Shown here: piece by piece, positions 1-64,000 of the stretch
How positions within the stretch are numbered: position 1 is the stretch's first letter
How the letters are laid out: every line of letters starts with the position of its first letter
From: PVC group bacterium
GTDB taxonomy: Bacteria; Verrucomicrobiota; Kiritimatiellia; CAIKKV01; CAITUY01
NCBI GenBank assembly: GCA_945870225.1
Contig: CAMBRF010000010.1
Coordinates: forward strand, 20,880 to 84,879
Direction of reading: 5' to 3'
Length of the DNA: 64,000 nucleotides
The notes under the pieces: model-generated
What the model was told of the DNA's origin: nothing
Database searches by the model: none
Seen by the model: the letters and a program-made list of their open reading frames with translations, nothing else
Made by a program: the position numbers and the translations under genes

Positions 1-93
1 ATGTCATGGCGGGAATGTGACGGGAACGGAAGGAGGGGTCAAGAACGGGGATGACACCATAAACACTGAGGCACAGGCGTCATCTGCCCGGCA

Positions 94-1884
94 TCACGTC
101 TCTGGCGGTTCAGCGACCCGCGTCGCGCGGGCAGGAATCCGTGTTTGTTGTCGAAGCGTGCCGCCAAGTTGCCGGCGCATAGCATGGAAGTAGCGTTTTA
201 CGATTTCGTAGCCAAGTTTAGGGCGCCGGTATTCGTCCACCACACCCTTGTTGTTCATGCAGCGGGCACGGGTCGTGGCGATACTTTCGTCAACGCGCAC
301 GTCGCCGAACTGCCAAATGAACGCGCCGCTGAATCGCGGATGGTCGAGGTAAACCGAGAGGCACTCATCAAGGATGTCGGCCTGGCGGTCTTCCGACCAT
401 TTCGCCCGGCGGTTCGGATCTCGGAACCCGTACAGTCCTTCTCCGCCGAATTCACTGGCGATGATCGGCTTGCGGCCCGCGGGCGTGGCATCCAGTACGC
501 GAAGCGCGTCGCGATTGGCATCGGCCACCGGAATCTGAGCGTACCAGTTGTGATACCAGTTCCAGCCGCACACATCAGGCAGGTCCTGGCATAGATCCTT
601 CCCGTGCCGGAAGCTGGCGAAGGTGGTCGGACGGCTTCGATCAAGCGACCGGATTTGCCGGAATTGTTCCGCATAATGTTTCCGCCCAGCGGGCGTGTGG
701 CTGGCACACTCATTCAAGATGCCCCACAAGACGATGGATGGATGATTGTGGTGCCAGCCAATCATCTCCGCAATGCATTGCCGGCACTGATCCCGGAAAC
801 AAGGATGGGCCATCCTGGCGTCGTCCAGCCCCCTGGCATGGCTTTCCTCCCACACCATGATGCCGTGCTCGTCACAGAGATCAAGAAACCGCTGGTCGTT
901 GGGGTAGTGGGAAGTGCGGACAGCGTTAACTCCAAGGTCACGCATGAGAGCGATATCGTGATGGATAACGTCGAACGTTTGCGCGCAGCCATGCAGCGCC
1001 GTATCCTCGTGCCGGTTGAACCCGAAAAGAAATGTTGGTCTACCGTTCAGGAGGATCTTGCGACCGGCCGTCTTGACGGTTCGGAACCCGACACGGTCAA
1101 TCAGGTCGTCAGCGATCGCACCGTCCTGCATGAGGTGAGCGGTTAGGGAGTAGAGCCGGGGATTCAGCCAATCCCAGGGGGTGACGCGGGCAAACGCCAT
1201 CCGTCCGCTCAGAACCGTCACACCGGGTCGCAGCGTGCGTTGGGGAAAAGCCAGCGTGGCCCCGGCTACCTTGACATCAAGCGCTGTCCGCACGGCCGGA
1301 CCCAGGTTCACGATCTCCGCCTGAACGCCTGCTGACCAGCGAGCCTCCCTCCCGGCCGCGGGGTTTGGGCATTCGGGAGTGAAATGGACAAACCGGATGT
1401 ACGAGGAACCCCGCAGATATTGAAGTTCGACCGGACGATTCAGGCCGCCATAGTTGTAGTAATCGTTTGGGACATGCAATGCCGACAGCGCGCCGTGTTC
1501 GTTGCTGATGTGGACAAGGAGTTCGTGGCTGCCGGCTTTGAGCGCGGGAAGGTCCACGGCAAAAGGGGTGAAGGCGTTGTGGTGCTGCCCCACAAGACAG
1601 CCATCAAGATATACCCGGGCCGTGTGGCTGACGCCGCGAAACACAAGGCGCGCATACGATGAACTTGGCGTCGAGAACCTGCGTCTTGCCACGGCCTGGC
1701 CGCGGTAATTTTCAAGACCGATCAGGGTTTCCCAAACGCCGGGAACCGGCAGTAAAAAGTGGCGGGCCCCGGCTAGGCGCAGCGGGTTCAGGGTTGATCC
1801 CTTGGCCGGAACGAAGAGATCCCACAGACCTTCCAACGATTCGACAGTCCGTACTTGATGCTCTATAAAGACTCTGCCGCTCAT
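94..1884 (-). CDS. Glycoside hydrolase family 2 (beta-glucuronidase/beta-galactosidase-like)
   Basis: 596-aa ORF. Sugar-binding, Ig-like and TIM-barrel regions typical of GH2. Contains the 'NAVRTSHYP' motif and a downstream 'WEES/WGILNE' acid/base region characteristic of GH2 (LacZ/UidA-like). Confidence 0.8.
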   Translation of the reverse strand: MSGRVFIEHQVRTVESLEGLWDLFVPAKGSTLNPLRLAGARHFLLPVPGVWETLIGLENYRGQAVARRRFSTPSSSYARLVFRGVSHTARVYLDGCLVGQHHNAFTPFAVDLPALKAGSHELLVHISNEHGALSALHVPNDYYNYGGLNRPVELQYLRGSSYIRFVHFTPECPNPAAGREARWSAGVQAEIVNLGPAVRTALDVKVAGATLAFPQRTLRPGVTVLSGRMAFARVTPWDWLNPRLYSLTAHLMQDGAIADDLIDRVGFRTVKTAGRKILLNGRPTFLFGFNRHEDTALHGCAQTFDVIHHDIALMRDLGVNAVRTSHYPNDQRFLDLCDEHGIMVWEESHARGLDDARMAHPCFRDQCRQCIAEMIGWHHNHPSIVLWGILNECASHTPAGRKHYAEQFRQIRSLDRSRPTTFASFRHGKDLCQDLPDVCGWNWYHNWYAQIPVADANRDALRVLDATPAGRKPIIASEFGGEGLYGFRDPNRRAKWSEDRQADILDECLSVYLDHPRFSGAFIWQFGDVRVDESIATTRARCMNNKGVVDEYRRPKLGYEIVKRYFHAMRRQLGGTLRQQTRIPARATRVAEPPET

Positions 1885-2050
1885 GACGATTGCTCTCCTG
1901 CTGTGTATATATACTGCGGATCGGACTCTGGCAAGCGAGGTCGTCCGCCAGGGAGAATGGCCTCATCCGGGCGTCAGCAACCGCTTGTCACACGGGCCTG
2001 ATTTTGATTAAATCATCGCAGTTTTACCGGAATAAGGAGATGCAACCATA

Positions 2051-2746
2051 ATGTTCTTTGATCCCAAATACTTTCTTTTCATCGGGCCGGGGATGATCCT
2101 GGCCATCATTGCCACCATCAAGGTTAAGACGACCTTCAACAAGTACTCCAAAATCGCGGCAGCCTCCCGCCTCACGGGCGCGCAAGCGGCCCGCCGGCTG
2201 CTGGATCAGCAGGGCCTGCAGAACGTGTCCATTGAGCAGGTGGACGGCATGCTGAGCGATCACTATGACCCGACGTCCCGAACCCTCCGGCTCTCGACGT
2301 CCGTCTTCGGCTCCAACTCGCTTGCCGCCATCGGCGTGGCCTGCCACGAAGCCGGCCATGCCATGCAGCACGCCACCGGCTACGCCTGGCTGGGAATGCG
2401 CTCCGCCCTCGTTCCCGCCACCCAGTTCGGCTCCTACGGATCCTACATCTTCATCATGCTCGGCTCGGTCATGCACCATCCCGCGCTGCTCATGGTGGGC
2501 GTCGTGCTCTTTTCGGTGACGGTGCTCTTCTCGATCGTCACCCTGCCGGTGGAGTGGGACGCCAGTGCGCGCGCCAAACGGCTCATGGTCATGTCGGGTA
2601 TCGTCACCTATCAGGAGCAGGAGGACGCCGGGAAGGTTCTCAACGCCGCCTTCCTGACCTATGTGGCCTCGGCCCTCACGGCGCTCCTCACCCTGCTCTA
2701 CTACCTCTACCGCTCCGGTCTCCTGGGCGGAAGAAGCCGGGACTAA
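2051..2746 (+). CDS. Putative neutral zinc metallopeptidase (Zn_peptidase_2 / YpfJ-like membrane protein)
   Basis: 231 aa. N- and C-terminal hydrophobic helices. HEAGH zinc-binding motif ('GVACHEAGHAMQH'). AAGGAG RBS 7-12 nt upstream of the ATG. Confidence 0.7.
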   Translation: MFFDPKYFLFIGPGMILAIIATIKVKTTFNKYSKIAAASRLTGAQAARRLLDQQGLQNVSIEQVDGMLSDHYDPTSRTLRLSTSVFGSNSLAAIGVACHEAGHAMQHATGYAWLGMRSALVPATQFGSYGSYIFIMLGSVMHHPALLMVGVVLFSVTVLFSIVTLPVEWDASARAKRLMVMSGIVTYQEQEDAGKVLNAAFLTYVASALTALLTLLYYLYRSGLLGGRSRD

Positions 2747-2747
2747 G

Positions 2748-3290
2748 ATGCCCACTGTTCTCGTCCCACTGGCTAATGGCGTTGAAGAGATGGAGGCCGT
2801 CATCATCATTGACGTCCTGCGCCGTGCCCAGTGGACCGTGGTGACAGCCGGAATCGATGACGGCGTGGTGACGGCCTCGCGCGGGGTCCGGCTCCTGCCG
2901 GATCAACCCTGGGCAGACCTCGACCCCTCCGGATTCGAGGTGCTCATGATTCCCGGCGGCGGACCCGGCGTGGAACGACTTCTCAAGGACGACCGTCTCC
3001 TGGCAACCCTCCGCGAATTCGACCGGGCGGGTAAATGGATCGGCGCCGTCTGCGCCGCCCCCCTGGTCCTTCAGGCTGCCGGCCTTCTCCGCAGCAGACG
3101 GGTCACCTGCCATCCCGGCGTTGCCGACAGACTGACGGTGACGCCGCGACTCGACGAACGCGTCGTGGTGGATGGCCGGCTCGTCACCAGCCAGGGGCCC
3201 GGCACCACGATGGAGTTCGCCCTGGCCATGGTGCGCCTGGTGGATGGCGACAACAAAGCCCATTCTCTCGCCCAAAGCATGGGCGTATAG
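2748..3290 (+). CDS. DJ-1/PfpI (ThiJ) family protein
   Basis: About 180 aa. Start overlaps the previous stop (TAAGATG). Conserved nucleophile-elbow context 'IGAVCAAP'. 'MIPGG' glycine loop typical of the DJ-1/PfpI class I glutamine amidotransferase-like fold. Confidence 0.8.
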   Translation: MPTVLVPLANGVEEMEAVIIIDVLRRAQWTVVTAGIDDGVVTASRGVRLLPDQPWADLDPSGFEVLMIPGGGPGVERLLKDDRLLATLREFDRAGKWIGAVCAAPLVLQAAGLLRSRRVTCHPGVADRLTVTPRLDERVVVDGRLVTSQGPGTTMEFALAMVRLVDGDNKAHSLAQSMGV

Positions 3291-3293
3291 GTC

Positions 3294-4079
3294 ATGATGC
3301 TCGAACGACATGAGGCGAAGTATGTGATCCCGCCCGAAATGGTGGGCCCGATACGCGACTACCTCCGCCCGTTTTGTTCGCCGGACCCCCACGGTCAGGG
3401 CGACCCGCCGCATTACACGGTCATCACCCTGCAACTGGACGGACCCGGCCTGCCGCTGCATTACGCCACACAGAACCAGATGGATAACCGGTTCAAGTTG
3501 CGAGTCAGGACGTACGCTCAACCGGACAGTCCAATCTTCCTCGAGGTCAAACGCAAGCATGGCCTGATTGTGGCCAAGAGCCGGGCGGTGATTCCTGCCG
3601 CCGCCTGGAGCCGCGATCTGGTTTACTCCACTCACGTCTCCCTGCCCTTCGCAAAGGCAAAAGACTACGAGGGCTTCCTCACCTTTGTCCGACTGGCACG
3701 CGAATTGCAGGCCGAACCGGTGGTGCGCATCCGTTACGAGCGTGAATCGTATTTCGGAAACAACGAACCCTATGCGAGGGTCAGCTTCGACCGCCGGCTT
3801 GAGTATCAACCGGCTGCCGATTGGGATGTACGGGGTACGGACGGGCGTTGGATCCCGATGGATACCGGCCTGGTCCAAAACAAGCTCTACCCATGGTCCG
3901 GCGTCGTCCTCGAATTGAAAACCTTCAACGATGCCCCACGCTGGATGGTGGACCTGACGCAAGAATTCGATCTTGTCCGGGACGGACACTGCAAGTACTC
4001 TAATGCCGTCTTGAATGAGGCGATTTTCAGGGGAAGCCCGCAAACGCCGCCCTACGAAACCGTGCTTCAGGATTACTAA
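3294..4079 (+). CDS. VTC domain protein (polyphosphate polymerase-like / triphosphate tunnel CYTH-like)
   Basis: 261 aa. Tunnel-lining motifs: 'ERHEAKY', 'RFKLRVRTY', 'FLEVKRK', 'RIRYERESY', 'VVLELK' (alternating basic residues and E-x-K on beta strands, as in the VTC4 catalytic domain). Confidence 0.7.
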   Translation: MMLERHEAKYVIPPEMVGPIRDYLRPFCSPDPHGQGDPPHYTVITLQLDGPGLPLHYATQNQMDNRFKLRVRTYAQPDSPIFLEVKRKHGLIVAKSRAVIPAAAWSRDLVYSTHVSLPFAKAKDYEGFLTFVRLARELQAEPVVRIRYERESYFGNNEPYARVSFDRRLEYQPAADWDVRGTDGRWIPMDTGLVQNKLYPWSGVVLELKTFNDAPRWMVDLTQEFDLVRDGHCKYSNAVLNEAIFRGSPQTPPYETVLQDY

Positions 4080-4086
4080 GGTCATT

Positions 4087-4770
4087 ATGGATGAGTTTCT
4101 GACAATCTTCGGTCCGGCGCGGATTCTGGGCGTGGAGCAGATTATCGTCTCGTTCCTCGCCAGTTTCGTTTTGTGCCTGATGATCGCCTATGTGTACCGC
4201 CGGACCTACGAGGGGCTTTCCTATTCCCGGTCCTTTGTCCAGACCCTCATTCTCAGCGGGGTGATCTCCAGCGTGCTGATCATGGCGATCGGAAACAACC
4301 TGGCGCGCGGGCTGGGCATCCTGGGCACCTTGGCCATCATCCGGTTCCGAACCCATATTCGCGACCCGCGGGACATCATCTTCCTGTTTGCCTCGCTATC
4401 GGTCGGCATTTCATGCGGGGCCTCGGTTTTTTCCGTGGCCGTGATCGGAACCATCGGTTTCTGTCTGGTGGTCTTCTTCCTGCACTATGCGCCGTTCGCC
4501 TCACGCCGTGATTACGAGGGACTGGTCCGTTTCTCCCTCCCCTCCGGGACGACGGCATCCCCCGACATTCAGCGGGTCATCGAGCAGTTCTGTTCATCCT
4601 GCCAGTTGATCGCCGTCCGCGACGCCATCCAGGGCGAGGGACAGGAGTTCGCCTATCAGGTCCGTCTGCGCGACCCCTCCTACCAGGGCGACCTGATTGC
4701 AGGCCTGAAGGGTTTGGCGCAGGTTTCGAATGTGAACCTCTTGATGCAGCGTACAACCGTCGAATTGTGA
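4087..4770 (+). CDS. DUF4956 domain membrane protein (usual genomic partner of bacterial VTC proteins)
   Basis: About 228 aa from ATG at 4087 (the track ORF begins upstream at 4015). Multi-pass membrane protein. Conserved 'IIRFRTHIRDPRD' motif typical of DUF4956. Lies 7 nt after the VTC stop. Confidence 0.65.
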   Translation: MDEFLTIFGPARILGVEQIIVSFLASFVLCLMIAYVYRRTYEGLSYSRSFVQTLILSGVISSVLIMAIGNNLARGLGILGTLAIIRFRTHIRDPRDIIFLFASLSVGISCGASVFSVAVIGTIGFCLVVFFLHYAPFASRRDYEGLVRFSLPSGTTASPDIQRVIEQFCSSCQLIAVRDAIQGEGQEFAYQVRLRDPSYQGDLIAGLKGLAQVSNVNLLMQRTTVEL

Positions 4771-4780
4771 AGGACAGCCT

Positions 4781-5962
4781 ATGGGTCCGCCGTCTGAGAT
4801 CAAGTCAGCCCAGCCGCAGGGGCATCCCCGTGTGAGATGGAGCCGCTGGAAAGCCCACTGGCCGTTGCTGGTATGGCTCGGGGCAGCCGTGGCGACGCTG
4901 GCTCTGTTCATTTATGGCGCCCGCACCGGCGGCATGGTCGGGTACGTCGAGATTGTCGAACATCCCATCGCCTCCCTCGAACTGGGCCGGCTGGTTGCCG
5001 TGGACGTGGTGGTCGGCCAGACCGTGAAAGCCGGTGATGTGGTCGCCCGGCTGGAGACCGCGCAAATCGATGCCGAACTGGCCGCTGAAGAGGTGCTCCG
5101 TCAGGAGGCACGGGTCACCCTGCCGATCCCTGAGCAGTCCGCGCTTCAGGTCGAACGCCAATTTGCCTCAGCCCTCGCCTCTTCCCAGACGACACTGGAC
5201 GGACTGCGTCTTCAGGAGGCCCAGGATAAAGCCGAACTCGGGGTTCTGGAGGGGGAATTGACCCGCATGAACGAACTCCTCACAAAGCGACTCATCGATG
5301 CCTCGACCGTCGGCCAACTCCGAACCCGGCAAGCCGTCCTGGCCAAGGCAATGGCACTCTATCCAACCTCGATTCGTGAACAGGAACAGCGCGTGGAAGA
5401 GACCCGGCGGCAGCAGGAATCCGCTCTGGCCGCCCTGCGAGCAACCGCCCGATCCGGATCAGGCGGCAGCAGGAACTTTCTGGTCGAGGTTCAGGCGCAA
5501 CGCGTGGCCGCTCTGGAAGCCCGGCGCCGGGAGCGCGTCTTGAAGGCTCCGGAAGCTGGCACCGTAGGGCAGATCATGTTCAGGCCGGGGGATGTCGTCA
5601 TGGCCGGCCTGCCCATCCTGACCATTGTGGAGAATCAAGCCCGGCGCGTGATCGGCTTTGTACCGGAAATCAGCGCACGCGATTCGCAGGTGGGACAGGC
5701 GATGCGGGTGGATCGCATGTATGGCTTCGGCGAGTCGTTTGCGGCGCGCGTCACCTCCCTCGAACCTGCTGTGCGCGGTCTACCGGGCCAGATCAATCCC
5801 GTCCCGGGCCGCACCATGCGAGGCCGGCGGATCGTCTGCGATTTGGATGGCCCAACCGATTTGCTGCCGGGCGAGACCGTGCAACTGCGTACGCTCTTCC
5901 CGTTCTGGCAGCCCCTGATTGACTGGATCATCCCGCTGATGCCGGGCCATGGTGCCCGATGA
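4781..5962 (+). CDS. HlyD-family membrane fusion (periplasmic adaptor) protein
   Basis: 393 aa. Single N-terminal TM helix. Lipoyl/biotinyl-like hairpin 'VKAGDVVARLE'. Long coiled-coil. C-terminal beta-barrel segment 'VGFVPE...RVD'. Consistent with the HlyD_D23/HlyD_3 architecture. Confidence 0.7.
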   Translation: MGPPSEIKSAQPQGHPRVRWSRWKAHWPLLVWLGAAVATLALFIYGARTGGMVGYVEIVEHPIASLELGRLVAVDVVVGQTVKAGDVVARLETAQIDAELAAEEVLRQEARVTLPIPEQSALQVERQFASALASSQTTLDGLRLQEAQDKAELGVLEGELTRMNELLTKRLIDASTVGQLRTRQAVLAKAMALYPTSIREQEQRVEETRRQQESALAALRATARSGSGGSRNFLVEVQAQRVAALEARRRERVLKAPEAGTVGQIMFRPGDVVMAGLPILTIVENQARRVIGFVPEISARDSQVGQAMRVDRMYGFGESFAARVTSLEPAVRGLPGQINPVPGRTMRGRRIVCDLDGPTDLLPGETVQLRTLFPFWQPLIDWIIPLMPGHGAR

Positions 5963-7485
5963 ATCCGATGAACAGGGCTTTCATGATCTTGTGGCCGGTC
6001 CTGCTCATGGCTCTTTCTGGCTGCCGCAGCACGTGGTCGGAAACAGCAAACCCGACGATGGCCGGCGAGGTCACGCCCGACTCCACCGCCCCACTCTCAG
6101 CGGTCACCAACACCGTACTGGATGTCCACTCGGCCATCACGGCCGCCCTCGCCCATCAGCCTGAAATCGTCCTGCTGCGCCAGGCCATGGAGGTCGCCCG
6201 CGCTGAGGCGGTTACCTGCTCGGGCCTGCTCAACCCTGAACTGAGGGTGGGCTATGATGTGGGCGGGCAACGCACCGAGCGGACCTGGTACACCAACACC
6301 GCTTACAATGTGATCCCCCCCTACACCAACACCGCCTGGCGCCCTCTGGATGCGCGCGGGGATGATGCACGGGACCAGGACACCCTGCAACTGGCGCTGC
6401 GCATTTTTCCGCCCAATCCCTGGTTGTTGTGGGCACAGGGGGACGGCGCGCGCGCCCGGTTTGCCGCCGCCTCGGCCGACCTGAGAGCGGCGGAATGGCG
6501 TCTGTTGTGCGGCGTACGAAAGCTGTTCAACACACTGGACTATCTGGAGCAGGACCTGGAGTTGGCCGGCAAGCTGGTGGCGATCCGGCAGGCCGAGGCG
6601 GAGACCCTGCGAATTCTGGCCGACAAACAGCAGGTTACCGCCGTGGATGAATTGGCCGCCGTTCAAAGGCATTACCAAGTCCTGATGGATCGCGAACGGA
6701 TGGAGGCGAGCCTGGCGCAGAAGCGGGCGGAGTTGTCCGCCATGACGGGGATCCCGGTCGCGGGCGTCCTGCAGGACCCACCTGCGGCACGGGAGGCCGG
6801 GCTGCGGGCACTGGGGGGTGACCGTCTGGCTGCAATGCGGGTGAAGGTAATTGAGAACCGGCAGGAAGTGGTGGCCGCTTATTGGCGCCAGCAGTCGGCT
6901 CAGGCCTCCCTGCGCGAGGCGAAAAGCCTGCGAATCCCCTGGTTCACCCACATCCAGGGTTCCTACACACGCGGCCGGTCACATGAGGCGTTGTCCGCGG
7001 CGGCCAACCTACAGACCGTGCCCGGCGCCATCCCGGATCCGGTTCTGGCCACTGATGAATCGCAGGATGAGTCCTGGGGCATCGAAGCCGCCGTGGAAAT
7101 CCCCGTATTTTCCCTGGGCCCCGGCGCCACCCGGCTTCAACGTGCAGACTGCAGGCGCTGGACGGCGGTTTTCGGGGAGACCACGCGGAATGTCCTGACT
7201 CAGTTTGACGGAGCCGTGACGGCGTGGCAGGACGCGTCCCGGCGGTCGGCCCGACTGGAGACCGACTCGGGGGCGCTCATCAAGCGGGCGGAAGACCTGG
7301 CGGCGGAGATCACCGCCCGGCGCGATCTGGCACCCGGCGATACTGGCAAGGTGCAGGAAACCATTCTCCAGATGAAACGGACCGTGCTTCAATCCCATTT
7401 CGAAAGGCAACAGGCATGGCTCCTCCTTGAGGAAGCCTTTGGCGCCTCCCTGAAAGCGGTTGAAATGCGGGCCGAAATACGCTAG
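5959..7485 (+). CDS. TolC-like outer-membrane efflux protein (putative lipoprotein)
   Basis: 508 aa. Start overlaps the HlyD stop (ATGA). Signal peptide with lipobox-like 'LSGC'. Two long, internally repeated coiled-coil-rich halves typical of outer membrane factor proteins. Family call made by pattern only. Confidence 0.5.
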   Translation: MNPMNRAFMILWPVLLMALSGCRSTWSETANPTMAGEVTPDSTAPLSAVTNTVLDVHSAITAALAHQPEIVLLRQAMEVARAEAVTCSGLLNPELRVGYDVGGQRTERTWYTNTAYNVIPPYTNTAWRPLDARGDDARDQDTLQLALRIFPPNPWLLWAQGDGARARFAAASADLRAAEWRLLCGVRKLFNTLDYLEQDLELAGKLVAIRQAEAETLRILADKQQVTAVDELAAVQRHYQVLMDRERMEASLAQKRAELSAMTGIPVAGVLQDPPAAREAGLRALGGDRLAAMRVKVIENRQEVVAAYWRQQSAQASLREAKSLRIPWFTHIQGSYTRGRSHEALSAAANLQTVPGAIPDPVLATDESQDESWGIEAAVEIPVFSLGPGATRLQRADCRRWTAVFGETTRNVLTQFDGAVTAWQDASRRSARLETDSGALIKRAEDLAAEITARRDLAPGDTGKVQETILQMKRTVLQSHFERQQAWLLLEEAFGASLKAVEMRAEIR

Positions 7486-7540
7486 ATTCCCTACCTTAGT
7501 GAAGTTGAGAAAGATTTCACGACGGATGCGATAGTAAAGT

Positions 7541-7691
7541 TGTCTTCGGGAACGGGTGCTCCGCGATAAGCGGAAAGTCCCAACCGGCGGTTAAAGCCCG
7601 CGAGTCTCGGTCAAACGGGACAGACACGGTGAAATGCCGTGGCCGACAGTAATGGTGGCGTATCAGCCCCTCAGTCTGGATGGGAGAAGGC
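7541..7691 (+). ncRNA. FMN riboswitch (RFN element) in the 5' leader of ribBA
   Basis: Strongly conserved RFN core blocks: 'UCUUCGGG' (P1 5' strand), 'ACCGGCGGU', 'AAAGCCCGCGAG', 'GCCGACAGU', 'AGUCUGGAUGGGAGAAGG' (P1 3' strand). Order and spacing are as in RF00050. Sits between the upstream stop (7485) and the ribBA RBS. Confidence 0.85.
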
Positions 7692-7721
7692 AAAACCGGT
7701 GTGTCATCATACCGGCACGAA

Positions 7722-7752
7722 AACCCGAAGATCCTTTGTCTTCGGGTTTTTT
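7722..7752 (+). terminator. Rho-independent terminator (riboswitch expression platform)
   Basis: 10-bp GC-containing stem 'AACCCGAAGA'/'UCUUCGGGUU', 7-nt loop, followed by a U6 tract. The 3' arm repeats the riboswitch P1 5'-strand sequence 'UCUUCGGG', consistent with mutually exclusive terminator/aptamer folding. Confidence 0.7.
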
Positions 7753-7771
7753 GTCGTTTAAGGAGGCGTGA

Positions 7772-8998
7772 TTGAGCACAACCGTGAAGAAAATAAAAAC
7801 GATATTCGACTCGGTGGAAGAGGTTCTGGCCGCCTTCCGCAAGGGCCGGATGGTCGTCATTACAGACGATGAAAACCGTGAAAACGAGGGCGATCTGGTG
7901 ATGGCGGCCGATGCTATCACGGATCAGGCCATCAACTTCATGACCAAGCAGGGACGCGGATTGATCTGTGTGGCCATGATGCGGGAACGTCTTGAACAGC
8001 TGGGCGTCCGCTGCATGGCCACCCGGTGCGCCGGGGGGGATCATTTCGGGACGGCTTTCATGGAATCCGTAGACGCTCGGCAAGGCGTGACCACCGGCAT
8101 CAGCGCGGCGGACCGGGCCGGCACCATCCGGACGTTGGTGGCGGACAAGGCCACGCGCCAGGATCTGGTCAGTCCCGGCCACATGTTCCCTCTGCAGGCC
8201 CGGGATGGCGGCGTGTTGACACGGGCCGGACATACCGAGGCGGCGGTCGATCTGGCGCGCCTGGCCGGACATTTCCCTGCCGGGGTCATCTGTGAAATCC
8301 TGAGCAGCGACGGAAAGATGGCGCGCCTGCCGGAATTAAGACGGTTCGCCACCCGTCACAAACTCAAGATCACCTCGATCGAGGCCCTGATCGCCTACCG
8401 GCGCAAGCAGGAGCGCCTGGTGGAGTTCCTGCGCGTGGTGGATCTGCCGACACGATTCGGTATGTTTAAACTCAAGCTTTACCGTTCCGCGGTGGACAAC
8501 GAAAACCACCTCGCACTCGTGCTGGGCGACCCCACCCGGGTGCGCGCCCCGCTGGTGCGGGTCCACAGCGAATGCCTGACGGGCGATGTGTTCGGCTCAT
8601 TGCGCTGCGACTGCGGGGTGCAGTTCGAAAAGGCCATGCAGATGGTGGCGGCCGAGGGAACGGGCGTTGTTCTGTACATGCGCCAGGAGGGCCGCGGCAT
8701 CGGGCTGGCGAACAAGCTCCATGCTTACGAGTTGCAGGAGCAGGGACTGGACACCGTGGAGGCAAATGAGAAGCTGGGCTTCGGCGCCGACCTGCGCGAT
8801 TACGGAACGGGCGCCCAGATCCTGGCTGATCTGGGCCTCAGCCGGATCCGGCTGATCACCAACAACCCGTGTAAAGTGGTGGGGCTGGAAGCTTATGGCC
8901 TGCACATCACCGAGCGCGTCCCCCTGATTTTGCCGTCGACGGAACACAGCAAACGCTATCTCGCAACGAAAAAGAAAAAAATGGGTCATTGGTTGTAA
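7772..8998 (+). CDS. ribBA: Bifunctional 3,4-dihydroxy-2-butanone-4-phosphate synthase / GTP cyclohydrolase II
   Basis: 408 aa. TTG start 5 nt after AGGAGG. N-terminal RibB motifs ('RENEGDLV', 'GRGLICVAM'). C-terminal RibA zinc motif 'CLTGDVFGSLRCDCG' and 'MRQEGRGIGL'. Confidence 0.95.
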   Translation: MSTTVKKIKTIFDSVEEVLAAFRKGRMVVITDDENRENEGDLVMAADAITDQAINFMTKQGRGLICVAMMRERLEQLGVRCMATRCAGGDHFGTAFMESVDARQGVTTGISAADRAGTIRTLVADKATRQDLVSPGHMFPLQARDGGVLTRAGHTEAAVDLARLAGHFPAGVICEILSSDGKMARLPELRRFATRHKLKITSIEALIAYRRKQERLVEFLRVVDLPTRFGMFKLKLYRSAVDNENHLALVLGDPTRVRAPLVRVHSECLTGDVFGSLRCDCGVQFEKAMQMVAAEGTGVVLYMRQEGRGIGLANKLHAYELQEQGLDTVEANEKLGFGADLRDYGTGAQILADLGLSRIRLITNNPCKVVGLEAYGLHITERVPLILPSTEHSKRYLATKKKKMGHWL

Positions 8999-9010
8999 GA
9001 GGAGAACATC

Positions 9011-9490
9011 ATGAATACAAACGTGAAAGAGCTGTCGGGAAACCTGATTGGAAAAGGATTGAAGATCGGAATCGTGGTGAGCCGATTCAACGACTTCTTC
9101 ACCAAGGAATTGGTGGGAGGCTCGATCGACTGCCTGGTCCGCCATGGTGTGACGGATAAGGATATCGTCGTGGTCTGGGTGCCGGGCGCCAACGAGCTCC
9201 CGCTGGCAACCCAAAAGCTGGCGGCCAAGGGCGGCGTGGATGCCATTGTGGCCCTCGGGGTGGTGATCCAGGGCGCTACGCCGCATGCCGATCTGATCAA
9301 TGCCCAGGTATCCCGCTCGCTGGTGGGAATCGCCCTGGACAAGCAGGTGCCTGTGATCAACTCCGTGGTGTGCGCCGACACGATCGAGCAGGCCATTGAG
9401 CGGTGCGGCACGAAGGCTGGCAACAAGGGTTGGAATGGCGCGCTGGCGGCCATCGAGATGGCCAACCTCTACCGGCAGATGGGAGCGTAG
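9011..9490 (+). CDS. ribH: 6,7-dimethyl-8-ribityllumazine synthase
   Basis: 159 aa. 'KIGIVVSRFNDFFT' and 'VDAIVALGVVIQGATPHADL' are hallmark lumazine synthase motifs. Confidence 0.95.
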   Translation: MNTNVKELSGNLIGKGLKIGIVVSRFNDFFTKELVGGSIDCLVRHGVTDKDIVVVWVPGANELPLATQKLAAKGGVDAIVALGVVIQGATPHADLINAQVSRSLVGIALDKQVPVINSVVCADTIEQAIERCGTKAGNKGWNGALAAIEMANLYRQMGA

Positions 9491-9494
9491 TCGA

Positions 9495-9941
9495 ATGGGA
9501 TCACGACATGAAGCCCGTGAATGGGCTGTTCAACTTCTGTTTCAACTGGATTTCAATCCGGATGATGTGGAGGTGGCGATCTCTTCGTTCTGGTTGGAGC
9601 GTAAGGGCAGCGCCAAATCGCGCCAGTTTGTCGAGGAAACCGTGCGGGGCGTGATGACCCACAAGGGTGAGATCGACAAGCTGATTCAAAAGTGCGCGAA
9701 AAACTGGTCCATCACGCGAATGGCCGGAGTCGATCGCAATATCATCCGTCTGGCAACCTATGAGATGACATTCCGCACGGATATCCCCGCCGCCGTCTCG
9801 ATCAACGAAGCGGTGGAAATTGCCAAAACCCTGGGCGACGTGGGATCACCGCGTTTTGTGAACGGGGTCCTGGACCGGTTGCGGAAGGATGTCGCCGCGG
9901 CGGAACCTGCGGCGAAAGTCGTTCCGGGTGATAAGCCATGA
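9495..9941 (+). CDS. nusB: Transcription antitermination factor NusB
   Basis: About 148 aa from ATG at 9495 (in frame within track ORF 9396..9941). 'RHEAREWAVQLLFQLDF' N-terminus. 'INEAVEIAKTLGDVGSPRFVNGVLDRL' C-terminal NusB signature. Directly follows ribH, as is common. Confidence 0.9.
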   Translation: MGSRHEAREWAVQLLFQLDFNPDDVEVAISSFWLERKGSAKSRQFVEETVRGVMTHKGEIDKLIQKCAKNWSITRMAGVDRNIIRLATYEMTFRTDIPAAVSINEAVEIAKTLGDVGSPRFVNGVLDRLRKDVAAAEPAAKVVPGDKP

Positions 9942-10843
9942 AGTCCTGGCTGAATGCCCTGGCGCGGACCCGTGATAAGATTGTGGGCGGGCTGGCCCGG
10001 CTTGTACCGGGACTGGCCAAGGCCGATCCAGCCGCCCTTGAGGAATGGGAGCGGGCGCTGATCCAGGCGGACATTTCGCCGAGGCTTGTGGGGGAATGGA
10101 TCGAACGCCTCCGCCGCCAGGCAGGCCGGGGGGATGTCCGGTCTGAAATTGAGACCATGCTGCAGGCGACCTTCCCCGCGGAAGCACCCTTTACCTGGCG
10201 CTCCGGCGAGACGCCCCGCGTCGTCCTTATCACCGGAGTGAACGGCTCGGGCAAAACAACGACTGCGGCCAAACTCGGCCACCTGATCAAACGGGAGGGA
10301 CTGAAACCCCTGCTGGCCGCCGCAGACACCTTCCGGGCGGCGGGCTCCCATCAATTGAAACTGTGGGCCGACCGGCTGGACCTGGATGCCGTCGTGGGGG
10401 CACATGGGGCCGACTCGGCCGCCGTGGCTTTCGACTCGGTAAAGGCGGGGATCGCACGGCGGTCGGACGTGGTCCTGATCGATACCGCCGGGCGCATGCA
10501 CACGAAGCAGCCCCTGATGAATGAGTTGCAGAAGGTGCATCGGTCCGTGGCCAAGGCCCTGCCCGGCGCGCCACACGAAAGCTGGATCGTGCTTGATGCC
10601 ACGCTGGGAAACAATGCCGTGGTTCAGGCCCGCATGTTCAAGGAATGTGTCGCCCTCACCGGCGTGGTGGTGGCCAAGCTGGACGGATCATCCAAGGCCG
10701 GCTTTATTTTTACGCTTCAAAAGGAACTGGGGCTACCGGTTCGTTTCATCGGTTTGGGCGAAGGGGCTGATGATATTGTACCTTTCAATCCCGGGGAATT
10801 CGTGAAGGGTTTCCTGGGGCTGAGCAGTAACCATGCGGACTGA
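9938..10843 (+). CDS. ftsY: Signal recognition particle receptor FtsY (short form lacking an extended A domain)
   Basis: 301 aa. Start overlaps the nusB stop (ATGA). SRP-GTPase motifs 'ITGVNGSGKTTTAAKL' (G1), 'DTAGR' (G3), 'AKLDGSSKAG' (G4-G5). Contains the N-domain four-helix bundle. Confidence 0.9.
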   Translation: MKSWLNALARTRDKIVGGLARLVPGLAKADPAALEEWERALIQADISPRLVGEWIERLRRQAGRGDVRSEIETMLQATFPAEAPFTWRSGETPRVVLITGVNGSGKTTTAAKLGHLIKREGLKPLLAAADTFRAAGSHQLKLWADRLDLDAVVGAHGADSAAVAFDSVKAGIARRSDVVLIDTAGRMHTKQPLMNELQKVHRSVAKALPGAPHESWIVLDATLGNNAVVQARMFKECVALTGVVVAKLDGSSKAGFIFTLQKELGLPVRFIGLGEGADDIVPFNPGEFVKGFLGLSSNHAD

Positions 10844-11936
10844 CCAAGACATACAATGGATGCAGGAGGCGCTGGAATGCGCCCGGCGCGGTGAAGGGCT
10901 GACACGCCCTAATCCCCCTGTCGGTGCCGTGGTGGTCCGCAGAGGTGTTGCCGTCGGGCGCGGCTTCCATCGCAAGGCCGGTGGACCGCATGCCGAGGTG
11001 CTGGCGCTGCAGCAGGCGGGGACGCGGGCGCGCGGCGCCACTTTGTATGTGACCCTTGAGCCGTGCTGCACCTGGGGTCGGACGCCGCCCTGCACGGACG
11101 CCATCCTCGCCTCCGGAATCCGGCGGGTGGTGGTCGGAGCGGTGGATCCCAATCCCCTCCATGCAGGCAGGGGCTTGCGCCGTCTCAAGCGGGCCGGCAT
11201 GGAGATTGTTTCGGGCGTCGCGGGCGATGAGGCCCGGGCACTGATCGCCCCTTTCACCTCGACTATGACCCGGCACCGGCCGTTTATCACCCTCAAGATG
11301 GCGGTTTCGCTGGATGGAAAAATTGCCGATGCGGCCGGCCGTTCAAAATGGATCACCGGACCTGCCGCACGGAACGTGGTGCAGGATCTGCGCCGCCGTT
11401 GTGATGTCATTCTGGTGGGCGCGACGACCGCCTGCCTTGACAATCCATCCTTGTTACCCCGACCGGCACGGGGGCGGGAGCCGTTCCGGGTGATTATCGA
11501 CTCGACCGGAAGGCTCCCCTACTCCAGCCGGGTCCTGACCGATGGGGCCCACCTCCAGACCATTGTGGCGACCACCATGCGGTGCCCGGCCGCCCGGCGC
11601 GCGGCCTATGCCGCCTGCGGCGCCCAGGTGTGGTGCCTGCCTTCATCGGCCGGTCGGATTTCCCTGAAAGCCCTGCTGCGAAAGCTGCAGGGGCTTGGGG
11701 CTTTGCATGTTCTGGTTGAAGGCGGGGGCGAACTGGCCGCGGCGTTCCTGAGGACAGGCCAGGTGGATGAACTGGTCTGGTTTGTGGCCCCCCTGATTCT
11801 TGGAAATACCGGGGTACCGGCAGTCGGCGGAAAAGGCTGGCCGCTGGCCAAGGCGCCACGAATGAAGCTTGTGGAGACAAGGCGGTTGGGCGACGATGTG
11901 ATGATACGGGCAATGAGCGAGAGAGGGCCGCACTGA
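10833..11936 (+). CDS. ribD: Bifunctional riboflavin biosynthesis protein RibD (pyrimidine deaminase / reductase)
   Basis: 367 aa. Overlaps the ftsY 3' end by 11 nt. CMP/dCMP-type deaminase zinc motifs 'HAEVLAL' and 'PCCTWGRTPPC'. C-terminal RibD reductase domain ('KMAVSLDGKIA', 'VLVEGGGELA'). Confidence 0.9.
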   Translation: MRTDQDIQWMQEALECARRGEGLTRPNPPVGAVVVRRGVAVGRGFHRKAGGPHAEVLALQQAGTRARGATLYVTLEPCCTWGRTPPCTDAILASGIRRVVVGAVDPNPLHAGRGLRRLKRAGMEIVSGVAGDEARALIAPFTSTMTRHRPFITLKMAVSLDGKIADAAGRSKWITGPAARNVVQDLRRRCDVILVGATTACLDNPSLLPRPARGREPFRVIIDSTGRLPYSSRVLTDGAHLQTIVATTMRCPAARRAAYAACGAQVWCLPSSAGRISLKALLRKLQGLGALHVLVEGGGELAAAFLRTGQVDELVWFVAPLILGNTGVPAVGGKGWPLAKAPRMKLVETRRLGDDVMIRAMSERGPH

Positions 11937-12583
11937 TGTTTACAGGTCTAATCCAGAAAGTCGGAACTCTGGCGGCGATGAAGGCACGGAGTAACGGCAT
12001 GAGCCTGGTGATCCGGCACGACGCCTGGGACTCTCCCTTGGTAAAGGGCGAAAGCGTTGCCGTCCAGGGCGTCTGCCTGACGGTGACAACCCTTGCGGCC
12101 TCCGAGTTCACCTGTGATGTCCTGAAAGAGACCTTAAGCAAAACCCAGCTGGGCAAGCGGCCGGTCGGGTCAGCCCTGAATCTGGAACGTGCCATGAAAG
12201 CCGACGACCGACTGGGCGGGCACATTGTGACCGGACACATTGATGGGCAGGGCACGGTGAAATCAATCGTCCAGACCGGCGAAGACTGGATGCTGGAGGT
12301 CGGGTGTGATGAGGCCCTCCTCTCGGGCATGGTGCAAAAGGGATCGGTGGCGATTGATGGGGTGAGCCTGACGATCGCGGACTTGCGCCCCGCATCTTTT
12401 ACCGTCCACCTGATTCCGCATACCTGGCAGCAAACCTCACTGCGCACCCTGAAAACCGGCCATAGCGTCAACCTGGAAAACGACATCATCGGCAAGTATG
12501 TACAGCGTTACCTTGAGAAAACCCGCCCGGCTCAAGGGATAACCCTGGACCGAATCCGCGCGGCAGGGTTTATGGCAGGTTAG
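11936..12583 (+). CDS. ribE: Riboflavin synthase alpha subunit
   Basis: 215 aa. Start overlaps the ribD stop. Two lumazine-binding repeats: 'MFTGLIQKVG...GESVAVQGVCLTV' and 'GHIVTGHIDG...GSVAIDGVSLTI'. Confidence 0.9.
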   Translation: MFTGLIQKVGTLAAMKARSNGMSLVIRHDAWDSPLVKGESVAVQGVCLTVTTLAASEFTCDVLKETLSKTQLGKRPVGSALNLERAMKADDRLGGHIVTGHIDGQGTVKSIVQTGEDWMLEVGCDEALLSGMVQKGSVAIDGVSLTIADLRPASFTVHLIPHTWQQTSLRTLKTGHSVNLENDIIGKYVQRYLEKTRPAQGITLDRIRAAGFMAG

Positions 12584-12587
12584 GATC

Positions 12588-13871
12588 ATGACAGGAACCC
12601 TTCCCCCCATGAAACGGATCATTGTACTGTTGTCGGCATTGTTCCTGACTTTTGCGGCGACGACAGCCGCCTTGGTGGCGATGCCCTTTCGCGAGGAGGG
12701 AACGCTGCACTCCGTGCGGGTTGTCCTCGCACTCGCGTCATTTTTCCTGGGCGGGGCCTGGGTTCTGTTCTCCCTGCTGGCCCTACCGCGCATTGGAAGG
12801 GCGGCGTTCCGTCTTATCCGGAGCCGTGCCGGATCTCGTGACTTTATCCCGCCGGTCGTTGCCCTGATCGCAAGCGCCCTTCCGCTCCTGATGTTGGCCG
12901 GGGTCGTAGCCCTGCCGGGCAGCGGCTTGCTACGTATGCCCGGCAACAGCTATCAGGGTCGCCCGCCGGAATTGACCGCGGATCAGAAGAACCTCCGCGA
13001 ACGGCTTCAGGATCATGTGCAGATGCTGGCAGGCACGTTGGGTGACCGGAATGTGGCCACCGAATACGATAAACTTGAAGCTGCCCGTCTCTACATCGAG
13101 GGAGTTTTCTCCAATCAGGGCTACGCGGTACAACGCCAGGAATACATACCGGTCCACAGCGCGGCACGGGGCAGACCTTGTTTCAACATCATCGTCGAAA
13201 TCCCCGGCACGACCCTGCCGGATGAAGTCGTCGTGATCGGCGCCCATTACGATTCCGTGATGGGCTGCCCGGGCGCCAATGATAACGCCTCGGGTGTGGC
13301 CGCGCTCCTCGAACTGGCCCGCGCCTATGCGGGACACCCCTCCCCCCGCACGCTTCGCCTGGTGGCTTTCGTCAATGAGGAACCCCCGTTCTTCTGGACT
13401 CGCGACATGGGCAGCGCCGTCTACGCGGACCGCTGCCGGGCCCGCCAGGAAAAGATTGTGGCCATGCTCAGCCTTGAGACACTGGGATATTATTCCGATG
13501 CCCCGCACAGTCAGCGGTACCCCTCCCCTGTATTTTCATGGTTTTTCCCGACAACCGGGAATTTCATCTCATTCGTCGGCAGCACCTCGGCGCGCAACCT
13601 GGTGCAACAGACCGTGGGCTCCTTCCGCCGCCACGCCGCCTTTCCTTCACAGGGAGCCGCGCTGCCCGGGGCCATCAGCGGCGTGGAATGGTCGGACAAC
13701 TGGGGCTTCAGCCATCGGGGCTATCCGGCATTGATGGTGACCGACACCGCCCCCTTCCGGTATTCCTACTACCACACCCCACACGACACGCCCGATAAAC
13801 TGGATTACGACCGCTTCGCTTATGTGACGAGTCTGCTGGAAAAAGTCATCAGCGATCTGCTATCACCCTAG
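12588..13871 (+). CDS. M28-family peptidase (aminopeptidase-like) with N-terminal membrane anchor
   Basis: 427 aa. M28 metal-binding blocks 'VVIGAHYDSV', 'GANDNASGVAALLELAR', 'LVAFVNEEPPFF', 'HTPHD'. Confidence 0.7.
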   Translation: MTGTLPPMKRIIVLLSALFLTFAATTAALVAMPFREEGTLHSVRVVLALASFFLGGAWVLFSLLALPRIGRAAFRLIRSRAGSRDFIPPVVALIASALPLLMLAGVVALPGSGLLRMPGNSYQGRPPELTADQKNLRERLQDHVQMLAGTLGDRNVATEYDKLEAARLYIEGVFSNQGYAVQRQEYIPVHSAARGRPCFNIIVEIPGTTLPDEVVVIGAHYDSVMGCPGANDNASGVAALLELARAYAGHPSPRTLRLVAFVNEEPPFFWTRDMGSAVYADRCRARQEKIVAMLSLETLGYYSDAPHSQRYPSPVFSWFFPTTGNFISFVGSTSARNLVQQTVGSFRRHAAFPSQGAALPGAISGVEWSDNWGFSHRGYPALMVTDTAPFRYSYYHTPHDTPDKLDYDRFAYVTSLLEKVISDLLSP

Positions 13872-13891
13872 AAAGACCCTCAGGAGAGACC

Positions 13892-15520
13892 ATGAGTACA
13901 GACATCATCAAGTGTGAGCCCTTACTGACCGATGCGGAAACATCCGCCTTGGACGCCTTCTGCCGTGACCATGCGGGCATCGGCGCGCTGCCGGCGCTGG
14001 CGGCTTTCCTGCGGGACCGGTTCGGGGTGGTGCTGGAATGCGATCCTGATATCGTTGCGGGGTTTGCCAACGACAGTTCAAACCTGCCCGGCAGCGCCCA
14101 GGCGGTCAGCCGCCCGGCCAACCCGCGCGACTGTGCCGTGGTCCTGCGAGCCTGTTCGCAGGCGGGCATCCCCATCACCCTGTCTGGAGGAAAGTCCAAT
14201 CTCACCGGAAGCGCCACGCCCGAAGGCGGCGTGGTAATGTCCCTCGTCCGTTTCCTCAGTGCCGATGGCACCGGGGGACCGCCGGTCATCGTCGACGCCG
14301 GAGCCCAGACTGTACGGGGCGCGGTGGGAATGATTGTTGAGGACATGCGCAAGGAAGTCCGGCGCGTCACGGAAGGCCGGCTGTTCTATCCCGTCGACCC
14401 CACCAGCCGCGCGGACGCCTGTGTGGGCGGGATCGTGGTATGCAATGCGTCGGGCTTTGTGCCCGGTCCCGCCGGCGCCACGCGCGAATGGGTCCGCGCC
14501 ATCGAGATGGTGCTGCCAGACGGTTCACTGATCCGCGCGGAACGGGATCAGTATGTCTCACGCGATGGCCGCTTTATCCTCGAGACCGGCGCCGGCCGGC
14601 ACGAATGGCCGGTCCCGCGTTACCCGCGCCCCGCCATCAAAAACGCCGGCGGCCCGTTTTCCGCCCTGGATGGAACCATGGATTGGATCGACCTGATCGT
14701 CGGCAGCGAAGGATTGTTTGGCGTGGTCACCGGTTGCACGTTCGGCCTGCGCAAGAGTCCCGACGCCGTACTGGATCTGTTTTTCTCCCTGCGTGATGAA
14801 GCGATGGCGCTGGCGTTCCATCGCCAGGTCCAGTCGCACCTCAAGGGCGACCTGAGTTCGCTGGGCGCGCTGGAATATTTCGGAGTCAACTGCCCGAGCT
14901 ACATGAACCACCGCAATCTTCTGTTCCATGGAGCCGATACGGTGGGAATCTACCTGCAGGTCCCCCTGTATGACCGCTCCTTGGATGAGGCCGCCGAGGA
15001 GTGGATGGGTGTGATCCTCGAGAGCGGTTGCGGCGTTCAGGATGAAGCGGTGATGCTGCTCGATTCAGAACGCAACTGGACGATGTTCATGGAGGCGCGC
15101 CATTCATTGCCGGCAAATGCCCTGGAGGTGGTCAAACACCGCAATGCCTTCACCATCATGACGGATACCGTGGTGCCCCCCGAACGGTTTGAGGAGTTCC
15201 TGACGTTCACGCACCGTATTTTGAACGAGGCGGGTATGGAGTATCTGGCCTTCGGGCATCTCGGGGACTGTCACCTTCACTTCACCCTGCTGCCGCATCG
15301 CGAACAGCTCGAGCGCGGCGTGGCCCTGTATGATGCCATTGTCGCCAAATCAGCGGATCTGGGTGGCGTCTATTCGGGGGAACATGGCACCGGCAAACGC
15401 AAGCGCAAGGACTTTCTGCGCTGCTACGGTCCGGCCGCCGTCGAAGACGTCAGGCGCTGCAAGGCGGCCGTTGACCCCGTCTTCGTGCTAAACCGCGGGA
15501 ACGTGCTGGAGGCGAAATGA
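13892..15520 (+). CDS. FAD-linked oxidase (GlcD / D-lactate dehydrogenase-like)
   Basis: 542 aa. FAD_binding_4 (PCMH) motif 'LSGGKSNLTGSATP'. C-terminal FAD-oxidase_C domain 'GHLGDCHLHF'. Confidence 0.7.
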   Translation: MSTDIIKCEPLLTDAETSALDAFCRDHAGIGALPALAAFLRDRFGVVLECDPDIVAGFANDSSNLPGSAQAVSRPANPRDCAVVLRACSQAGIPITLSGGKSNLTGSATPEGGVVMSLVRFLSADGTGGPPVIVDAGAQTVRGAVGMIVEDMRKEVRRVTEGRLFYPVDPTSRADACVGGIVVCNASGFVPGPAGATREWVRAIEMVLPDGSLIRAERDQYVSRDGRFILETGAGRHEWPVPRYPRPAIKNAGGPFSALDGTMDWIDLIVGSEGLFGVVTGCTFGLRKSPDAVLDLFFSLRDEAMALAFHRQVQSHLKGDLSSLGALEYFGVNCPSYMNHRNLLFHGADTVGIYLQVPLYDRSLDEAAEEWMGVILESGCGVQDEAVMLLDSERNWTMFMEARHSLPANALEVVKHRNAFTIMTDTVVPPERFEEFLTFTHRILNEAGMEYLAFGHLGDCHLHFTLLPHREQLERGVALYDAIVAKSADLGGVYSGEHGTGKRKRKDFLRCYGPAAVEDVRRCKAAVDPVFVLNRGNVLEAK

Positions 15521-16881
15521 GCAAAAGGATGGAGCTCGAATTCGGGGCGGAGAAGCTGAGCCTGGCTGTGCCGGAAGCCACGAATCTCCTGCGTCTTCCG
15601 GAGATTCGTCCCCTGGCCGATCCCGCCGGGGCCATTCTTACCGCCCTGGCGACACCGCTTGGCTCGCCTTCCTTCTCGAGCCTTGTGCGGGCCTGCCGGA
15701 ACCGGCAGGCCGATCCTTCGGCTGTGATCGTCATCAGCGACAACACCCGGCCGGTCCCCTACTGCGGGCCCGATGGCATACTGGAGCCTCTCCTGAGCCA
15801 GCTACGGGAAGGCGGTGTCCGTCGCATCACGATTCTGGTGGCCACTGGCACCCATCGCGAAATGACCGCTGACGAGTTACGCGCCATCCTCACCCCCTCG
15901 GCGTTCCAGGCCGATGTCACCATCGTCAACCACGATTGCCGCGATGAGTCATCCCTGCGCTGCATCGGGCGCACGCGGCGGGGTACGGACATCTGGCTGA
16001 ACCGTCACTATCTGGATGCCGACCTGAAGATCCTGACAGGTCTGGTCGAACCGCATTTCATGGCCGGGGTCAGCGGCGGCCCGAAGTCCATCTGCCCCGG
16101 GCTGGTTGGAGAAAAGGCCACGACCGTCTTCCACGGGGCACGCATGATGGCCGATGTCCGGGCGGCCAGCCTTCAGTTGGAGAGCAACCCCTGCCAGGAA
16201 GAGGCCATGGAGGTGGCAACCAAGGCCGGTGTGGATTTTATCATCAACGTCACGATCGGACGGAACCGCCAGCTTACCGGGGTGTTTGCCGGGGCGCTGG
16301 AGCAGGCGCATCGCGCGGCAGCAGAAAGGGTGATGACCGAATCCATCATCCCTATCCCGAGCGAATACGACGTGGTTGTGACGCATGCCGGGTTCGTGGG
16401 GATCAATCACTACCAGGCGGCTAAGGCGGCTGTCGAGGCCTCACGGGCCGTCCGGGCGGGCGGAACGCTCATCCTGGCCGCCAATAACACCGACAAGAAT
16501 CCCGTGGGAGGGCCGCACTACCGGCAGCTCCTGCCGCTGCTGACAGAACTGGGTATTGACGAACTGGAGCGCCGCCTGCTGTCAGCCGACTGGACCTTTG
16601 TCCCGGAACAGTGGGAGTTGCAGATGTGGGGCCGCGCCCTGCGCAAACTGGGTGATCCGAACCGGCTGGTTTACTGCTCACCCCAATTGACAGGCATGGC
16701 GTTTCACGGGCTGCCGGGGTGTGACGGCGGCACCGGATTAACAGGAAACCTGAGGGGACGGGACCTGGCCGAAGCCATGGTTCAACAGTCGATTGACCGC
16801 GCTCTCGCCGCTCAGCCGGATTCACGGGTAGCGGTTCTGGCTGACGGCCCATATGGCGTCCCAAGGATTGAAAACGGCTGA
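15517..16881 (+). CDS. LarA-family nickel-pincer-nucleotide-dependent racemase/epimerase homolog (lactate racemase-like)
   Basis: 454 aa. Start overlaps the upstream stop. DUF2088/LarA N-domain. Putative catalytic/cofactor residues aligned with LarA: 'ATGTHRE' (His), 'AGVSGGPKS' (Lys for NPN tethering), 'VFHGARMM' (His). Confidence 0.7.
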   Translation: MSKRMELEFGAEKLSLAVPEATNLLRLPEIRPLADPAGAILTALATPLGSPSFSSLVRACRNRQADPSAVIVISDNTRPVPYCGPDGILEPLLSQLREGGVRRITILVATGTHREMTADELRAILTPSAFQADVTIVNHDCRDESSLRCIGRTRRGTDIWLNRHYLDADLKILTGLVEPHFMAGVSGGPKSICPGLVGEKATTVFHGARMMADVRAASLQLESNPCQEEAMEVATKAGVDFIINVTIGRNRQLTGVFAGALEQAHRAAAERVMTESIIPIPSEYDVVVTHAGFVGINHYQAAKAAVEASRAVRAGGTLILAANNTDKNPVGGPHYRQLLPLLTELGIDELERRLLSADWTFVPEQWELQMWGRALRKLGDPNRLVYCSPQLTGMAFHGLPGCDGGTGLTGNLRGRDLAEAMVQQSIDRALAAQPDSRVAVLADGPYGVPRIENG

Positions 16882-16917
16882 TACAAAACGAGCCGGCAGG
16901 GGCGGGCACTGAAGCCT

Positions 16918-17346
16918 TCAGATAGGACGGGAAAAGGCCAGGCCAAAACTCAGTCCTTCACGGTCACAGTGCTGAACGTGAGCCTGGGCCATGACGAGAC
17001 TGTTGCTGCCAATCTTGAAAGAACCCCACTCAGGAATCCGAAAAGCCACATGACACGCGCTCATCAGGGCAGGAATGGAGGCACATTCCACTCGCATCCC
17101 CCCGCTGGATATATCACGCGCAATAGCTTTAATGATTGAAAGGTGTCCCGGGGTATCGAAGTGCAATTCAACGGGAAGCGAGCATCGGAAACGATAAAAC
17201 CGCCGGCGATTTTGAGGAAAAGCATCAGCCGCCTCCTTCCGCCGGACCATAAATCTGTTCCAGCCTCCGGCAACCGCCCGACCCAATTTCCGTACCGTAG
17301 CAGTCATATCCAGCCCCCCCTCGGACAAGACATATATTACATCCAA
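16918..17346 (-). CDS. Standalone PilZ-domain protein (c-di-GMP receptor)
   Basis: 142 aa. Canonical c-di-GMP switch motifs 'RRRFYR' (RxxxR) and 'DISSGG' (DxSxGG). Confidence 0.75.
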   Translation of the reverse strand: MDVIYVLSEGGLDMTATVRKLGRAVAGGWNRFMVRRKEAADAFPQNRRRFYRFRCSLPVELHFDTPGHLSIIKAIARDISSGGMRVECASIPALMSACHVAFRIPEWGSFKIGSNSLVMAQAHVQHCDREGLSFGLAFSRPI

Positions 17347-17370
17347 GCCATCCTAAGACCAAGGTGAAAG

Positions 17371-17392
17371 AGCTCAAAATTGAGCTTTTTTT
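17371..17392 (+). terminator. Putative intrinsic terminator acting on plus-strand transcripts (antisense to pilZ)
   Basis: 'AGCUC-AAAAUU-GAGCU' hairpin followed by U7. On the minus strand the same hairpin is preceded by an A-run, not followed by a U-run. Confidence 0.4.
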
Positions 17393-17461
17393 AATACAGA
17401 CCGCACGTGCGCACGGTCTGTATCATGGCCTTAAGAGGCTCTGAGAAGGGGCAAAACGGCC

Positions 17462-20383
17462 TTACTTGGCCGGCTTCACCTCAGGCGGAGGAGCCTCGAC
17501 CCATTCAAAGGCGAGCGAAATGCCGCCCAATGACGATACAGAGATAACCGCAGGCTCTTTCGCGGCCATCTTGACCTCAACGGGAGGCATTTTGACATTG
17601 TTTATAATACTGACGGGAACTCCGTTCACGGCGAACTCTGAACAGGGATTTCCCGCAAGGATATGAACGCGAACAACCCCGGCCACGGCACCAGCCGGCG
17701 GCGCAACTGCTACCGTCATTTGTTTCAGCGCACCGGCGACTTCGGGCCCGGAGATCGCCTTCAATTCTTTACCGGCGATCTTCACCGTCGAGGTCTTCAT
17801 CAGTGAGGTCAGGTAGGCGCTGTCGAAGTTATCGAGACCGACCTCGCTGACCGCACGATATCCCGCCGTTGACAGAAGATCATCAAACCCAGCCGGAGGA
17901 TCCTTCAGAAGAACACACATGCGGGTCGGATAACGCCCGTACCCGATAGAGTACTTGCCTTCCCCGGCGGCCCCGGGTTTGACAACCTTACCGTTAACCC
18001 AAACCATCTTGGGGGCATTGGGCGCGCTCAGGACCAAGGCACCGCCTCCGGTCAAGACAACGGTCTGGGGTCGGGCAATCAACCGCAGCATGGCCACCGC
18101 GCTATTGACGTAGCCGTCCTCCACACACCCTTCATAGAGACTGCCGGCAAAGGAAACGGCGGGACGCTTCACGTCCGGATCGAGAATATAGTAGGTCTCG
18201 GGGTTGAGCCCGCTGGGCCCATCGGCGTTGTACATCACCCAACCGGCGATGTTGCCTTCAACCACAGGCAAAGGCGCGTTGGTCAGGTCGCGAAGGTACA
18301 TCGACTCAAGACCCTCTCCGCCGGTCCCCTTCTCCACGTTGGTCTCGGTGACGCCGTGAATACGGGCATAAACGAGGCGAGACCCTTTCTTAAGCACCTG
18401 CACAAAGCGGGACCCCCACGGCGTATTCTCATAGCGAAACTCATCACCCTTCCGGCCCTTGAAGTAAGACCGCACATTCCGGTCCCAGTCCTCGGGGAAA
18501 GCGGGGCGCAGTCCGTATTCCAGAAAGGTGAGCGAACGGGAACGGTTCAGCTTGTACTCGTTCACCCACTTCTCAAACGGAACATTGGCGGGAAAATACG
18601 AGGGATTCTGCAGATTCTGTCCGGGAATCTCTCCACGCCGCTCGCTTAAATCCATTCCCATGTGGAAGTTGCCGGAATCGGCGCCCATGTAATCCGTGAA
18701 ATGCGGAAAACCAAATATGGTCGCATTCGGATAATGGAGCGAGTTGGAGATCGGCGAGGCGTTCTTGACACGCTGCATACGCATCGACCTGGCGGAACTC
18801 CAGTGCAATCCCGAGCCGATTCCCAGCGAGGCGCCGACGGAGTTGACCTCCGTCAGGTGTTCGGTCCCATGGATGGCATTCGTATTCAGCATGGCTGCCT
18901 TGTAGAAATAGTCGGCCATACCCATCGTCGACGTCATCTTGTTCACAGACAAACCGCGATTGTCGATGGGACAGATATACGACTGGTCATGGTAAACGCC
19001 GTCCGTCCCGTAGACGTTGATATAGTCAGACACGCAGCCCAGGAACCATTTCTGCCACTCCGGGTGCCCGAGGTGATGCTGGTCCATATAGGTCCTGATT
19101 TTGGAGGTGTCTGACTGGAAGGCACCACGGGTATCGGCATCAAGATGCATGTCGTAGATGCGCCGGAACGCCGGATCGGCTGGTGGGCTGCCCCACATGA
19201 TCATCGGCTGGAGGTAGGCCATGAGCTTCGCGCCTGAGGCTTTCCACGCCTTCATATCCTCCTTCAATCCGTCGTGCGGCGTATTGTCCCAATGCTGCGT
19301 ATCAAACGTCGCCTTGCGGATGGTCGGCGAGAAGGTCACGGTGTGAGGCAGGTTGTTGCTGCCAACGTAGTTGGACAGAAGCTGCATCCACCGCGACTTC
19401 CCATTGACGCCGAGGCTGACCATGTTCACTTCGCGGGTCCACTGCGGGCGGGGGGCGATCTTGACGTTCGCCTGGCGCCAGTTGCGGAACCGGGCCGCGG
19501 CCTGCGCCCAGCTCTTGTCAAAGGCCTGGAAGCGCCAGGTCTGGCCCTGCGCCTCTTTCAGCTCCTCGTAGGGCGGAATGCTCAATGAACCGAGCGAGAA
19601 CGAGATTCCTTCATCGTTAACCAGATAATACAGGTGCTTGTAGTACTTCAGCTCCGCATCCTGACACCAGATCCCGACGGCGCCAGTCCGGCGTCCGTTG
19701 AGGGCCAAAAAGGCGTAGTCCCAGAAATTCGCCCATTCGTTGATCCAGAGCTGAGGCTTGAGATCATGGGTCAGGCGCACGCCATCGAAAATCGGGGCTT
19801 CGATCGTGATACCGCGGTCGATCGCGTTGACCGTGAAGTTGGCGCCGTACACGCCGGGTTCGCTGGATTTTGCGAAAGGAGTCACCAGCAGGTCGCCGGT
19901 TTCTCCATCGACACTGACGGTGACGCTGTAGACGTCATTGTAGGTCTTTTTGCTGTCGGTCAGCCCTTTGTAGGTCAGGACACAGCCATTCGGATCCTTG
20001 GCCTCAAAGGTGAACTTGCTCTCGGCCGTGGCGTAATGCTGGTTGGGAAAGTAAAGTGAACTTGATTGCTCGCCCCACGGCATCATAAAAATTCGCCGCG
20101 CGGCATCGAGCGCTTCCTTTGTTCCCTTCGTCCCTAATCCACTTGGAAGATGCGGCAGGAACCCGGCCGGATCGGCCTGGTTGTCAAGGTACTCTTCCTT
20201 GGTGAATTTGTTGATGAAACTGACCATGAGGCCGTTGTCCAGGGTGGCAATATACCGGTCGGTTTCGACCCGAACCCCGCGCTCCGTCTTCTGAATCACC
20301 GGTGGCGCAGCCAGAAGCGCCCCGCTGACAAACGCTCCACAAAGAAACAGAAACATTGTTTTGAACCCACGCTGTGTCATCAT
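17462..20383 (-). CDS. Large secreted protein, probably a carbohydrate-active enzyme (family not recognisable by eye)
   Basis: About 973 aa from ATG at 20383 (track ORF extends to 20452). Signal peptide 'MMTQRGFKTMFLFLCGAFVSGALLAAP'. Aromatic-rich, Asp/Glu-bearing segments compatible with a TIM-barrel hydrolase plus beta-sandwich domains. Confidence 0.45.
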   Translation of the reverse strand: MMTQRGFKTMFLFLCGAFVSGALLAAPPVIQKTERGVRVETDRYIATLDNGLMVSFINKFTKEEYLDNQADPAGFLPHLPSGLGTKGTKEALDAARRIFMMPWGEQSSSLYFPNQHYATAESKFTFEAKDPNGCVLTYKGLTDSKKTYNDVYSVTVSVDGETGDLLVTPFAKSSEPGVYGANFTVNAIDRGITIEAPIFDGVRLTHDLKPQLWINEWANFWDYAFLALNGRRTGAVGIWCQDAELKYYKHLYYLVNDEGISFSLGSLSIPPYEELKEAQGQTWRFQAFDKSWAQAAARFRNWRQANVKIAPRPQWTREVNMVSLGVNGKSRWMQLLSNYVGSNNLPHTVTFSPTIRKATFDTQHWDNTPHDGLKEDMKAWKASGAKLMAYLQPMIMWGSPPADPAFRRIYDMHLDADTRGAFQSDTSKIRTYMDQHHLGHPEWQKWFLGCVSDYINVYGTDGVYHDQSYICPIDNRGLSVNKMTSTMGMADYFYKAAMLNTNAIHGTEHLTEVNSVGASLGIGSGLHWSSARSMRMQRVKNASPISNSLHYPNATIFGFPHFTDYMGADSGNFHMGMDLSERRGEIPGQNLQNPSYFPANVPFEKWVNEYKLNRSRSLTFLEYGLRPAFPEDWDRNVRSYFKGRKGDEFRYENTPWGSRFVQVLKKGSRLVYARIHGVTETNVEKGTGGEGLESMYLRDLTNAPLPVVEGNIAGWVMYNADGPSGLNPETYYILDPDVKRPAVSFAGSLYEGCVEDGYVNSAVAMLRLIARPQTVVLTGGGALVLSAPNAPKMVWVNGKVVKPGAAGEGKYSIGYGRYPTRMCVLLKDPPAGFDDLLSTAGYRAVSEVGLDNFDSAYLTSLMKTSTVKIAGKELKAISGPEVAGALKQMTVAVAPPAGAVAGVVRVHILAGNPCSEFAVNGVPVSIINNVKMPPVEVKMAAKEPAVISVSSLGGISLAFEWVEAPPPEVKPAK

Positions 20384-20558
20384 TTTCTTTTCTCCGCTAT
20401 TCCTAATACCACCAACAACCCGGCCATGGCACACCCGCCCACTAGCCAGCAAAAGACAACTTTGAAAACAGGCTGACCTCCAGCCCTCATCAAGGCGCAG
20501 GAATATCTCACAAAACTAAGAGCGAAGGCAAAAGGAAATAATCTCCTGTTGGACAGCC

Positions 20559-21071
20559 TTATGATCGGCGGCGGGTGATCCGGGAGGCGATGGCGCGATA
20601 CATCGCCTTCAGCGCACGAAGATCATGCTCGTTCTGCAGGACGAGCAGCCCGTGCTCAAAAACAAGTTCCGCCCGGTGCAGGTCCTGCATATCCACTACG
20701 GCCATGTCCATCATTTCAACATAGGCCCGAAGCTCGTCGGGGTGATCGCGGACGATCGCCTCATAGTCCGCCATGGCCTCCTCAAACATCCCCTTCTTCC
20801 GCTTGGCCTGCGGTATGCCGTACATCGGCGCCTTTCCGGAGGCACGCCTGTTCGAAAAATAGAGTGAGCCCCATGGCTCGGCAAGCCATCGCGCCAGAGG
20901 AACCGCAAAAGCGCACGAACCCAGAACGAAACAGACCATTCCGCCCAGAATGTGAGGCAGGGCGTCCCATGAACCCCCGGTGGGCATCAGCCTCCAACCC
21001 GCGAGAAAAAAGGCCGCCGCAATAAGACCCCCGATAACCAGCCGCTGTAGATTGGCGCGATCGTCGCCCAT
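20559..21071 (-). CDS. Hypothetical membrane-anchored protein (two N-terminal TM helices, short helical-repeat C-terminus)
   Basis: 170 aa. No recognisable catalytic motifs. Co-directional with and directly downstream of the PAP2-like ORFs. Confidence 0.4.
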   Translation of the reverse strand: MGDDRANLQRLVIGGLIAAAFFLAGWRLMPTGGSWDALPHILGGMVCFVLGSCAFAVPLARWLAEPWGSLYFSNRRASGKAPMYGIPQAKRKKGMFEEAMADYEAIVRDHPDELRAYVEMMDMAVVDMQDLHRAELVFEHGLLVLQNEHDLRALKAMYRAIASRITRRRS

Positions 21072-21097
21072 ATCCCTCTCCGAATTTCAATGCCGGG

Positions 21098-21842
21098 TCA
21101 GAGCCCGGCCGCCAGACAGATTTTCCCGGCGAGACCCGCCGCACAAAAGGCCGCCACAATGGCACCCAGAACATCCATGGTGTAATGCGCCCGGAGAACA
21201 ATCACCACCATTCCTTCAAGCGCCGCTACAAGGGCGACGGCAATCCCGAGACCGAACGGCAAATAATGGGCGGCCTCGATCGCCCCCAGAACGGCAATGG
21301 CCGTGTGCCCCGAAATGAAAAAATCATTAGCCGTCCCGTAGGTCACCAGAAGGGAAGGGAACCAGGGGTCGAAACCAGATCATCCTGGGCGGGGCCGGCA
21401 GCGCGCATATCACCTGGCACAATTGCCGGAAGGCAAAGAGAAGCAGCAAGGCGAGAAAGGGGCGCAGAGTGGGCCCGAAAATACCTGCCCCGATCAAAAA
21501 CAACCCGAAGAGATCGATGCCGGCCGAACTGGCAACGAGAAGGCCGGAGGCGGCCCGCCGGTGAGTATTCAACCAGGTATTCCACGAGGCCGTGAGGTCA
21601 TGAAGAAGATCGCCGATCTGGCCATCTTTTAAGCCCCGGCTCGCAATGAGCGACTGAGTCCAAAACCAGGCCGCAAGACTCACGCCGATCAGGAGTCCTT
21701 TCAGCATCAACCCCGCCGCCCGGCCGGCTATCCAGGACCCCTCACCCGCCGCCGAATTGGACCAGGCAATCAAGGCCAGGATCCCGACCAGAAGTCCGAG
21801 CATCAGAACCGCCACCAGCCACTTCCATCCCTGCTGCTTCAT
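21098..21842 (-). pseudogene. PAP2_C-type (sphingomyelin-synthase-like) lipid phosphatase/phosphotransferase gene split into two overlapping ORFs (21327..21842 and 21098..21346)
   Basis: Upstream ORF encodes only TM helices and ends '...FRPLVPFPSGDLRDG*'. Downstream ORF (GTG start, +1 frame, 20-nt overlap) carries the catalytic 'FISGHTA' and 'RAHYTMDV' (HxxxD) motifs. Together they make about 250 aa, typical of an intact PAP2_C protein. This could be a frameshift, a sequencing error or a genuine split. Confidence 0.4.
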
Positions 21843-23071
21843 CTTTCAAGAACCTCCCCCGGCTTCACTCCGATCCGGCGCCGGGAGGCCAACCCCACCA
21901 GCATGGCTTCCAACTCGGACCGGATCCGGGCCATGATGGGATCGGTCTCCACGCCCCGCTCACGGATCGGCGAAACCTCAATCGCCTCGCCCACCTCAAT
22001 CACAGCGCGCAGGGGGTGATGCAAGGGGGCCTGATCCGTCAGGTCCTCCTCGAACCGCTCCACCGTCTCCAACAGTCGCTCCGGGGTGGGTTGCGGAGAG
22101 AAGTAGCCCGGTGGGTAGAAAAACAATTGCTGGGCCAGATAGATGTCGGCGAGTTGACGCCAGCGCCGGGCGCGCTCCGCCTCATCAACACTCCCCGCCA
22201 CCAGCTCAGGCAACATCGCGGCCCTGAGGTTCTTGACCCGTGTCACAACATTGTCATTCCTCTTACCCTTGAGCCATTCGATCTCCAGAGGATCCAGCAA
22301 ATGATCAATCAACGCCGTCAACCGTGCCCTCAGGTCTCCTGTTTTCGGCCCTCCGAAGTATTCCATCTCCTTCAACATCAGCAGGGCTTCACCGACCTTG
22401 ACGATCCGTTCCGTCAAACTGAGCGATGACTGCGGCCGCCAGGACAGGCGATGCTCGATTTTTTCCAGGGCGCAAATCAGGGCCTCCTCCAGATTACCCT
22501 CGAAAAAGTACCGGATCGCCGTGGGATGGATGACGACCTTCCCGGTTCCTCCGTCCGCGGCCCGCTGCTTGGCGGCATTACGAGCAATGAACACCGTCCC
22601 ATCCATCAGATGGTTAACGTGGTCGTTGGTTCGCGAAATAACACCTTCCGGAAACAGAACCAGGGGACGTTTCGCCTCCACGAGGATCTGCACGGCGCAT
22701 TTGAGAGCCTCGCGATCCATGCCCTCTCGATACACACTGAAAGCGCCCGCGCGCCGCAGCAACCAGGTCTGGACGGCGGACTGCTTGAAAAGATGCCAGC
22801 TCGCCATGGTATGAAAAGGCGCCCCGACGGCATAGCCGAGATGGGCTAGAACCATCGGATCCGGCGGGCGGCAATGGTTCGGCGTGATCATCACGCCATG
22901 CCCGGCCTTGATGGATTTCTGCAACCGCTCCACGCCAATCAATTCAACCTCCTCGACGCCATGTGTGCGGCGCAGGTAGACCGGCAGGAGGGGTTTCAGC
23001 AACATGGGCCAGAACAGCCCTCGACAGGGGGGAACGAACTCGTACGGCTGATCAATGATAATGTTCTGCAT
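21839..23071 (-). CDS. Lysophospholipid/glycerol-3-phosphate acyltransferase (PlsC/LPLAT family)
   Basis: About 410 aa from ATG at 23071 (track ORF extends to 23209 and would overlap the upstream gene). LPLAT motif I 'ITPNHCRPPD' (NHxxxxD). Motif III 'LFPEG'. Confidence 0.65.
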   Translation of the reverse strand: MQNIIIDQPYEFVPPCRGLFWPMLLKPLLPVYLRRTHGVEEVELIGVERLQKSIKAGHGVMITPNHCRPPDPMVLAHLGYAVGAPFHTMASWHLFKQSAVQTWLLRRAGAFSVYREGMDREALKCAVQILVEAKRPLVLFPEGVISRTNDHVNHLMDGTVFIARNAAKQRAADGGTGKVVIHPTAIRYFFEGNLEEALICALEKIEHRLSWRPQSSLSLTERIVKVGEALLMLKEMEYFGGPKTGDLRARLTALIDHLLDPLEIEWLKGKRNDNVVTRVKNLRAAMLPELVAGSVDEAERARRWRQLADIYLAQQLFFYPPGYFSPQPTPERLLETVERFEEDLTDQAPLHHPLRAVIEVGEAIEVSPIRERGVETDPIMARIRSELEAMLVGLASRRRIGVKPGEVLER

Positions 23072-23091
23072 ACCGCCTCTTCCAAAACCTT

Positions 23092-26000
23092 TTACCTTGT
23101 CAGGGTATACTGTTGGGCCAAGTCCTTCAGGGCTCGCAAATCCAGTTTCCCGCTGCCCAATATAGGCAGGGCCTCGATACGGAAACAGGACTCCCGGCCC
23201 GGTTTCCATAAGTTGGGAATATCGACCGCCTCCACTGTCTGGACAAGGCGAGCAGCATCCCCAGCCTCATCAGTATACAGCAGAACGAGCTTCTCACCTT
23301 TCCGATCATCAGGGACGGACACCACCGCCAGAACCTGGGTGGAGAGGCCCAGTTGCCGGTGCAACGCCTCCTCGATCGCCAGATGCGGCACCATCTCCCC
23401 GCCGATTTTGCTGAACCGGGAAAGGCGGTCGGTGATCGCCACAAACCCCTCCGCATCCATCCGGGCAACATCGCCGGTATTATACCATCCATCCTGCAGC
23501 ACCTCGGCGGTCAGCTCGGGCTTGCCAAGATACCCCAGCATGACGTTCGCCCCCTTTACCTTGAGTAAGCCGGCTTCGCCCACAGGCAGAGAACGCCCGG
23601 TATCGGGGTCCGTCACCTTAACCGCCACTCCCGGCAGGGGCAGCCCGACACAGCCTTCCTTCCAGCCGCGCTGGGCCACGCCTCCCGCCTCGACATGCGG
23701 CAGGCTCAGGGTGGCCACCGGCGACAACTCGGTGGCCCCGTAACCTTCCAGAGGACGGAGACCAAACCGCTCCTCGAAGGCCACAGCGAGACGCTCCTTG
23801 AGTTTTTCCGCCCCCACCACGACATACTTGAGCGAGGCGAAATCCTCTTTCGTCGCCTTGCGCAAATACAGCATGAGAAATGTCGGCGTGGCAAACAACA
23901 TCGTGGAACGGTTGTCTCGCACGAGCTTGGCGATCACGCCGCCATCCAGCGGGTTCGCGTGGTAGGTCGCCGAGAACCCGCTCAACAAGGGAAACCAGAT
24001 GGTCGCCGTATAGCCCAGCGAATGAAAGAAGGGCAACGCCGCACAGACATTGTCCGTGGGCGAAGATCGAAAGACCTGACGCAGGGACTCGATGTTCGAG
24101 ATAATGTTATGGTGGCTCAGCATAACCCCCTTGGGCTCTCCCGTGGAGCCCGAGGAAAAAATGATGGTTGCTGGACGGTCCGCCACAAACCCCGGAACCC
24201 GACCCAGTCGCCGCGCCGGAAGAAATATCGCCTTCAGAAAAGCCTTTCGCTTAGCCCCCGCCGTCAGGGCGGCCAGCAACTCCTCGATATAGATCGTCCC
24301 GACCGGTAACGCCACCGGGCCGATTTTTTCCAGAAACAGTTTTGAGGTGATGACCGTTTTTAGATCGCACTGCTGCACCGCAGACCGGAATGAGTCTGCG
24401 GAGGCGGTGAAGTTCAGGTTCACGGTTGTCTTGCCCAATAATGTAACCGCTATATTGGAAAGGGCCCCGCCCACGGAGGCCGGCAGCAGGATCCCCACCC
24501 GCTCCTGACCTGCCGTAAGGGTGCGGAGTTTATCGGCCAATGCCAGTGACCCGCAAAGCAGTTTGCCGTAGGTCAGCCGCTTCCCGGCGGCATCGGTCAT
24601 GGCAAGTTGGTCCCAATTGGCATGGGCGGATTTTGCAAACATCTCGCCGAGGGGGCGTCGCGCCGGTTTACGGTCCTGATAATACTCGCAGGAAAGTTCC
24701 ATGACGGCCTGACGAACCTCATGGACCGGCGTGGTCGGAGGCAAAGCCTGACCGAACAGAATGGTGACAGGGTATCGCAGCAAGGCGGACCGGCGCCGAA
24801 CAAGCTGGCCCTGGTAATAGCTGGTGATCGCCCCCCAGGCACCTCCGATGTAGACGGGAATGATGGGATAATCCGTCTCCTTCACCAAATAGGCAAACCC
24901 GCGCCGAAACTCGCGGAGATTGCCCGTGCGGGTCAGGGTCCCCTCGGCAAACACGCAGACCATGTACCCCTTGGCCAGAGCGGCGCGCACGGCATCCAGT
25001 GATTGCGCCAATTGTTTAGGCGAGGCCTTGGCATCCACCGGCAGACAACCCATAAGGTTGAACGCCCAGGCCAACCTGGGCCAGCGTGTGTAGAGGGAGG
25101 ATTCCACAATGAACCTCAGCCGCCGTTGCTGGGTCGCCACCAGAAGGAGGGCATCGAGATGGGAAACATGGTTGCAGACCAGAACCGCAGCCCCATCGAT
25201 CGGCACGTTGGCACTACCCAGGATTCGAATCCGATACGCCAGCCGTGTCACCACCAGCAGCACGAACCGCAACAGAAAATCAGGCAACACCCTCAGCGTG
25301 ACCACCAGGAGAACCAGGGTCAGCCCGGCCATCAACAGGAATCCCGTTGCCGCCGACCAGCCGAGTTTGACGGTGAGCAGTACCAGTGCCGAGGCCACGA
25401 GCGCACCAACCCAACTGAGAAAACTGGCGGCGGCAAGAATTTCGCCCCGCTGTTGCTGCGGGGCCTGCGACTGGATGAAGGAATCCACCGGCACAATGAA
25501 CAACCCGGCCCCCATTCCCGCCACCAGCACGGCGGGCCCGGCGTACACCACCGATGGCGGCAGCCACTTCAGAGCCAAGGCACCCAAGGCCAGAATGGTC
25601 GCCCCGAGGGGGACAATCCCGAACTCGATATTACGTCCGGACAATTTACCCGACAGGAACGCACCGGCCGCGATCCCTATCGAGGCTAGAAAGAAAAGGT
25701 AGCCGCTTTGCGCTTCGGTCAACCCCATCCGCTGCATGCCAAAAGGGATCAGGTTCAACTGCATGTAGGCGCCCAGCATGGTGAAATAGGCTGAAGCTAG
25801 AACGGCCTGAATCAGATAGCGATCCCTGCGGATGGACCACAGGGTGCGCCAGATATCCCGCAGGAACAGAGGCGTAATCTTCTGTTCCGATCCAGCGGGC
25901 GGAGTACGCCCGATCATGGTAGCGGCAACCAATCCCACCACCGCCGTGGCGACGCAAAGGCTTTGAGCCAGGGTGTAATTCGATTTCGTAACCCCGATCA

Positions 26001-26490
26001 GGAACGGGGCCACGGCAGAACCGAGCACCACGGCCAGGAAGGTGGCCATGACCAGCAGGCTGTTGGCCTTGGATAACTGGTCGCGACCGACCAGCTCCGG
26101 TACAATGCCGTACTTGGAAGGACTGAACAGGGCGCTGTGGGTTCCAATCAGGAAAAGGACGGCATAGAGGCCCCATTCACACCGGAAGAAGAAGGCGGCC
26201 ACCGCCCCCGCCATGGCCGCGACTTCCAGCACCTTGCAAAACACCAGGATATTGCGCTTGCTGAAACGGTCGGCCAGAACACCAGCCGCCGCGGAGAAAA
26301 GCAGAAACGGCGCAATAAACACCATCGCGGCCATCGCGGAAATGGTCGCCGCCGAGTCCGCCCCGCGCAAGTGAATCATAAAGAGGATCGCCAGCACCTT
26401 GAACACGTTGTCGTTCAGCGCCCCGCAAAATTGCGAAATATTGAGCGAGACAAATCCGCGGGATAGCGGCACAACGGGCGTTTCATTCAT
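23092..26490 (-). CDS. Tripartite fusion: MFS lysophospholipid transporter (LplT-like) + PlsC acyltransferase + acyl-ACP synthetase (Aas-like)
   Basis: 1132 aa. N-terminal 12-TM MFS domain ('SRGFVSLNISQFCGALNDNVFKV', 'GVLADRF'). Central 'VLVCNHVSHLDAL' (HxxxxD) and 'FAEGTLTRTG' acyltransferase motifs. C-terminal AMP-binding 'IIFSSGSTGEPKGVMLSHHN', 'GYGATE', 'GDVARMDAEGF'. Confidence 0.8.
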   Translation of the reverse strand: MNETPVVPLSRGFVSLNISQFCGALNDNVFKVLAILFMIHLRGADSAATISAMAAMVFIAPFLLFSAAAGVLADRFSKRNILVFCKVLEVAAMAGAVAAFFFRCEWGLYAVLFLIGTHSALFSPSKYGIVPELVGRDQLSKANSLLVMATFLAVVLGSAVAPFLIGVTKSNYTLAQSLCVATAVVGLVAATMIGRTPPAGSEQKITPLFLRDIWRTLWSIRRDRYLIQAVLASAYFTMLGAYMQLNLIPFGMQRMGLTEAQSGYLFFLASIGIAAGAFLSGKLSGRNIEFGIVPLGATILALGALALKWLPPSVVYAGPAVLVAGMGAGLFIVPVDSFIQSQAPQQQRGEILAAASFLSWVGALVASALVLLTVKLGWSAATGFLLMAGLTLVLLVVTLRVLPDFLLRFVLLVVTRLAYRIRILGSANVPIDGAAVLVCNHVSHLDALLLVATQQRRLRFIVESSLYTRWPRLAWAFNLMGCLPVDAKASPKQLAQSLDAVRAALAKGYMVCVFAEGTLTRTGNLREFRRGFAYLVKETDYPIIPVYIGGAWGAITSYYQGQLVRRRSALLRYPVTILFGQALPPTTPVHEVRQAVMELSCEYYQDRKPARRPLGEMFAKSAHANWDQLAMTDAAGKRLTYGKLLCGSLALADKLRTLTAGQERVGILLPASVGGALSNIAVTLLGKTTVNLNFTASADSFRSAVQQCDLKTVITSKLFLEKIGPVALPVGTIYIEELLAALTAGAKRKAFLKAIFLPARRLGRVPGFVADRPATIIFSSGSTGEPKGVMLSHHNIISNIESLRQVFRSSPTDNVCAALPFFHSLGYTATIWFPLLSGFSATYHANPLDGGVIAKLVRDNRSTMLFATPTFLMLYLRKATKEDFASLKYVVVGAEKLKERLAVAFEERFGLRPLEGYGATELSPVATLSLPHVEAGGVAQRGWKEGCVGLPLPGVAVKVTDPDTGRSLPVGEAGLLKVKGANVMLGYLGKPELTAEVLQDGWYNTGDVARMDAEGFVAITDRLSRFSKIGGEMVPHLAIEEALHRQLGLSTQVLAVVSVPDDRKGEKLVLLYTDEAGDAARLVQTVEAVDIPNLWKPGRESCFRIEALPILGSGKLDLRALKDLAQQYTLTR

Positions 26491-26525
26491 AGTCGTCGAT
26501 TTCTCCGGTCTGGGACACCCCGCTC

Positions 26526-27758
26526 TCAGTTGTTCCGCAGCCAGTTTCCAATTCTACCGCACACCTGATCACGGATCGTGAAGAAGAGAAAATGAGTCTG
26601 CCCTTCATAGAATTGGGATTCAAGAGGAATCCCCAGTCGCCTAATCGATTGTTCCGCCTCCTTAATGTAGTCGACAGGAATACGGTTGTCGGCGGTTCCA
26701 TGGAGGAGCAGGATCGGTTTGTCCTTCCACGCGGAGACGAACGGCGCGGTTAGGAGTTCCTCCGGTTCCAACACGGGTGAGATGAATATCAGTCCCCGGT
26801 AGGCATTCGGCGCGCGCCGCGCCCCGATACAGACGCCCCGGCCTCCGTTCGACAGACCCGCGAGATAGATACGCGACGCGTCCATCTGGGGATGCAGGGA
26901 ACAATACCGGCGCACCTGTTCAATCGCATCCCCACCCCCTGATTCATCCCAGTTCCCTGCTCCAAAGGTGGGCGCCACTATCGCAAACCCGTATTCGTCG
27001 GCCAAGCGTTTCCACACCCATAGATAGCCCCGGAAATTACCCAAGCTGCCATGTAGGAATATCACAACGGGCAGCCGTCGCGACGCAGGCGCATCCGGTA
27101 TGTACTCATAAAAATGCCCCACCGCCGCATGCCTCAGGAAGAGATCCTGATAAGTCTGGTTCAAGACGGACCCAAGACACTCGAATTTGGGAGAACATCG
27201 CATCTCGCCGTAGACGGCGAGGATCTGGGCCCGAAGTTCCATCGTGTTACGCTCATCCATCAACCGGTCCATCGTCGGAATGACGTAGGAGGCCAATACA
27301 AGCTGGTCCATTTCCGGAACCAGATTAGCCATGGACGATCTCTGATACGCCGTCGTCCCTGTAAAGCACGAACGCACCTCCGCCCCCTTCATAGGGAGCC
27401 CCTCCGGTGTGAGGTAGTAATCGATTCCCAGCAGAAGGACAGCAGTCATGCCTGACGCCAGAGCCACCGTCAGGATGCCGCGCTTTCGCCTGAGATACGA
27501 TGCAATCCAAAACATAACGGGCGCAGGACAACCAAGGATGACTGCCATAGCAAAAAGCCGTCCCTGGCAGGTTTCGGCGTGAGCCAGAAGCAATCCCGCC
27601 AGAATGTAGATGGGAACCAGGAAGATGATATAAAGCGTCATCGTCACAGAGACAACAAATCTAAGAACGAAACGCGTCTTCGCCATCCCAGCCTGATTCA
27701 GCCCGCTCCTGAGAGAGACGCCGCCGCGGGAAACAGGCACAACGGGCGTTTCATTCAT
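26526..27758 (-). CDS. Membrane-anchored alpha/beta-hydrolase (esterase/lysophospholipase-like)
   Basis: 410 aa. 3-4 N-terminal TM helices. C-terminal alpha/beta hydrolase fold with 'VVIFLHGSLGN' (oxyanion region), nucleophile elbow 'GLSNGG', and 'LLLHGTADNRIP' (Asp/His region). The first 16 residues are nearly identical to those of the downstream fusion gene. Confidence 0.7.
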   Translation of the reverse strand: MNETPVVPVSRGGVSLRSGLNQAGMAKTRFVLRFVVSVTMTLYIIFLVPIYILAGLLLAHAETCQGRLFAMAVILGCPAPVMFWIASYLRRKRGILTVALASGMTAVLLLGIDYYLTPEGLPMKGAEVRSCFTGTTAYQRSSMANLVPEMDQLVLASYVIPTMDRLMDERNTMELRAQILAVYGEMRCSPKFECLGSVLNQTYQDLFLRHAAVGHFYEYIPDAPASRRLPVVIFLHGSLGNFRGYLWVWKRLADEYGFAIVAPTFGAGNWDESGGGDAIEQVRRYCSLHPQMDASRIYLAGLSNGGRGVCIGARRAPNAYRGLIFISPVLEPEELLTAPFVSAWKDKPILLLHGTADNRIPVDYIKEAEQSIRRLGIPLESQFYEGQTHFLFFTIRDQVCGRIGNWLRNN

Positions 27759-27799
27759 GAGCGTGTCTTCCTGATTGAGATTGGCGCTGAGCCAGCGCT

Positions 27800-28924
27800 T
27801 TACTTCGTCTCGCGCGCCAGAATGTCAGCAACAATCGCGGCGGCGGCGTTGGGGCGGCCCATGCGCTTTGCCCGGTTCCCCATCTGATCCAGACGGTCAC
27901 GATCCTCCAACAGGGACTTGACCTTGAAATACGCATCTTCCACCTCAAACAACCGCGCGGCGGCCCCGGCCTCCAGAACTGTCTCGCAGTTCCGCTGCTC
28001 CTGACCGGGAATCGGATTGATCACCAGCATCGGACGGCCCTTGGCAAGAACCTCGGAGGTCGTCAGTCCGCCCGGCTTGGAGATCACCAGATCACAGGCA
28101 TCCATCATCACATGAATGTTGGAGACAAACCCGTGGACCACCACCGGGGTGCGGATGGTCGCCGCCAGCGCCTCGGCTTCCTGTTTCATCTTCTCGTTCG
28201 CGCCGGCAACCACAACCAGACGGCAAACGGGAGTCTCCTGCCCGAAGGCACGGATGAGATCCAGCGTCGGCCCCACGCCGAACCCTCCGCTTAATAGCAG
28301 CACAACCGGCAGATCGGACGGAAGACCAAGCGCCTTCATCGCGTCGGCTTTCGATTGCCCCTGCTGAAACACCGGATCAATCGGAATACCTGTCACCACC
28401 ACCCGGTCAGCCGGCTGCCCGCGCCGGACCAGATGCCGCCGGGCCTCCTCCATCGCCACATAGTAGGTGTCGGTATTCTCCAGGATCCAAAGGGAATGGA
28501 CGGCAAAGTCGGTGACCGCGCAATACACCCGGGCCTGCCGGCGCCGGCGCCGTGACGCGCGGGTCAGGAGTTGCAGCGGCATGAAATGCGTACAGACCGC
28601 AATATCCGGATCGAACTCCTTATAAAACTTCAGAAACGAAAGCGTGTTCATCTTGTTGAAAACGGCCCGGATTTCCTTTCTCCACGGAACATCCGCCTTG
28701 CGATCAGCCTCGGAATAGAGGTAGCCCCACAACTCCGGCGCCTTGCGGACCAGATCGAGATAGCCTTCCGAATACGTTTTCCTGAAAATCCCGGCAGTAT
28801 AGTCGAGGATATCGCAGACCTTGACCTCCGCCTCCGGCCGTGCCTGAAGAAACGCCTTGGCCAGGGCTTCCGCCGCCCGCCGATGTCCCGCACCCGCCGA
28901 GGCATGCAACAAGAGAATTTTCAT
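27800..28924 (-). CDS. MGDG-synthase/UgtP-like diacylglycerol glycosyltransferase (GT28)
   Basis: About 374 aa from ATG at 28924 (track ORF extends to 28960). N-terminal 'MKILLLHASAGAGHRRAAEAL' matches the MGDG_synth/UgtP signature. C-terminal GT-B domain 'VVLLLSGGFGVG...GRPMLVINPIPGQE'. Confidence 0.7.
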   Translation of the reverse strand: MKILLLHASAGAGHRRAAEALAKAFLQARPEAEVKVCDILDYTAGIFRKTYSEGYLDLVRKAPELWGYLYSEADRKADVPWRKEIRAVFNKMNTLSFLKFYKEFDPDIAVCTHFMPLQLLTRASRRRRRQARVYCAVTDFAVHSLWILENTDTYYVAMEEARRHLVRRGQPADRVVVTGIPIDPVFQQGQSKADAMKALGLPSDLPVVLLLSGGFGVGPTLDLIRAFGQETPVCRLVVVAGANEKMKQEAEALAATIRTPVVVHGFVSNIHVMMDACDLVISKPGGLTTSEVLAKGRPMLVINPIPGQEQRNCETVLEAGAAARLFEVEDAYFKVKSLLEDRDRLDQMGNRAKRMGRPNAAAAIVADILARETK

Positions 28925-29421
28925 GCCGTCTCCTTTTTCAGGGTGCTCCGATACGACCACCCGATCAGCACCACCCCGGCGGCAAGGGACAGGATATAAT
29001 CAACCGGAACACCCAGCATCCAATGCTTGTGCCAGGGAATAAACTCGGGCGCAAACTTCCCGAACCCGAAGGCGGGATTAAAAAGGAACCATAAAAAGTC
29101 CTCGATGATCCAGAACACCATCACCGACCCGATGATGCGGACCTCATGCCGCCAGGAGAACAGTCCGGTTATGAACAGCGGTAGGTGAAACACGAGCGCC
29201 ATGAAAGCAAATACCCAGACATGGTAGCCGGTAATGGTCTTCCCGCCCCAGAACAGGTTCAACCAGGAGTTGTCGAGCCGCCAGGTCGGAAGGTTGGCCG
29301 CCCACCCCGCTCCACCCTCAATCTGAATCTCCACCGTGGCGAACACCGCGCCCAACAAGGTCACCCACAACAACAGCAACGCCGCCTGAACCCCGGGCGC
29401 GATTTGACGCGCGCCGGTCAT
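28921..29421 (-). CDS. Hypothetical integral membrane protein (4 TM helices), translationally coupled to the glycosyltransferase
   Basis: About 166 aa from ATG at 29421 (track ORF extends to 29502, overlapping the upstream gene). Trp/Phe-rich TM segments. Stop overlaps the GT28 start (ATGA). No family recognised. Confidence 0.4.
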   Translation of the reverse strand: MTGARQIAPGVQAALLLLWVTLLGAVFATVEIQIEGGAGWAANLPTWRLDNSWLNLFWGGKTITGYHVWVFAFMALVFHLPLFITGLFSWRHEVRIIGSVMVFWIIEDFLWFLFNPAFGFGKFAPEFIPWHKHWMLGVPVDYILSLAAGVVLIGWSYRSTLKKETA

Positions 29422-31019
29422 ATCGCGGGCCCCGCCTCCGGCTTGACGTCGGGCTTGACGGTCACCTCGGCAGGGGCATGACCCTGTGTCACCACATGCC
29501 ATTTCGGGCGCCGCCAGCTCTTCCTGAACTCATCAAGGGATCCCTCGCTGGCGATCCTGGTCTTCTCCTGTCCGTCAAGGAACAGGACCAGATCATACTG
29601 CTGATCCGCCGTGCCATAGGTCGCGTCGAATTGATGAACCAACTCATTGGCCGGGGTGGCAGGCCGCCCAAGAATACTCAGGATTGGAAAGGTCAACCCG
29701 CGCGAGTCGGGACATACCTGATAGGACTTATACACCAACTCCGTACAGACAATGGCCGAGTCGGTCGTAAAATCAAAATTGTAATCATAGGGCCGCCCGA
29801 CATAGTGGAACGAGCGGAACAGCGCCACGGCCCGTTCTTTCTTGGTCAGGCGCGGACGTAGGGCGCACAGGCTGTCCGCCGCGCCGGAATGTTCCAGCGT
29901 GGTAAACAGGACCCCCTCCCCGATGGCTTCCAGGATGCGGGGGACATGACCCTCCTCCAGCACCGCCGTGCATTGCGCATAGGCCGCAGGGTATTTCGAT
30001 TTCAGCAGCGCGTCAAAGTCGCCGTCCTCCTGGCCCTGCGCCATGACCCAGGTCCGGGTGTCGGGATCGTTAAAAAACTCCTTACGATCCGCAGGGGTCC
30101 CCACATAGAGCACCGCATGGGGCCAGAAGCCCGGCAGACCGACATTCGACATGTACCATTCGCGACGCTCAAGCAGGACATCACCGGGAAGGAGTTTCTT
30201 GGCCGCCACGGCAAGTTGCTCCAGGGTAATAAGGCCTCCTTTCCAGCGCCACACCTTTGTATCGCCCATCCAGATCGAGACTCCTTTTTGGACGGGGAAC
30301 CAGGCCAGGCTGCCGCCCTTGCGCACCAACTCAAGCGCGTTATCGGCGGTCAGAAGCGAATCCTGGATGCGTCCCTTGGCGAGGACGGCGACATCCTGAT
30401 CAATGTTCACACTGCTCCGATCAGGTTTCTTGAACGTGGTCACCCAGATAGACTTGAAGGCCAGATATTCCGCCTTGCGCGCCACGTTGAGGACCAGGAA
30501 CTCAAACCGGCTGTAGGTCCCCTTTTCCAAACCGAGTTCCGGAACGGAATCGTTCAGCAGCACCTCCAGCCCGGGATCGTTCTCCACGAGTTTTACGAAA
30601 TCGAGCGAAAACCGGTATTGCGCCAGGAAAGCGGCGTAGGCGACAAGGAACGACTCGTCACGAACCTGACGGTCGACAATGAGAAAGGTTTTGCTGTGGG
30701 CACGCCGGACGGAATCCATGGCGATTGAGTAGTCGAGAAATGTCTTCCATGCGGTCCAGACTTCCTCACGTTGCTCCCGGGTCATCAGGCGGGCTTTCGT
30801 GGGCCGGCTCGTCGGGAACAAATCGGGCCGGGACTTCGCGAAACTAACGACCTGCTCCAGGCCGGCGCGATACTGCTGCACGGCCGCCATATCGGCCTTG
30901 ATCCGGGCGCGCCGGTCATCCGCAGGCTCCTCGGCTCCCCTCACCACTCCAACCAGGAGCGAACCCCACACCAGCGCCACGCCAACAACCCGTCCCAGCC
31001 CGGTCCGTTTCCTGATCAT
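29418..31019 (-). CDS. Secreted YiiX/YaeF-type permuted-papain-fold (NlpC/P60 superfamily, C92-like) protein
   Basis: 533 aa. Signal peptide. C-terminal 'HYVGRPYDYNFDFTTDSAIVCTELVYKSY' matches the YiiX signature (catalytic Cys in a 'C(S/T)ELV' context after a 'YDxxFDF' block). The long N-terminal region has no recognisable family. Confidence 0.5.
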   Translation of the reverse strand: MIRKRTGLGRVVGVALVWGSLLVGVVRGAEEPADDRRARIKADMAAVQQYRAGLEQVVSFAKSRPDLFPTSRPTKARLMTREQREEVWTAWKTFLDYSIAMDSVRRAHSKTFLIVDRQVRDESFLVAYAAFLAQYRFSLDFVKLVENDPGLEVLLNDSVPELGLEKGTYSRFEFLVLNVARKAEYLAFKSIWVTTFKKPDRSSVNIDQDVAVLAKGRIQDSLLTADNALELVRKGGSLAWFPVQKGVSIWMGDTKVWRWKGGLITLEQLAVAAKKLLPGDVLLERREWYMSNVGLPGFWPHAVLYVGTPADRKEFFNDPDTRTWVMAQGQEDGDFDALLKSKYPAAYAQCTAVLEEGHVPRILEAIGEGVLFTTLEHSGAADSLCALRPRLTKKERAVALFRSFHYVGRPYDYNFDFTTDSAIVCTELVYKSYQVCPDSRGLTFPILSILGRPATPANELVHQFDATYGTADQQYDLVLFLDGQEKTRIASEGSLDEFRKSWRRPKWHVVTQGHAPAEVTVKPDVKPEAGPAI

Positions 31020-31225
31020 CGATATCTCCTATGAGTTTGTTCCATCAAACATGTGCAAGGCATCGACGTCACCATTTTGGGAGGGACGGCGTGTCGCCGT
31101 CCGCGGCGCGCAACATGCGCGCCCTCCCTTAGGTCCCGGACAACAACCCAACCAGGACCCCCTGTTAACAACGAGCCGTTACCGCCTGAATCGTGACGGC
31201 AACGGCTCGTTTACTTCCGATCATC

Positions 31226-32776
31226 CTACTTCGTCGGCTCGTCCTTCTTGATTTCCGGACGGATACTGCCCAGAAACTCGGGCAGGTCCAAACCAACCTG
31301 CTTGGCCAATTCATGCATCGGCGGCAGGGCTCCCATCAATTTCTTTCCGAGGTTTGACATCCCACCGTTCTCCGATCCCCCGTCCCAGATGATCACCTTC
31401 TCGATCGGCAGATCCTGAATGGCCTTCGCCTGAATATTGGCAATCTCCGTCAACCGTTCGATCAACAACAGGGACACGGCCACCTGCGGCTCGCCGGCGG
31501 CCTGAACGAGATTTCGATAGCCCAGCGCCTTGCCGTCGAGAACGGCCTGCAAGCCCTTGCCCTCTGCCGTCATCTTCGCCAGAGTCGCCTCAGCCTGCCC
31601 TTTCGCCCGCAGTACCGACTGCTCGCGTTCGGCGTCGGCGGCGATAACCACCCGTTTCTTTTCAGCCTCGGCAGGCACGACGATCTCGGCGTTCAGGCGC
31701 GACTGTTCGCGCATGGAGCGTGCGTCCTCGGCGAGTTTCTGTGCCGTTTCCTGGGCGACCCGAATCGACCCGTCCGCCTCCCGGGCGGCGATTTCGCCCT
31801 TGTTACGGGCCTCTTCCTCCGCCACTTTCTGCGTCGCCCGATAGCTGGCTTTCTGGGCGTTGGCCGCCGTTTCCGACTGCACGGCATCGGCTTCCAGTTT
31901 GGCGGTCTGCTGACGCTTGTTTTTATCCGCCGACGCCTCACCGATCTGGGCTTCCGCCATGGCGGCCGACACCTGTTGTCGTTTCTTACGCTGGGCATCC
32001 GCCTCGCCGATTTCAGCCTCGGCTGTGGCGGCGGCCACGGCAATGCGCTGATCGCGCTGGCGCTCAGCCACACCCATCTGCCCGTGCTTTTCCTGCTCGG
32101 CCACGTCCACATTCGCCTGGTTGATAGCTTCGGCGGCCGCTTTACGTCCGATGGCCTTGATGTAACCCGACTCATCCTCGATGTCGCGGATGTTGACGTT
32201 GATCACGGCTAAACCGATTTTCTCCAGTTCCCCGGCGACGGATTCGTTCACCTTCGACATGAAGACCTGACGATCCCGATTGATATCCTCAATCCGCATC
32301 GTCGCCAACACGGCGCGCATCTGGCCGATGATGATATCCTGGGCCAAGGTCTGAATCTGCTGGGAGCTCAAACCCAGCAGACGGATCGCAGCGTTTTCCA
32401 TCACACCGGGCTGGGTCGAAATGGCCGCCGTCACCGAGGTGGGCACGGTCACTCGAATGTTCTCCTGAGACAGCGCGTTGGACAGATCGATCGGCACCAC
32501 AAACGGTTCCAGATCAAGATAATCGTACGACTGGATCAGCGGCATGACAAAGGCCGCGCCCCCGTGGACGCACTTTGAGGCCCCACTGCTCGTCTTTCCG
32601 AAGATGACCAGAATCTTATTGGATGGACACCGCTTGTATCGGCTGACGAATGTCATGAACAACACAAAGATGATGACCGCCAGCAAAATACCCAGAAAGA
32701 CCGCGACCAGAGAAACGCCCGTCTCCATCCCCGCATCTAACTGAGCCAAAACGAGTCCATTCCATATCATATTCAT
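31226..32776 (-). CDS. Flotillin-like SPFH/band-7 protein (YqiK-type)
   Basis: 516 aa. N-terminal TM helix. SPFH domain. Long Ala/Glu/Gln/Lys-rich coiled-coil with repeated 'AEA(E/Q)IGEA(D/S)A(Q/D)(R/K)KKRQQ' blocks typical of flotillins. Confidence 0.85.
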   Translation of the reverse strand: MNMIWNGLVLAQLDAGMETGVSLVAVFLGILLAVIIFVLFMTFVSRYKRCPSNKILVIFGKTSSGASKCVHGGAAFVMPLIQSYDYLDLEPFVVPIDLSNALSQENIRVTVPTSVTAAISTQPGVMENAAIRLLGLSSQQIQTLAQDIIIGQMRAVLATMRIEDINRDRQVFMSKVNESVAGELEKIGLAVINVNIRDIEDESGYIKAIGRKAAAEAINQANVDVAEQEKHGQMGVAERQRDQRIAVAAATAEAEIGEADAQRKKRQQVSAAMAEAQIGEASADKNKRQQTAKLEADAVQSETAANAQKASYRATQKVAEEEARNKGEIAAREADGSIRVAQETAQKLAEDARSMREQSRLNAEIVVPAEAEKKRVVIAADAEREQSVLRAKGQAEATLAKMTAEGKGLQAVLDGKALGYRNLVQAAGEPQVAVSLLLIERLTEIANIQAKAIQDLPIEKVIIWDGGSENGGMSNLGKKLMGALPPMHELAKQVGLDLPEFLGSIRPEIKKDEPTK

Positions 32777-33408
32777 ATAACCGAATCCTTTCGCACCGTA
32801 TCCGCCTGTTCCCTTTCAACCTCGACCGCATTGTCCCCCAAAACCCGGAGGACCTTTACCGGTGAACCGGCCGCAATTGCACTGCCGCCCTTGGCCCGCG
32901 CCTTCTGCATGGTCACAACCCCATCACACATCACCCGAATTTCTCCAGTTCCATCCCTGGGAATGTTTAGGTAAACCGTAGCCGAGTTTCCCACACAGGA
33001 GGCCACCCGCATATTACCAGTCTGGGACATGCGCTGGAGCAGGTGCAGCAGCAGGGACACCATGACCATGGCGACCAAGCCCCAAATCAAAGCGTAAGTC
33101 AACGCCCGCGCCTGCGGCAGACCCCGACTCATATATAATCCACCCGCCCAGGTAAACAGGGTGAAAAAAGCAAGAATGGAGCGAACCGAGAGCAGCTTGA
33201 AAGCCGCCACGGAATCCTGGGCATCATGGGGCGAGTCGTGTTCGAATGAAGAGCCGACCTGCCCATCGAGATCCGCATCCCCGCCGCCAAGTCCGGCCAG
33301 CGCCGAAAACATCTGGATCAGGAAAAAAACCGTAAAAAAAGCAGCGGCTACAAAGAACCACTGATTCATCGGCTGCAACGCCATCCACCATGTCATAAGT
33401 GCATCCAT
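32773..33408 (-). CDS. NfeD/YqiJ-like membrane protein (flotillin partner)
   Basis: About 211 aa from ATG at 33408 (start uncertain; other in-frame ATGs at 33396, 33384 and 33459). N-terminal TM helices plus C-terminal OB-fold-like beta domain. Stop overlaps the flotillin start (ATGA). Confidence 0.55.
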   Translation of the reverse strand: MDALMTWWMALQPMNQWFFVAAAFFTVFFLIQMFSALAGLGGGDADLDGQVGSSFEHDSPHDAQDSVAAFKLLSVRSILAFFTLFTWAGGLYMSRGLPQARALTYALIWGLVAMVMVSLLLHLLQRMSQTGNMRVASCVGNSATVYLNIPRDGTGEIRVMCDGVVTMQKARAKGGSAIAAGSPVKVLRVLGDNAVEVEREQADTVRKDSVI

Positions 33409-33495
33409 ATCCCCTCCCCTTACTACTACACCCTTTGTGTTGTTGGCGCATGCTGCCACCTGCGAGCGCTCAACGCAACCTGAATCAGACCCGCC

Positions 33496-36400
33496 TTACC
33501 CGCCCTTTTTCAGGGTGCCGAAAACAAAGAGTACAAAAAGCGCCGCGAACAGGATCGCCGTGGCAAACTTCACCAGCGCCGCCCTTTGCTGTAGCCACAC
33601 CGTCAGGCGCTCGCTGCGCAACCCGCCGTAGGCCCCCGAAAACACCACCAGCAACGGCACGATAAACGCCACATTATAAAGCGACAGGTATGCCACAGCC
33701 CCCATCCGCCCCTGCCCGGTCTTCAACATATAAAGGATGGTGGGCGCATAAACCTGCCCGGTGCAGGCCAGTTCCAGCACGGCAATCACCAACCCCGCCA
33801 CGAAGGCCGCCGCCACAAAATGCCGGTGCCGAGCGCTCTGTCGCACCGCATCATGAATCCGGGCCTTCAGGAAACCCGGCAACTGAAGCACCATGTCTCC
33901 CATGCGTCCTCTCAGACACTGCACCCCATCCCAGACACTCAGCAGGGCCACCCCGGCCACAAACACCGCCAGCCCCCCGTTCAGAACAACCCCCATCCGT
34001 CGCAGCAGGGAAAACCTGACCACCACTTCCACCAAACCCAGCCCGAGCAGAAAATACGCTATGAATATCCCCGCCACGAACGCGCCACCCACGGCCAGAA
34101 TCTCGCGCGATCCGCGCCGTGTCACCTGCAGGTATGACAGCAGGAATATGATCGTCGCAAACGCGCATGGGTTGATCCCGTCCAGCAGTCCCGCCACAAA
34201 CACAATCCCGGCACCCATGGCGGTATATCGCTCGCCCAGCGTCACGTCCGCTTGGGCAATCGCGGTTTCGCTCACTTCCCGCCATGCCGTCTCCGTCGCC
34301 TCCGAACGGCTCAGCAGCTGCCCCAACCGCTCGAATGTGATGTCAGTCCGGATGAGGAAGCCGGCCCCGCAAAACACGGCTGGCGCCACAAGACGATTTT
34401 TGTCCGGCACATCAAAACGTTCGCACAGGGCCTCATTCACACGCGCCTGATCCGGGTTGCGGATATTCATTTCCTCCACCGCCAGATCGGTAAACTCCGT
34501 TCCCAGCGCCCGCAGCAGTTCCGCGACCCGCTCGCAGTCACGGCAGCCGGGATTGCGGAAAAACACCACGCGGCGCACGGGAGCGCCCGCCCCTGCCGTC
34601 TGAACGGGGCCCGGCTCCCGTCCGCCTGGCTGCACGTCAGTGCGTCCGCTGCCGGCCGGCCCGGCCGCCGGCCTGGGCTCATTCCTACGCAGCACAACTT
34701 CCTTCGTCCCCGCCGGGGCGGCGGAGCCGGCGCTCAACTGCTTGCGCAGACTAATGAGCTGGGCGTCCTCGTTCCCGACCTGCTGGATCACGGTATCCAA
34801 CAGTGCCAGAACCTCATTCACGTTCATCTCGCGCAGCCAGCTCACCGGCGCCTCCCGTATGGATGAGAGCAACCGGTAGGCCCCCATCCGCTTGTCGGAC
34901 GTCGACTCGAGCATCTCCGCCAGCACCCGCAGATCCGTTTTTTCGCGGTTTGAAAACAGGCACAACGCTGCTGCGGTACGCACCGCCAGAGACCGGTCGC
35001 GGCTCAATGCCGTCAGCACCTCCACCACCGGCTTCGGCAAGCGTTTGCGGGTGCCGGATGAATCAGTGAAACTGCTCACGCCCTCCGTCGCCGTCTCCGC
35101 ATCGAAATAAACAGTCCACGGATCGATTCCCACACGCCCGTACACCGCCGGAACGACGGCCCGTACCCATTCCGAAGAGTCCCGTGCCACGGTCTGGATT
35201 TTTTTAAGAAACTCGCCGGGCTGATGTTTGCCCCAGGCATACCAAGCCGCCCGCCGCACATAGGGATTATCGTCACTCAGATACCGTGTCACAAGCGACT
35301 GGTCCCCCTCCCGCCAGCAGGAATCAAGCAACGTTAACGCCAGAATGCGTCGGGGATCGTCGTAACGCGCCCGGTCGTTATTCTCCAAAACCTGCCTTGC
35401 CGCTGACCCGATCTGCCGCCGGATGGCCGGACGCCGCACCACTTGAAACCATTGGTAGGATTCCCTGAACAGGTCGGACGGACTGAGCACAGAACCCGCC
35501 TCGACCGCCGCCTCGATCAGTTCCTTCACGAGGAGATCCCCCGCCGTTTCCTTCAGGCATAGCGACGCCGCCGCCTGGCGCACGTCGGCCGATGGATCCC
35601 TCAGCAACCGTTTCACCAACGGGACGGCCGCTTCACCCCGGCATGCTGTGGCCCGTTTGGCAATCTCCAGCCGTTCCTCCGCTGTGCGGGAGTCGAGGGA
35701 CGACACCAAATACGTCAGGCCTGTGCCATTCCCCATGGCCATCAGCATCAGGGCGGCCGAAAACCTCAGATCGGCATCCTGCTTCGGGTCCAGGTACACC
35801 AACGCCTCCTTGACCAGACTTCCGACCTCCTGCGAGGGTGCCGGGGCCGGTTGCGCAAGCGGCACCTCAGCAGGTGCCGCCGGTCCGAAAGCGCTGAAAA
35901 CATCCTGTAAACTGGCTTGTTCCGGCACCACGTTGGTCACCACCGTCGTAACTGCCGGTGCCGGTGCGGCTGAAAACGCCGCGAATAATCCAGCCAGCCC
36001 CTCACCCTCGCCCCCCGCCGCCACGGCATTGCTGACCACCGGGGGCGCGGCGATCATCTCATCGATATCCACACTGTCGGACATATCGATTGATCTCGAA
36101 TAGGATTCGCGCTCCGCATCGGCCTTATACGATTCGAAAACGGCCTGAACCCGGTCCTTGATTCCATCATGCAACACTTTGGCCAATTCCACCTGGACCC
36201 CGGTGTTCGCACTGCCCCCCCGCGACACAACGCGAATGGCGGCGCAGGCCACATCGCCGTTTTCATGCCGAACATACGGCAAAGCCAGCCGCCAGGAATC
36301 CGAACGGCCGTCACCCAACCCCTCCAGCACCGACAGCAACACCTCGGGGTCCTTGCCCTTTAATGCCGGGCCGAACGTCTCCGGAAGAGATTCATCCATC

Positions 36401-38115
36401 TGCCGCAATGCCGCCACGATCGGCCCCTTTAGCGGATCATCCTTAAGAAAAACCTCCGCAAGCCGTTTGACCGATTTTTTAGCCGACAATGTCGTCAGGG
36501 TCAGCACCGCCGTGCGGCGCACGAACGGATCCGCATCATCAAGACAGGCCATCACCTCCGTCTCCGCTCCCGGGGCCCGAAGCTGCCCGAGCGCCTCCAG
36601 AGCCGCCGCCCGCACCCTCCAGTTGGGATTATTCAGGCATTCCTTCACGGCCTTTGCGGCTGTGGCAGACTTCGTCCTCCCCAGACTTGACAGGGCGGCC
36701 ACCGTCAGGTCCTCGTTGGCATGGGTGAGGAATGGTCTGACCAGTTCCACCGCCTGCTGGCCCTTAAGATTTCCCGCGCCCCTGATGACCGCATGGACGA
36801 CCTCATCATCTCGCTCCGTCTTCAGCAGATCCCCCAGATACCGGAAGGCCTTGTTCTTGCCGGCGCTGATCAGGGCATCCACGGCCGCCTCCCGGATCAA
36901 CGGGTCCGACTCCCCCAGGAAATCGGCCAGCACCGGCAGGGCCCGCTCTCCCGCCACCGCCGCCGCCGCGAGACTGCGCAATCGCTCATCCTGATTCCCG
37001 AAAACCAGTCGATGCACAATCCGGCTACGCTCGAGCCCAAGCGAATCGGGCAACAGCAAGAAATAGCGCACTTCCCTCACCCGCCGGCGGGCGTCCTCAC
37101 TGGCCCCTGCAGCCGAGGCGACCCACGTCTCCAGCACCGGGATCACCGACTCCCCCGCCTGTTCAAGCATGCGCACCGCCCGTGCCGACCGGTCCCGGTC
37201 GCCGGAGGCCAGGTCCCGTATGTGCCCCGCGATCTGTTCCTCGGTCAGCGGCGCAAACACCCGCTGGGCCTCATTCGAACTCCCCTTCGCCCAGCCCTGC
37301 CACTGATCAAGCGCCACACGATTTTCGCCGGGCTCCACCCACGGATCATACCCATAGGTCTGGCCGGCCCGTTCCTCCAGAATCTCAAAGGCCCCCAGCC
37401 GCACCGATAATTTCGGATGCTTCAGGAGGTCGATCCAGTCGCGACGGGGACACGGCTCATATGCGATCAGCGCATCATGCAGCGGGGCGCGACCCGCCTT
37501 GCTCCCAAGCCCGGCCATCAGTTCCGGCCATTGGCTGACAGGAACTTCTTTCGCCTGCAGCGCCTTTAACCACTTCCCCAGTTGAGGAGAGGAGGACCCC
37601 TTCTCCGCACCCCCCTTCCTGAATCGATCCAGGAAAGTCAGAAAGGCCTCCTTGTCCATAAAGCCCTCGGCGATGGACTGCGGGCTCCCGTCACCAGAAA
37701 GGATCACCGTCGCGGGGACACCTCTCAACTGGAACAACTGCGCCGTCTTCTCATCACGGGAGGTGTCGATGCTGACGCAGATAAACCCCTCCAGCGCAGC
37801 CAGGACGTCCTTCTCCGCCAGGGTTTCCGATTTCAGCCGCACACACCAGGGGCAATTCGGCGAGGAAAACACAACCAGGACCGGCTTGAGTTCGTTGCCC
37901 GCGCGCGCCAGGGCCCCACTCAGGTTCTCCGTCCAATGGACGGTGGGAACGGCCTCCGTCTCCGCAAACCCCGCGGCGGACAACAGGCCGGCCATCACGC
38001 CCGCCAGCATGACCCTCCGGGCAAAAGTCTTCGCCGACGACACGGGCGCCGTCCCTTCAGCGGAGAAACCGGTTTTTTGACCAAAACTCATATTCGCACC
38101 CACTCGCCCCATCAA
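33496..38115 (-). CDS. Giant thioredoxin-like / HEAT-repeat / thioredoxin-like / CcdA(DsbD)-transmembrane fusion protein
   Basis: 1539 aa. Signal peptide. N-terminal Trx-fold with 'SPNCPWC'. About 1000 aa of PBS-lyase-type HEAT repeats (recurring 'VRxxAxxALGxL', 'DxDxxVRxxA'). Second Trx-fold with 'NPGCRDCE'. C-terminal 6-TM DsbD/CcdA domain with both conserved cysteines ('GINPCAF', 'LELACTGQVYAPT'). Confidence 0.7.
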   Translation of the reverse strand: MMGRVGANMSFGQKTGFSAEGTAPVSSAKTFARRVMLAGVMAGLLSAAGFAETEAVPTVHWTENLSGALARAGNELKPVLVVFSSPNCPWCVRLKSETLAEKDVLAALEGFICVSIDTSRDEKTAQLFQLRGVPATVILSGDGSPQSIAEGFMDKEAFLTFLDRFRKGGAEKGSSSPQLGKWLKALQAKEVPVSQWPELMAGLGSKAGRAPLHDALIAYEPCPRRDWIDLLKHPKLSVRLGAFEILEERAGQTYGYDPWVEPGENRVALDQWQGWAKGSSNEAQRVFAPLTEEQIAGHIRDLASGDRDRSARAVRMLEQAGESVIPVLETWVASAAGASEDARRRVREVRYFLLLPDSLGLERSRIVHRLVFGNQDERLRSLAAAAVAGERALPVLADFLGESDPLIREAAVDALISAGKNKAFRYLGDLLKTERDDEVVHAVIRGAGNLKGQQAVELVRPFLTHANEDLTVAALSSLGRTKSATAAKAVKECLNNPNWRVRAAALEALGQLRAPGAETEVMACLDDADPFVRRTAVLTLTTLSAKKSVKRLAEVFLKDDPLKGPIVAALRQMDESLPETFGPALKGKDPEVLLSVLEGLGDGRSDSWRLALPYVRHENGDVACAAIRVVSRGGSANTGVQVELAKVLHDGIKDRVQAVFESYKADAERESYSRSIDMSDSVDIDEMIAAPPVVSNAVAAGGEGEGLAGLFAAFSAAPAPAVTTVVTNVVPEQASLQDVFSAFGPAAPAEVPLAQPAPAPSQEVGSLVKEALVYLDPKQDADLRFSAALMLMAMGNGTGLTYLVSSLDSRTAEERLEIAKRATACRGEAAVPLVKRLLRDPSADVRQAAASLCLKETAGDLLVKELIEAAVEAGSVLSPSDLFRESYQWFQVVRRPAIRRQIGSAARQVLENNDRARYDDPRRILALTLLDSCWREGDQSLVTRYLSDDNPYVRRAAWYAWGKHQPGEFLKKIQTVARDSSEWVRAVVPAVYGRVGIDPWTVYFDAETATEGVSSFTDSSGTRKRLPKPVVEVLTALSRDRSLAVRTAAALCLFSNREKTDLRVLAEMLESTSDKRMGAYRLLSSIREAPVSWLREMNVNEVLALLDTVIQQVGNEDAQLISLRKQLSAGSAAPAGTKEVVLRRNEPRPAAGPAGSGRTDVQPGGREPGPVQTAGAGAPVRRVVFFRNPGCRDCERVAELLRALGTEFTDLAVEEMNIRNPDQARVNEALCERFDVPDKNRLVAPAVFCGAGFLIRTDITFERLGQLLSRSEATETAWREVSETAIAQADVTLGERYTAMGAGIVFVAGLLDGINPCAFATIIFLLSYLQVTRRGSREILAVGGAFVAGIFIAYFLLGLGLVEVVVRFSLLRRMGVVLNGGLAVFVAGVALLSVWDGVQCLRGRMGDMVLQLPGFLKARIHDAVRQSARHRHFVAAAFVAGLVIAVLELACTGQVYAPTILYMLKTGQGRMGAVAYLSLYNVAFIVPLLVVFSGAYGGLRSERLTVWLQQRAALVKFATAILFAALFVLFVFGTLKKGG

Positions 38116-38768
38116 TGCGTCAGCGCGTACACCAGGATGTTAACGTTCACTTCCATTGAATTGATAATTTCATTTCCACCACAGCAGCAACACCCCACCG
38201 TGTGGGCGGTATCGTTCAAACCTTGCGCCGAATAGATCACCACGGTTTTGCCGTCGTTTTCGATTCCTTCCAGATACGGATCCGATCCCCCATGGCTCAA
38301 TTTGAGATCCTTGATCGTTTTAACCGTTTTGAAAATGGCGTGATCCATGCTGATCCGACCCAGCTTGCGATCCGGAAGAACCTGGCGCATCTCGCGGCGG
38401 AAGGATTGGTCCCACTCCTTGCTGGAGCACCCGGCCGAAGCCAGCAGGAACCCGCCCCGGGTCAGGTATTTCTTCAGGTTTTCCCGTTCCTTGGCTGAAA
38501 GATAAAACTCCTTCTCTCCCGTCATCACCACAAACGGGAAGGCGAACAACTCCTCCGAATCAAGTTTCACGCTCTTGAAACGTCGTTCCGTGGCAATCGT
38601 GCTCTCCCGCTGAACCGCACTCAGAAATTCGTCACTGAAACACCGGGAGGTCTGAGTTCCGGCGTAAATGAGATTGGCACACCGGACCGCCGCCTCTTTC
38701 GCCTGTGTGGGAGCGGCCCACCCCATCGCCGCGCACAAAACAGCACTTAGCAGGGTTTTTCCTATCAC
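38112..38768 (-). CDS. DUF4159 domain protein (Bat/MoxR-operon-associated)
   Basis: 218 aa. Signal peptide. C-terminal Cys cluster 'HTVGCCCCGGNE'. 'GGFLLASAGCSS' core typical of DUF4159 (class I glutamine amidotransferase-like fold). Stop overlaps the downstream start. Confidence 0.65.
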   Translation of the reverse strand: MIGKTLLSAVLCAAMGWAAPTQAKEAAVRCANLIYAGTQTSRCFSDEFLSAVQRESTIATERRFKSVKLDSEELFAFPFVVMTGEKEFYLSAKERENLKKYLTRGGFLLASAGCSSKEWDQSFRREMRQVLPDRKLGRISMDHAIFKTVKTIKDLKLSHGGSDPYLEGIENDGKTVVIYSAQGLNDTAHTVGCCCCGGNEIINSMEVNVNILVYALTH

Positions 38769-41587
38769 CGCTCGCCTCCTTCCCGACCATTCTGGAAATA
38801 GCGTTTCACCGCGTCACGATACTTGACCGGCAATCTTTCAGTCTGGATGGCTTCGCCCGATGGCGCCGACCAGTCAATCCCCGGCATCCTCTCCACCACG
38901 TCGGCACGGCGCCCCGCCCCTCCGGTCCCTGATCCCCGGCCCTCCCCCGTTCCGGCTTTTTCATCCCCGCCACCCGGTTGCCCCATCGAACTCCGCCCGG
39001 GCCCGTAAACCGGGGTCCCGAGTTCGGAATACCCTTCCGAGCCCGTCCCCGATCCGCCGCCTTCATCCCCGCCCTCACCTTGCCCGGATCCCTCGCCTTG
39101 CCCGGAACCCCGGCCCTGTCCGACTCCCCTCTTGCGGCACAACGAACGGAACATCTCCTGCAGCGTCCTCTTCATATCGCCCGGCCCGAATGACGGCGAC
39201 TGCCCCCGGCATAAATCCACAAAGCAATTGGTGCCGCCCTGAGGATCAACCTGCAGGAGGGACTTGAGTTTCTCCAGCGCCAGTTGCGCCTCCCGGTAGG
39301 TGCGCAGGGCATCCGTGTTCCGGCTCGCGATCACGGCCTGGCCCATATGGTTCGAGGCTCCCGTCTGATCCAGGGCCTGAAGAAACATCATCGTGTCCTG
39401 ACCCAGCGTCTCCAGGCCTTTTGGCAACGCAACGGCGGCGGCCGATACGTCCGTCGCAAAACCCGCCAGTTCCTTGCCGATCTCACCCTGCTCCTCGCCA
39501 TACCCGGGCAGGAAGGGCAGATCCGCCGTGGCCACTTTCGCCCCGTAACGCTGCTTCAACCGCCGGACCAGTTCCTCCTGCCGCTTGATAATAACCTGGA
39601 ATCGCGCCGCGCCATCCAGAACCTTGGCCACCTTAGCCGCCGCCTCGGCGTTGAGTCCCTGCCGCATTAACGACTCCGCTTCGGCGCCCAACCGTTTGAG
39701 CATACCCTCAGCCTTGGCCGTATTTCCCGGGTCCGGCTCGCGCATGGACTCCAGTTCCTTTTTATTTTCCGCAAGCTTTGTGAGAATTTCGCCGGCCGTC
39801 GTCTTCAATGTCTTCTCACTGTCGTAGGCGGCAAAATCGGCGGCCAGTTGACGAAAAAGCTTTTCCGCATCAGCGTGGGCGGCGAGGGATTTCTGAACCG
39901 TCGCGGCGAGTTGGGTCCGGTCGGGGTTTTTCCACAACACCAACCCCTGTAATTCCTCCAGTGATTCCATCACACGCTTCATGGCCTCGGCGGCCGCCTC
40001 GTACCGTGCGGTAAATTGCTCCAGCGCTTCGCGATTACGGATCATCTCCGCATAGTCCGCTTCGCTGATCACTTTCACGCGGGCGACAACCGAAGCGCCG
40101 ACGCCGGGCAGGGTCGGGTTATTATCCAGGGCCTCCGCATAGAATTCCAGCATCTGGCCGGCCTCAACCCCCAACTGGCCAAGGTTCAGCTCCGACTCAA
40201 ATTCAACCTGCTTCCCGGCTGACCCCCTCCGCAGGGTGATACCCCGATCATTGAACCCCACCACCGACCGGATCCAGTCGATCTGCTCAATACCGAAATC
40301 GTCCTCAACATGACCTGCCACTTTTATCAAGGCCGTCGGTGTCGCCATGGAATACACCGGTGGCTCGGTCAGCGTGGTCTTCGGCACCTCATCCGGAATC
40401 CGCTTCTGATGCACAACCAGCGGATCTGCCGTGGGCGTGCCTCTGATGTCCCGAAGCGTTGCCTTGACCTCCGCATCTTCATCCAACGTCCATTCGAAAG
40501 CCATGGACCGTTCGGACACCTTGAACCCGGCAACCAGCGGGCCTGCTCCCTTTACCGCGATCCGGGGCTCCAGCGTCAGCATCCCGTCCCTGAGCGGCCG
40601 GTTGCTCGTCAGCGTCAGCGTCACTTTTGTCCCGCGCACCCCCGCCACATCCTCCTGGCCCGCCGGAAATTCGCGAACCGGCAAACGGGTATAGGACGGC
40701 GGGACAAGCCGGACGCGGGTAAGAACAATTTGCGGCTGCAACTGCAGCTCAACCTTGTGCCAATGACTCCGGGCCCGCCCCACGGCAAAACAGAACTCAA
40801 CCGGGACGGTGACATTCTCTAGCCTCTGGGCATACCGGTTATCCCCCTCCTGGAAGCAGGCAGCCCGCTGGACTTTTTGCCCGGACCGTCGCGTCATCAT
40901 CCAGACCTGATCCACCACCGCGGCACCCCGAATCGTCGCTGAAACCTCCGCCGCTCCGCCGTAAAGAATCACAGGGACGGACGGCTTCACATCAAACCTG
41001 TAATGGCTGAAAGGGGGAATATCCCGACCCGGCCAGAGCAAACGCGGGGTGATCGTCAGGAACGCCCCGATGCCGCACAACCGGACTACGGCCAGGGCTA
41101 CCAGGATTTGCAGACCCAGCACACGACCCCGGCGCGCCAACAGCTCATGCGGCCGTACGGAATCCGGATTCAGAACCGCCAGCCGGGCACATCCCTCATC
41201 CACACTGCGTCGTACCAGAAACGAGGGCAAGGCGCCTTCCCTCCCGCCGTCCTGCTGGAGTTCCCAGGCCGTCAACACATCCTTCCGCCGGTGTTGCCCG
41301 ATCCGATCAGTACGGTCCGCCGCCTCGCGCATCCCAAGCCGGGCAATCCGGATCGCTTCCGGTGCGGCCGCCGCCATCAGAGCCAGCGGCAGCAAAATAT
41401 TCAACCCGGCGCGCACCGCTTCGTCGAGCGACAGGAAGAAGTCCGCCAGAAAATACAGGGCACCCGCCACCACCGCCAACCCGATGACCCGCAGGATCAA
41501 GGCCAGCACAAGACCACGCCTCCAGACACATCTGAAGCGCTTCAGATGCTCAATAAACTCCTTGTTAGGGATTACGTTGCTGCTCAT
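38765..41587 (-). CDS. Large hypothetical membrane protein with Gly-rich low-complexity C-terminal tail (Bat-operon component)
   Basis: About 940 aa from ATG at 41587 (track ORF extends to 41689, which would overlap the upstream gene). Two N-terminal TM helices. Long Ala/Glu-rich helical region. C-terminal 'GQGRGSGQGEGSGQGEGGDEGGGSGTGSEG...GTGEGRGSGTGGAG' tract, then a conserved-looking 'RLPVKYRDAVKRYFQ' end. Confidence 0.5.
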   Translation of the reverse strand: MSSNVIPNKEFIEHLKRFRCVWRRGLVLALILRVIGLAVVAGALYFLADFFLSLDEAVRAGLNILLPLALMAAAAPEAIRIARLGMREAADRTDRIGQHRRKDVLTAWELQQDGGREGALPSFLVRRSVDEGCARLAVLNPDSVRPHELLARRGRVLGLQILVALAVVRLCGIGAFLTITPRLLWPGRDIPPFSHYRFDVKPSVPVILYGGAAEVSATIRGAAVVDQVWMMTRRSGQKVQRAACFQEGDNRYAQRLENVTVPVEFCFAVGRARSHWHKVELQLQPQIVLTRVRLVPPSYTRLPVREFPAGQEDVAGVRGTKVTLTLTSNRPLRDGMLTLEPRIAVKGAGPLVAGFKVSERSMAFEWTLDEDAEVKATLRDIRGTPTADPLVVHQKRIPDEVPKTTLTEPPVYSMATPTALIKVAGHVEDDFGIEQIDWIRSVVGFNDRGITLRRGSAGKQVEFESELNLGQLGVEAGQMLEFYAEALDNNPTLPGVGASVVARVKVISEADYAEMIRNREALEQFTARYEAAAEAMKRVMESLEELQGLVLWKNPDRTQLAATVQKSLAAHADAEKLFRQLAADFAAYDSEKTLKTTAGEILTKLAENKKELESMREPDPGNTAKAEGMLKRLGAEAESLMRQGLNAEAAAKVAKVLDGAARFQVIIKRQEELVRRLKQRYGAKVATADLPFLPGYGEEQGEIGKELAGFATDVSAAAVALPKGLETLGQDTMMFLQALDQTGASNHMGQAVIASRNTDALRTYREAQLALEKLKSLLQVDPQGGTNCFVDLCRGQSPSFGPGDMKRTLQEMFRSLCRKRGVGQGRGSGQGEGSGQGEGGDEGGGSGTGSEGYSELGTPVYGPGRSSMGQPGGGDEKAGTGEGRGSGTGGAGRRADVVERMPGIDWSAPSGEAIQTERLPVKYRDAVKRYFQNGREGGER

Positions 41588-41592
41588 TGCCG

Positions 41593-43815
41593 TTACGCCA
41601 GTCCGTTTCGTCGCCGGATCATCCACTCCATTGACAGTGCCGCCAGAATGACCACAAGGATCCATCCCCGGTCCCAGAGCGGCTCCCACACCACATTGCT
41701 TCCCTGATCAGCCTGCCGGCTCCGCGCCTCTTCCCGTTGTGACATGGCCGCGACCAGTGCACCCGCCTCCAGTACGCGGCCTCCGGATGACGCCGTGAGC
41801 TTTGCCAGAAATTCAGGATCCGGATTGACGTCGTCCCGCTCGCCCGGCGGATCCCGGATCAGCAACAGGGCGCTCAACTCATGCCCCTTGTCCTCAACGG
41901 CCGGCGACACCAGCGTCACCCGGTACAATCCGGGATCGGTCAAGGTGATGACCGCCTCCCAGGTATCCGCCCGGTCACCCGACGCCAGAACGATTTCCTG
42001 AACCGCACCGGCGCCACGCGCCACGCGCAGCCGCAAGGCCTCCCGGACGTCTTTCGCCAGACCCCGCCGCCGCACCTCGACCCGTACCGGCGTATTCGGC
42101 AATGCCGCCACAGCCCCGAGATGCAACGCATAATCATGTCCGGGCAGAAACTCCGAATATGTCCCGGCCCAGAGCATCAGCTGCGTCCATAACTCCTGAT
42201 ACATTCCTGCGGCGGCCCGGGCCGAGGGAAAGAACGACCACTGCCAGAACCCGTCGACGTTCATCACCACGGTCATGCCCTTGCCGAAACGGCGACTCAC
42301 CAACAGCGGAACCGCCTGCGACGCTCCTGTCGGACGCCCCTCCGCCAGAACCTGGGAGAACGACTTGAGCCCCACGGAGGTTTGACTGCAGCGCACCGGC
42401 GGCAGAGTGGACCACACGGGATCGTCACGCCCCGGCAGCAACCCGGCAAACAGGCCACTGTCCTCACCTTCGCTGCGCGGCGTCATCCGGCAGTCCACCG
42501 AGGAGGCTCCGCCCCATTCCACCGGCTCCAGGTCCTCAAGCCCGCCGCCCTGGTCGGCATAGGGCCGGCCACGCGCCAACACGATGCTTCCGCCCTGGTC
42601 GGCCACGAAGGACTTCAGCGCCGCAATCCGGCCGGGTGTTAGAAAATACTCCGCGCCCTTACCGAACACCACGATGTCGTAGGAACCCAATTCCGCCGCC
42701 GTGTCAGGAAAGATGGCTTTTGACTCCGAGTGGGGGACTCCGGCAGGATCGGTCTTGAAGAACCGGTCCGGAGCGGTGCGGTAGACGGCCGTCACCTCCA
42801 TGTTCGGCTGTTTGCGCAGATGCTGCCCCAGAAACTTGCTGTCCCAGTATGGCACACCCTCCACCAACAATACTCGAATCTTCCGATCAAGCGCATTGAT
42901 CTCAAATGCTGACTCGTTGTTCCGAACATCGTTCTCACCCTCCCAGGGGACCACCTGGAGTTTGTACGAGGCGTAGCCTGTCCGCTCGGGAACGACGGTA
43001 AAGGAGACCGTACCCCGGCCAACGGCGGGCAGCCGGACGTCATTGGTCGCCACAGCTCGCCCGGCCCCATCCAGCAACCGGACGGCCACAGAGACCTCGC
43101 TGGACCACCGTGACGTCACCTCGCCCTGTATACGCACGGGCTGCCCCACAAAACCGATCACCAGTCGCCGGGCGGCCTTGACGGCAATATCACGGACTTC
43201 CCTGATCTGACCGAACGGCACGGCAAACACCGGCGCATCCTGAGCCCGGGCCCGCAGCCCGGCAGACATCGGGTCAACTTCCGCAACCGTCTGGCGTCCA
43301 TCAGAGAGCAGGATGATCCCGATCGGCCGGTCTCCGCCCACGGCCCCCGCTCCCGTAACCATCTCCAGGGCGCGCCCGGCATCGGTCGTCATCCCATCGG
43401 GAACCAGCCGGGCAATCGAGGCGGCCGTCTGGCGCGCGCCGTCGACATTATCACTGAAGGCCAGGACGTCCAGATCGCACCGGTCGCCCGCCTCCTTCTC
43501 CAACTGCGCCGCCAGCCGACAGGCGGCCGCCCACCGGCTCTGTCCCGCCACATCCACCGTGGCCATACTGGCGCTACGGTCGAGCAGAATACACCAACGC
43601 GGCTTGACGTCCGCGTCCGGCTTCCGCCAGTGCCCGAAATTCAAGGCCAGCGCACTCAGGGCGGCCAGGGCCAGACACCGGGCCGCAAGGGCGAACCCGC
43701 GCGCCCGGACGGGGAGCCGGGCCGAGGCACGCCAGGCCAAGAACATGCCGCCGGCCAGGAAGATCACCACCAACACAACCCATTGTTCCATCGGCAACAG
43801 GGGATTCACCGTCAT
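41593..43815 (-). CDS. vWA-domain membrane protein (BatB-like)
   Basis: 740 aa. N-terminal TM helices. MIDAS motif 'ILLDRSASMA'. C-terminal 'RVLLVEGVPYWDSKFL' region reminiscent of a GATase1-like domain. Start overlaps the BatA stop (ATGA). Confidence 0.6.
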   Translation of the reverse strand: MTVNPLLPMEQWVVLVVIFLAGGMFLAWRASARLPVRARGFALAARCLALAALSALALNFGHWRKPDADVKPRWCILLDRSASMATVDVAGQSRWAAACRLAAQLEKEAGDRCDLDVLAFSDNVDGARQTAASIARLVPDGMTTDAGRALEMVTGAGAVGGDRPIGIILLSDGRQTVAEVDPMSAGLRARAQDAPVFAVPFGQIREVRDIAVKAARRLVIGFVGQPVRIQGEVTSRWSSEVSVAVRLLDGAGRAVATNDVRLPAVGRGTVSFTVVPERTGYASYKLQVVPWEGENDVRNNESAFEINALDRKIRVLLVEGVPYWDSKFLGQHLRKQPNMEVTAVYRTAPDRFFKTDPAGVPHSESKAIFPDTAAELGSYDIVVFGKGAEYFLTPGRIAALKSFVADQGGSIVLARGRPYADQGGGLEDLEPVEWGGASSVDCRMTPRSEGEDSGLFAGLLPGRDDPVWSTLPPVRCSQTSVGLKSFSQVLAEGRPTGASQAVPLLVSRRFGKGMTVVMNVDGFWQWSFFPSARAAAGMYQELWTQLMLWAGTYSEFLPGHDYALHLGAVAALPNTPVRVEVRRRGLAKDVREALRLRVARGAGAVQEIVLASGDRADTWEAVITLTDPGLYRVTLVSPAVEDKGHELSALLLIRDPPGERDDVNPDPEFLAKLTASSGGRVLEAGALVAAMSQREEARSRQADQGSNVVWEPLWDRGWILVVILAALSMEWMIRRRNGLA

Positions 43816-45881
43816 GTGGACACCTCCTTGGCGGGGGGACGTCCGGGCTTCCGGAACGAATCGTAAGCGGCGACGCCCCCTTCACAAAGAAGAAGGATCA
43901 GGGCCAGCCACAGTAATCGCGGCCAGAGCGGGATCCCCGCCTGCCAATCCCGGACATCACGCCCGGACGAGGCCGTCAGGGCGCCCAATCCCTTGATCTC
44001 CGTATCCGACAGGGGGCGGAGATCCGATTCGACCGCCGGGAAGTTGACCACCTCGCGACTCATTACGCGCTCACCGGCCATCCAATCATAGACTCCGGGC
44101 TGCTCCACGGGCTCTGACACTCTGGCCCCGCCCGCCGTCTCCAGCGCTCGCAATGGCACATCGGAGCCGTCCGGACCTTGCAACCGAATCTCGTCGGCGC
44201 GGGCCTCGACTCCTGTCCGCCACGTCAACCTTTGCCCGGGAACACTGTCCTTAAGCACCCGGACCGAACCCGGCAGGCCCCGTCTGGACGCCAACAACAA
44301 CTCCCCGAGAAGGGGCACAAATTCAGCCTGGTTCTGAACCGAAGAAAGTCCCTTTTCCAACGTGATATTCCACAGAATGAGCGGCAACGGGCCCCGGCAC
44401 ATCCATAAGGCGGGTGTCCCGTCCTCATAGGATATCAGCGGGTCACCCGCCGGCAATTGCGCGGTCGTGACGGCCAGCCGGCCGCGAACACGCCCACGGG
44501 CCGGGTCCCCATACTCGCCGGCCGCAAACGCCCGGAACACCGGGTGGTCCGGCGCCGCCACTTTGAGGCGGAACCCCTCGGGGTTCTCCTCCCACACGGT
44601 CACAGCCCGCGAGTCCCCCAACGGGGCGGCATTCGTCAGAACTGTCATCAATCGTGACACCGGCATACCGACCGGCGGTGCCCAGACCACCGGAATGCCC
44701 CGCTCAAGAACCCCCCGCACGCGGGAAGAATCCGTTCCCGGCCAGCCGGACAGTAACAGGACATCACCGATCATCTCGGGGTTCACCAGCGCCTCCGTCG
44801 TCAGCAAATCCGGTCGCGCCCAGCCCAAGGCGCGGCACCCTTTCGCCCACGCGGCGGCCGTCGCCTCTCCTTTACCGGAAGAGACCAATCCGACCCGCAA
44901 CAGATCCGCCGGTTCCACAACCGCCCAGCGCCGGTCATCGCCCGGAAAGGGATCCTCGGCCAGCGAAGCACTCACGGCGAACGACAAGGGGGCCGCGATC
45001 CGCTGCTTAAAGGTCACGGTCGCACGCCCCCAGGGGGGAAGGACCGCCTCATGGGAGGTCCGTGCCGATTCCACCGCCAGAATGATCGTCTTCCGTTGCG
45101 GGGCTCCTGAGAAGTTGGCCACGTCACACAAAATGGTCGCCTCCTCGCCCGGCAATGGTCGCGCAGGATCAACCTCGACACGCAGGATCGCGGCATTAGG
45201 CGACTCGCCGCGCGCCGTTCCCACACACGTCAGGCCGATATCCGGCGGCAACCGCGGCTTGAAACCGCGCCAGTTCGACGCCTGAAAATCGCTGATGATA
45301 CAGATTTCCTTCCGGCCTTCCTGCCCGGCGAGAAGTCGCACCGCCAGACGCAGGGCGGCATCGGGATCAAGCGCCTCGGAGGTCAGCCGCGCCCGCCGGA
45401 TTTCCCCTTGTAAATAGCCGATGTTCCCGCCCATCGCCGGAAACACGGCCCGGGGTCCGGCACCGGCCAGGATCAGGTCGGCGGCATCGCGTGACGACAG
45501 CCCGGCCAGAATCTCCGAAGCCTCCGCACAGGCCACGGCAAAACGCGTCTGGCTGCCGTCCGACCACCCCATCGAGGCCGACGCATCCAGGATCACCACA
45601 ACGTTACGCCTTTCAAACAGGCCTCCCCCGCCGTGCGAGAACAGCATCGGACGGAGAAAGAGAAGGATCACCGCCGCCACGGCCGCCGTGCGCAAAATCA
45701 GCAACAGCCAGTCCTTGGGCTTGCGGACCCGCTGCGTGAAACGGAGGGCCCGTTGAATGAACTCCACCGAACTGAAGTCGACGATCGGCGGTCTGGCGCG
45801 GGCGAACAGATGCATCACCAACGGCAGGACTACCAGAAGGGCCAGGGGCCACAGGATCGCGTTGAGGAAAATGACGCTCAC
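43812..45881 (-). CDS. BatA-like aerotolerance-type vWA protein
   Basis: 689 aa. N-terminal double-TM BatA region ('LLLILRTAAVAAVILLFLRP'). MIDAS 'VVILDASASMGWSDG'. Overlaps the DUF58 stop. Confidence 0.7.
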   Translation of the reverse strand: MSVIFLNAILWPLALLVVLPLVMHLFARARPPIVDFSSVEFIQRALRFTQRVRKPKDWLLLILRTAAVAAVILLFLRPMLFSHGGGGLFERRNVVVILDASASMGWSDGSQTRFAVACAEASEILAGLSSRDAADLILAGAGPRAVFPAMGGNIGYLQGEIRRARLTSEALDPDAALRLAVRLLAGQEGRKEICIISDFQASNWRGFKPRLPPDIGLTCVGTARGESPNAAILRVEVDPARPLPGEEATILCDVANFSGAPQRKTIILAVESARTSHEAVLPPWGRATVTFKQRIAAPLSFAVSASLAEDPFPGDDRRWAVVEPADLLRVGLVSSGKGEATAAAWAKGCRALGWARPDLLTTEALVNPEMIGDVLLLSGWPGTDSSRVRGVLERGIPVVWAPPVGMPVSRLMTVLTNAAPLGDSRAVTVWEENPEGFRLKVAAPDHPVFRAFAAGEYGDPARGRVRGRLAVTTAQLPAGDPLISYEDGTPALWMCRGPLPLILWNITLEKGLSSVQNQAEFVPLLGELLLASRRGLPGSVRVLKDSVPGQRLTWRTGVEARADEIRLQGPDGSDVPLRALETAGGARVSEPVEQPGVYDWMAGERVMSREVVNFPAVESDLRPLSDTEIKGLGALTASSGRDVRDWQAGIPLWPRLLWLALILLLCEGGVAAYDSFRKPGRPPAKEVST

Positions 45882-46753
45882 TGGGTCAACCTCTCAAACA
45901 GGCGGTAAAAATGCGTATCGGTCCGGGCCACGGTGTAGTCAACGTTCCGCCGCACCGCCAGATCGCGCAGGGCATCGATATGCCGGCCCATCGCCTGGAG
46001 ATAACCCTCCCGCACATCATCGGTGTGTGCCGTGACCCGCTGTCCGGTTTCAAGATCCCGGAACGACACCAGCCCCTTGTCGTCCAACTCCAGTTCGGCC
46101 GGCGTCAGGACATGAAACAGGAAAATCTTGAACCCGCGATGCAGGTAGGGCCCCAGCGCGGAGAAGATCGCCGCCGGATCGTCAAAGAAATCCGACACCA
46201 CAACCAGGATGCCGCGCCGTTTGAGCAGGGGAAAGGAATGCCGCAAAGACTCCGCCAGCGATGTACGCTCCCCGGGCTGATTCCGTTCCAGCAGGTTCAA
46301 TAACCCGTTTAAATGCAGGTTGGTGCTGCCCGGCGGGATGAACGTCCGGATCGTTTTGTCGAATAACTGGAGCGACACCCGATCCCCGCCGCGAATAACG
46401 AGATAGGCGAGACAGGCCGTAAAGAACGAGGCGTACTCCAGTTTCGACGGATTGCTCCCAAAGCCCATCGAGGCGCTGCTGTCCAGGAACAGGTGGCAAT
46501 CCATACTGGTCTCATGATCGTAAGTCCGAAGGTAGAACCGGTCCGTACGCCCGAAGACCCGCCAGTCAACCAGCGCCAGGTCATCCCCCGGAACGTACTG
46601 GCGATAGTCGCGGAACTCGACGGACGACCCGCGTGCCCGGGACACATGCCGACCCGCAAAATAACCTTCCACCACGGCCTTGGGTGAAAATTCAAACCCG
46701 GCCAGCTGCCGGATATCCTCCGGCCGCAAGTATTGGAATCGTCGATGTGTCAC
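45878..46753 (-). CDS. DUF58 domain protein (MoxR-associated)
   Basis: 291 aa. 'FRDYRQYVPGDDLALVDWRVFGRTDRFYLRTYDHET' and 'LFLDSSASMGF' are typical of DUF58. Confidence 0.8.
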   Translation of the reverse strand: MTHRRFQYLRPEDIRQLAGFEFSPKAVVEGYFAGRHVSRARGSSVEFRDYRQYVPGDDLALVDWRVFGRTDRFYLRTYDHETSMDCHLFLDSSASMGFGSNPSKLEYASFFTACLAYLVIRGGDRVSLQLFDKTIRTFIPPGSTNLHLNGLLNLLERNQPGERTSLAESLRHSFPLLKRRGILVVVSDFFDDPAAIFSALGPYLHRGFKIFLFHVLTPAELELDDKGLVSFRDLETGQRVTAHTDDVREGYLQAMGRHIDALRDLAVRRNVDYTVARTDTHFYRLFERLTQ

Positions 46754-46773
46754 GTGACTCCCGGGAAACTGGA

Positions 46774-47754
46774 TCAGAGAGAGGCTTCAAGCTTTTCGAT
46801 GATCTGATCCACGGTCACCCCTTCGCCCGTCGCATTATAGTTCGGGATCACGCGGTGACGCAGAACAGGCTTCATAACTGCCCGCACCTCCTCGAGTGAG
46901 GCGGCGGACTGACCACGCAGCAGGGCCAAGGCCTTGACCGCGCTGGTCATGGTCTGTGAGGCCCGCGGACCGGCACCCCAGGCGACATAACGCTTCACAT
47001 GGTCGCCTGCCAGCGGCGAGCTCGGGCGGGTCGCGTTGACCGTTCGCAGGATCGCAGACAACACATGGTCCGGCACCGGCACATCCAGGATCATATCCTG
47101 CAGGGCAAGAACCTCGTCAGCCTCCAGGACTTTGGGTGTTTCAGCACAATGACGCCCCGTCGTGCGCAGCACAATATCGCGCTCCTGGTCCAGGGGCGGG
47201 TAGTCCATGGTCAGGCTGAAGAAAAACCGGTCCAGTTGGGCCTCGGGCAGCGGATAGGTTCCCTCATGCTCAATGGGGTTCTGGGTGGCGAACACAATGA
47301 ACGGCTCCGTCAGCTTCATGCTCTTACCCGAGACCGTGACCTGCTTCTCCTGCATGGCTTCCAGCAGGGCGGCCTGGGTTTTCGGCGGCGTACGGTTGAT
47401 TTCGTCGGCCAGAATCAGGTTGGCGAAGATCGGGCCGGGCGCAAACTCGAACCGGCGACGCCCGCCCCCTTCCTCCTGCAGAATCTCACCTCCGGTGATG
47501 TCCATCGGCATCAGGTCCGGCGTGAACTGGATACGCCGGCTGACCAAGCCAAGGGTCCTGCCCAGCGTCGTCACCAACAGGGTCTTGGCCAGCCCCGGAA
47601 CGCCAATGATCAGGCAATGCCCCTTGCACAAAAGAGAGGTCAGCAACAACTCCACGACAGCATCCTGCCCGACAATCACCGTGCCGATCGCCTTCCGGAG
47701 CGCCTCCATTTGAGAACGCACCTTGTCCCACTTTTCACCCGCGCTTTGTGTCAT
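46774..47754 (-). CDS. MoxR-family AAA+ ATPase
   Basis: 326 aa. Walker A 'GVPGLAKT'. Walker B 'ILLADEINR'. MoxR-specific 'TQNPIEHEGTYPLPEAQLDRF'. Confidence 0.9.
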   Translation of the reverse strand: MTQSAGEKWDKVRSQMEALRKAIGTVIVGQDAVVELLLTSLLCKGHCLIIGVPGLAKTLLVTTLGRTLGLVSRRIQFTPDLMPMDITGGEILQEEGGGRRRFEFAPGPIFANLILADEINRTPPKTQAALLEAMQEKQVTVSGKSMKLTEPFIVFATQNPIEHEGTYPLPEAQLDRFFFSLTMDYPPLDQERDIVLRTTGRHCAETPKVLEADEVLALQDMILDVPVPDHVLSAILRTVNATRPSSPLAGDHVKRYVAWGAGPRASQTMTSAVKALALLRGQSAASLEEVRAVMKPVLRHRVIPNYNATGEGVTVDQIIEKLEASL

Positions 47755-47835
47755 GTTTCAATCCTTCCGCCTTTAACTTGATCCGTGCAATAGGCACGTT
47801 CCCCTCTGTCATAACAGGGCCGCCGACGCCCCGCT

Positions 47836-50800
47836 CTACTCGATCCCGACGTCCACAACGCCTTCACCGTCGGACCCTTCGTCCTGTTTATCCTTTTTTT
47901 CGACCGGGAGCATCCCCATGAAGGTCACCGAGGCCCCCTGTCCAAGAGCCTCATCGGCCTTGCAAAATGTTTCAGCAGCCGTCGCGAACTGTTCCTGCTG
48001 GCTTTCCAGGTGGCGCTCCATGAAATCCAATCGATCTCCCAGATTATCGTCGTCTTCAGCCGACACACTCGCGACCGTCCCCGTCGTCACCGGGGCCGGA
48101 AGATCGACAACCCACATGCCGTTTCCATAGCTTCCGCTATTCATGAGCGTACCCATGACCATGCCTTTGCGTTTCGCGTTCTTGCCGAGCATGGACATAT
48201 AACCGGAGCGGCCATTCATGCGCTGCATCGCCGCATCCATCACGGTAACCTCGAGCCGTAAGCCCTTACCCAGTCCGCCGGAGGAAAGTGTGACAACGAA
48301 TGCCTTTCCGGCCTTCAGTTGCCGCGTGCATAGCTCCCGCATCTCTGCGATCACATTCGTGGAGACCGTGGTGCCCGTCAGTTTTTTGATCCGGTCCACC
48401 TCTGCCGCAGACAGCTCGGGGGCCGTTTTGACCGACTCGATAATCCGGGCCATCGGGGCCAGGGCCTTTGTGATGGCCTCGTTTTCGGCGGCCGCCGCCA
48501 TCAGATACAGATTCTCCGCGTCGGTCAACTTATCGAGGACGGCCCCCAGTGCCGCGGGGGAGGCCTTTATGATGGCCGCGTCAATCACCTTGCGCCGCTC
48601 AGCCGTCACATCATCTGCATCTGGCAATTTCGGCAACTGATCCTCCGTTATTCCGGCCAGTCGGGCGGCGGCACGGTCCCGTGAATATTTCATCATCACA
48701 TCTGGCCGGAGATAGGCCCCCCGGCGCCCATATGACTCCATGCGGGACGTATCCCCGTAGAGAGCTTCGATTCCCGAGGCGGCTATGTCGGCAACGGTCA
48801 TGGCATAGGCCCCGCCGGAATACATTCTTCCATTCGGCATCCCCCGTGTGTCCGCCAGTAGGATCTTCCATTCGGCGGCGTTGGTGGCGATATTCAACTT
48901 GTTCTTGTCGGAGAATTTCTTCATCGCCGCCTGCATGGATTCCGGACTCTGATCCTCCCCGTTTGCCATGCTTTCCTGCATTTGCGCCTCCATGCCTGCA
49001 TAGCGCAACATCGGCAGCATCTGGAGAATCCGGACCCGAGCCATGACATTGGTTGTCTTCACCGCCGCCGCAAGGAGGGCCGGCACGGCTTGGGCGGCTG
49101 GCTGTCGACCCAGCGCGGAATAGGCCATGCCCCCATCATTTTCATCACCGGCGCTGGCGAGGCTGGCCACAAGCTCCGTCAGGTCCTGCTTCTTGACCAT
49201 GGCGCGCAAGGCTTTGATTTCATTATCGGCCTGCTTTTTGAGCATCTTCTCATATTCGGCGTTATCCGCCATACCGGCCGGCAACTCAACCTTCTGGCGG
49301 ATGGCCACATACTTCTCGACAAATTCCGCAGCTTTCTCGCCCCGTTTCTGAACGTACTGCTGCGCCAGCCCGCTCCCCATCATCCATCTTCCCTGGCCTT
49401 CCATCCCCTCCGCCGGGGGCGTCAGCAGGAACGCCTCAATGGCGGGCGCGTTGGATTCAATATCATCCTGGAGCATGTAACCGATGGCGATCTGCTGCTG
49501 CTGCTGATCCCCATTTTTCAGGAAGTACGGGGCGAGGGCGGACGGAGGCAGGTCCTTCAGAAGGGCATACACCTGCTTGGCCGACTCGATCACCTCTTCG
49601 GGAGAGCCCCCGGCCTCATTGAAGGGTGAATTTTCCCCGCGCTTCATCAAGGGGGCCAGCAGAGTGCGGGCAATTTCGCCGCGGGTCACGGGGCGGTCCA
49701 TCTGGTTGAAGTACAGCAACGCCCTCTCTGACTCGGGCTTCTGGGCCATATTGCCTGAACCGGAGTAGTAGACAGACATGCCGAGGTCGGCACGTCGCAG
49801 AGGACAAAGCGTCTCGTCGGGAACCAGCGCGATCAGCAGCGGTATCGATTTGACCCCGCGCGCCATGATACGGCCAATAACGCTCTCATTCTTCATCCCC
49901 CGCATGGTCTTGGCGGGTGGGAAAATCCACAATCCGCCGTGCCCCATATACATTCCGCTTCCGACCTGATTAGTCTCCGAGGCCAGGTCAGCGGCCAATT
50001 GCAAATCCTCCCCGCTCAGCCCCTCACCCGTAAGGGCCGGGGCTTCCGTCATGGCCACCCGCGCCTGCAGGTGATCGGCCAGCAACTTGACCGCGCCCGC
50101 CTTGCGCCAGCCGGCTGGATACTTCTTCAACAGCCCGGTGATGGAGATTTGATAGGCCTTCCAATCCCCCGTCTTCCGGAACGCATCCAGCGTCGCCGCC
50201 AACTGTGAGTCCGCCACAACATTCAAGGCCCCGACAATGACTTTCCGCGAATCGCCGACCAGCGTGAAAAGACGGCCGACCAGGGCGTTCGCCTCCTGGG
50301 TTTTCCCATTCTGCCAAGCCGTCGCGGCCAGCAGGAAGAGCGCACCCGCCGGCTCATCCGACTGTAGAAAGGCGTCGTACCGCATCTCGCGGGCACCTGA
50401 GGACTTGGCCTTGATCTTCTTGTCCAGAAGAGCCGTCGCCCGGGCAAGATCGCGGGATAGATCGACCGGAGTCCAGTTGCCGGCCTCAGCCATGGCCTGG
50501 CCGCAATTCCTCCTGACTCCACCCATGACTTTTACCACGCCCTTCGTGGATGTCGCGGTCTGGGTCACAGCATTGCTCCGCGCCTCTTCCATCATTTTTT
50601 TCGTGGCCGTCTTCTGATCAAACAGTTCCAGCGTCCTGCCGGAAGAGGTAACCAGAACACTTCGATCTTCTTTGTTTTCGGAAATCAGCCAGGCATTGCC
50701 AGAGATTTGGAATTCCTGAAGACGATGCATCGTCATGTCCTGGAAACCACCGCCATAGTAGTCGAGCTTGACGTACCGGGCCTTCGATGTATCCGGCACC

Positions 50801-50991
50801 CCCATGCTCATGAACGTACGGAATCCCTGACTGTAGTCCTGCACATTCGTCGAGACACTGACCGGGGGCGTAGCTGAAGACTTTTCCTGAAGTGTGACGG
50901 CGTCAGGCGGAGGGACAATGGCCGGAGCGGCCTGCGCCACGACAGCAGCGCCAAACAGGATCCCCGCGGCGGCAATAACACCCGTATTCAT
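47836..50991 (-). CDS. Large secreted hypothetical protein (first gene of the Bat/MoxR-type operon)
   Basis: About 1050 aa from ATG at 50991 (track ORF extends to 51018). Signal peptide 'MNTGVIAAAGILFGAAVVAQA'. Ala/Lys/Glu-rich, largely helical. No enzyme motifs recognised. Confidence 0.45.
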   Translation of the reverse strand: MNTGVIAAAGILFGAAVVAQAAPAIVPPPDAVTLQEKSSATPPVSVSTNVQDYSQGFRTFMSMGVPDTSKARYVKLDYYGGGFQDMTMHRLQEFQISGNAWLISENKEDRSVLVTSSGRTLELFDQKTATKKMMEEARSNAVTQTATSTKGVVKVMGGVRRNCGQAMAEAGNWTPVDLSRDLARATALLDKKIKAKSSGAREMRYDAFLQSDEPAGALFLLAATAWQNGKTQEANALVGRLFTLVGDSRKVIVGALNVVADSQLAATLDAFRKTGDWKAYQISITGLLKKYPAGWRKAGAVKLLADHLQARVAMTEAPALTGEGLSGEDLQLAADLASETNQVGSGMYMGHGGLWIFPPAKTMRGMKNESVIGRIMARGVKSIPLLIALVPDETLCPLRRADLGMSVYYSGSGNMAQKPESERALLYFNQMDRPVTRGEIARTLLAPLMKRGENSPFNEAGGSPEEVIESAKQVYALLKDLPPSALAPYFLKNGDQQQQQIAIGYMLQDDIESNAPAIEAFLLTPPAEGMEGQGRWMMGSGLAQQYVQKRGEKAAEFVEKYVAIRQKVELPAGMADNAEYEKMLKKQADNEIKALRAMVKKQDLTELVASLASAGDENDGGMAYSALGRQPAAQAVPALLAAAVKTTNVMARVRILQMLPMLRYAGMEAQMQESMANGEDQSPESMQAAMKKFSDKNKLNIATNAAEWKILLADTRGMPNGRMYSGGAYAMTVADIAASGIEALYGDTSRMESYGRRGAYLRPDVMMKYSRDRAAARLAGITEDQLPKLPDADDVTAERRKVIDAAIIKASPAALGAVLDKLTDAENLYLMAAAAENEAITKALAPMARIIESVKTAPELSAAEVDRIKKLTGTTVSTNVIAEMRELCTRQLKAGKAFVVTLSSGGLGKGLRLEVTVMDAAMQRMNGRSGYMSMLGKNAKRKGMVMGTLMNSGSYGNGMWVVDLPAPVTTGTVASVSAEDDDNLGDRLDFMERHLESQQEQFATAAETFCKADEALGQGASVTFMGMLPVEKKDKQDEGSDGEGVVDVGIE

Positions 50992-51323
50992 TATACATCC
51001 GAACACATTACGACTCATCAGGCTTCTCCTTTTTCACCGGTTAACGACATTTGGCAGCATTCCAGAAAACATATGCCGAAGCTGATCAGGCGGCAGTCGG
51101 ACAGGGAGTTCTTGAAGGAAGAACGTAGATTATCATGCGGTGGTGATGTCACCATGAGGGGAACATTGCTTTTTCCAGATGCAATACGCAATAAGAAAAA
51201 ATGGAAGAAGTCGAGGAGCCTCGCCTGGTCTTTTCACTCTCATCAGGATGAAGGGTGTCCGCAAAAAGACCCGACCGGTTTTTATCCAGCCATTCGTTTA
51301 TTCCGTGAACAAGTCCGACCCTT

Positions 51324-52595
51324 TCAGGTCGTTTTGGCCGGAACCGTGACATCGCGGCCGCGCCAGGCGAACCAGAGGGTTCCCAGCACGCCGAAAACGA
51401 ACGCCACCTTGAGGTTGAGTTCCGGCGACACGCGCCAGAGCAGGGCCCCGCCAAAAGCGGCAAAGGCGACCAGCACGTCGCGAACGAGATAATACAGACC
51501 GAACATCGCCGCCTTGCGGCCCTCCGGCGCCAGGTCCATGATCAGGGCCTTGCGCGTCGGTTCGCCAAATTCCTTCAGCCCGCGCAGCACAAAGGCGGCC
51601 ACCAAGGGTCCGAGGGATTGCGAGTGCAACAGCGCCAACGGGAAGCAGCTGAAGAACCCGAAGGTGATCAGCACGAAAGGCTTTTTCCCGAAGCGGTCGG
51701 CCATGTAGGCAACCGGGATGTACACCAGCACCGCCGTGATGTTCTCAAGGGCGGAAAGCCATCCAAAGGTGAGTTCGGACACCGGATGCATCACATAGCG
51801 CGTGGCCCAGATGACCACAAACGCATCCGGAATACGCTCGCAGAAGCGAATCAGGATATCCGACCAGAGCAGATTCCGCAGACCGGGCGGCATCTCGCGC
51901 CACAACCGCAGTGGGCTGGCCTCGGGAACCCGGGCATCCTTGGAATCATCCGTGATCAGCCGCTGTTGCAATACACAGGCGGCCAGGGCCAGCGCCAGGG
52001 CCAGGATGAACGCCGCGCGGACGCCCGCCTCAACACCCCAGACCGCGATGCACGCGCCACCCACGACCGGCCCCAGCATCTTGGGTACGCGCCGGACCAG
52101 CGCCAATACCGATACCCCCATCGTGCGCCGGTTCTTCGGCACAACCTTGGCCAGCAGATCCATCGTGGCCGGCAGCGAAATGGCCGACCAGGAGATGAAA
52201 AAGGCTGCGCCAATCAGCACGGACCACCACGACCTAATGAGGATGACACACAGGTACCCGACCATCGAGAGGGCGTTAAAGAACAGCAGCGCCTTTTTCG
52301 TGCCCAGCCGGTCGCTCAGATAGCCGCCAGGGAAGGAGTAGAGCGCGGACAACAGATCGTCCATGCCCGCCAGCAGGCCAATGGCCATGACCGCCGTCGA
52401 GGCTTGCGCCAACTGCTGCAGGTAGAGCGGCAGAAAGCGCTCGGCCATATGCTCACCCATGCCCACCAGCACGATCATGCCGAGCAAACCAACCATACTG
52501 CGCCTTCCACGAAGCAAGGCCTGCATACGGTCCTGAATAGAAGGGACAGGGTCAGACGGCATGGGTGCCCTCAGCTTGGAGATACTGTCGCCCAT
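51324..52595 (-). CDS. MFS transporter
   Basis: 423 aa. 12 predicted TM helices. MFS loop motif 'GGYLSDRLGTKK' between TM2 and TM3. Confidence 0.8.
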   Translation of the reverse strand: MGDSISKLRAPMPSDPVPSIQDRMQALLRGRRSMVGLLGMIVLVGMGEHMAERFLPLYLQQLAQASTAVMAIGLLAGMDDLLSALYSFPGGYLSDRLGTKKALLFFNALSMVGYLCVILIRSWWSVLIGAAFFISWSAISLPATMDLLAKVVPKNRRTMGVSVLALVRRVPKMLGPVVGGACIAVWGVEAGVRAAFILALALALAACVLQQRLITDDSKDARVPEASPLRLWREMPPGLRNLLWSDILIRFCERIPDAFVVIWATRYVMHPVSELTFGWLSALENITAVLVYIPVAYMADRFGKKPFVLITFGFFSCFPLALLHSQSLGPLVAAFVLRGLKEFGEPTRKALIMDLAPEGRKAAMFGLYYLVRDVLVAFAAFGGALLWRVSPELNLKVAFVFGVLGTLWFAWRGRDVTVPAKTT

Positions 52596-52980
52596 AAGAA
52601 AGACCTTTTAGGATCATTCCGTAGCAGAATCCAAATTGCCATCAACCCGAATTCGAGAACAAGGACAAGTTACAGCCACACGAAAACGGGTTCAACCCTT
52701 CTTACCGACTCCAGGAAATATACGCGAGGGCAAGCAGCCTGTTGCCCCCCGGCTCAGCCGGAGGCTTCGCCCAACCTTGGGAAAACCCAGTGGTTTTGCA
52801 GGGCGAGGCGTTTCGCCGAGCCGCCTTGAAGCAAATGCATTGATTTTCATAGGGCCTCTTGACGGTACGGCTTGACCGGCAAGTCTTCGAATTATAGCAT
52901 GTTGATAGTAGTGCCACTGCTCGCAAGCCAGGGTTATGGCTTCAAATTAGGTGGCAGTCAAAACAGGGGGAGGAATCGCA

Positions 52981-54159
52981 ATGTCGGAGAATAGTTTCAC
53001 AGAGTCGGAGAATAGTTTCACAGAAGTCACAAACCAGTCGTGGTTCAGTCGTATCGGGGACTCCATCAAGGGGATTCTGGGTGGCCTTGCCATGGTTGCT
53101 GTCGCCTTCTTTCTGCTTTTCTGGAACGAGGGTCGGGCTGTCAAACAGTACAAGACCCTGAAGGAAGGCGGCAAAACGGTTATCTCAGTCAGCGCCGACA
53201 GTGTTGATGCCGCCAATGCGGGAAAGTTGCTCCATGTGACCGGCAGAGCCGTTACGGACGCCACGCTGACAGATCCCGTCTTCGGCGTATCGGCGAATGC
53301 GCTGAGGCTGAAGCGCGTCGTCACCATGTACCAGTGGAAGGAGACCTCCAAAAGCGACACCAAGGAGAAGCTTGGCGGAGGCACGGAGACGACCAAGACC
53401 TATTCGTACAGCAAGGTTTGGTCTGATAGAGTCATCTCTTCTTCGGAATTCAAGGTGCAGGCAGATCATCAGAACCCCACATCGCTCCCTTATGAGCCAT
53501 CGGAACAAATCGCGGCCGTGGTGACGTTCGGGGCTTTTACCCTGTCGCCGTCATTAGTCTACAGGATCAACAACTTTGAACCCCTTCCCGTAAGCAACGA
53601 TGTGTCCCTGCCGGAATCCCTCAAAAACAAAGTCAAACGGAACGACAGTGGGTTCTACATTGGTTCCGATCCATCCTCCTCGCAGATCGGGGATGCACGT
53701 ATCAGTTTCATGGTCGCTAAACCGACGGAAGTAAGCGTGATTGCCGCACAGGTGGGGAAAACTTTTGAACCCTACCGAACCAAGACGAGCGGAAACATTG
53801 AGCTTCTGCAAACGGGCGTTCATTCGGCTGAGGCCATGATCCAGCAAGCACAGGAAAACAACCGGAACTTGACCTGGATCCTCAGGCTAGTCGGATTCAT
53901 CCTGATGCTCAGCGGACTGAATATGATGCTCAGACCGCTTTCCGTCCTGGCGAGTGTGGTGCCGATTCTGGGCACGATCGTGGGGGCCGGGTTGGGGCTC
54001 GTGGCCTTTCTGCTGGCCGCCCTCCTGTCACTGGTCACAATTGCCATCGCCTGGATTGTCTACCGCCCGCTCTTGGGAATTGTCCTGATTATTATTGCGG
54101 TGAGCCTTGCTCTGGTTATCAAGGGGAAGCTCAAGTCCGCCAAAGTCGAAAAGGCGTAA
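52981..54159 (+). CDS. TMEM43/LUMA-family (DUF1625) membrane protein
   Basis: About 392 aa from ATG at 52981, 6 nt after GGAGG (track ORF begins at 52951). 'WFSRIGDSIKGILGGL...LLFWNEGRAV' N-terminal TM/motif. Long extracytoplasmic beta-rich region. Three C-terminal TM helices. Pattern matches TMEM43-like proteins. Family call is from memory. Confidence 0.55.
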   Translation: MSENSFTESENSFTEVTNQSWFSRIGDSIKGILGGLAMVAVAFFLLFWNEGRAVKQYKTLKEGGKTVISVSADSVDAANAGKLLHVTGRAVTDATLTDPVFGVSANALRLKRVVTMYQWKETSKSDTKEKLGGGTETTKTYSYSKVWSDRVISSSEFKVQADHQNPTSLPYEPSEQIAAVVTFGAFTLSPSLVYRINNFEPLPVSNDVSLPESLKNKVKRNDSGFYIGSDPSSSQIGDARISFMVAKPTEVSVIAAQVGKTFEPYRTKTSGNIELLQTGVHSAEAMIQQAQENNRNLTWILRLVGFILMLSGLNMMLRPLSVLASVVPILGTIVGAGLGLVAFLLAALLSLVTIAIAWIVYRPLLGIVLIIIAVSLALVIKGKLKSAKVEKA

Positions 54160-54204
54160 CCGCCCACAACAAACCGCGCCCCGCTGGACCCAAAAGGCAA
54201 CAGG

Positions 54205-54473
54205 GCGCGTCGGTTCGCCAAATTCCTTCAGCCCGCGCAGCACAAAGGCGGCCACCAAGGGTCTGAGGGATTGCGAGTGCAACAGCGCCAACGGGAAGCA
54301 GCTGAAGGACCCGTCGACATGTAGGCAACCGGGATGAACACGCGCACCGCCGTGATGTTCTCAAGGGCGGAAAGCCATCCAAAGGTGAGTTCGGACACCG
54401 GATGCATCACATAGCGCGTGGCCCAGATGACCACAAACGCATCCGGAATACGCTCGCAGAAGCGAATCAGGAT
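54205..54473 (-). pseudogene. Degraded internal fragment (about 100 codons) of an MFS transporter gene. It is a direct repeat of 51553..51857.
   Basis: About 269 nt, roughly 95% identical to the internal region of the MFS gene 51324..52595 (encoding '...FGEPTR ... VIWATRYVMHPVSELTFGWLSALENITAV...'). Carries a 43-nt internal deletion and several substitutions. No start codon. Frames broken. Confidence 0.6.
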
Positions 54474-54506
54474 GCCCGCATGCGGCTCCAGACGGAGGGC
54501 TCCGGG

Positions 54507-55922
54507 TCAGGCAACACGGGCTCCCTCATGAATGGAACTACCGCTGTGGATCACCCTGATGTTGAGAATCGCACACAGGTTTTTCAACACAGCTCGGTTG
54601 TCACCGTAGGACAGGATGTAATGCTGACTCATGACCTCCTGAATGAAATCCTCCACCGGCGTGTCAAAAATCAACTCCAGGCTCGGGAGTTGCGGAGCAG
54701 GCGGAGCCCAGCCGGCTTCTTCCCACTTGGCCGGAGTCCGGGCCTCCGCCAACGCGAGGTGCAAGCAGTAGGCTCCGGCGGCATACCCCAGCCGGGCCAG
54801 CGTGACCTGACCGGTTTTCAGCTTGGAGACGTTCAGTAACCCCTCACCGAAATTCCCGAAGGCGTTCGGCATGACGGTGATTTTTCCGTCAACGATCTCA
54901 GAGGGAACATAATCGGGGACCCCCATCAGCGCGCCGTTTTCCAGAAACTCATAGAACTCAAGGTAGGCACCGACCTGTCCGGTCAAATAGCGGATCATGA
55001 GCTGGGTGACCGCACCCAGGCTGTCGTTCTCAGGAACCGTGGACAGATCCATTTCGTCATGCAACAGGGTCATCGCACCCGCCGGCGCAAAGCCGAGCAG
55101 TTTCTTGATCCCGTCAACGTCGTTAAACGAAAACCCCTGATATCCCCGTTCCTTGATTTTGCCGCTGATCGCCAGGTAGAGTTCTACCGACTTCTCCACC
55201 GTACCAGCCTTCGGTTCCTTGACAAACGTCCAGCGTTTCCGGACGTCTTTAGCCAGACGTGACACCTCGCGGGGGTCCACTTTCCCGATCATCTGGGCCA
55301 GTTCCAGAAGTTCGAAATGCTCAATTTCAGGACCGATTTGCGTCTTCAGCGAGATCCCGTCGTACATCGTACCGTAGAGGCGCATGTCGCGATACCCGCC
55401 CATGCCGATCCGGGCGGTCTTCAGCAGCGCCGCAGCCCGGGCCGCCCGGGCATAGCTCACGATCTCATCGACTTTAGGCTTCTGCCCTCGATAGGTGACC
55501 ACATATTTGAAGGTGTAGCCCATGTCGGCCATCGGCTTGCGCAGGGCTGTGGTGCCCGCCTGGTCGGCCGTGGTAACGAACCTGTCGCCCTCGCGCCAAC
55601 CGGTCAGGCCCCAAAGCAGGATCGGCTTATGCTTGAACGGCTCGATCACCGAAATAACCGCCCAGGACGGAATCCAGCCAGCCACGCAGACAATGACTAG
55701 GTCCAGATCCCCGCCCGCCTTCAGTTCCCGGACGGCCCGGGCCGCCTGCTCGCCTGCGGGATCGTCGCTGACCGGCGCGGTCACCACCAGTTCCATTCCC
55801 TGTTTCTCCAGCAAGCGGCTGGCGTCAGCACAACGCTTGTCGATGAATTCCCGCGGGGTATTGACTTCCCCAAACCCCACGAACCCTGCCCGGATCTTTC
55901 GTATTTCGCCCATGACCCTCAC
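54507..55922 (-). CDS. L-arabinose/L-fucose isomerase-family protein
   Basis: 471 aa (alternative ATG at 55913). N-terminal Rossmann-like 'IRAGFVGFGEVNTPREF...' region. C-terminal isomerase barrel. Overall length and order resemble the AraA/FucI superfamily. Call by pattern only. Confidence 0.5.
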   Translation of the reverse strand: MRVMGEIRKIRAGFVGFGEVNTPREFIDKRCADASRLLEKQGMELVVTAPVSDDPAGEQAARAVRELKAGGDLDLVIVCVAGWIPSWAVISVIEPFKHKPILLWGLTGWREGDRFVTTADQAGTTALRKPMADMGYTFKYVVTYRGQKPKVDEIVSYARAARAAALLKTARIGMGGYRDMRLYGTMYDGISLKTQIGPEIEHFELLELAQMIGKVDPREVSRLAKDVRKRWTFVKEPKAGTVEKSVELYLAISGKIKERGYQGFSFNDVDGIKKLLGFAPAGAMTLLHDEMDLSTVPENDSLGAVTQLMIRYLTGQVGAYLEFYEFLENGALMGVPDYVPSEIVDGKITVMPNAFGNFGEGLLNVSKLKTGQVTLARLGYAAGAYCLHLALAEARTPAKWEEAGWAPPAPQLPSLELIFDTPVEDFIQEVMSQHYILSYGDNRAVLKNLCAILNIRVIHSGSSIHEGARVA

Positions 55923-55930
55923 TCCTGTTT

Positions 55931-57388
55931 TTAAAATAATCTTCGATTCAAGTCCCGGTATTGCCGGAAGGCGGCATTGTAGACGTCGCGGTTATCCGGG
56001 TTCGGGGAAATCGTCACCGTCGACCGAACCATGGCCTTCGTGGCTTCCCCGATGCCAGGGAAAAGTCCCGTGCCCACCGCGGAAAGGATGGCCGTCCCCA
56101 GGCTGGTGGTCTCTTCACAGCGCATCACCGTGATACTCCTCTGGAGGATATCCGCCTTGATCTGGAGCCAGAGCGGGCTGCGGGCCGCCCCACCCAGCGA
56201 CGTCACCTCCCGGCAATGGATGCCGGATTCGTCGAGCAACTCCACATTGTCCCGCAATGCAAAAGCCACCGATTCCAAAACCGCGCGGATAAAATGCGCT
56301 TTCCGGTGCGCCGTGGTGATCCCGTAGAAAACACCCTTCGCCTCCGGATTGATATCCGGCGAATTCATACCGCTGAAATGCGGCAGCAGAATCAACCCCT
56401 CACTACCTGGCGGAATGGCGGCGGCGGCAGCCGACAGCGCGGCATAATCGAGACCCTCGCCAAACTCATCACGAAACCAGCGCAGGATCATACCGGCGGT
56501 TGGAATCCACGGCAGCAGCACGAACAGGCCGGGAACGGCATGCCGGTAAAGCCCAATGCGCATTTTGGGATCGTAAACAGGATGCTCGACCGTCGCGCAA
56601 ACCGCCAGCGCGCAGCCGGTGGTTTCCGTTACCATGCCCGGCGCAATATTGCCCGCCCCCACCGCCGCCGCTACCTGATCGATGGGCGCCACCGTCACCC
56701 TCGTCTTCTGGCTCAAGCCCATCTCCGCGACAACCGTCCCGGCAACCTCACCGGAGTTCAACAAAAGAGGCAATTGCCCGGTCGAAATACCGAGAAACCG
56801 CAGCATCTCGTCCCACCATCCGCCCCGGCAAAGGTCATAATAGAGCGTGGAAGGATTCAGGGCATGATCCGTGGCGAACGTTCCGGTCAGGCGATAGATC
56901 AAATAGTCTTCCACCATGAGAAATTTTGAAGCGGCTTTGAAAACAGCCGGCTCATGTTGGCGCAGCCAGAGAATTTTCGCCGCCGGCCAGCCCGGAACGA
57001 TATCCTGCTGCCCGGTCACCTGATAGACCCGTTCACGTCCAAATTCCTGCCTGATAAGATCCGCCTCGGCTTTGGCCCGGTTATCGAGCCAGACAATGGC
57101 TTTGCGAAGCGGTTTTCCGTTCCGGTCGAGAACGATCAGCGTCTCCCCCTGACTGGTGACGCCCAGTGCCGTGATGCTTTCCGGCTGGACGGCAGTCTCT
57201 TTCAAGATCTCCGCGATGACAGTCCTGGCGGCTTCCCAGTAAACTTCCGGATCGAGTTCGACAACATCCGGGGCCGGATTGTCCAGGGAGTATTCATGAA
57301 CGCGCGAACACAACAGACCGCCCGAAAGGTCAAACAGTGCCCCTTTCAGGGAGGTGGTTCCTGCATCCAGTGTCAAAACCAGGCTCAT
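55931..57388 (-). CDS. FGGY-family carbohydrate kinase (xylulokinase-like)
   Basis: 485 aa. 'LTLDAGTTSLKGALFD' N-terminal phosphate-1 motif. 'GGGARSPLWLQIKADIL' FGGY C-terminal signature. Confidence 0.85.
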   Translation of the reverse strand: MSLVLTLDAGTTSLKGALFDLSGGLLCSRVHEYSLDNPAPDVVELDPEVYWEAARTVIAEILKETAVQPESITALGVTSQGETLIVLDRNGKPLRKAIVWLDNRAKAEADLIRQEFGRERVYQVTGQQDIVPGWPAAKILWLRQHEPAVFKAASKFLMVEDYLIYRLTGTFATDHALNPSTLYYDLCRGGWWDEMLRFLGISTGQLPLLLNSGEVAGTVVAEMGLSQKTRVTVAPIDQVAAAVGAGNIAPGMVTETTGCALAVCATVEHPVYDPKMRIGLYRHAVPGLFVLLPWIPTAGMILRWFRDEFGEGLDYAALSAAAAAIPPGSEGLILLPHFSGMNSPDINPEAKGVFYGITTAHRKAHFIRAVLESVAFALRDNVELLDESGIHCREVTSLGGAARSPLWLQIKADILQRSITVMRCEETTSLGTAILSAVGTGLFPGIGEATKAMVRSTVTISPNPDNRDVYNAAFRQYRDLNRRLF

Positions 57389-57389
57389 A

Positions 57390-58829
57390 TTATTTCCACT
57401 GCTCGCTGATGGCGCCCACGGTTATATCCACGAGCTTCCTGCCACCTTCTGATCCGACATTTCCGTTGATGATCAGCCCACCGTAGCCGCCGAGCTGTTC
57501 CGCGCGGAGGCTGGGTAAATAGCCGCCCGTCCCGGCGCAGAGCTGGACGACAAACGTCTGCTCCGCCGCGCTCCGCGCCTTGATCTGATGGCCGAATTCC
57601 AGATAAAGCTCGAAGGGACTCGTTACGAACACGATCCGGCCGAGTCGCAGAATATGCATTTCCAGATCAAAATCCGGCTGTGCATTCTGGCTTTCATAGC
57701 GAGCCACCGCCGCCCGGTTGTTCTGAATCAGCACAAAATGATGAAGCTTGCTGTCATACGGGCCCGGGCGTCCGGTAATGTTTTCATTCCGGCTGACGTC
57801 CTCGCAGAACTGACGGTATGCCTGATCTTCAGTCAGAACGGCTTCCAGTTCGGTCAGCTTCTTTTGGGCTTCAATATAGTCCTGATAGGAGGCCCGGCGG
57901 CGCGGCAACGAGACGGTCTTGACGTCATGGCGCAGTACAGGGGCGAAATCAATCTTCGCAGACGCCACCAGACAGGCTTTTTCCACTGTCTCCGCAAGCC
58001 TTTTCCCGAGCTCCCCCACTCCGCTTGCATGCCAGAAATCCGGTTCACCCTTGTAATTCCGGATCAAATCACGGGGCGACTGACAGCCGGCGGCACTGAT
58101 TTGACCCAAAGTCCGGAACTCCTCCCCGAAACACTGCTTGAGCCGTTGCCGGGTTTCGCCGATGAAGTCGGACGAAATCTTATAGGCAGCCTCCATCACC
58201 TGTGACGGGCAGGCGAGGTTGAGAATGACGCCCGTCGGTTTCCGCGCTTCGTCAAAGGCAAACAGCAGATCAACCCCGGAATCCTCCCCGCCCTCCATAC
58301 CGACGAAATCCTCGCGGTCGGTGCGCCCGTACATCTCCGCGGTGCCATCGGAATAAACGGCGCGCCGGCAATGCCCAACCCGGGCAAACCCCAGGGCGTT
58401 GCCGATGCCACCGGGACGACGGTTCCGCCAGGCCTCAGCCGCTGCGAAAGCAACTTTGGCCAGCATAAATTCGCGGTATTCCGCCGCAGGCAGAACCCCG
58501 GGCAATTCCGCAAGCCAACCGATTCCACAGATCCGATCAACACCGGGTGCGTTATGCGTGTGCGTCACATTCAGGAAGACCTTCAAGGACTCCAGTTCAG
58601 GCAGTTCCGCGCGGAGCCTCGCCCGCAACTCATCCTGAAAATCGGATTGGAACCCCACCAGTTCCAGGGAAACCATGACAACCTGCTCTCCCGCATCAGA
58701 CTCCATCGCCAGGGCCGTTGCCGTGAGCCGTGAATGCACACCGTCGGAAACGCGATGATAATACTGTCCGGAAAGATCAACCTTTCCTGCCGGTGTTGTA
58801 TCGACTTCAGACCAGCCTATCCGAATCAT
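57390..58829 (-). CDS. Hypothetical protein with neutral/alkaline-ceramidase-like N-terminal region
   Basis: About 480 aa from ATG at 58829 (GGGAGA RBS; track ORF extends to a TTG at 58865). 'IRIGWSEVDTTP...G' opening and His-rich 'NVTHTHNAPG' motif resemble the ceramidase/DUF-type metal-binding N-domain. Weak. Confidence 0.4.
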   Translation of the reverse strand: MIRIGWSEVDTTPAGKVDLSGQYYHRVSDGVHSRLTATALAMESDAGEQVVMVSLELVGFQSDFQDELRARLRAELPELESLKVFLNVTHTHNAPGVDRICGIGWLAELPGVLPAAEYREFMLAKVAFAAAEAWRNRRPGGIGNALGFARVGHCRRAVYSDGTAEMYGRTDREDFVGMEGGEDSGVDLLFAFDEARKPTGVILNLACPSQVMEAAYKISSDFIGETRQRLKQCFGEEFRTLGQISAAGCQSPRDLIRNYKGEPDFWHASGVGELGKRLAETVEKACLVASAKIDFAPVLRHDVKTVSLPRRRASYQDYIEAQKKLTELEAVLTEDQAYRQFCEDVSRNENITGRPGPYDSKLHHFVLIQNNRAAVARYESQNAQPDFDLEMHILRLGRIVFVTSPFELYLEFGHQIKARSAAEQTFVVQLCAGTGGYLPSLRAEQLGGYGGLIINGNVGSEGGRKLVDITVGAISEQWK

Positions 58830-58910
58830 ATTTTTATCTCCCTGAGTGCCGACCAGAATACACAAAATCGTATAGTTGCGCAGCGGATTCTACAGTCACC
58901 CCTATGAATA

Positions 58911-60671
58911 TCATGGGCGCGGACCATAGTGCTGCAGGGGGCGACCTGACTCATAAGCCCCCAGATCGGGAGCTTTCCCGGAAAACCCGTCGTTGATTGT
59001 GGGGAGGGGCTCACCCGCATCAACGGCCGGACTATCCGGTTTAAGCCTGAGGTCGACCGATACAAGGGCATAGTCACGGTCCACATCAAACGTGGGCGGA
59101 TTGACCAGACTGTCCGCAGGGACAACCACGCCATGTTTTTCCTGACCGAGCGCCGCGGCCAAATCCCCGGGAGTCGGGTATGGCTTGTTGTTATAGAAAA
59201 TGGGCCGGTCGAAACCGTCGTAATCCATGCTGGAGCGGGCATCACCGACGTTGACGTGAGCGCCTTCCCGCCCTCCCAAAAACAGGTTATTGCGTAGGGT
59301 TGAGTTACTGATGCGCGTATTGGCGCTACATAGCGAGCGCCAAATTGCCGCCATCGTCGTGTTATGAAAGAGCACGACACCTGTGGGCGCGATATATAAT
59401 TTCCAAGGCGCCTGCGTGAACCGGTAGGCGACATTATGGGTCACATAGATGGGACCCGCCAAACAAGGCTGAACACTGATGCCGACCAGACTGTCAGTCA
59501 GCCGGTTCTGCATCACGCGAATATTGCAAAGGCCATGATCCGCCTCGATGGCGTCATCCACCGTCTCGGATATGTCGTTATTATAGATATCCAGCGCGTT
59601 CTGGGCGCCATCCGGATCCGTGGCCCACGACATTGGGACCGGCAGTTTCACATGGGCGGTAGAGATACCGTCCCAGAAATATCGAACCCGGTTGAAGCAA
59701 ACGACATGCCCCCGTCCGGCAATGTTGATACCCGCTCCAAAAAAATCGTGAGTGCGCTTCTTCCAGTGGGAATACCGGCCGGTCAGGGTATTGTCGGCCA
59801 CGTACCAGTTGTTGCACAAAAAACTCCCCTTGGTCGCGCCGGTTGATATCCCATATAGGACATCACTGATCGTACACCGCCGGACCACCACGCCATTGTT
59901 TTGCAAACCGCGTATCCCCGTCCGGCCGCCACGCACGAATAATTGCTCGAAGTTCAGGTAATGGCAACCGGGCTCGATCTCAATGACACTCTTGTCGACC
60001 TGACCGCCGCCGTCAATGATGGCCTCCCCGTCCCCGGCCGCCCTGAAAATAACAGGTTCCTTCTCCGTCCCGTTCGCGGATACGCGAAAGAGGCCGGCAT
60101 ATCTTCCGGCATGCAGCAGAACCAGATCGCCGGGCTGGGCATTGGTGAACGCGCTCTGCAAGTCGGGCGCGGCAGGCTCCTGTCGGGCCCCTCTGTAATC
60201 CGCCGGGTAGACATGGACCCGGCGCTTCCCCGGCAGGTTTTCCGCAGGTTCCGCACGCGTGGCAACCGTAATATTCGTAACGGCCCGACCGCCATCCGGA
60301 TCGGCCAACTCAAAACGCACATCATAGGTGGTCGCCGGCTCCAGATTCAACACACTGCCGGCAAAAAGATCGCCGGTGACGCCATCCACTCCTGTGGTCT
60401 GCTTGCTGATGCGAAGCATTGGCAACGCCGGGTTCCAGGGAGCCTGACCGCTCTTACGATACGATACCTGAACCGTGGCATTCACGTTTTCATCCCCGCT
60501 GACCGGCCAGCGAAAAGCGAGATGATAAAGAGTCGGGTTATCGATCAGCAGGTTTCCCGGTATAATGGCGGCAGGATTGGCTGTTTCCTGAGCCCCGACA
60601 AATTGGGCCAGCATCACGAGAAAGAGCCCTATCCCCGACCACAACGCGCTTGATTTAATTCGGTTCGTCAT
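58911..60671 (-). CDS. Secreted right-handed parallel beta-helix repeat protein (pectate-lyase-fold) with N-terminal FN3/Ig-like domain
   Basis: About 587 aa from ATG at 60671 (track ORF extends to 60740). Signal peptide 'MTNRIKSSALWSGIGLFLVMLAQFVGAQE'. Recurring 'N..I..N/G..' beta-helix rungs ('YNNDISETVDDAIE', 'IRVMQNRLTDSLVGISV'). Confidence 0.55.
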   Translation of the reverse strand: MTNRIKSSALWSGIGLFLVMLAQFVGAQETANPAAIIPGNLLIDNPTLYHLAFRWPVSGDENVNATVQVSYRKSGQAPWNPALPMLRISKQTTGVDGVTGDLFAGSVLNLEPATTYDVRFELADPDGGRAVTNITVATRAEPAENLPGKRRVHVYPADYRGARQEPAAPDLQSAFTNAQPGDLVLLHAGRYAGLFRVSANGTEKEPVIFRAAGDGEAIIDGGGQVDKSVIEIEPGCHYLNFEQLFVRGGRTGIRGLQNNGVVVRRCTISDVLYGISTGATKGSFLCNNWYVADNTLTGRYSHWKKRTHDFFGAGINIAGRGHVVCFNRVRYFWDGISTAHVKLPVPMSWATDPDGAQNALDIYNNDISETVDDAIEADHGLCNIRVMQNRLTDSLVGISVQPCLAGPIYVTHNVAYRFTQAPWKLYIAPTGVVLFHNTTMAAIWRSLCSANTRISNSTLRNNLFLGGREGAHVNVGDARSSMDYDGFDRPIFYNNKPYPTPGDLAAALGQEKHGVVVPADSLVNPPTFDVDRDYALVSVDLRLKPDSPAVDAGEPLPTINDGFSGKAPDLGAYESGRPLQHYGPRP

Positions 60672-60747
60672 TCTATCTCCCTTGACACTCTTGCAGAACT
60701 CCCTGCGGCGGCCAGAAATGGCCGACCGACCGAAATCCAAGGATTAT

Positions 60748-63700
60748 TCAGCGTGTCACCTTCGGCGCGCGGAATTCCAGGCGGGGCGACTGCATCAATC
60801 CGCAGGGGACAAGCTGGTAACCCTCGAACCAGCTCTCCGCCTGGTATTCATAGGAACCCGGCCCGGTCCCAACCGGCCACTTTTCCTTCCCGTGGAACGG
60901 ACCGTGCGAATTCCGGCGGTGGCCCAGCACCTCGATCGCCAATTCCACCGGCTGATCACCCAGGAGATCCGTGATATCAACCTCATTGGGTTCCCACCCC
61001 ACGACCCCGGCGGATTTACCCCCCACAAGGACACGCACCGCTACTCCGCGATAGTCGGGCACGACAACCACCGCCCGTTCGCCTTTCTCAAGTCCCGGCT
61101 GAACCGTTCGGCAATAGGCCATGTTTCCGGAATAGAACGGCAACCCCTGCTCACACCAATCCCCCACCCTCAGCGTCTCCGGTAAAGCCGTCACGGCGAC
61201 CTTCGTTCCCTTCACCGCCACGCCAAACATGCCCAGAAGGTACACGATCTCCAGGCCCGGAAAGTTTTCAGGATAAAGGATCTTCAGCCTGATCTCATTC
61301 CGGCCCGAACGCAGCAGCATCGGGTCCAGCGGCAGCTTGCGCAATGACCGGTCGGTCCACCATCCAGCCTCCGTGTCGGATGTAACCGGAACCCCGTTCA
61401 ACGTGATCTCAAAACTGGCGGGACACTCCATGGCAAGCCAGAGCGCCCCCGACGGAACTCTCTCCACCTCGAACTCATACGTTAATTCCACCGGGATCGT
61501 GCGCGGAACCTTCGGCTTTTCTTTGGCCCACGGCTGTACCCCTTTCACGAGGCCCAGCACCTTGCGAATCTCGCCATCCACCCGGAGCACTTCCATCGGC
61601 ATCTGCCAGTCGCCGTTGCGGAGACGGTACCGGCACCGGTCGAGCACCAGCACATTGTCCTCTGACATCCGGTTAGCCCAGGCCGAATCATCAAGCCGCT
61701 CCGTCCGTGTCGAAACCAGGCGAACCGGTCGCGTCATTTTCCGCACAGTCGCCTTCTTCGAGACCACAAACAGGCGACTCCCCAGCGCCGATAGACTGGT
61801 CCTGATTTCCCATCCATCCTTCGTCGCCTTCGCCTCCACCCGAGTTTCATCTCCTGTTTCCGGATTCAACTCAACCGGTGCACCGGCGCATCCCGCAAAA
61901 CCGCGGATTCGAACTTCCGCGAAAGCGAGGGTGCGGTCACGCACCCTGCCATGGCGACCATGGACGCAATCGTCGAAACTGCCATCGAGAACGGCGCCGG
62001 GTTCAAGGACAGGCCCCCGCCCGTCGCCACACCTGTTCCGGCTGGTGTTGGCAAATTCCTCGCCCGTGTTGCAGAGAAAAAGGTAGAAGTTGTCGCCGTC
62101 CTCGCGGAGCAGGTAAAGCGCAGGGGTGATCTCATGTCCCGCGGCGTCCTGAATCGAGATCCGGCGCCCTCGGGATTCCAGCGCTTTTGACTGACCTACC
62201 TCCGCCGTCTCAAGGCACTCGCACCGGCCGGCCAGGGCCCTGACCTCGTCAGATTCCATGGCGTCCACGTAATCCGCGATGGCTCCGGCGAACACGATCT
62301 CTCCGCCGGCCGCCTTGAACTTCTTCAATGTTTGCAGGGTTGTGCACCTCATCGTCACCTGCGGGGGAACCACGACAACCTTGTATTCCGCCTTCCCCAT
62401 CCGGAGAATTGCCCGGCCGTTCTTGCGTGTCACGCGGGCATGGCGCGACATCAGTTCCTCATCGCCGTAATCGAAATCAAGATGCGCGCCGAGGAGACGC
62501 TCCGCCAACTCGGCAAACTCCCCGTTCATTGCCCTGGCCTTCCGGTCCTGCTGCCGCCAACCCGCCTTGAACATAAGCCACATGCTTTCGACCGAATGCA
62601 CGACCAGGATGTCACGCACTTCCGTCCCACGCGTCATCACCGCCACCACGCGGGCAAAGTAGTCCTCCACCTTGCCGTAGTAAGGCCACCAGGGAGACTG
62701 ATGGGAAATGGCCCCGGGATAATCGCGTTTGGCCTCCCCCAGCATCGTGTACCACGCATGATGATGGCATCTCAGGTTGATCCCCAGCGCAAGTTGCCAG
62801 TCGCCAAGGGCCTTGTGCCCGGCAAACGGGAAATCCCACCCGGTGCACCCGTAGGTTTCAGTGAGCCGCCACTTGCGCCCAAACTGCCGCGCGACGGAAG
62901 AGACCTGCTTGGCCGTTGAAAAAATTCGCGAGCGTTCAGTCAGCGCATCCATCCCCGGCGCCTGCATGTGTTCGTAGAACCGCATACAGGATCCCACGCT
63001 CGAGGTTTGGTTCAAAAGCGTGTCCTCGTCCAGCACGTGGCCGGTGAACTGGAGCCCATGCTTCCCGCACCATTCACCGATCTGCCTTGCGAACGAATCC
63101 ACGAAAAGATGCGTGACGCAGTCATGATAGTGGTAGCGCGCCGGCGTCACGGGTATGCCCTCGACGTCGAAAACGAGTTCAGGAAGATGCGGTAAAAGGT
63201 CGTATCCATACCGCTTCCTGAAGACGTCCGGAAGTTTGGGAGTCCATGACAGGATCGCCGACCCCGCTACCACCGGGTTGGTCCACATCATGTTTTCAGG
63301 ATTCGGTTCATCGGTGAAGATGCCGGGCACGCGCTTTCCGAAATCGCGGCCGCAGTGTTTCCGGTAGGCCTCGTAGGTCACCTTGATAAACTCGCGGATG
63401 GCCGCGGGGTTCAGGGTGTCAACGTAAGTCTGATTATTGAACCAGGCCGCAGGGGGCTGGATGACGACGCTGAAAACCAGAATGGATTCACCTGCCGCCG
63501 GCGCCGGAACCTTGCGGGCCGGCACGGGCTTCACCTCATAGGCTGTCGACCCTTCAATCCGCGCGGTAAATACGGCCAGGGTTTCTTGGGTCCGCTTGAA
63601 TCCCTTCGCGGTTTTCAGAATCTCGATTTTCAACTGGCGGGTGCGGTACTCGGGGTTCTTCGTCACCAGTCCACCCGCGGCGCCGGAAGGCCAGCGATCC

Positions 63701-63975
63701 TCGTCGTAGATCCAGGCGTTCATGTCCTGCTTTTCCGCCTCGTCAATGCAGGCCTTGACGCATTCGAACCAGTTCTCCGACAGGTATTCCGTATCGAGTC
63801 CCTGCCGCGCATGCATGAAGAAACCACCCAGACCCGCCGCCTTCATGCTCCGGATCTGCCGGCGCAACTCAGCGGGCTCAAGAGCTCCATTCCAGGCCCA
63901 GAACGGCGCGCCGCGACAGTCACGTCCAGGAGCCCTGAAGTCCGCCATCAACTTATCCATCCTGGTCATCTTCAA
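60748..63975 (-). CDS. Large putative glycoside hydrolase (TIM-barrel N-terminus with 'PFWAWNG...MKAAGLGGFF' motif; GH106/GH-like)
   Basis: 1075 aa. N-terminal 'APFWAWNGALEPAELRRQIRSMKAAGLGGFFMHARQGL' resembles the catalytic-barrel opening of several GH families. Multiple downstream beta-sandwich-like regions. ORF start lies 25 nt from the window edge. Confidence 0.5.
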   Translation of the reverse strand: MKMTRMDKLMADFRAPGRDCRGAPFWAWNGALEPAELRRQIRSMKAAGLGGFFMHARQGLDTEYLSENWFECVKACIDEAEKQDMNAWIYDEDRWPSGAAGGLVTKNPEYRTRQLKIEILKTAKGFKRTQETLAVFTARIEGSTAYEVKPVPARKVPAPAAGESILVFSVVIQPPAAWFNNQTYVDTLNPAAIREFIKVTYEAYRKHCGRDFGKRVPGIFTDEPNPENMMWTNPVVAGSAILSWTPKLPDVFRKRYGYDLLPHLPELVFDVEGIPVTPARYHYHDCVTHLFVDSFARQIGEWCGKHGLQFTGHVLDEDTLLNQTSSVGSCMRFYEHMQAPGMDALTERSRIFSTAKQVSSVARQFGRKWRLTETYGCTGWDFPFAGHKALGDWQLALGINLRCHHHAWYTMLGEAKRDYPGAISHQSPWWPYYGKVEDYFARVVAVMTRGTEVRDILVVHSVESMWLMFKAGWRQQDRKARAMNGEFAELAERLLGAHLDFDYGDEELMSRHARVTRKNGRAILRMGKAEYKVVVVPPQVTMRCTTLQTLKKFKAAGGEIVFAGAIADYVDAMESDEVRALAGRCECLETAEVGQSKALESRGRRISIQDAAGHEITPALYLLREDGDNFYLFLCNTGEEFANTSRNRCGDGRGPVLEPGAVLDGSFDDCVHGRHGRVRDRTLAFAEVRIRGFAGCAGAPVELNPETGDETRVEAKATKDGWEIRTSLSALGSRLFVVSKKATVRKMTRPVRLVSTRTERLDDSAWANRMSEDNVLVLDRCRYRLRNGDWQMPMEVLRVDGEIRKVLGLVKGVQPWAKEKPKVPRTIPVELTYEFEVERVPSGALWLAMECPASFEITLNGVPVTSDTEAGWWTDRSLRKLPLDPMLLRSGRNEIRLKILYPENFPGLEIVYLLGMFGVAVKGTKVAVTALPETLRVGDWCEQGLPFYSGNMAYCRTVQPGLEKGERAVVVVPDYRGVAVRVLVGGKSAGVVGWEPNEVDITDLLGDQPVELAIEVLGHRRNSHGPFHGKEKWPVGTGPGSYEYQAESWFEGYQLVPCGLMQSPRLEFRAPKVTR

Positions 63976-64000
63976 TGATCCCCTCCGCCCGCGTTCAGCC

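Follow-up and report, generated by a model that had tools for sequence, protein, structure and literature searches.

The window, a stretch of 64,000 nucleotides from a contig of a PVC group bacterium (Kiritimatiellia), carries on one strand the genes for MoxR, a DUF58 protein, a protein combining a BatA N-terminal region with a VWA domain, a further VWA protein, a 974-aa protein and a DUF4159 protein, all of them upstream of the long gene analyzed here (Table 1). The first-pass annotation had placed this gene downstream of BatA/vWA/MoxR genes and next to a Cys-cluster protein; Pfam searches confirm these neighbors, and the linkage to the operon is strong. The same gene order was found in L001, L002, L003, L008, L012, L016 and many metagenome loci. 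The gene occupies a single uninterrupted frame (33496..38115, minus strand) of 1539 codons from a TTG, or 1538 codons from an ATG one codon downstream. This ATG and the TGA stop of the DUF4159 gene have one A in common (cATTGATGg), so the overlap of the two genes described earlier is borne out.

Table 1. Coordinates of the gene, its predicted domains and the remainder of its operon in the window.
Feature	Position	Strand	Remarks
N-terminal region, hydrophobic signal-peptide-like segment (RRVMLAGVMAGLLSAAGFA|ETE)	37957..38115	-	start codon overlaps DUF4159 stop
Thioredoxin-fold domain, Thioredoxin_7 / DsbD-gamma-like	37591..37935	-	CPWC at 37843-37854; candidate cis-Pro P134 invariant
HEAT block 1, aa 196-690	36046..37530	-	Pfam HEAT_2, alphaRep/HEAT PDB matches
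Ala/Pro-rich low-complexity linker joining HEAT blocks	35731..36045	-	21% Ala, 10.5% Pro
HEAT block 2, aa 796-1135	34711..35730	-	HEAT motifs, alphaRep match, tblastn conservation
Pro/Gly-rich tether, aa 1136-1180	34576..34710	-	20% Gly, 16% Pro
Glutaredoxin-like thioredoxin-fold domain	34246..34575	-	CRDC at 34534-34545; candidate cis-Pro P1245 invariant
6-TM domain, DsbD/LysE superfamily	33499..34245	-	Cys1317 N-P-C 34165-34173 (TM1); Cys1451 C-T-G-Q 33754-33765 (TM4)
DUF4159 gene	38112..38768	-	Pfam PF13709 1.2e-28; proposed client/partner
Rest of conserved operon, MoxR through 974-aa protein	38765..47754	-	same order in relatives
974-aa protein, no known family	38765-41689	-	Pfam search
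VWA	41593-43815	-	Pfam
BatA-N+VWA	43812-45881	-	Pfam PF07584+PF13519
DUF58	45878-46753	-	Pfam PF01882
MoxR	46774-47754	-	Pfam PF07726

The possibility that so long an ORF is an artefact, in which two or more genes were fused by sequencing or assembly error, is raised by one relative (L017), where the annotation shows two separate genes, one of 926 and one of 503 aa. This split, however, coincides with a 10-N scaffold gap across which the frame is unchanged, and L017 was rejected as a true two-gene case. The window ORF itself contains 0 N bases, and in 29/29 metagenome loci with both the HEAT1 and the TM parts detected, these parts lie in one frame of 1344-1691 codons, which excludes fusion by sequencing error. 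In addition, the window protein is matched by about 30 full-length proteins in the database that stem from independent samples. The ORF is therefore taken as real, and the artefact reading retains virtually no probability.

The encoded protein consists of a signal peptide, a DsbD-gamma-like thioredoxin domain (CPWC, aa 88-91), two HEAT blocks, a glutaredoxin-like domain (CRDC, aa 1191-1194) and a 6-TM domain. The order Trx-HEAT-Trx-CcdA proposed in the first-pass annotation thus holds, except that the second thioredoxin is glutaredoxin-like (Pfam Glutaredoxin, aa 1183-1217, 32 bits against a cutoff of 22.9). The N-terminal domain is matched over aa 61-163 by Thioredoxin_2 and Thioredoxin_7 (PF13098, 48 bits; PF13899, 43 bits, cutoff 27), by the C-terminal domains of DsbD and TsoB in NCBIfam, and by the DsbD gamma structures 4ip6/4ip1 in the PDB (E ~4e-3); a family HMM match above cutoff, the CxxC motif (Cys88/Cys91 conserved at >=90%) and the invariant P134 are all present. 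The membrane-proximal domain likewise has the Trx/Grx fold: its CxxC opens helix 1, and the candidate cis-Pro is conserved. The dipeptide of this CxxC varies among relatives (CRDC, CPDC, CHDC, CKEC and others). The array of about 1000 aa between the two redox domains is indeed of the HEAT type (Pfam HEAT_2, 129 bits against a cutoff of 27.7, in six stretches; alphaRep/HEAT structures in the PDB sequence search, E down to 5.7e-16), but it is not continuous: two blocks with approximate boundaries are joined by the Ala/Pro-rich linker, which is poorly conserved in the consensus, and together they span about 950 aa, linker included. Block 1 holds the most conserved soluble motif of the protein, VRLGAxExLEExxGxxxG(Y/F)DPW...W..W (aa 238-275). 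The HEAT-type motif D-x-x-VR-x-x-A-A occurs at aa 780, just upstream of block 2, and at aa 842 and 1042; block 2 also contains an alphaRep match (aa 943-996) and is conserved in most relatives by tblastn. All six cysteines, namely those of the two CxxC motifs together with Cys1317 and Cys1451, show no or almost no variation across 17 full-length and 50 module homologues.

The C-terminal domain (aa 1302-1539) comprises six hydrophobic segments; Cys1317 belongs to the first of them, Cys1451 to the fourth. The two conserved cysteines claimed for it are thereby confirmed, both being invariant in 50 diverse homologues. Loops 1-2, 3-4 and 5-6, predicted to be cytoplasmic, carry a mean of 14.0 K+R, against 2.4 on the opposite-face loops plus the C-terminus, or 4.4 when the 11 residues preceding TM1 are counted; a long, conserved basic loop connects TM3 and TM4. 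By the positive-inside rule the topology is N-out, as expected for a DsbD/CcdA arrangement, and both termini of the 6-TM domain are predicted to be periplasmic. Combined with the signal peptides present in all variants, including equivalent signal-peptide-like N-termini in 12 relatives that lack the N-terminal Trx, this upholds the earlier placement of both CxxC domains in the periplasm. In AF2 models the TM helices reach pLDDT values of 85-88. One such model places an invariant N-P-C at a helix break in TM1 and a break after C-T-G-Q in TM4; the TM4 sequence A-C-T-G-Q-V-Y-x-P is kinked in that model, is a continuous helix in the TM-only model, and does not contain the Pro-Cys motif of classical CcdA/DsbD.

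The assignment of this domain as CcdA-type had to be narrowed. Pfam DsbD (PF02683) and DsbD_2 (PF13386) do not match the window protein even at E=10, and give sub-threshold matches of about 8e-6 in only 1/50 and 3/50 relatives (individual members: DsbD_2, 7.8e-6; DsbD_TM, 8.7e-6). The profile of the TM-domain family retrieved nothing at E<=10 from PDB sequences, CcdA included, and the fold match to CcdA is only moderate. Alignment of the TM profile with a single DsbD_2 protein (L005) by hhalign yielded a probability of 2.8% and covered only the N-P-C / S-P-C region, and no inverted repeat was detected by hhalign of TM1-3 against TM4-6. The superfamily link is supported by matches to ArsG (NF040495; 50/50 homologues, over TM1-3, with a best E of 1.7e-7) and to DsbD PRK00293 (3/50 homologues), and by the sub-threshold Pfam matches given above. 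The domain is a divergent relative that is CcdA-type at the superfamily level only, and not a typical CcdA.

ArsG, the DsbD_2-type protein of arsEFG, is the best-scoring named family and has been reported as an organoarsenical efflux permease rather than an electron carrier (PMC9144182); the window locus has no ars context. The 6-TM domain could instead be a thiol-lined transporter, ArsG-like or MerT-like, whose substrate would be a soft metal, a metalloid or a thiol compound. In that case the CxxC domains and the CCCC of DUF4159 would be metallochaperone ligands that pass a metal ion to the Bat-like complex or take one from it, and no electrons would be moved. The ArsG match is weak, however (17-40 bits against a family cutoff of 200, confined to TM1-3). 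Furthermore, cysteines in TM1 and TM4, an N-out topology and a fused CxxC Trx-fold domain with cis-Pro are the hallmark of a DsbD-type conduit (PMC3322552), and transport is considered unlikely.

An oxidative system of the DsbB/VKOR-Trx kind has also to be weighed, in which disulfides would be introduced or isomerized in DUF4159 and other secreted products of the operon, with the HEAT solenoid as a folding platform. Clients with many cysteines often need isomerization, fusions of membrane redox domains with Trx-fold domains do occur in oxidative pathways, VKOR-Trx being an example, and, with the dipeptide of the Grx-like CxxC varying, sequence does not dictate the redox potential. On the other hand, neither a quinone-binding feature nor similarity to DsbB or VKOR was found in Pfam/NCBIfam and family searches, and an isomerase would need a reductive conduit anyway, so that this alternative largely merges with the reductive explanation. 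The three classes of the DsbD superfamily described in PMC3322552 are, moreover, all reductive. An oxidative role is accordingly regarded as quite improbable.

Several characterized systems can be compared with the window protein. DsbD of the E. coli type likewise combines, in one polypeptide, a membrane domain with two essential cysteines and periplasmic CxxC Trx-fold domains, its gamma domain resembles the N-terminal Trx of the window protein, and DsbD itself is N-out, in agreement with the topology predicted here. In such proteins, electrons pass from the cytoplasm via the membrane Cys pair to a Trx-fold domain and on to the client (PMC3322552). The window protein differs from DsbD in having six rather than eight TM helices, no Ig-like alpha domain, a membrane-adjacent Trx-fold domain that is N-terminal and glutaredoxin-like, a HEAT solenoid, sequence similarity below family thresholds, and a place in a dedicated operon, whereas DsbD is a general hub. 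CcdA (PDB 5vkv), the minimal conduit of the superfamily, also has six TM helices; besides the missing PF02683 and PDB sequence matches, the window domain differs from it in the A-C-T-G-Q of TM4, where CcdA has Pro-Cys, in the basic TM3-TM4 loop, which is specific to its own family, and in the absence of linkage to cytochrome c maturation genes. ScsB, DipZ and similar proteins illustrate how the conduit has repeatedly been fused to varied periplasmic specificity domains in dedicated operons, ScsB acting on ScsC/peroxiredoxin clients; in none of these classes is the membrane domain preceded by a Grx-like domain, and none has HEAT repeats (PMC3322552). In line with the first-pass annotation, no characterized family member with this domain organization was found in the literature, and searches on DUF4159, HEAT-CcdA-thioredoxin fusions and Akkermansia MoxR returned no relevant characterized system.

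The architecture is not a rarity but widespread in PVC metagenomes. MAGs of Lentisphaerae, Kiritimatiellia and Verrucomicrobia commonly contain the long HEAT form, and its automatically assigned database names are composites, 'HEAT repeat protein/cytochrome c biogenesis protein CcdA/glutaredoxin' being an example. The N-terminal Trx is missing from 23/32 same-strand long-form loci and cannot be an essential output domain. In L032 and L042, Trx-HEAT-Grx sits on a single TM anchor without the 6-TM domain, indicating that the conduit can come from elsewhere. In P0102, a Grx-6TM module without HEAT is joined to the N-terminal part of DUF4159; this fusion lacks the CCCC tail of DUF4159, so this motif need not be the client site. 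The dispensable Trx and the conduit-less, single-anchor variants could also be reconciled with a protein that mainly serves the Bat-like MoxR/vWA complex as a structural scaffold or anchor, and whose redox domains would be a sensor switching assembly of that complex with the periplasmic redox state. HEAT arrays are protein-binding scaffolds, and it is HEAT block 1, not a redox domain, that holds the most conserved soluble motif. Such a role is nevertheless doubtful, given that across 50 diverse homologues, HEAT-less ones included, neither the CxxC of the Grx domain nor the two TM cysteines vary, which argues for a catalytic relay.

Evidence on the partner comes from the operon. The long form usually ends a MoxR-DUF58-BatA/VWA-VWA-X-DUF4159 operon; DUF4159 lies directly upstream of the gene in 8/8 genome loci, and adjoins the long form in 33/37 metagenome loci with >=5 kb downstream. 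A genome scan with the single protein retrieved 8 loci, all from MAGs, the source genome not among them. In the remaining 4/37 the HEAT protein does not adjoin DUF4159, and a multihaem cytochrome c follows instead, so that the neighbor of DUF4159 is a predicted periplasmic redox protein in every surveyed locus. This replacement points to electrons rather than metal, contrary to the transporter reading, and fits electron delivery better than redox sensing by a scaffold. DUF4159 has a Sec-type signal peptide and, in alignment, seven conserved Cys, including the invariant GCCCCGGNEI; no other protein of the operon is as rich in Cys or has its Cys as well conserved. Because the signal peptide is of the Sec rather than the twin-arginine type, an Fe-S cofactor (HdrB 'CCG'-like) for the CCCC motif appears unlikely. 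The earlier suggestion named the Bat vWA complex as the partner. It is DUF4159, however, that adjacency, the seven conserved cysteines, the P0102 fusion and the replacement of the HEAT protein by a cytochrome single out, and the target of the HEAT scaffold within the Bat-like complex is probably this protein.

Bat-type MoxR/vWA operons are widespread, and for 25 years they have been tied to aerotolerance, to virulence and to the survival of oxidative stress; to our knowledge, their biochemical function has not been established. The operon in the window shares with them MoxR AAA+, DUF58 and the BatA-N-terminal-domain/VWA protein in identical order, and adds a second VWA protein, a Pfam-less protein of 930-970 aa, DUF4159 and the HEAT-redox protein. 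None of the operon proteins gave a TPR or BatD family match, and no BatC/BatE-type TPR proteins were identified; the operon is a distinct PVC-type arrangement of a Bat-like operon. Scans for promoters and terminators at its ends returned nothing beyond shuffled expectation. Published phenotypes connect Bat-type operons with oxidative stress and reducing power (PMC3557215; PMC11834572): reducing agents partly rescued bat mutants of B. fragilis, and export of reducing power was proposed as a role of Bat proteins (Tang 1999, via PMC3557215; also PMC11834572). Among published Bat operons, none was found with a DsbD-like gene. The presence of a conserved redox gene next to DUF4159, as the last gene of a Bat-like operon, suggests that the operon machine is provided with reducing power of its own.

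Taken together, we give about an even chance to the reading that the protein is, in a single polypeptide, a dedicated thiol-reductase system of the periplasm, whose HEAT solenoid docks operon products. Two electrons from a cytoplasmic thioredoxin-type donor would cross the inner membrane via Cys1317 and Cys1451 of the divergent DsbD-superfamily 6-TM domain, which would reduce the adjacent CRDC domain, a putative DsbD-gamma equivalent but N-terminal to the membrane domain. From there, in this sub-clade, electrons could be passed onward to the CPWC domain. The solenoid of ~950 residues would be the specificity element that docks the redox heads on products of the same operon, the likeliest client being the translationally coupled, secreted DUF4159. 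Its cysteines (GCCCCGG and three others) may thus be kept reduced, or re-reduced after oxygen. With a conserved, translationally coupled thiol conduit predicted as the last gene of a Bat-like operon, the reducing-power idea becomes directly testable: the gene offers defined cysteines to mutate, a candidate client in DUF4159 and a natural control in the cytochrome-c variants. It also provides an unusual case of a huge HEAT solenoid as the predicted periplasmic targeting element of a redox enzyme. More tentatively, and with lower probability, the operon might represent a PVC-wide periplasmic MoxR/vWA machine with DUF4159 (GCCCCGG) as its redox core, which would have to be fed with electrons, interchangeably by a HEAT-targeted thiol conduit or a multihaem cytochrome c. 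If so, Bat-type operons would for the first time be tied at the molecular level to the 'export of reducing power' suggested in 1999, and SP-(Trx)-HEAT-Grx-6TM would stand as a fourth class of architecture within the DsbD superfamily.

Genes downstream of the HEAT-redox gene vary between loci. The stand-alone Grx-6TM module is present in unrelated gene contexts, and its branch numbers 2105 cluster representatives at E<=1e-30 for which Pfam has no model, which brings to light a large branch of the DsbD superfamily.

The target ORF, which encodes a Trx-HEAT-Grx-6TM protein, is an open frame of 1539 codons counted from TTG; an ATG one codon later gives 1538 codons and is the start in an identical database protein (P0001). 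Its coordinates were confirmed by re-translation, it contains no ambiguous bases, and in 29 of 29 metagenome loci showing both HEAT block 1 and the TM domain the homologue is a single frame of 1344–1691 codons. The single long ORF described in the first-pass annotation is thus confirmed, and an assembly artefact is excluded. An apparent two-gene split in L017 was rejected as a 10-N scaffold gap; the L069 homologue is frameshifted. Of the two CxxC thioredoxin domains proposed earlier, the CPWC domain was recovered as such, whereas the CRDC domain matches Pfam Glutaredoxin, and the supposed array of about 1000 HEAT residues consists of two blocks split by a linker (see table).

Features of the target, its neighbourhood and variant loci (aa numbers refer to the target; coordinates in L-numbered loci, which are related genome, contig or metagenome loci, are local to each)
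Feature	Position	Evidence	Detail
Target ORF	33496..38115 (-)	
Thioredoxin_2 / Thioredoxin_7	aa 61-163	Pfam, 48 and 43 bits	CPWC at aa 88-91
HEAT_2	six stretches	Pfam, 129 bits	
HEAT blocks, two	about aa 196-690 and 796-1135		Ala/Pro-rich linker between
Pro/Gly-rich tether	C-terminal to second HEAT block		
Glutaredoxin	aa 1183-1217	Pfam, 32 bits	CRDC at aa 1191-1194
Six TM segments	aa 1302-1539	hydropathy	Cys1317 in first, Cys1451 in fourth
TM3-TM4 loop	aa 1398-1430, within 33499-34245 (-)		M-x-L-Q-L-P-x-x-L-K-x-x-I
NfeD-like (228 aa) and flotillin/SPFH (516 aa) proteins	31226-33459 (-)	weak PF01957 (NfeD-like)	after target
DUF4159 gene	38112..38768 (-)		
974-aa protein	38765-41689 (-)	no Pfam domain	
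1060-aa protein	47836-51018 (-)	no Pfam match	secreted-looking
1132-aa ORF	23092-26490 (-)		
Multihaem cytochrome c after DUF4159	L083:1255-2766, L086:1070-2581, L089:4316-6061, L096:4600-6144	PF13435 Cytochrome_C554, about 1e-16	500-580 aa, CxxCH motifs
Single-anchor homologues	L032:10584-14516, L042:10492-14544		Trx-HEAT-Grx
DUF4159/Grx-6TM fusion P0102	L005:10001-11677		
arsEFG-like cluster	L005:1695-4800		ArsR - ArsP - Thioredoxin_3 - 161-aa - DsbD_2

The C-terminal domain had been read as CcdA-type with both cysteines. Cys1317 and Cys1451 are indeed invariant in 50 diverse homologues, within the motifs N-P-C and E-L-A-C-T-G-Q-V-Y-x-P, but at the family level the domain is not DsbD/CcdA by sequence: Pfam DsbD_TM and DsbD_2 do not match the target even at E=10, a profile of the domain found no match in a PDB sequence set that included CcdA, and hhalign against one DsbD_2 protein was insignificant. 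Single family members match DsbD_2 (7.8e-6), DsbD_TM (8.7e-6) and SfLAP (4.5e-6), DsbD PRK00293 is matched by 3/50 diverse homologues, and all 50 weakly match the DsbD_2-type NCBIfam model ArsG (best 1.7e-7; TM1-3 only). AF2 models are confident (pLDDT 88 for Grx plus TM, 85 for TM alone), and the fold comparison with CcdA is supportive but not decisive. The domain is probably a divergent member of the DsbD/CcdA superfamily. The ArsG similarity also underlies a rival reading that would make the target a thiol-lined transporter of metals or metalloids, with its CxxC motifs and the CCCC of DUF4159 as metallochaperone-like sites; the ArsG-type 'permease' may itself be part of a thiol relay. In the arsEFG-like cluster of L005, a small Trx-fold protein and a DsbD_2 membrane protein are paired.

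Mean K+R counts of 3.0, 8.7 and 2.3 in loops 1-2, 3-4 and 5-6, against 0.8, 1.5 and 0.1 in loops 2-3, 4-5 and the C-terminus, obey the positive-inside rule, placing the N-terminus of the TM domain, and hence the Grx domain, in the periplasm, the orientation also of DsbD. The TM3-TM4 loop, predicted to be cytoplasmic, is long, basic and highly conserved; it has no known counterpart in CcdA, and it could be a docking site for the electron donor. A signal-peptide-like segment precedes the N-terminal domain and all Trx-less relatives carry clear signal peptides, so the entire soluble part, roughly 1250 residues, is periplasmic. The N-terminal Trx domain resembles DsbD-gamma, matching the C-terminal parts of NCBIfam DsbD and TsoB as well as PDB 4ip6/4ip1; its CPWC is conserved and P134 is invariant.

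As first proposed, the target lies downstream of BatA/vWA/MoxR genes, in a same-strand operon ordered MoxR, DUF58, BatA-N+VWA, VWA, 974-aa protein, DUF4159, target; the complete six-gene set is present in 5/5 loci with enough flank. This PVC-type operon is not the canonical batA-E set. DUF4159 is directly upstream of the target homologue in 8/8 genome or contig loci whose sequence extends that far, and the reported start-stop overlap holds, the target ATG sharing one base with the DUF4159 TGA (cATTGATGg). On the same strand, the gene for the 1060-aa protein directly precedes MoxR. Downstream genes vary among relatives, and the NfeD-like/flotillin pair, which recurs in no relative but the closest, L013, probably forms a separate unit.

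A metagenome search starting from DUF4159, with the patterns TSRCFSDE and GCCCCGGN, gave at least 450 matching loci; 80 were kept, and 37 had 5 kb or more of sequence downstream of the DUF4159 gene. A HEAT-Grx(-TM) protein is the next gene on the same strand in 32/37, without the N-terminal Trx in 23 of these 32, and in one further locus, L050, a full homologue of 1630 aa is convergent to DUF4159. In the remaining four, a multihaem cytochrome c follows a CCCC-type DUF4159. The L096 cytochrome is followed in turn by a Trx_7-HEAT protein that has neither Grx nor TM. Homologues in L032 and L042 replace the 6-TM domain with a single C-terminal TM anchor, suggesting that some lineages can do without the conduit part or supply it in trans. 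In P0102, found on five contigs outside any MoxR/Bat operon, the first ~150 DUF4159 residues join the Grx-6TM module directly, with neither HEAT nor CCCC tail.

The simplest mechanism would be a DsbD-like relay. Beyond the observed architecture, cysteine conservation, topology and linkage, we infer that electrons would pass from cytoplasmic thioredoxin through Cys1317/Cys1451 to CRDC, then to CPWC where present and on to a client, with the HEAT solenoid as client-docking element. Rival readings are an oxidative or isomerase role and a redox-sensing scaffold. The first-pass annotation had named a redox-controlled scaffold for the Bat vWA complex as one candidate role; its interpretation is partly supported: the Bat-like operon linkage stands, but the likely client is now narrowed to DUF4159. 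DUF4159 is the best candidate for four reasons: its gene is always a neighbour of the target and translationally coupled to it, no other protein of the operon is as rich in cysteines or conserves them as well, P0102 fuses it to the Grx-6TM module, and another periplasmic electron carrier follows it where the thiol system is missing. In the target-linked subfamily it is secreted, with Sec-type signal peptides, and shares 56-90% identity across loci whose target homologues share only 31-38%. C43, C114 and CCCC193-196 (GCCCCGGNEI; DUF4159 numbering) are invariant and C30 nearly so; in 4i66, a homologue of solved structure, C114 has no equivalent. Conserved cysteines are few elsewhere in the operon: none in the second VWA protein and three (C278, C300, C827) in the 974-aa protein, a possible second client. 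Towards the C-terminus of the latter lies a low-complexity stretch rich in Gly, Ser and Glu. A relay to DUF4159 would fit the earlier finding that reductants partly rescue bat mutants of B. fragilis, and the suggestion that reducing power is exported by Bat proteins (PMC3557215; PMC11834572).

Published classes of the DsbD superfamily are DsbD, CcdA and ScsB (PMC3322552). No characterised family member was found in the literature, and source names are automatic composites ('HEAT repeat protein/cytochrome c biogenesis protein CcdA/glutaredoxin', 'thioredoxin fold domain-containing protein'). The architecture is a so far uncharacterised version of a known type of system and, far from being unique, is common among PVC bacteria: about 30 full-length relatives occur in public data at 31-74% identity, with genome matches from MAGs labelled Lentisphaerales, Lentisphaeraceae, Kiritimatiellia/Kiritimatiellota and Chthoniobacteraceae. 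For the Grx-6TM module itself, clustering at 50% identity leaves 6971 representatives at E<=1e-3, of which 2105 reach E<=1e-30; most of its proteins lack Pfam annotation. Among the best 150 representatives, 50 are long forms (1330-1550 aa) and the rest mostly ~500-aa proteins with one or two Grx-like domains. Short forms occur in unrelated housekeeping contexts, suggesting that the module is a general device which the HEAT array ties to the Bat-like operon. Elsewhere in the window, the 1132-aa ORF reads by eye like an Aas/LplT-like fusion of MFS-type lysophospholipid transporter, acyltransferase and AMP-dependent ligase.

Follow-up and report, generated by a model that had tools for sequence, protein, structure and literature searches.

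The second of two direct repeats that flank a TMEM43-family gene in the window (the whole 64,000-nt stretch of DNA that was analysed) is very probably what is left, without function, of MFS2, a second MFS transporter gene that was once complete, arose by duplication and then decayed. This reading is carried by the repeat itself, by a slot for a convergent MFS gene in the relatives, by the start codon and spacers kept around the second repeat (copy B) and by the polarity of the changes that separate it from the first (copy A), all four of which are shown directly. The original prediction had proposed such a duplication with decay of the second copy, and the slot in the relatives, the retained start codon and spacers and the changes derived in copy B support it. 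The relic is indeed the second copy, but it holds the position of the MFS gene in the relatives and it is the intact gene, MFS1, that stands at a new position. Taken as a whole the locus represents ordinary bacterial gene duplication and decay. The features of the locus are as follows.

51201 to 51323, minus strand: sequence on the downstream side of MFS1, in which the terminator scan marks a terminator-like hairpin (51272-51292).
51324 to 52526, minus strand: MFS1, the copy of the MFS transporter gene that survives intact (Pfam MFS_1, PF07690, E = 1e-34).
51552 to 51858, minus strand: repeat copy A, nt 738-1044 (aa 246-348) of the 423-codon MFS ORF.
52527 to 52712, minus strand: native sequence upstream of MFS1; to the end of its contig, relative L137 is collinear with it upstream of its own MFS gene.
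52872 to 52900, plus strand: TTGACC-17-TAGCAT, a promoter-like site that precedes the TMEM43-family gene (promoter scan).
52981 to 54159, plus strand: TMEM43-family gene of 392 aa between the repeat copies (Pfam TMEM43, PF07787, E = 5e-84).
54160 to 54204, no strand assigned: 45 nt from the start of the ancestral 55-nt spacer that separated the stop codons of TMEM43 and MFS, matching the relatives at 43 of 45 positions.
54205 to 54474, minus strand: repeat copy B, the probable internal relic of MFS2 (codons 246-348) with a net 37-nt deletion at 54314-54317.
54474 to 54506, minus strand: probable relic 5' end of MFS2, comprising the start codon and 5 bases ATGCGGGC (54481 down to 54474) and then the 25-nt upstream spacer.
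54507 to 55922, minus strand: sugar-isomerase-like gene ISO (Pfam AraA_central and Fucose_iso_C).

A repeat finder identified two collinear direct blocks, the first (51552-51660 and 54205-54313) with 98% identity and the second (51702-51862 and 54318-54478) with 97% identity. The final 4-5 positions of the second block (51859-51862 and 54475-54478) have 3/5 matches and belong to the flank, such that the true repeat spans 51552-51858 and 54205-54474. When the region was searched against the whole window, BLASTN gave a single gapped match (51552-51857 and 54205-54473, E = 8.5e-108) with 86% identity when the gap is counted, and revealed no third copy in the 64-kb window. The direct repeat predicted at 51553..51857 and 54205..54473 was therefore reproduced, in the same orientation and in two copies only, by the repeat finder, BLASTN and MAFFT, with copy A being minus-strand MFS coding sequence. 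In the MAFFT alignment 41 nt of copy A (51661-51701) correspond to 4 nt in copy B (54314-54317), a net loss of 37 nt rather than the 43-nt deletion that had been described. As 37 nt is not a multiple of three the frame of copy B is shifted, with just short broken ORFs remaining across codons 246-348. Broken frames had been anticipated together with an identity of about 95%, of which the latter is too low for the aligned blocks (97-98%).

Direct repeats flanking a gene resemble the target-site duplications or attachment-site repeats of mobile elements. Unlike those, the repeat here consists of 270-310 nt of internal coding sequence and has neither terminal inverted repeats nor a transposase or integrase, and the TMEM43 gene that it flanks is at its native place in the relatives. 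In keeping with the earlier view that no integrase or IS is present, Pfam detected no integrase or transposase domain at or beside the locus and the repeat finder detected no inverted repeats of at least 20 nt in 49000-57000. Between the repeats Pfam detects only MFS_1 and TMEM43, the latter over the full profile (1-250 of 250), with sugar-metabolism and Bat/MoxR-type genes as neighbours. The promoter scan and Pfam thus agree with the contents that had been listed between the copies (MFS, TTGACC-17-TAGCAT at 52872-52900 and the TMEM43 gene).

Close-relative contigs were obtained from four samples (JGI samples 3300044990, 3300044991 and 3300059473 and run SRR21524769), comprising L136, L137, L138 and the P0001 contig, the last as gene calls only. 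In all four an opposite-strand gene begins 55 nt past the TMEM43 stop codon, convergent with TMEM43. On L137 this gene is a complete 390-aa MFS, on L136 and L138 the 3' end of an MFS gene is found at the same slot, and on the P0001 contig a 356-aa predicted gene, known from the gene call alone, lies there. Comparison of the locus with related genomes, as had been suggested, thus places TMEM43 next to a convergent MFS gene with the promoter hexamers also shared. The gene order in the relatives is C92-like gene, TMEM43, MFS while in the window it is MFS, TMEM43, MFS relic, with no inversion. Wider searches were made from both sides of the locus. Scanning GTDB species genomes with the isomerase returned 55 loci with up to 87% amino acid identity, none with MFS or TMEM43 nearby, and such loci are too remote to shed light on an event this recent. 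Scanning metagenomes with the MFS protein returned 80 loci (63-91% amino acid identity), none with TMEM43, the isomerase or a conserved neighbour and none with a second MFS fragment. Exact-protein look-ups with the window MFS, isomerase, kinase and 1060-aa proteins matched no indexed contig, and a chimeric protein query for the neighbours of the P0001 contig returned just homologues of the 1060-aa protein.

The intact gene MFS1 matches the MFS_1 profile with 120 bits against a cut-off of 33, no NCBIfam subfamily reaching its own cut-off. Its mechanical ORF (51324-52595, minus strand, 423 codons) includes 23 extra codons that lie in an upstream frameshifted relic, so that the start is likely to be Met24 (52526) or Met34 (52496) and the annotation should be moved to one of these. 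MFS1 has 98.2% amino acid identity to the 390-aa MFS of L137 and 91% nucleotide identity, with third codon positions accounting for 85/105 differences. The BLASTN match between L137 (819-2208) and the window (51324-52712) extends through the region upstream of MFS1, which has 74-78% identity to L137 and contains a 25-nt spacer, a TGA stop codon (52552-52554), the final codons of an upstream ORF as a frameshifted relic, and more non-coding sequence. This upstream region had no match in the other 135 loci and is unlike ISO past about 65 nt. A decayed isomerase gene as the origin of the sequences upstream of MFS1 and the L137 gene was rejected beyond the first ~65 nt (DNA z 1.9-2.6); a single protein-frame score was raised (z = 3.8), in a test that took in the terminal 9-codon motif.

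Sequence from around both ends of the MFS gene that occupies this slot in the relatives lies next to copy B. At its left edge, window 54160-54216 aligns with the spacer and stop codon of the relatives and then jumps to MFS nt 1044, with the junction lying in GCGCG(T)CGG(T)TC, a sequence common to the spacer/stop region and to CDS nt 1033-1044, about 10 nt short of the MFS stop codon site in the relatives (spacer position 55). At its right edge copy B abuts ATGCGGGC, followed by a 25-nt spacer and then a stop codon, an arrangement that also precedes MFS1 and the L137 MFS gene. This 5' end has 79% identity to L137 and 70% to the MFS1 upstream region, with BLASTN matching L137 2014-2076 to window 54474-54536. 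The last 13 codons of ISO, HSGSSIHEGARVA, run past the usual end of its orthologues into this MFS-upstream-like sequence, the orthologues normally stopping 13 codons earlier (C-termini of about 40 compared). The retention of the MFS start codon and 25-nt spacer in the flank points to a complete gene that was cut down by three deletions. At 266 aligned sites copy A differs from L137 at 29 and copy B agrees with copy A at 29/29. Copy B has six private changes, mostly at codon positions 1 and 2; 25 orthologues are unanimous at five of the six sites, and in this small sample all five are at codon position 1 or 2. As judged from these alignments, copy A holds the state of the orthologues and the substitutions between A and B are all derived in B. 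By its homology, its broken frame, its slot in the relatives and its derived changes copy B is a pseudogene fragment of a duplicated gene and should be annotated as such rather than as small ORFs.

The TMEM43-family gene raises the question of an alternative origin for the repeat, in which DNA of a related lineage carrying TMEM43 and MFS recombined into the resident MFS gene by Campbell-type or homology-facilitated integration, duplicating the MFS homology. Such an integration is improbable. The topology of MFS, upstream region, TMEM43, spacer and MFS relic is that expected from one crossover of a circle, and the segment 52997-54216 has 31 mismatches in 1220 nt to L136 and L138 (97.5% identity) while its flanks have 88-91%, with L137, which covers the 3' 820 nt, giving 97.4%. 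This relative-like tract reaches the left junction of copy B, within GC-rich microhomology, as homology-facilitated illegitimate recombination predicts. However, the rest of the putative circle is not donor-like, with 91% identity in the 5' half of MFS1, 74-78% upstream of it and a TMEM43 promoter and 5' UTR that barely align, and copy B has the window-lineage variants at 29/29 sites. The adjacency of TMEM43 and MFS is common to the relatives and so are the promoter hexamers, L136 and L138 carrying TTGACG-17-TAGCAT with hexamers and 17-nt spacing kept in diverged surroundings (local similarity z 4.9), which argues that TMEM43 was already in place. A foreign origin of TMEM43 is not supported by composition, as its GC is low (0.544) but its GC3 of 0.687 lies within the range of the window (0.725 ± 0.037). 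Simple allelic replacement of TMEM43 by homologous recombination would account for the 97.5% tract without making a repeat. The suggestion that an insertion had delivered TMEM43 is accordingly not supported, while the contrast between 97.5% and 88-91% does lean towards it, in that TMEM43 has undergone recent exchange by recombination.

A templated patch, in which a ~310-nt piece of MFS was copied into the spacer between TMEM43 and the isomerase gene during break repair or template switching and no full gene was ever there, is about half as probable as such an integration. The source would be just 2.6 kb off in the same orientation, the left junction has short microhomology, and the identity of 97% stands against diverged flanks. 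Against this, the left junction lies ~10 nt from the MFS stop site of the relatives and the right junction abuts an MFS start codon and its 25-nt spacer, and a copy taken from mid-gene would neither bring nor meet both native gene ends. Moreover, a convergent MFS gene fills the slot in the relatives and is full-length on L137. The idea of a chimeric or mis-joined metagenome-assembled contig is slightly less probable still: the window does come from a metagenome-derived contig, its proteins matching a single 147,947-nt NCBI/ENA contig, and no independent contig with its junctions was found, such that the arrangement is known from a single assembly, but reads must contain the six substitutions peculiar to copy B, its 37-nt deletion and its two unique junctions, the flanks of copy B are coherent with the loci of the relatives, and it shares the window-lineage variants of copy A, placing both sides of TMEM43 in the same lineage.

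The decay of a duplicated MFS gene can be set out as a sequence of steps. MFS2 would have faced the TMEM43-family gene convergently and followed directly on the isomerase gene, and at one stage the lineage would have carried two full-length MFS genes in the same orientation, one each side of TMEM43. We infer this stage, since no relative with two intact MFS copies was found among those examined. MFS1, upstream of TMEM43, would have remained functional with MFS2 redundant. Three deletions would then have taken from MFS2 its 3' 228 nt, with the break at the short microhomology rich in GC, a net 37 nt internally and, towards the 5' end, about 660 nt, so that only the start codon and the next 5 bases escaped there. 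MFS2 would also have gained its six substitutions free of constraint, and the 270-nt internal fragment that is left is seen as the direct repeat.

The flanks suggest that the two loci are older than the similarity of their coding sequences implies. The region upstream of MFS1 has 78% identity to L137 and the flank of copy B 79%, with 70% between the two (a comparison of only about 70-80 aligned nt), while the coding patch has 97%. The upstream flanks are thus about as far from each other as from that of the relative, which points to old loci, and the duplication itself is probably not recent. The coding sequences appear from these identities to have been homogenised by gene conversion until shortly before the decay of MFS2, which would then have been a recent loss. 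The ~660 nt between the 97% patch and the 70% upstream flanks are deleted in copy B, hiding any tract border, as the borders of the conversion tract coincide with deletion junctions.

How MFS1 came to its present position is indicated by the spacer on the promoter side of TMEM43. In the relatives this spacer joins the C92-peptidase-like gene directly to TMEM43, while in the window MFS1 and its upstream region lie inside it. The spacer pieces homologous to the relatives are 31020-31128 and 51136-51200 together with the promoter region 52872-52980. MFS1 and a roughly 345-nt upstream region would therefore have arrived in the spacer as a 1.67-kb block. The block may have come by copy-insertion, or a TMEM43-MFS unit may have been duplicated in tandem, one TMEM43 being lost afterwards. 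Sequence 51201..51323 downstream of MFS1 has no homology to the 55-nt spacer that separates TMEM43 and MFS in the relatives (alignments; shuffle tests z 0.6-1.0), such that homology with the relatives ends at the MFS1 stop codon. BLASTN, alignments and shuffle tests found no relic of a lost TMEM43 copy or of the 55-nt spacer left of MFS1, which leaves the tandem-duplication route unproven.

The change from TMEM43-MFS to MFS-TMEM43 order without inversion, with an MFS relic at the old place, resembles the outcome of tandem duplication and random loss. Tandem-duplication-random-loss, as a model for changes in gene order, is known above all from the mitochondrial genomes of animals. The window differs from it in that the relic of the lost TMEM43 was not found and an inserted copy of the MFS block would account for the order just as well. 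Both of the other processes proposed here are established in bacteria. Fast deletional removal of bacterial pseudogenes is the topic of PMC6054270 and PMC2916853. Copy B is like relics shaped by such deletional bias in having several deletions, a lost frame, codon-blind substitutions and a fragment left in an intergenic spacer. Unlike typical pseudogene relics it occupies the position of the gene in the relatives with the working copy at a new one, and it is visible as a direct repeat because a functional paralogue lies just 2.6 kb away. Gene conversion between bacterial paralogues such as tufA/tufB is likewise established and is the topic of PMC5485169 and PMC6053082. As in such concerted evolution, copies A and B are 97% alike and share 29/29 variants against about 89-91% identity to the orthologue of the relative, and their flanks (about 70%) are far more diverged than the coding sequence. 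The case differs from tufA/tufB in that one copy is dead and conversion is deduced from a single 270-nt patch.

There is the barest likelihood that the relic has been put to use by coupling the expression of TMEM43 and MFS1 through antisense sequence in copy B. The terminator scan found no terminator-like site between TMEM43 and the isomerase gene, so that the 3' end of the TMEM43 transcript would carry ~270 nt with 97% complementarity to the MFS1 mRNA. The RNA fold of the TMEM43-isomerase spacer is no more stable than shuffled sequences (z = -0.4) and Rfam gave no match at E <= 1 in 50500-55000. If true, antisense pairing would couple two divergently arranged genes, and a sense decoy would form the end of the isomerase operon transcript. 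In addition, recombination could delete TMEM43 at the 2.6-kb direct repeat, where assembly errors may also arise. While of little importance beyond this genome, the locus offers a clean, well-anchored case of bacterial gene-order change through what would have been a two-copy intermediate followed by loss, in which a relic can mark the former position of a gene.

The repeat is a real feature. A repeat finder reproduced the originally described pair as collinear direct blocks at 51552-51660 versus 54205-54313 (98%) and 51702-51862 versus 54318-54478 (97%). BLASTN, with 51000-55000 as query and the entire window as subject, gave the pair as a single gapped match (E = 8.5e-108) and found no third copy. 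Copy A (51552-51858) corresponds to codons 246-348 of the MFS ORF at 51324-52595 (-), and 41 nt of it are represented by 4 nt in copy B (54205-54474, minus strand), such that the deletion, originally put at 43 nt, is a net loss of 37 nt, the description being otherwise correct. The assignments to MFS and TMEM43 were borne out by Pfam (MFS_1 and TMEM43), and the reading of an MFS duplication with a decayed second copy was essentially right.

Within the 423-codon MFS ORF the first 23 codons (52527-52595) are probably non-coding, overlapping the frameshifted remains of a short upstream ORF, which in the relative L137 ends ...SIHEG..VA; MFS gene calls in relatives begin at the equivalent of Met34. 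The MFS protein (51324-52526) is unusually conserved, with >7000 database proteins at E <= 1e-100; among the matches listed, the cluster representatives share 84-92% identity with it, their source MAGs being labelled Kiritimatiellia, Verrucomicrobiia, Latescibacterota and Armatimonadetes. It matched no NCBIfam subfamily at its cut-off, and no conserved MFS neighbours were found in 80 loci.

The window belongs to an uncultured bacterium from the Kiritimatiellia and their relatives. The best genome matches to the sugar-isomerase-like gene beside copy B (<=87% amino acid identity) lie in MAGs labelled Kiritimatiellia, Verrucomicrobiota and Lentisphaerota. Neither these genomes nor the 80 metagenome loci with MFS orthologues have neighbours in common with the window, so synteny is uninformative at such distance. 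Informative relatives were reached via the TMEM43 protein, a single cluster at >=90% comprising the window's protein and four others. The relatives come from four samples, and on their contigs a gene on the minus strand begins 55 nt past the TMEM43 stop. In L137 this is a complete 390-aa MFS, 98.2% identical in amino acids to that of the window; on L136 and L138 it is an MFS gene's 3′ end, and on the P0001 contig a 356-aa gene call, a putative MFS.

In the window, 54160-54216 matches the relatives' spacer and MFS stop codon base for base, after which the sequence goes on with MFS nt 1044 and not the MFS 3′ end, the junction lying inside GCGCG(T)CGG(T)TC, a motif present at both places. At the other end, 54474-54481 (-) reads ATGCGGGC, the MFS start codon and next five bases, identical to L137, with a 25-nt spacer and then a stop codon beyond it, arranged as they are upstream of the intact gene (MFS1) and of the L137 MFS. 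Copy B thus has native MFS ends on both sides, and is what three deletions left of a full-length gene (MFS2), which lost 228 nt at its 3′ end, about 660 nt at its 5′ end and a net 37 nt internally.

The polarity of the changes was read from 25 MFS orthologues on metagenome contigs: at all sites where the copies differ, copy A has the orthologue state and copy B the derived state, with copy B changes mostly at codon positions 1 and 2. Of 266 sites aligned with L137, the closest relative with DNA for this comparison, 29 differ in copy A, and copy B agrees with copy A at every one of them; private changes number six in copy B and none in copy A. Since lineage variants are common to both copies and private changes occur only in copy B, copy B descended from the window lineage's own MFS, and has evolved since then without constraint.

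Over the ~70-80 nt upstream of the MFS start, identity is 78% between MFS1 and L137, 79% between the copy B flank and L137 and 70% between MFS1 and the copy B flank. Other non-coding comparisons between window and relatives give matching values (72-79%), which puts both loci at about the age of the split from the relatives. In contrast, the coding patch is 97% identical with all 29 lineage-specific variants in common. Gene conversion would be the simplest reconciliation of old flanks with so alike a patch: two long-lived MFS paralogues would have been homogenised by concerted evolution and MFS2 inactivated recently, after the conversion stage. The flank behind this reading is short, and the tract borders are masked by the deletions. 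Such evolution is known for tufA/tufB and other bacterial genes (PMC5485169, PMC6053082). The second MFS locus could have arisen by tandem duplication of a TMEM43-MFS unit, with one TMEM43 later lost, or by copy-insertion of an MFS block; the comparisons showed no remains of a second, lost TMEM43 in the window.

The TMEM43 segment 52997-54216 is 97.5% identical to L136 and L138 by BLASTN (L137 spans 53397-54216 at 97.4%) with 15 of 27 coding differences at codon positions 1 or 2, whereas its surroundings are at 72-91% (genes on the same contigs 88-91%, non-coding 72-79%) and the MFS from 51324 onwards is at 88-91%, pointing to a recent recombinational exchange of just TMEM43 between two lineages. 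The original alternative, delivery of TMEM43 by recombination or insertion, for instance on a circle or fragment that also made the repeat, is not supported, as neither the promoter region nor the MFS1 5′ half nor the MFS1 upstream region is relative-like, and copy B has the window type. The relative-like tract does stop at the left deletion junction of copy B, and possibly a single homology-facilitated illegitimate event replaced TMEM43 and took away the 3′ end of MFS2 as well. In composition, TMEM43 has low GC (0.544) but ordinary GC3 (0.687; window mean 0.725 +/- 0.037). At its 5′ end, a 21-nt tandem duplication (52976-53017) encodes seven residues (SENSFTE) twice; close relatives have a single unit and a 385-aa protein versus 392 aa in the window.

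Relative to gene order in the relatives, the intact MFS1 is the displaced copy. The region left of TMEM43 in relatives corresponds to window 28787-31128, a C92-peptidase-like gene (90%, BLASTN), and the spacer between these genes (about 350-440 nt, by TMEM43 start call) recurs in pieces at three places, with two extra blocks between them:

31020-31128, spacer piece, 79%
31129-51135, minus strand, extra block, a 20-kb operon with MoxR, DUF58, BatA/VWA and large unknown proteins
51136-51200, spacer piece, 72%
51201-52871, extra block of 1.67 kb, composed of MFS1, some 345 nt of its upstream sequence and a terminator-like hairpin
TMEM43 promoter and 5′ UTR region, spacer piece, TTGAC[C/G]-17-TAGCAT kept, z = 4.9

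The MFS1 upstream sequence is collinear with L137 to the contig's end at window 52712 (74-78% identity). The operon, encoding Band7/SPFH, a 1539-aa HEAT and thioredoxin protein, DUF4159, VWA, BatA, DUF58, a MoxR AAA ATPase and a 1060-aa protein without a Pfam match, separates the C92-peptidase-like gene from TMEM43, which adjoin in relatives, with breakpoints about 110-130 nt upstream of the C92-like gene start. A 65-nt element (window 51136-51200, L136 2360-2424; 72% identity) ending CGCAATAAGAAAAA precedes the 1060-aa gene by 118-182 nt in the window and, in relatives, precedes the C92-like gene by 127-191 nt; it may be a shared promoter or leader now serving a different first gene.

On the other side of copy B, the isomerase (54507-55922, minus strand) is 13 codons longer at its 3′ end (54507-54548; HSGSSIHEGARVA) than most of ~40 orthologues, which end ...NIxVI. 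These added codons run into sequence with homology to the region upstream of the MFS, so those rearrangements reshaped the 3′ end of the isomerase gene too. The isomerase, with weak AraA and fucose-isomerase domains and sub-threshold NCBIfam matches to sulfoquinovose isomerase and L-arabinose isomerase, forms a three-gene cluster (54507-58865, minus strand) with a ceramidase-like protein and an FGGY sugar kinase; many PVC-group MAGs have the ceramidase-like and isomerase genes together, some along with the kinase and others lacking it.

Copy B has no Rfam match and only broken ORFs, and the RNA fold of the relic spacer is no more stable than shuffles. No terminator-like site separates TMEM43 from the isomerase, so that transcription from either side may continue into the relic; an antisense reading, for which this possible read-through is the sole basis, is improbable, and nothing suggests a functional relic. 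The feature comes from ordinary processes: duplication, probable gene conversion and deletional decay, the last of these known for bacterial pseudogenes (PMC6054270, PMC2916853).
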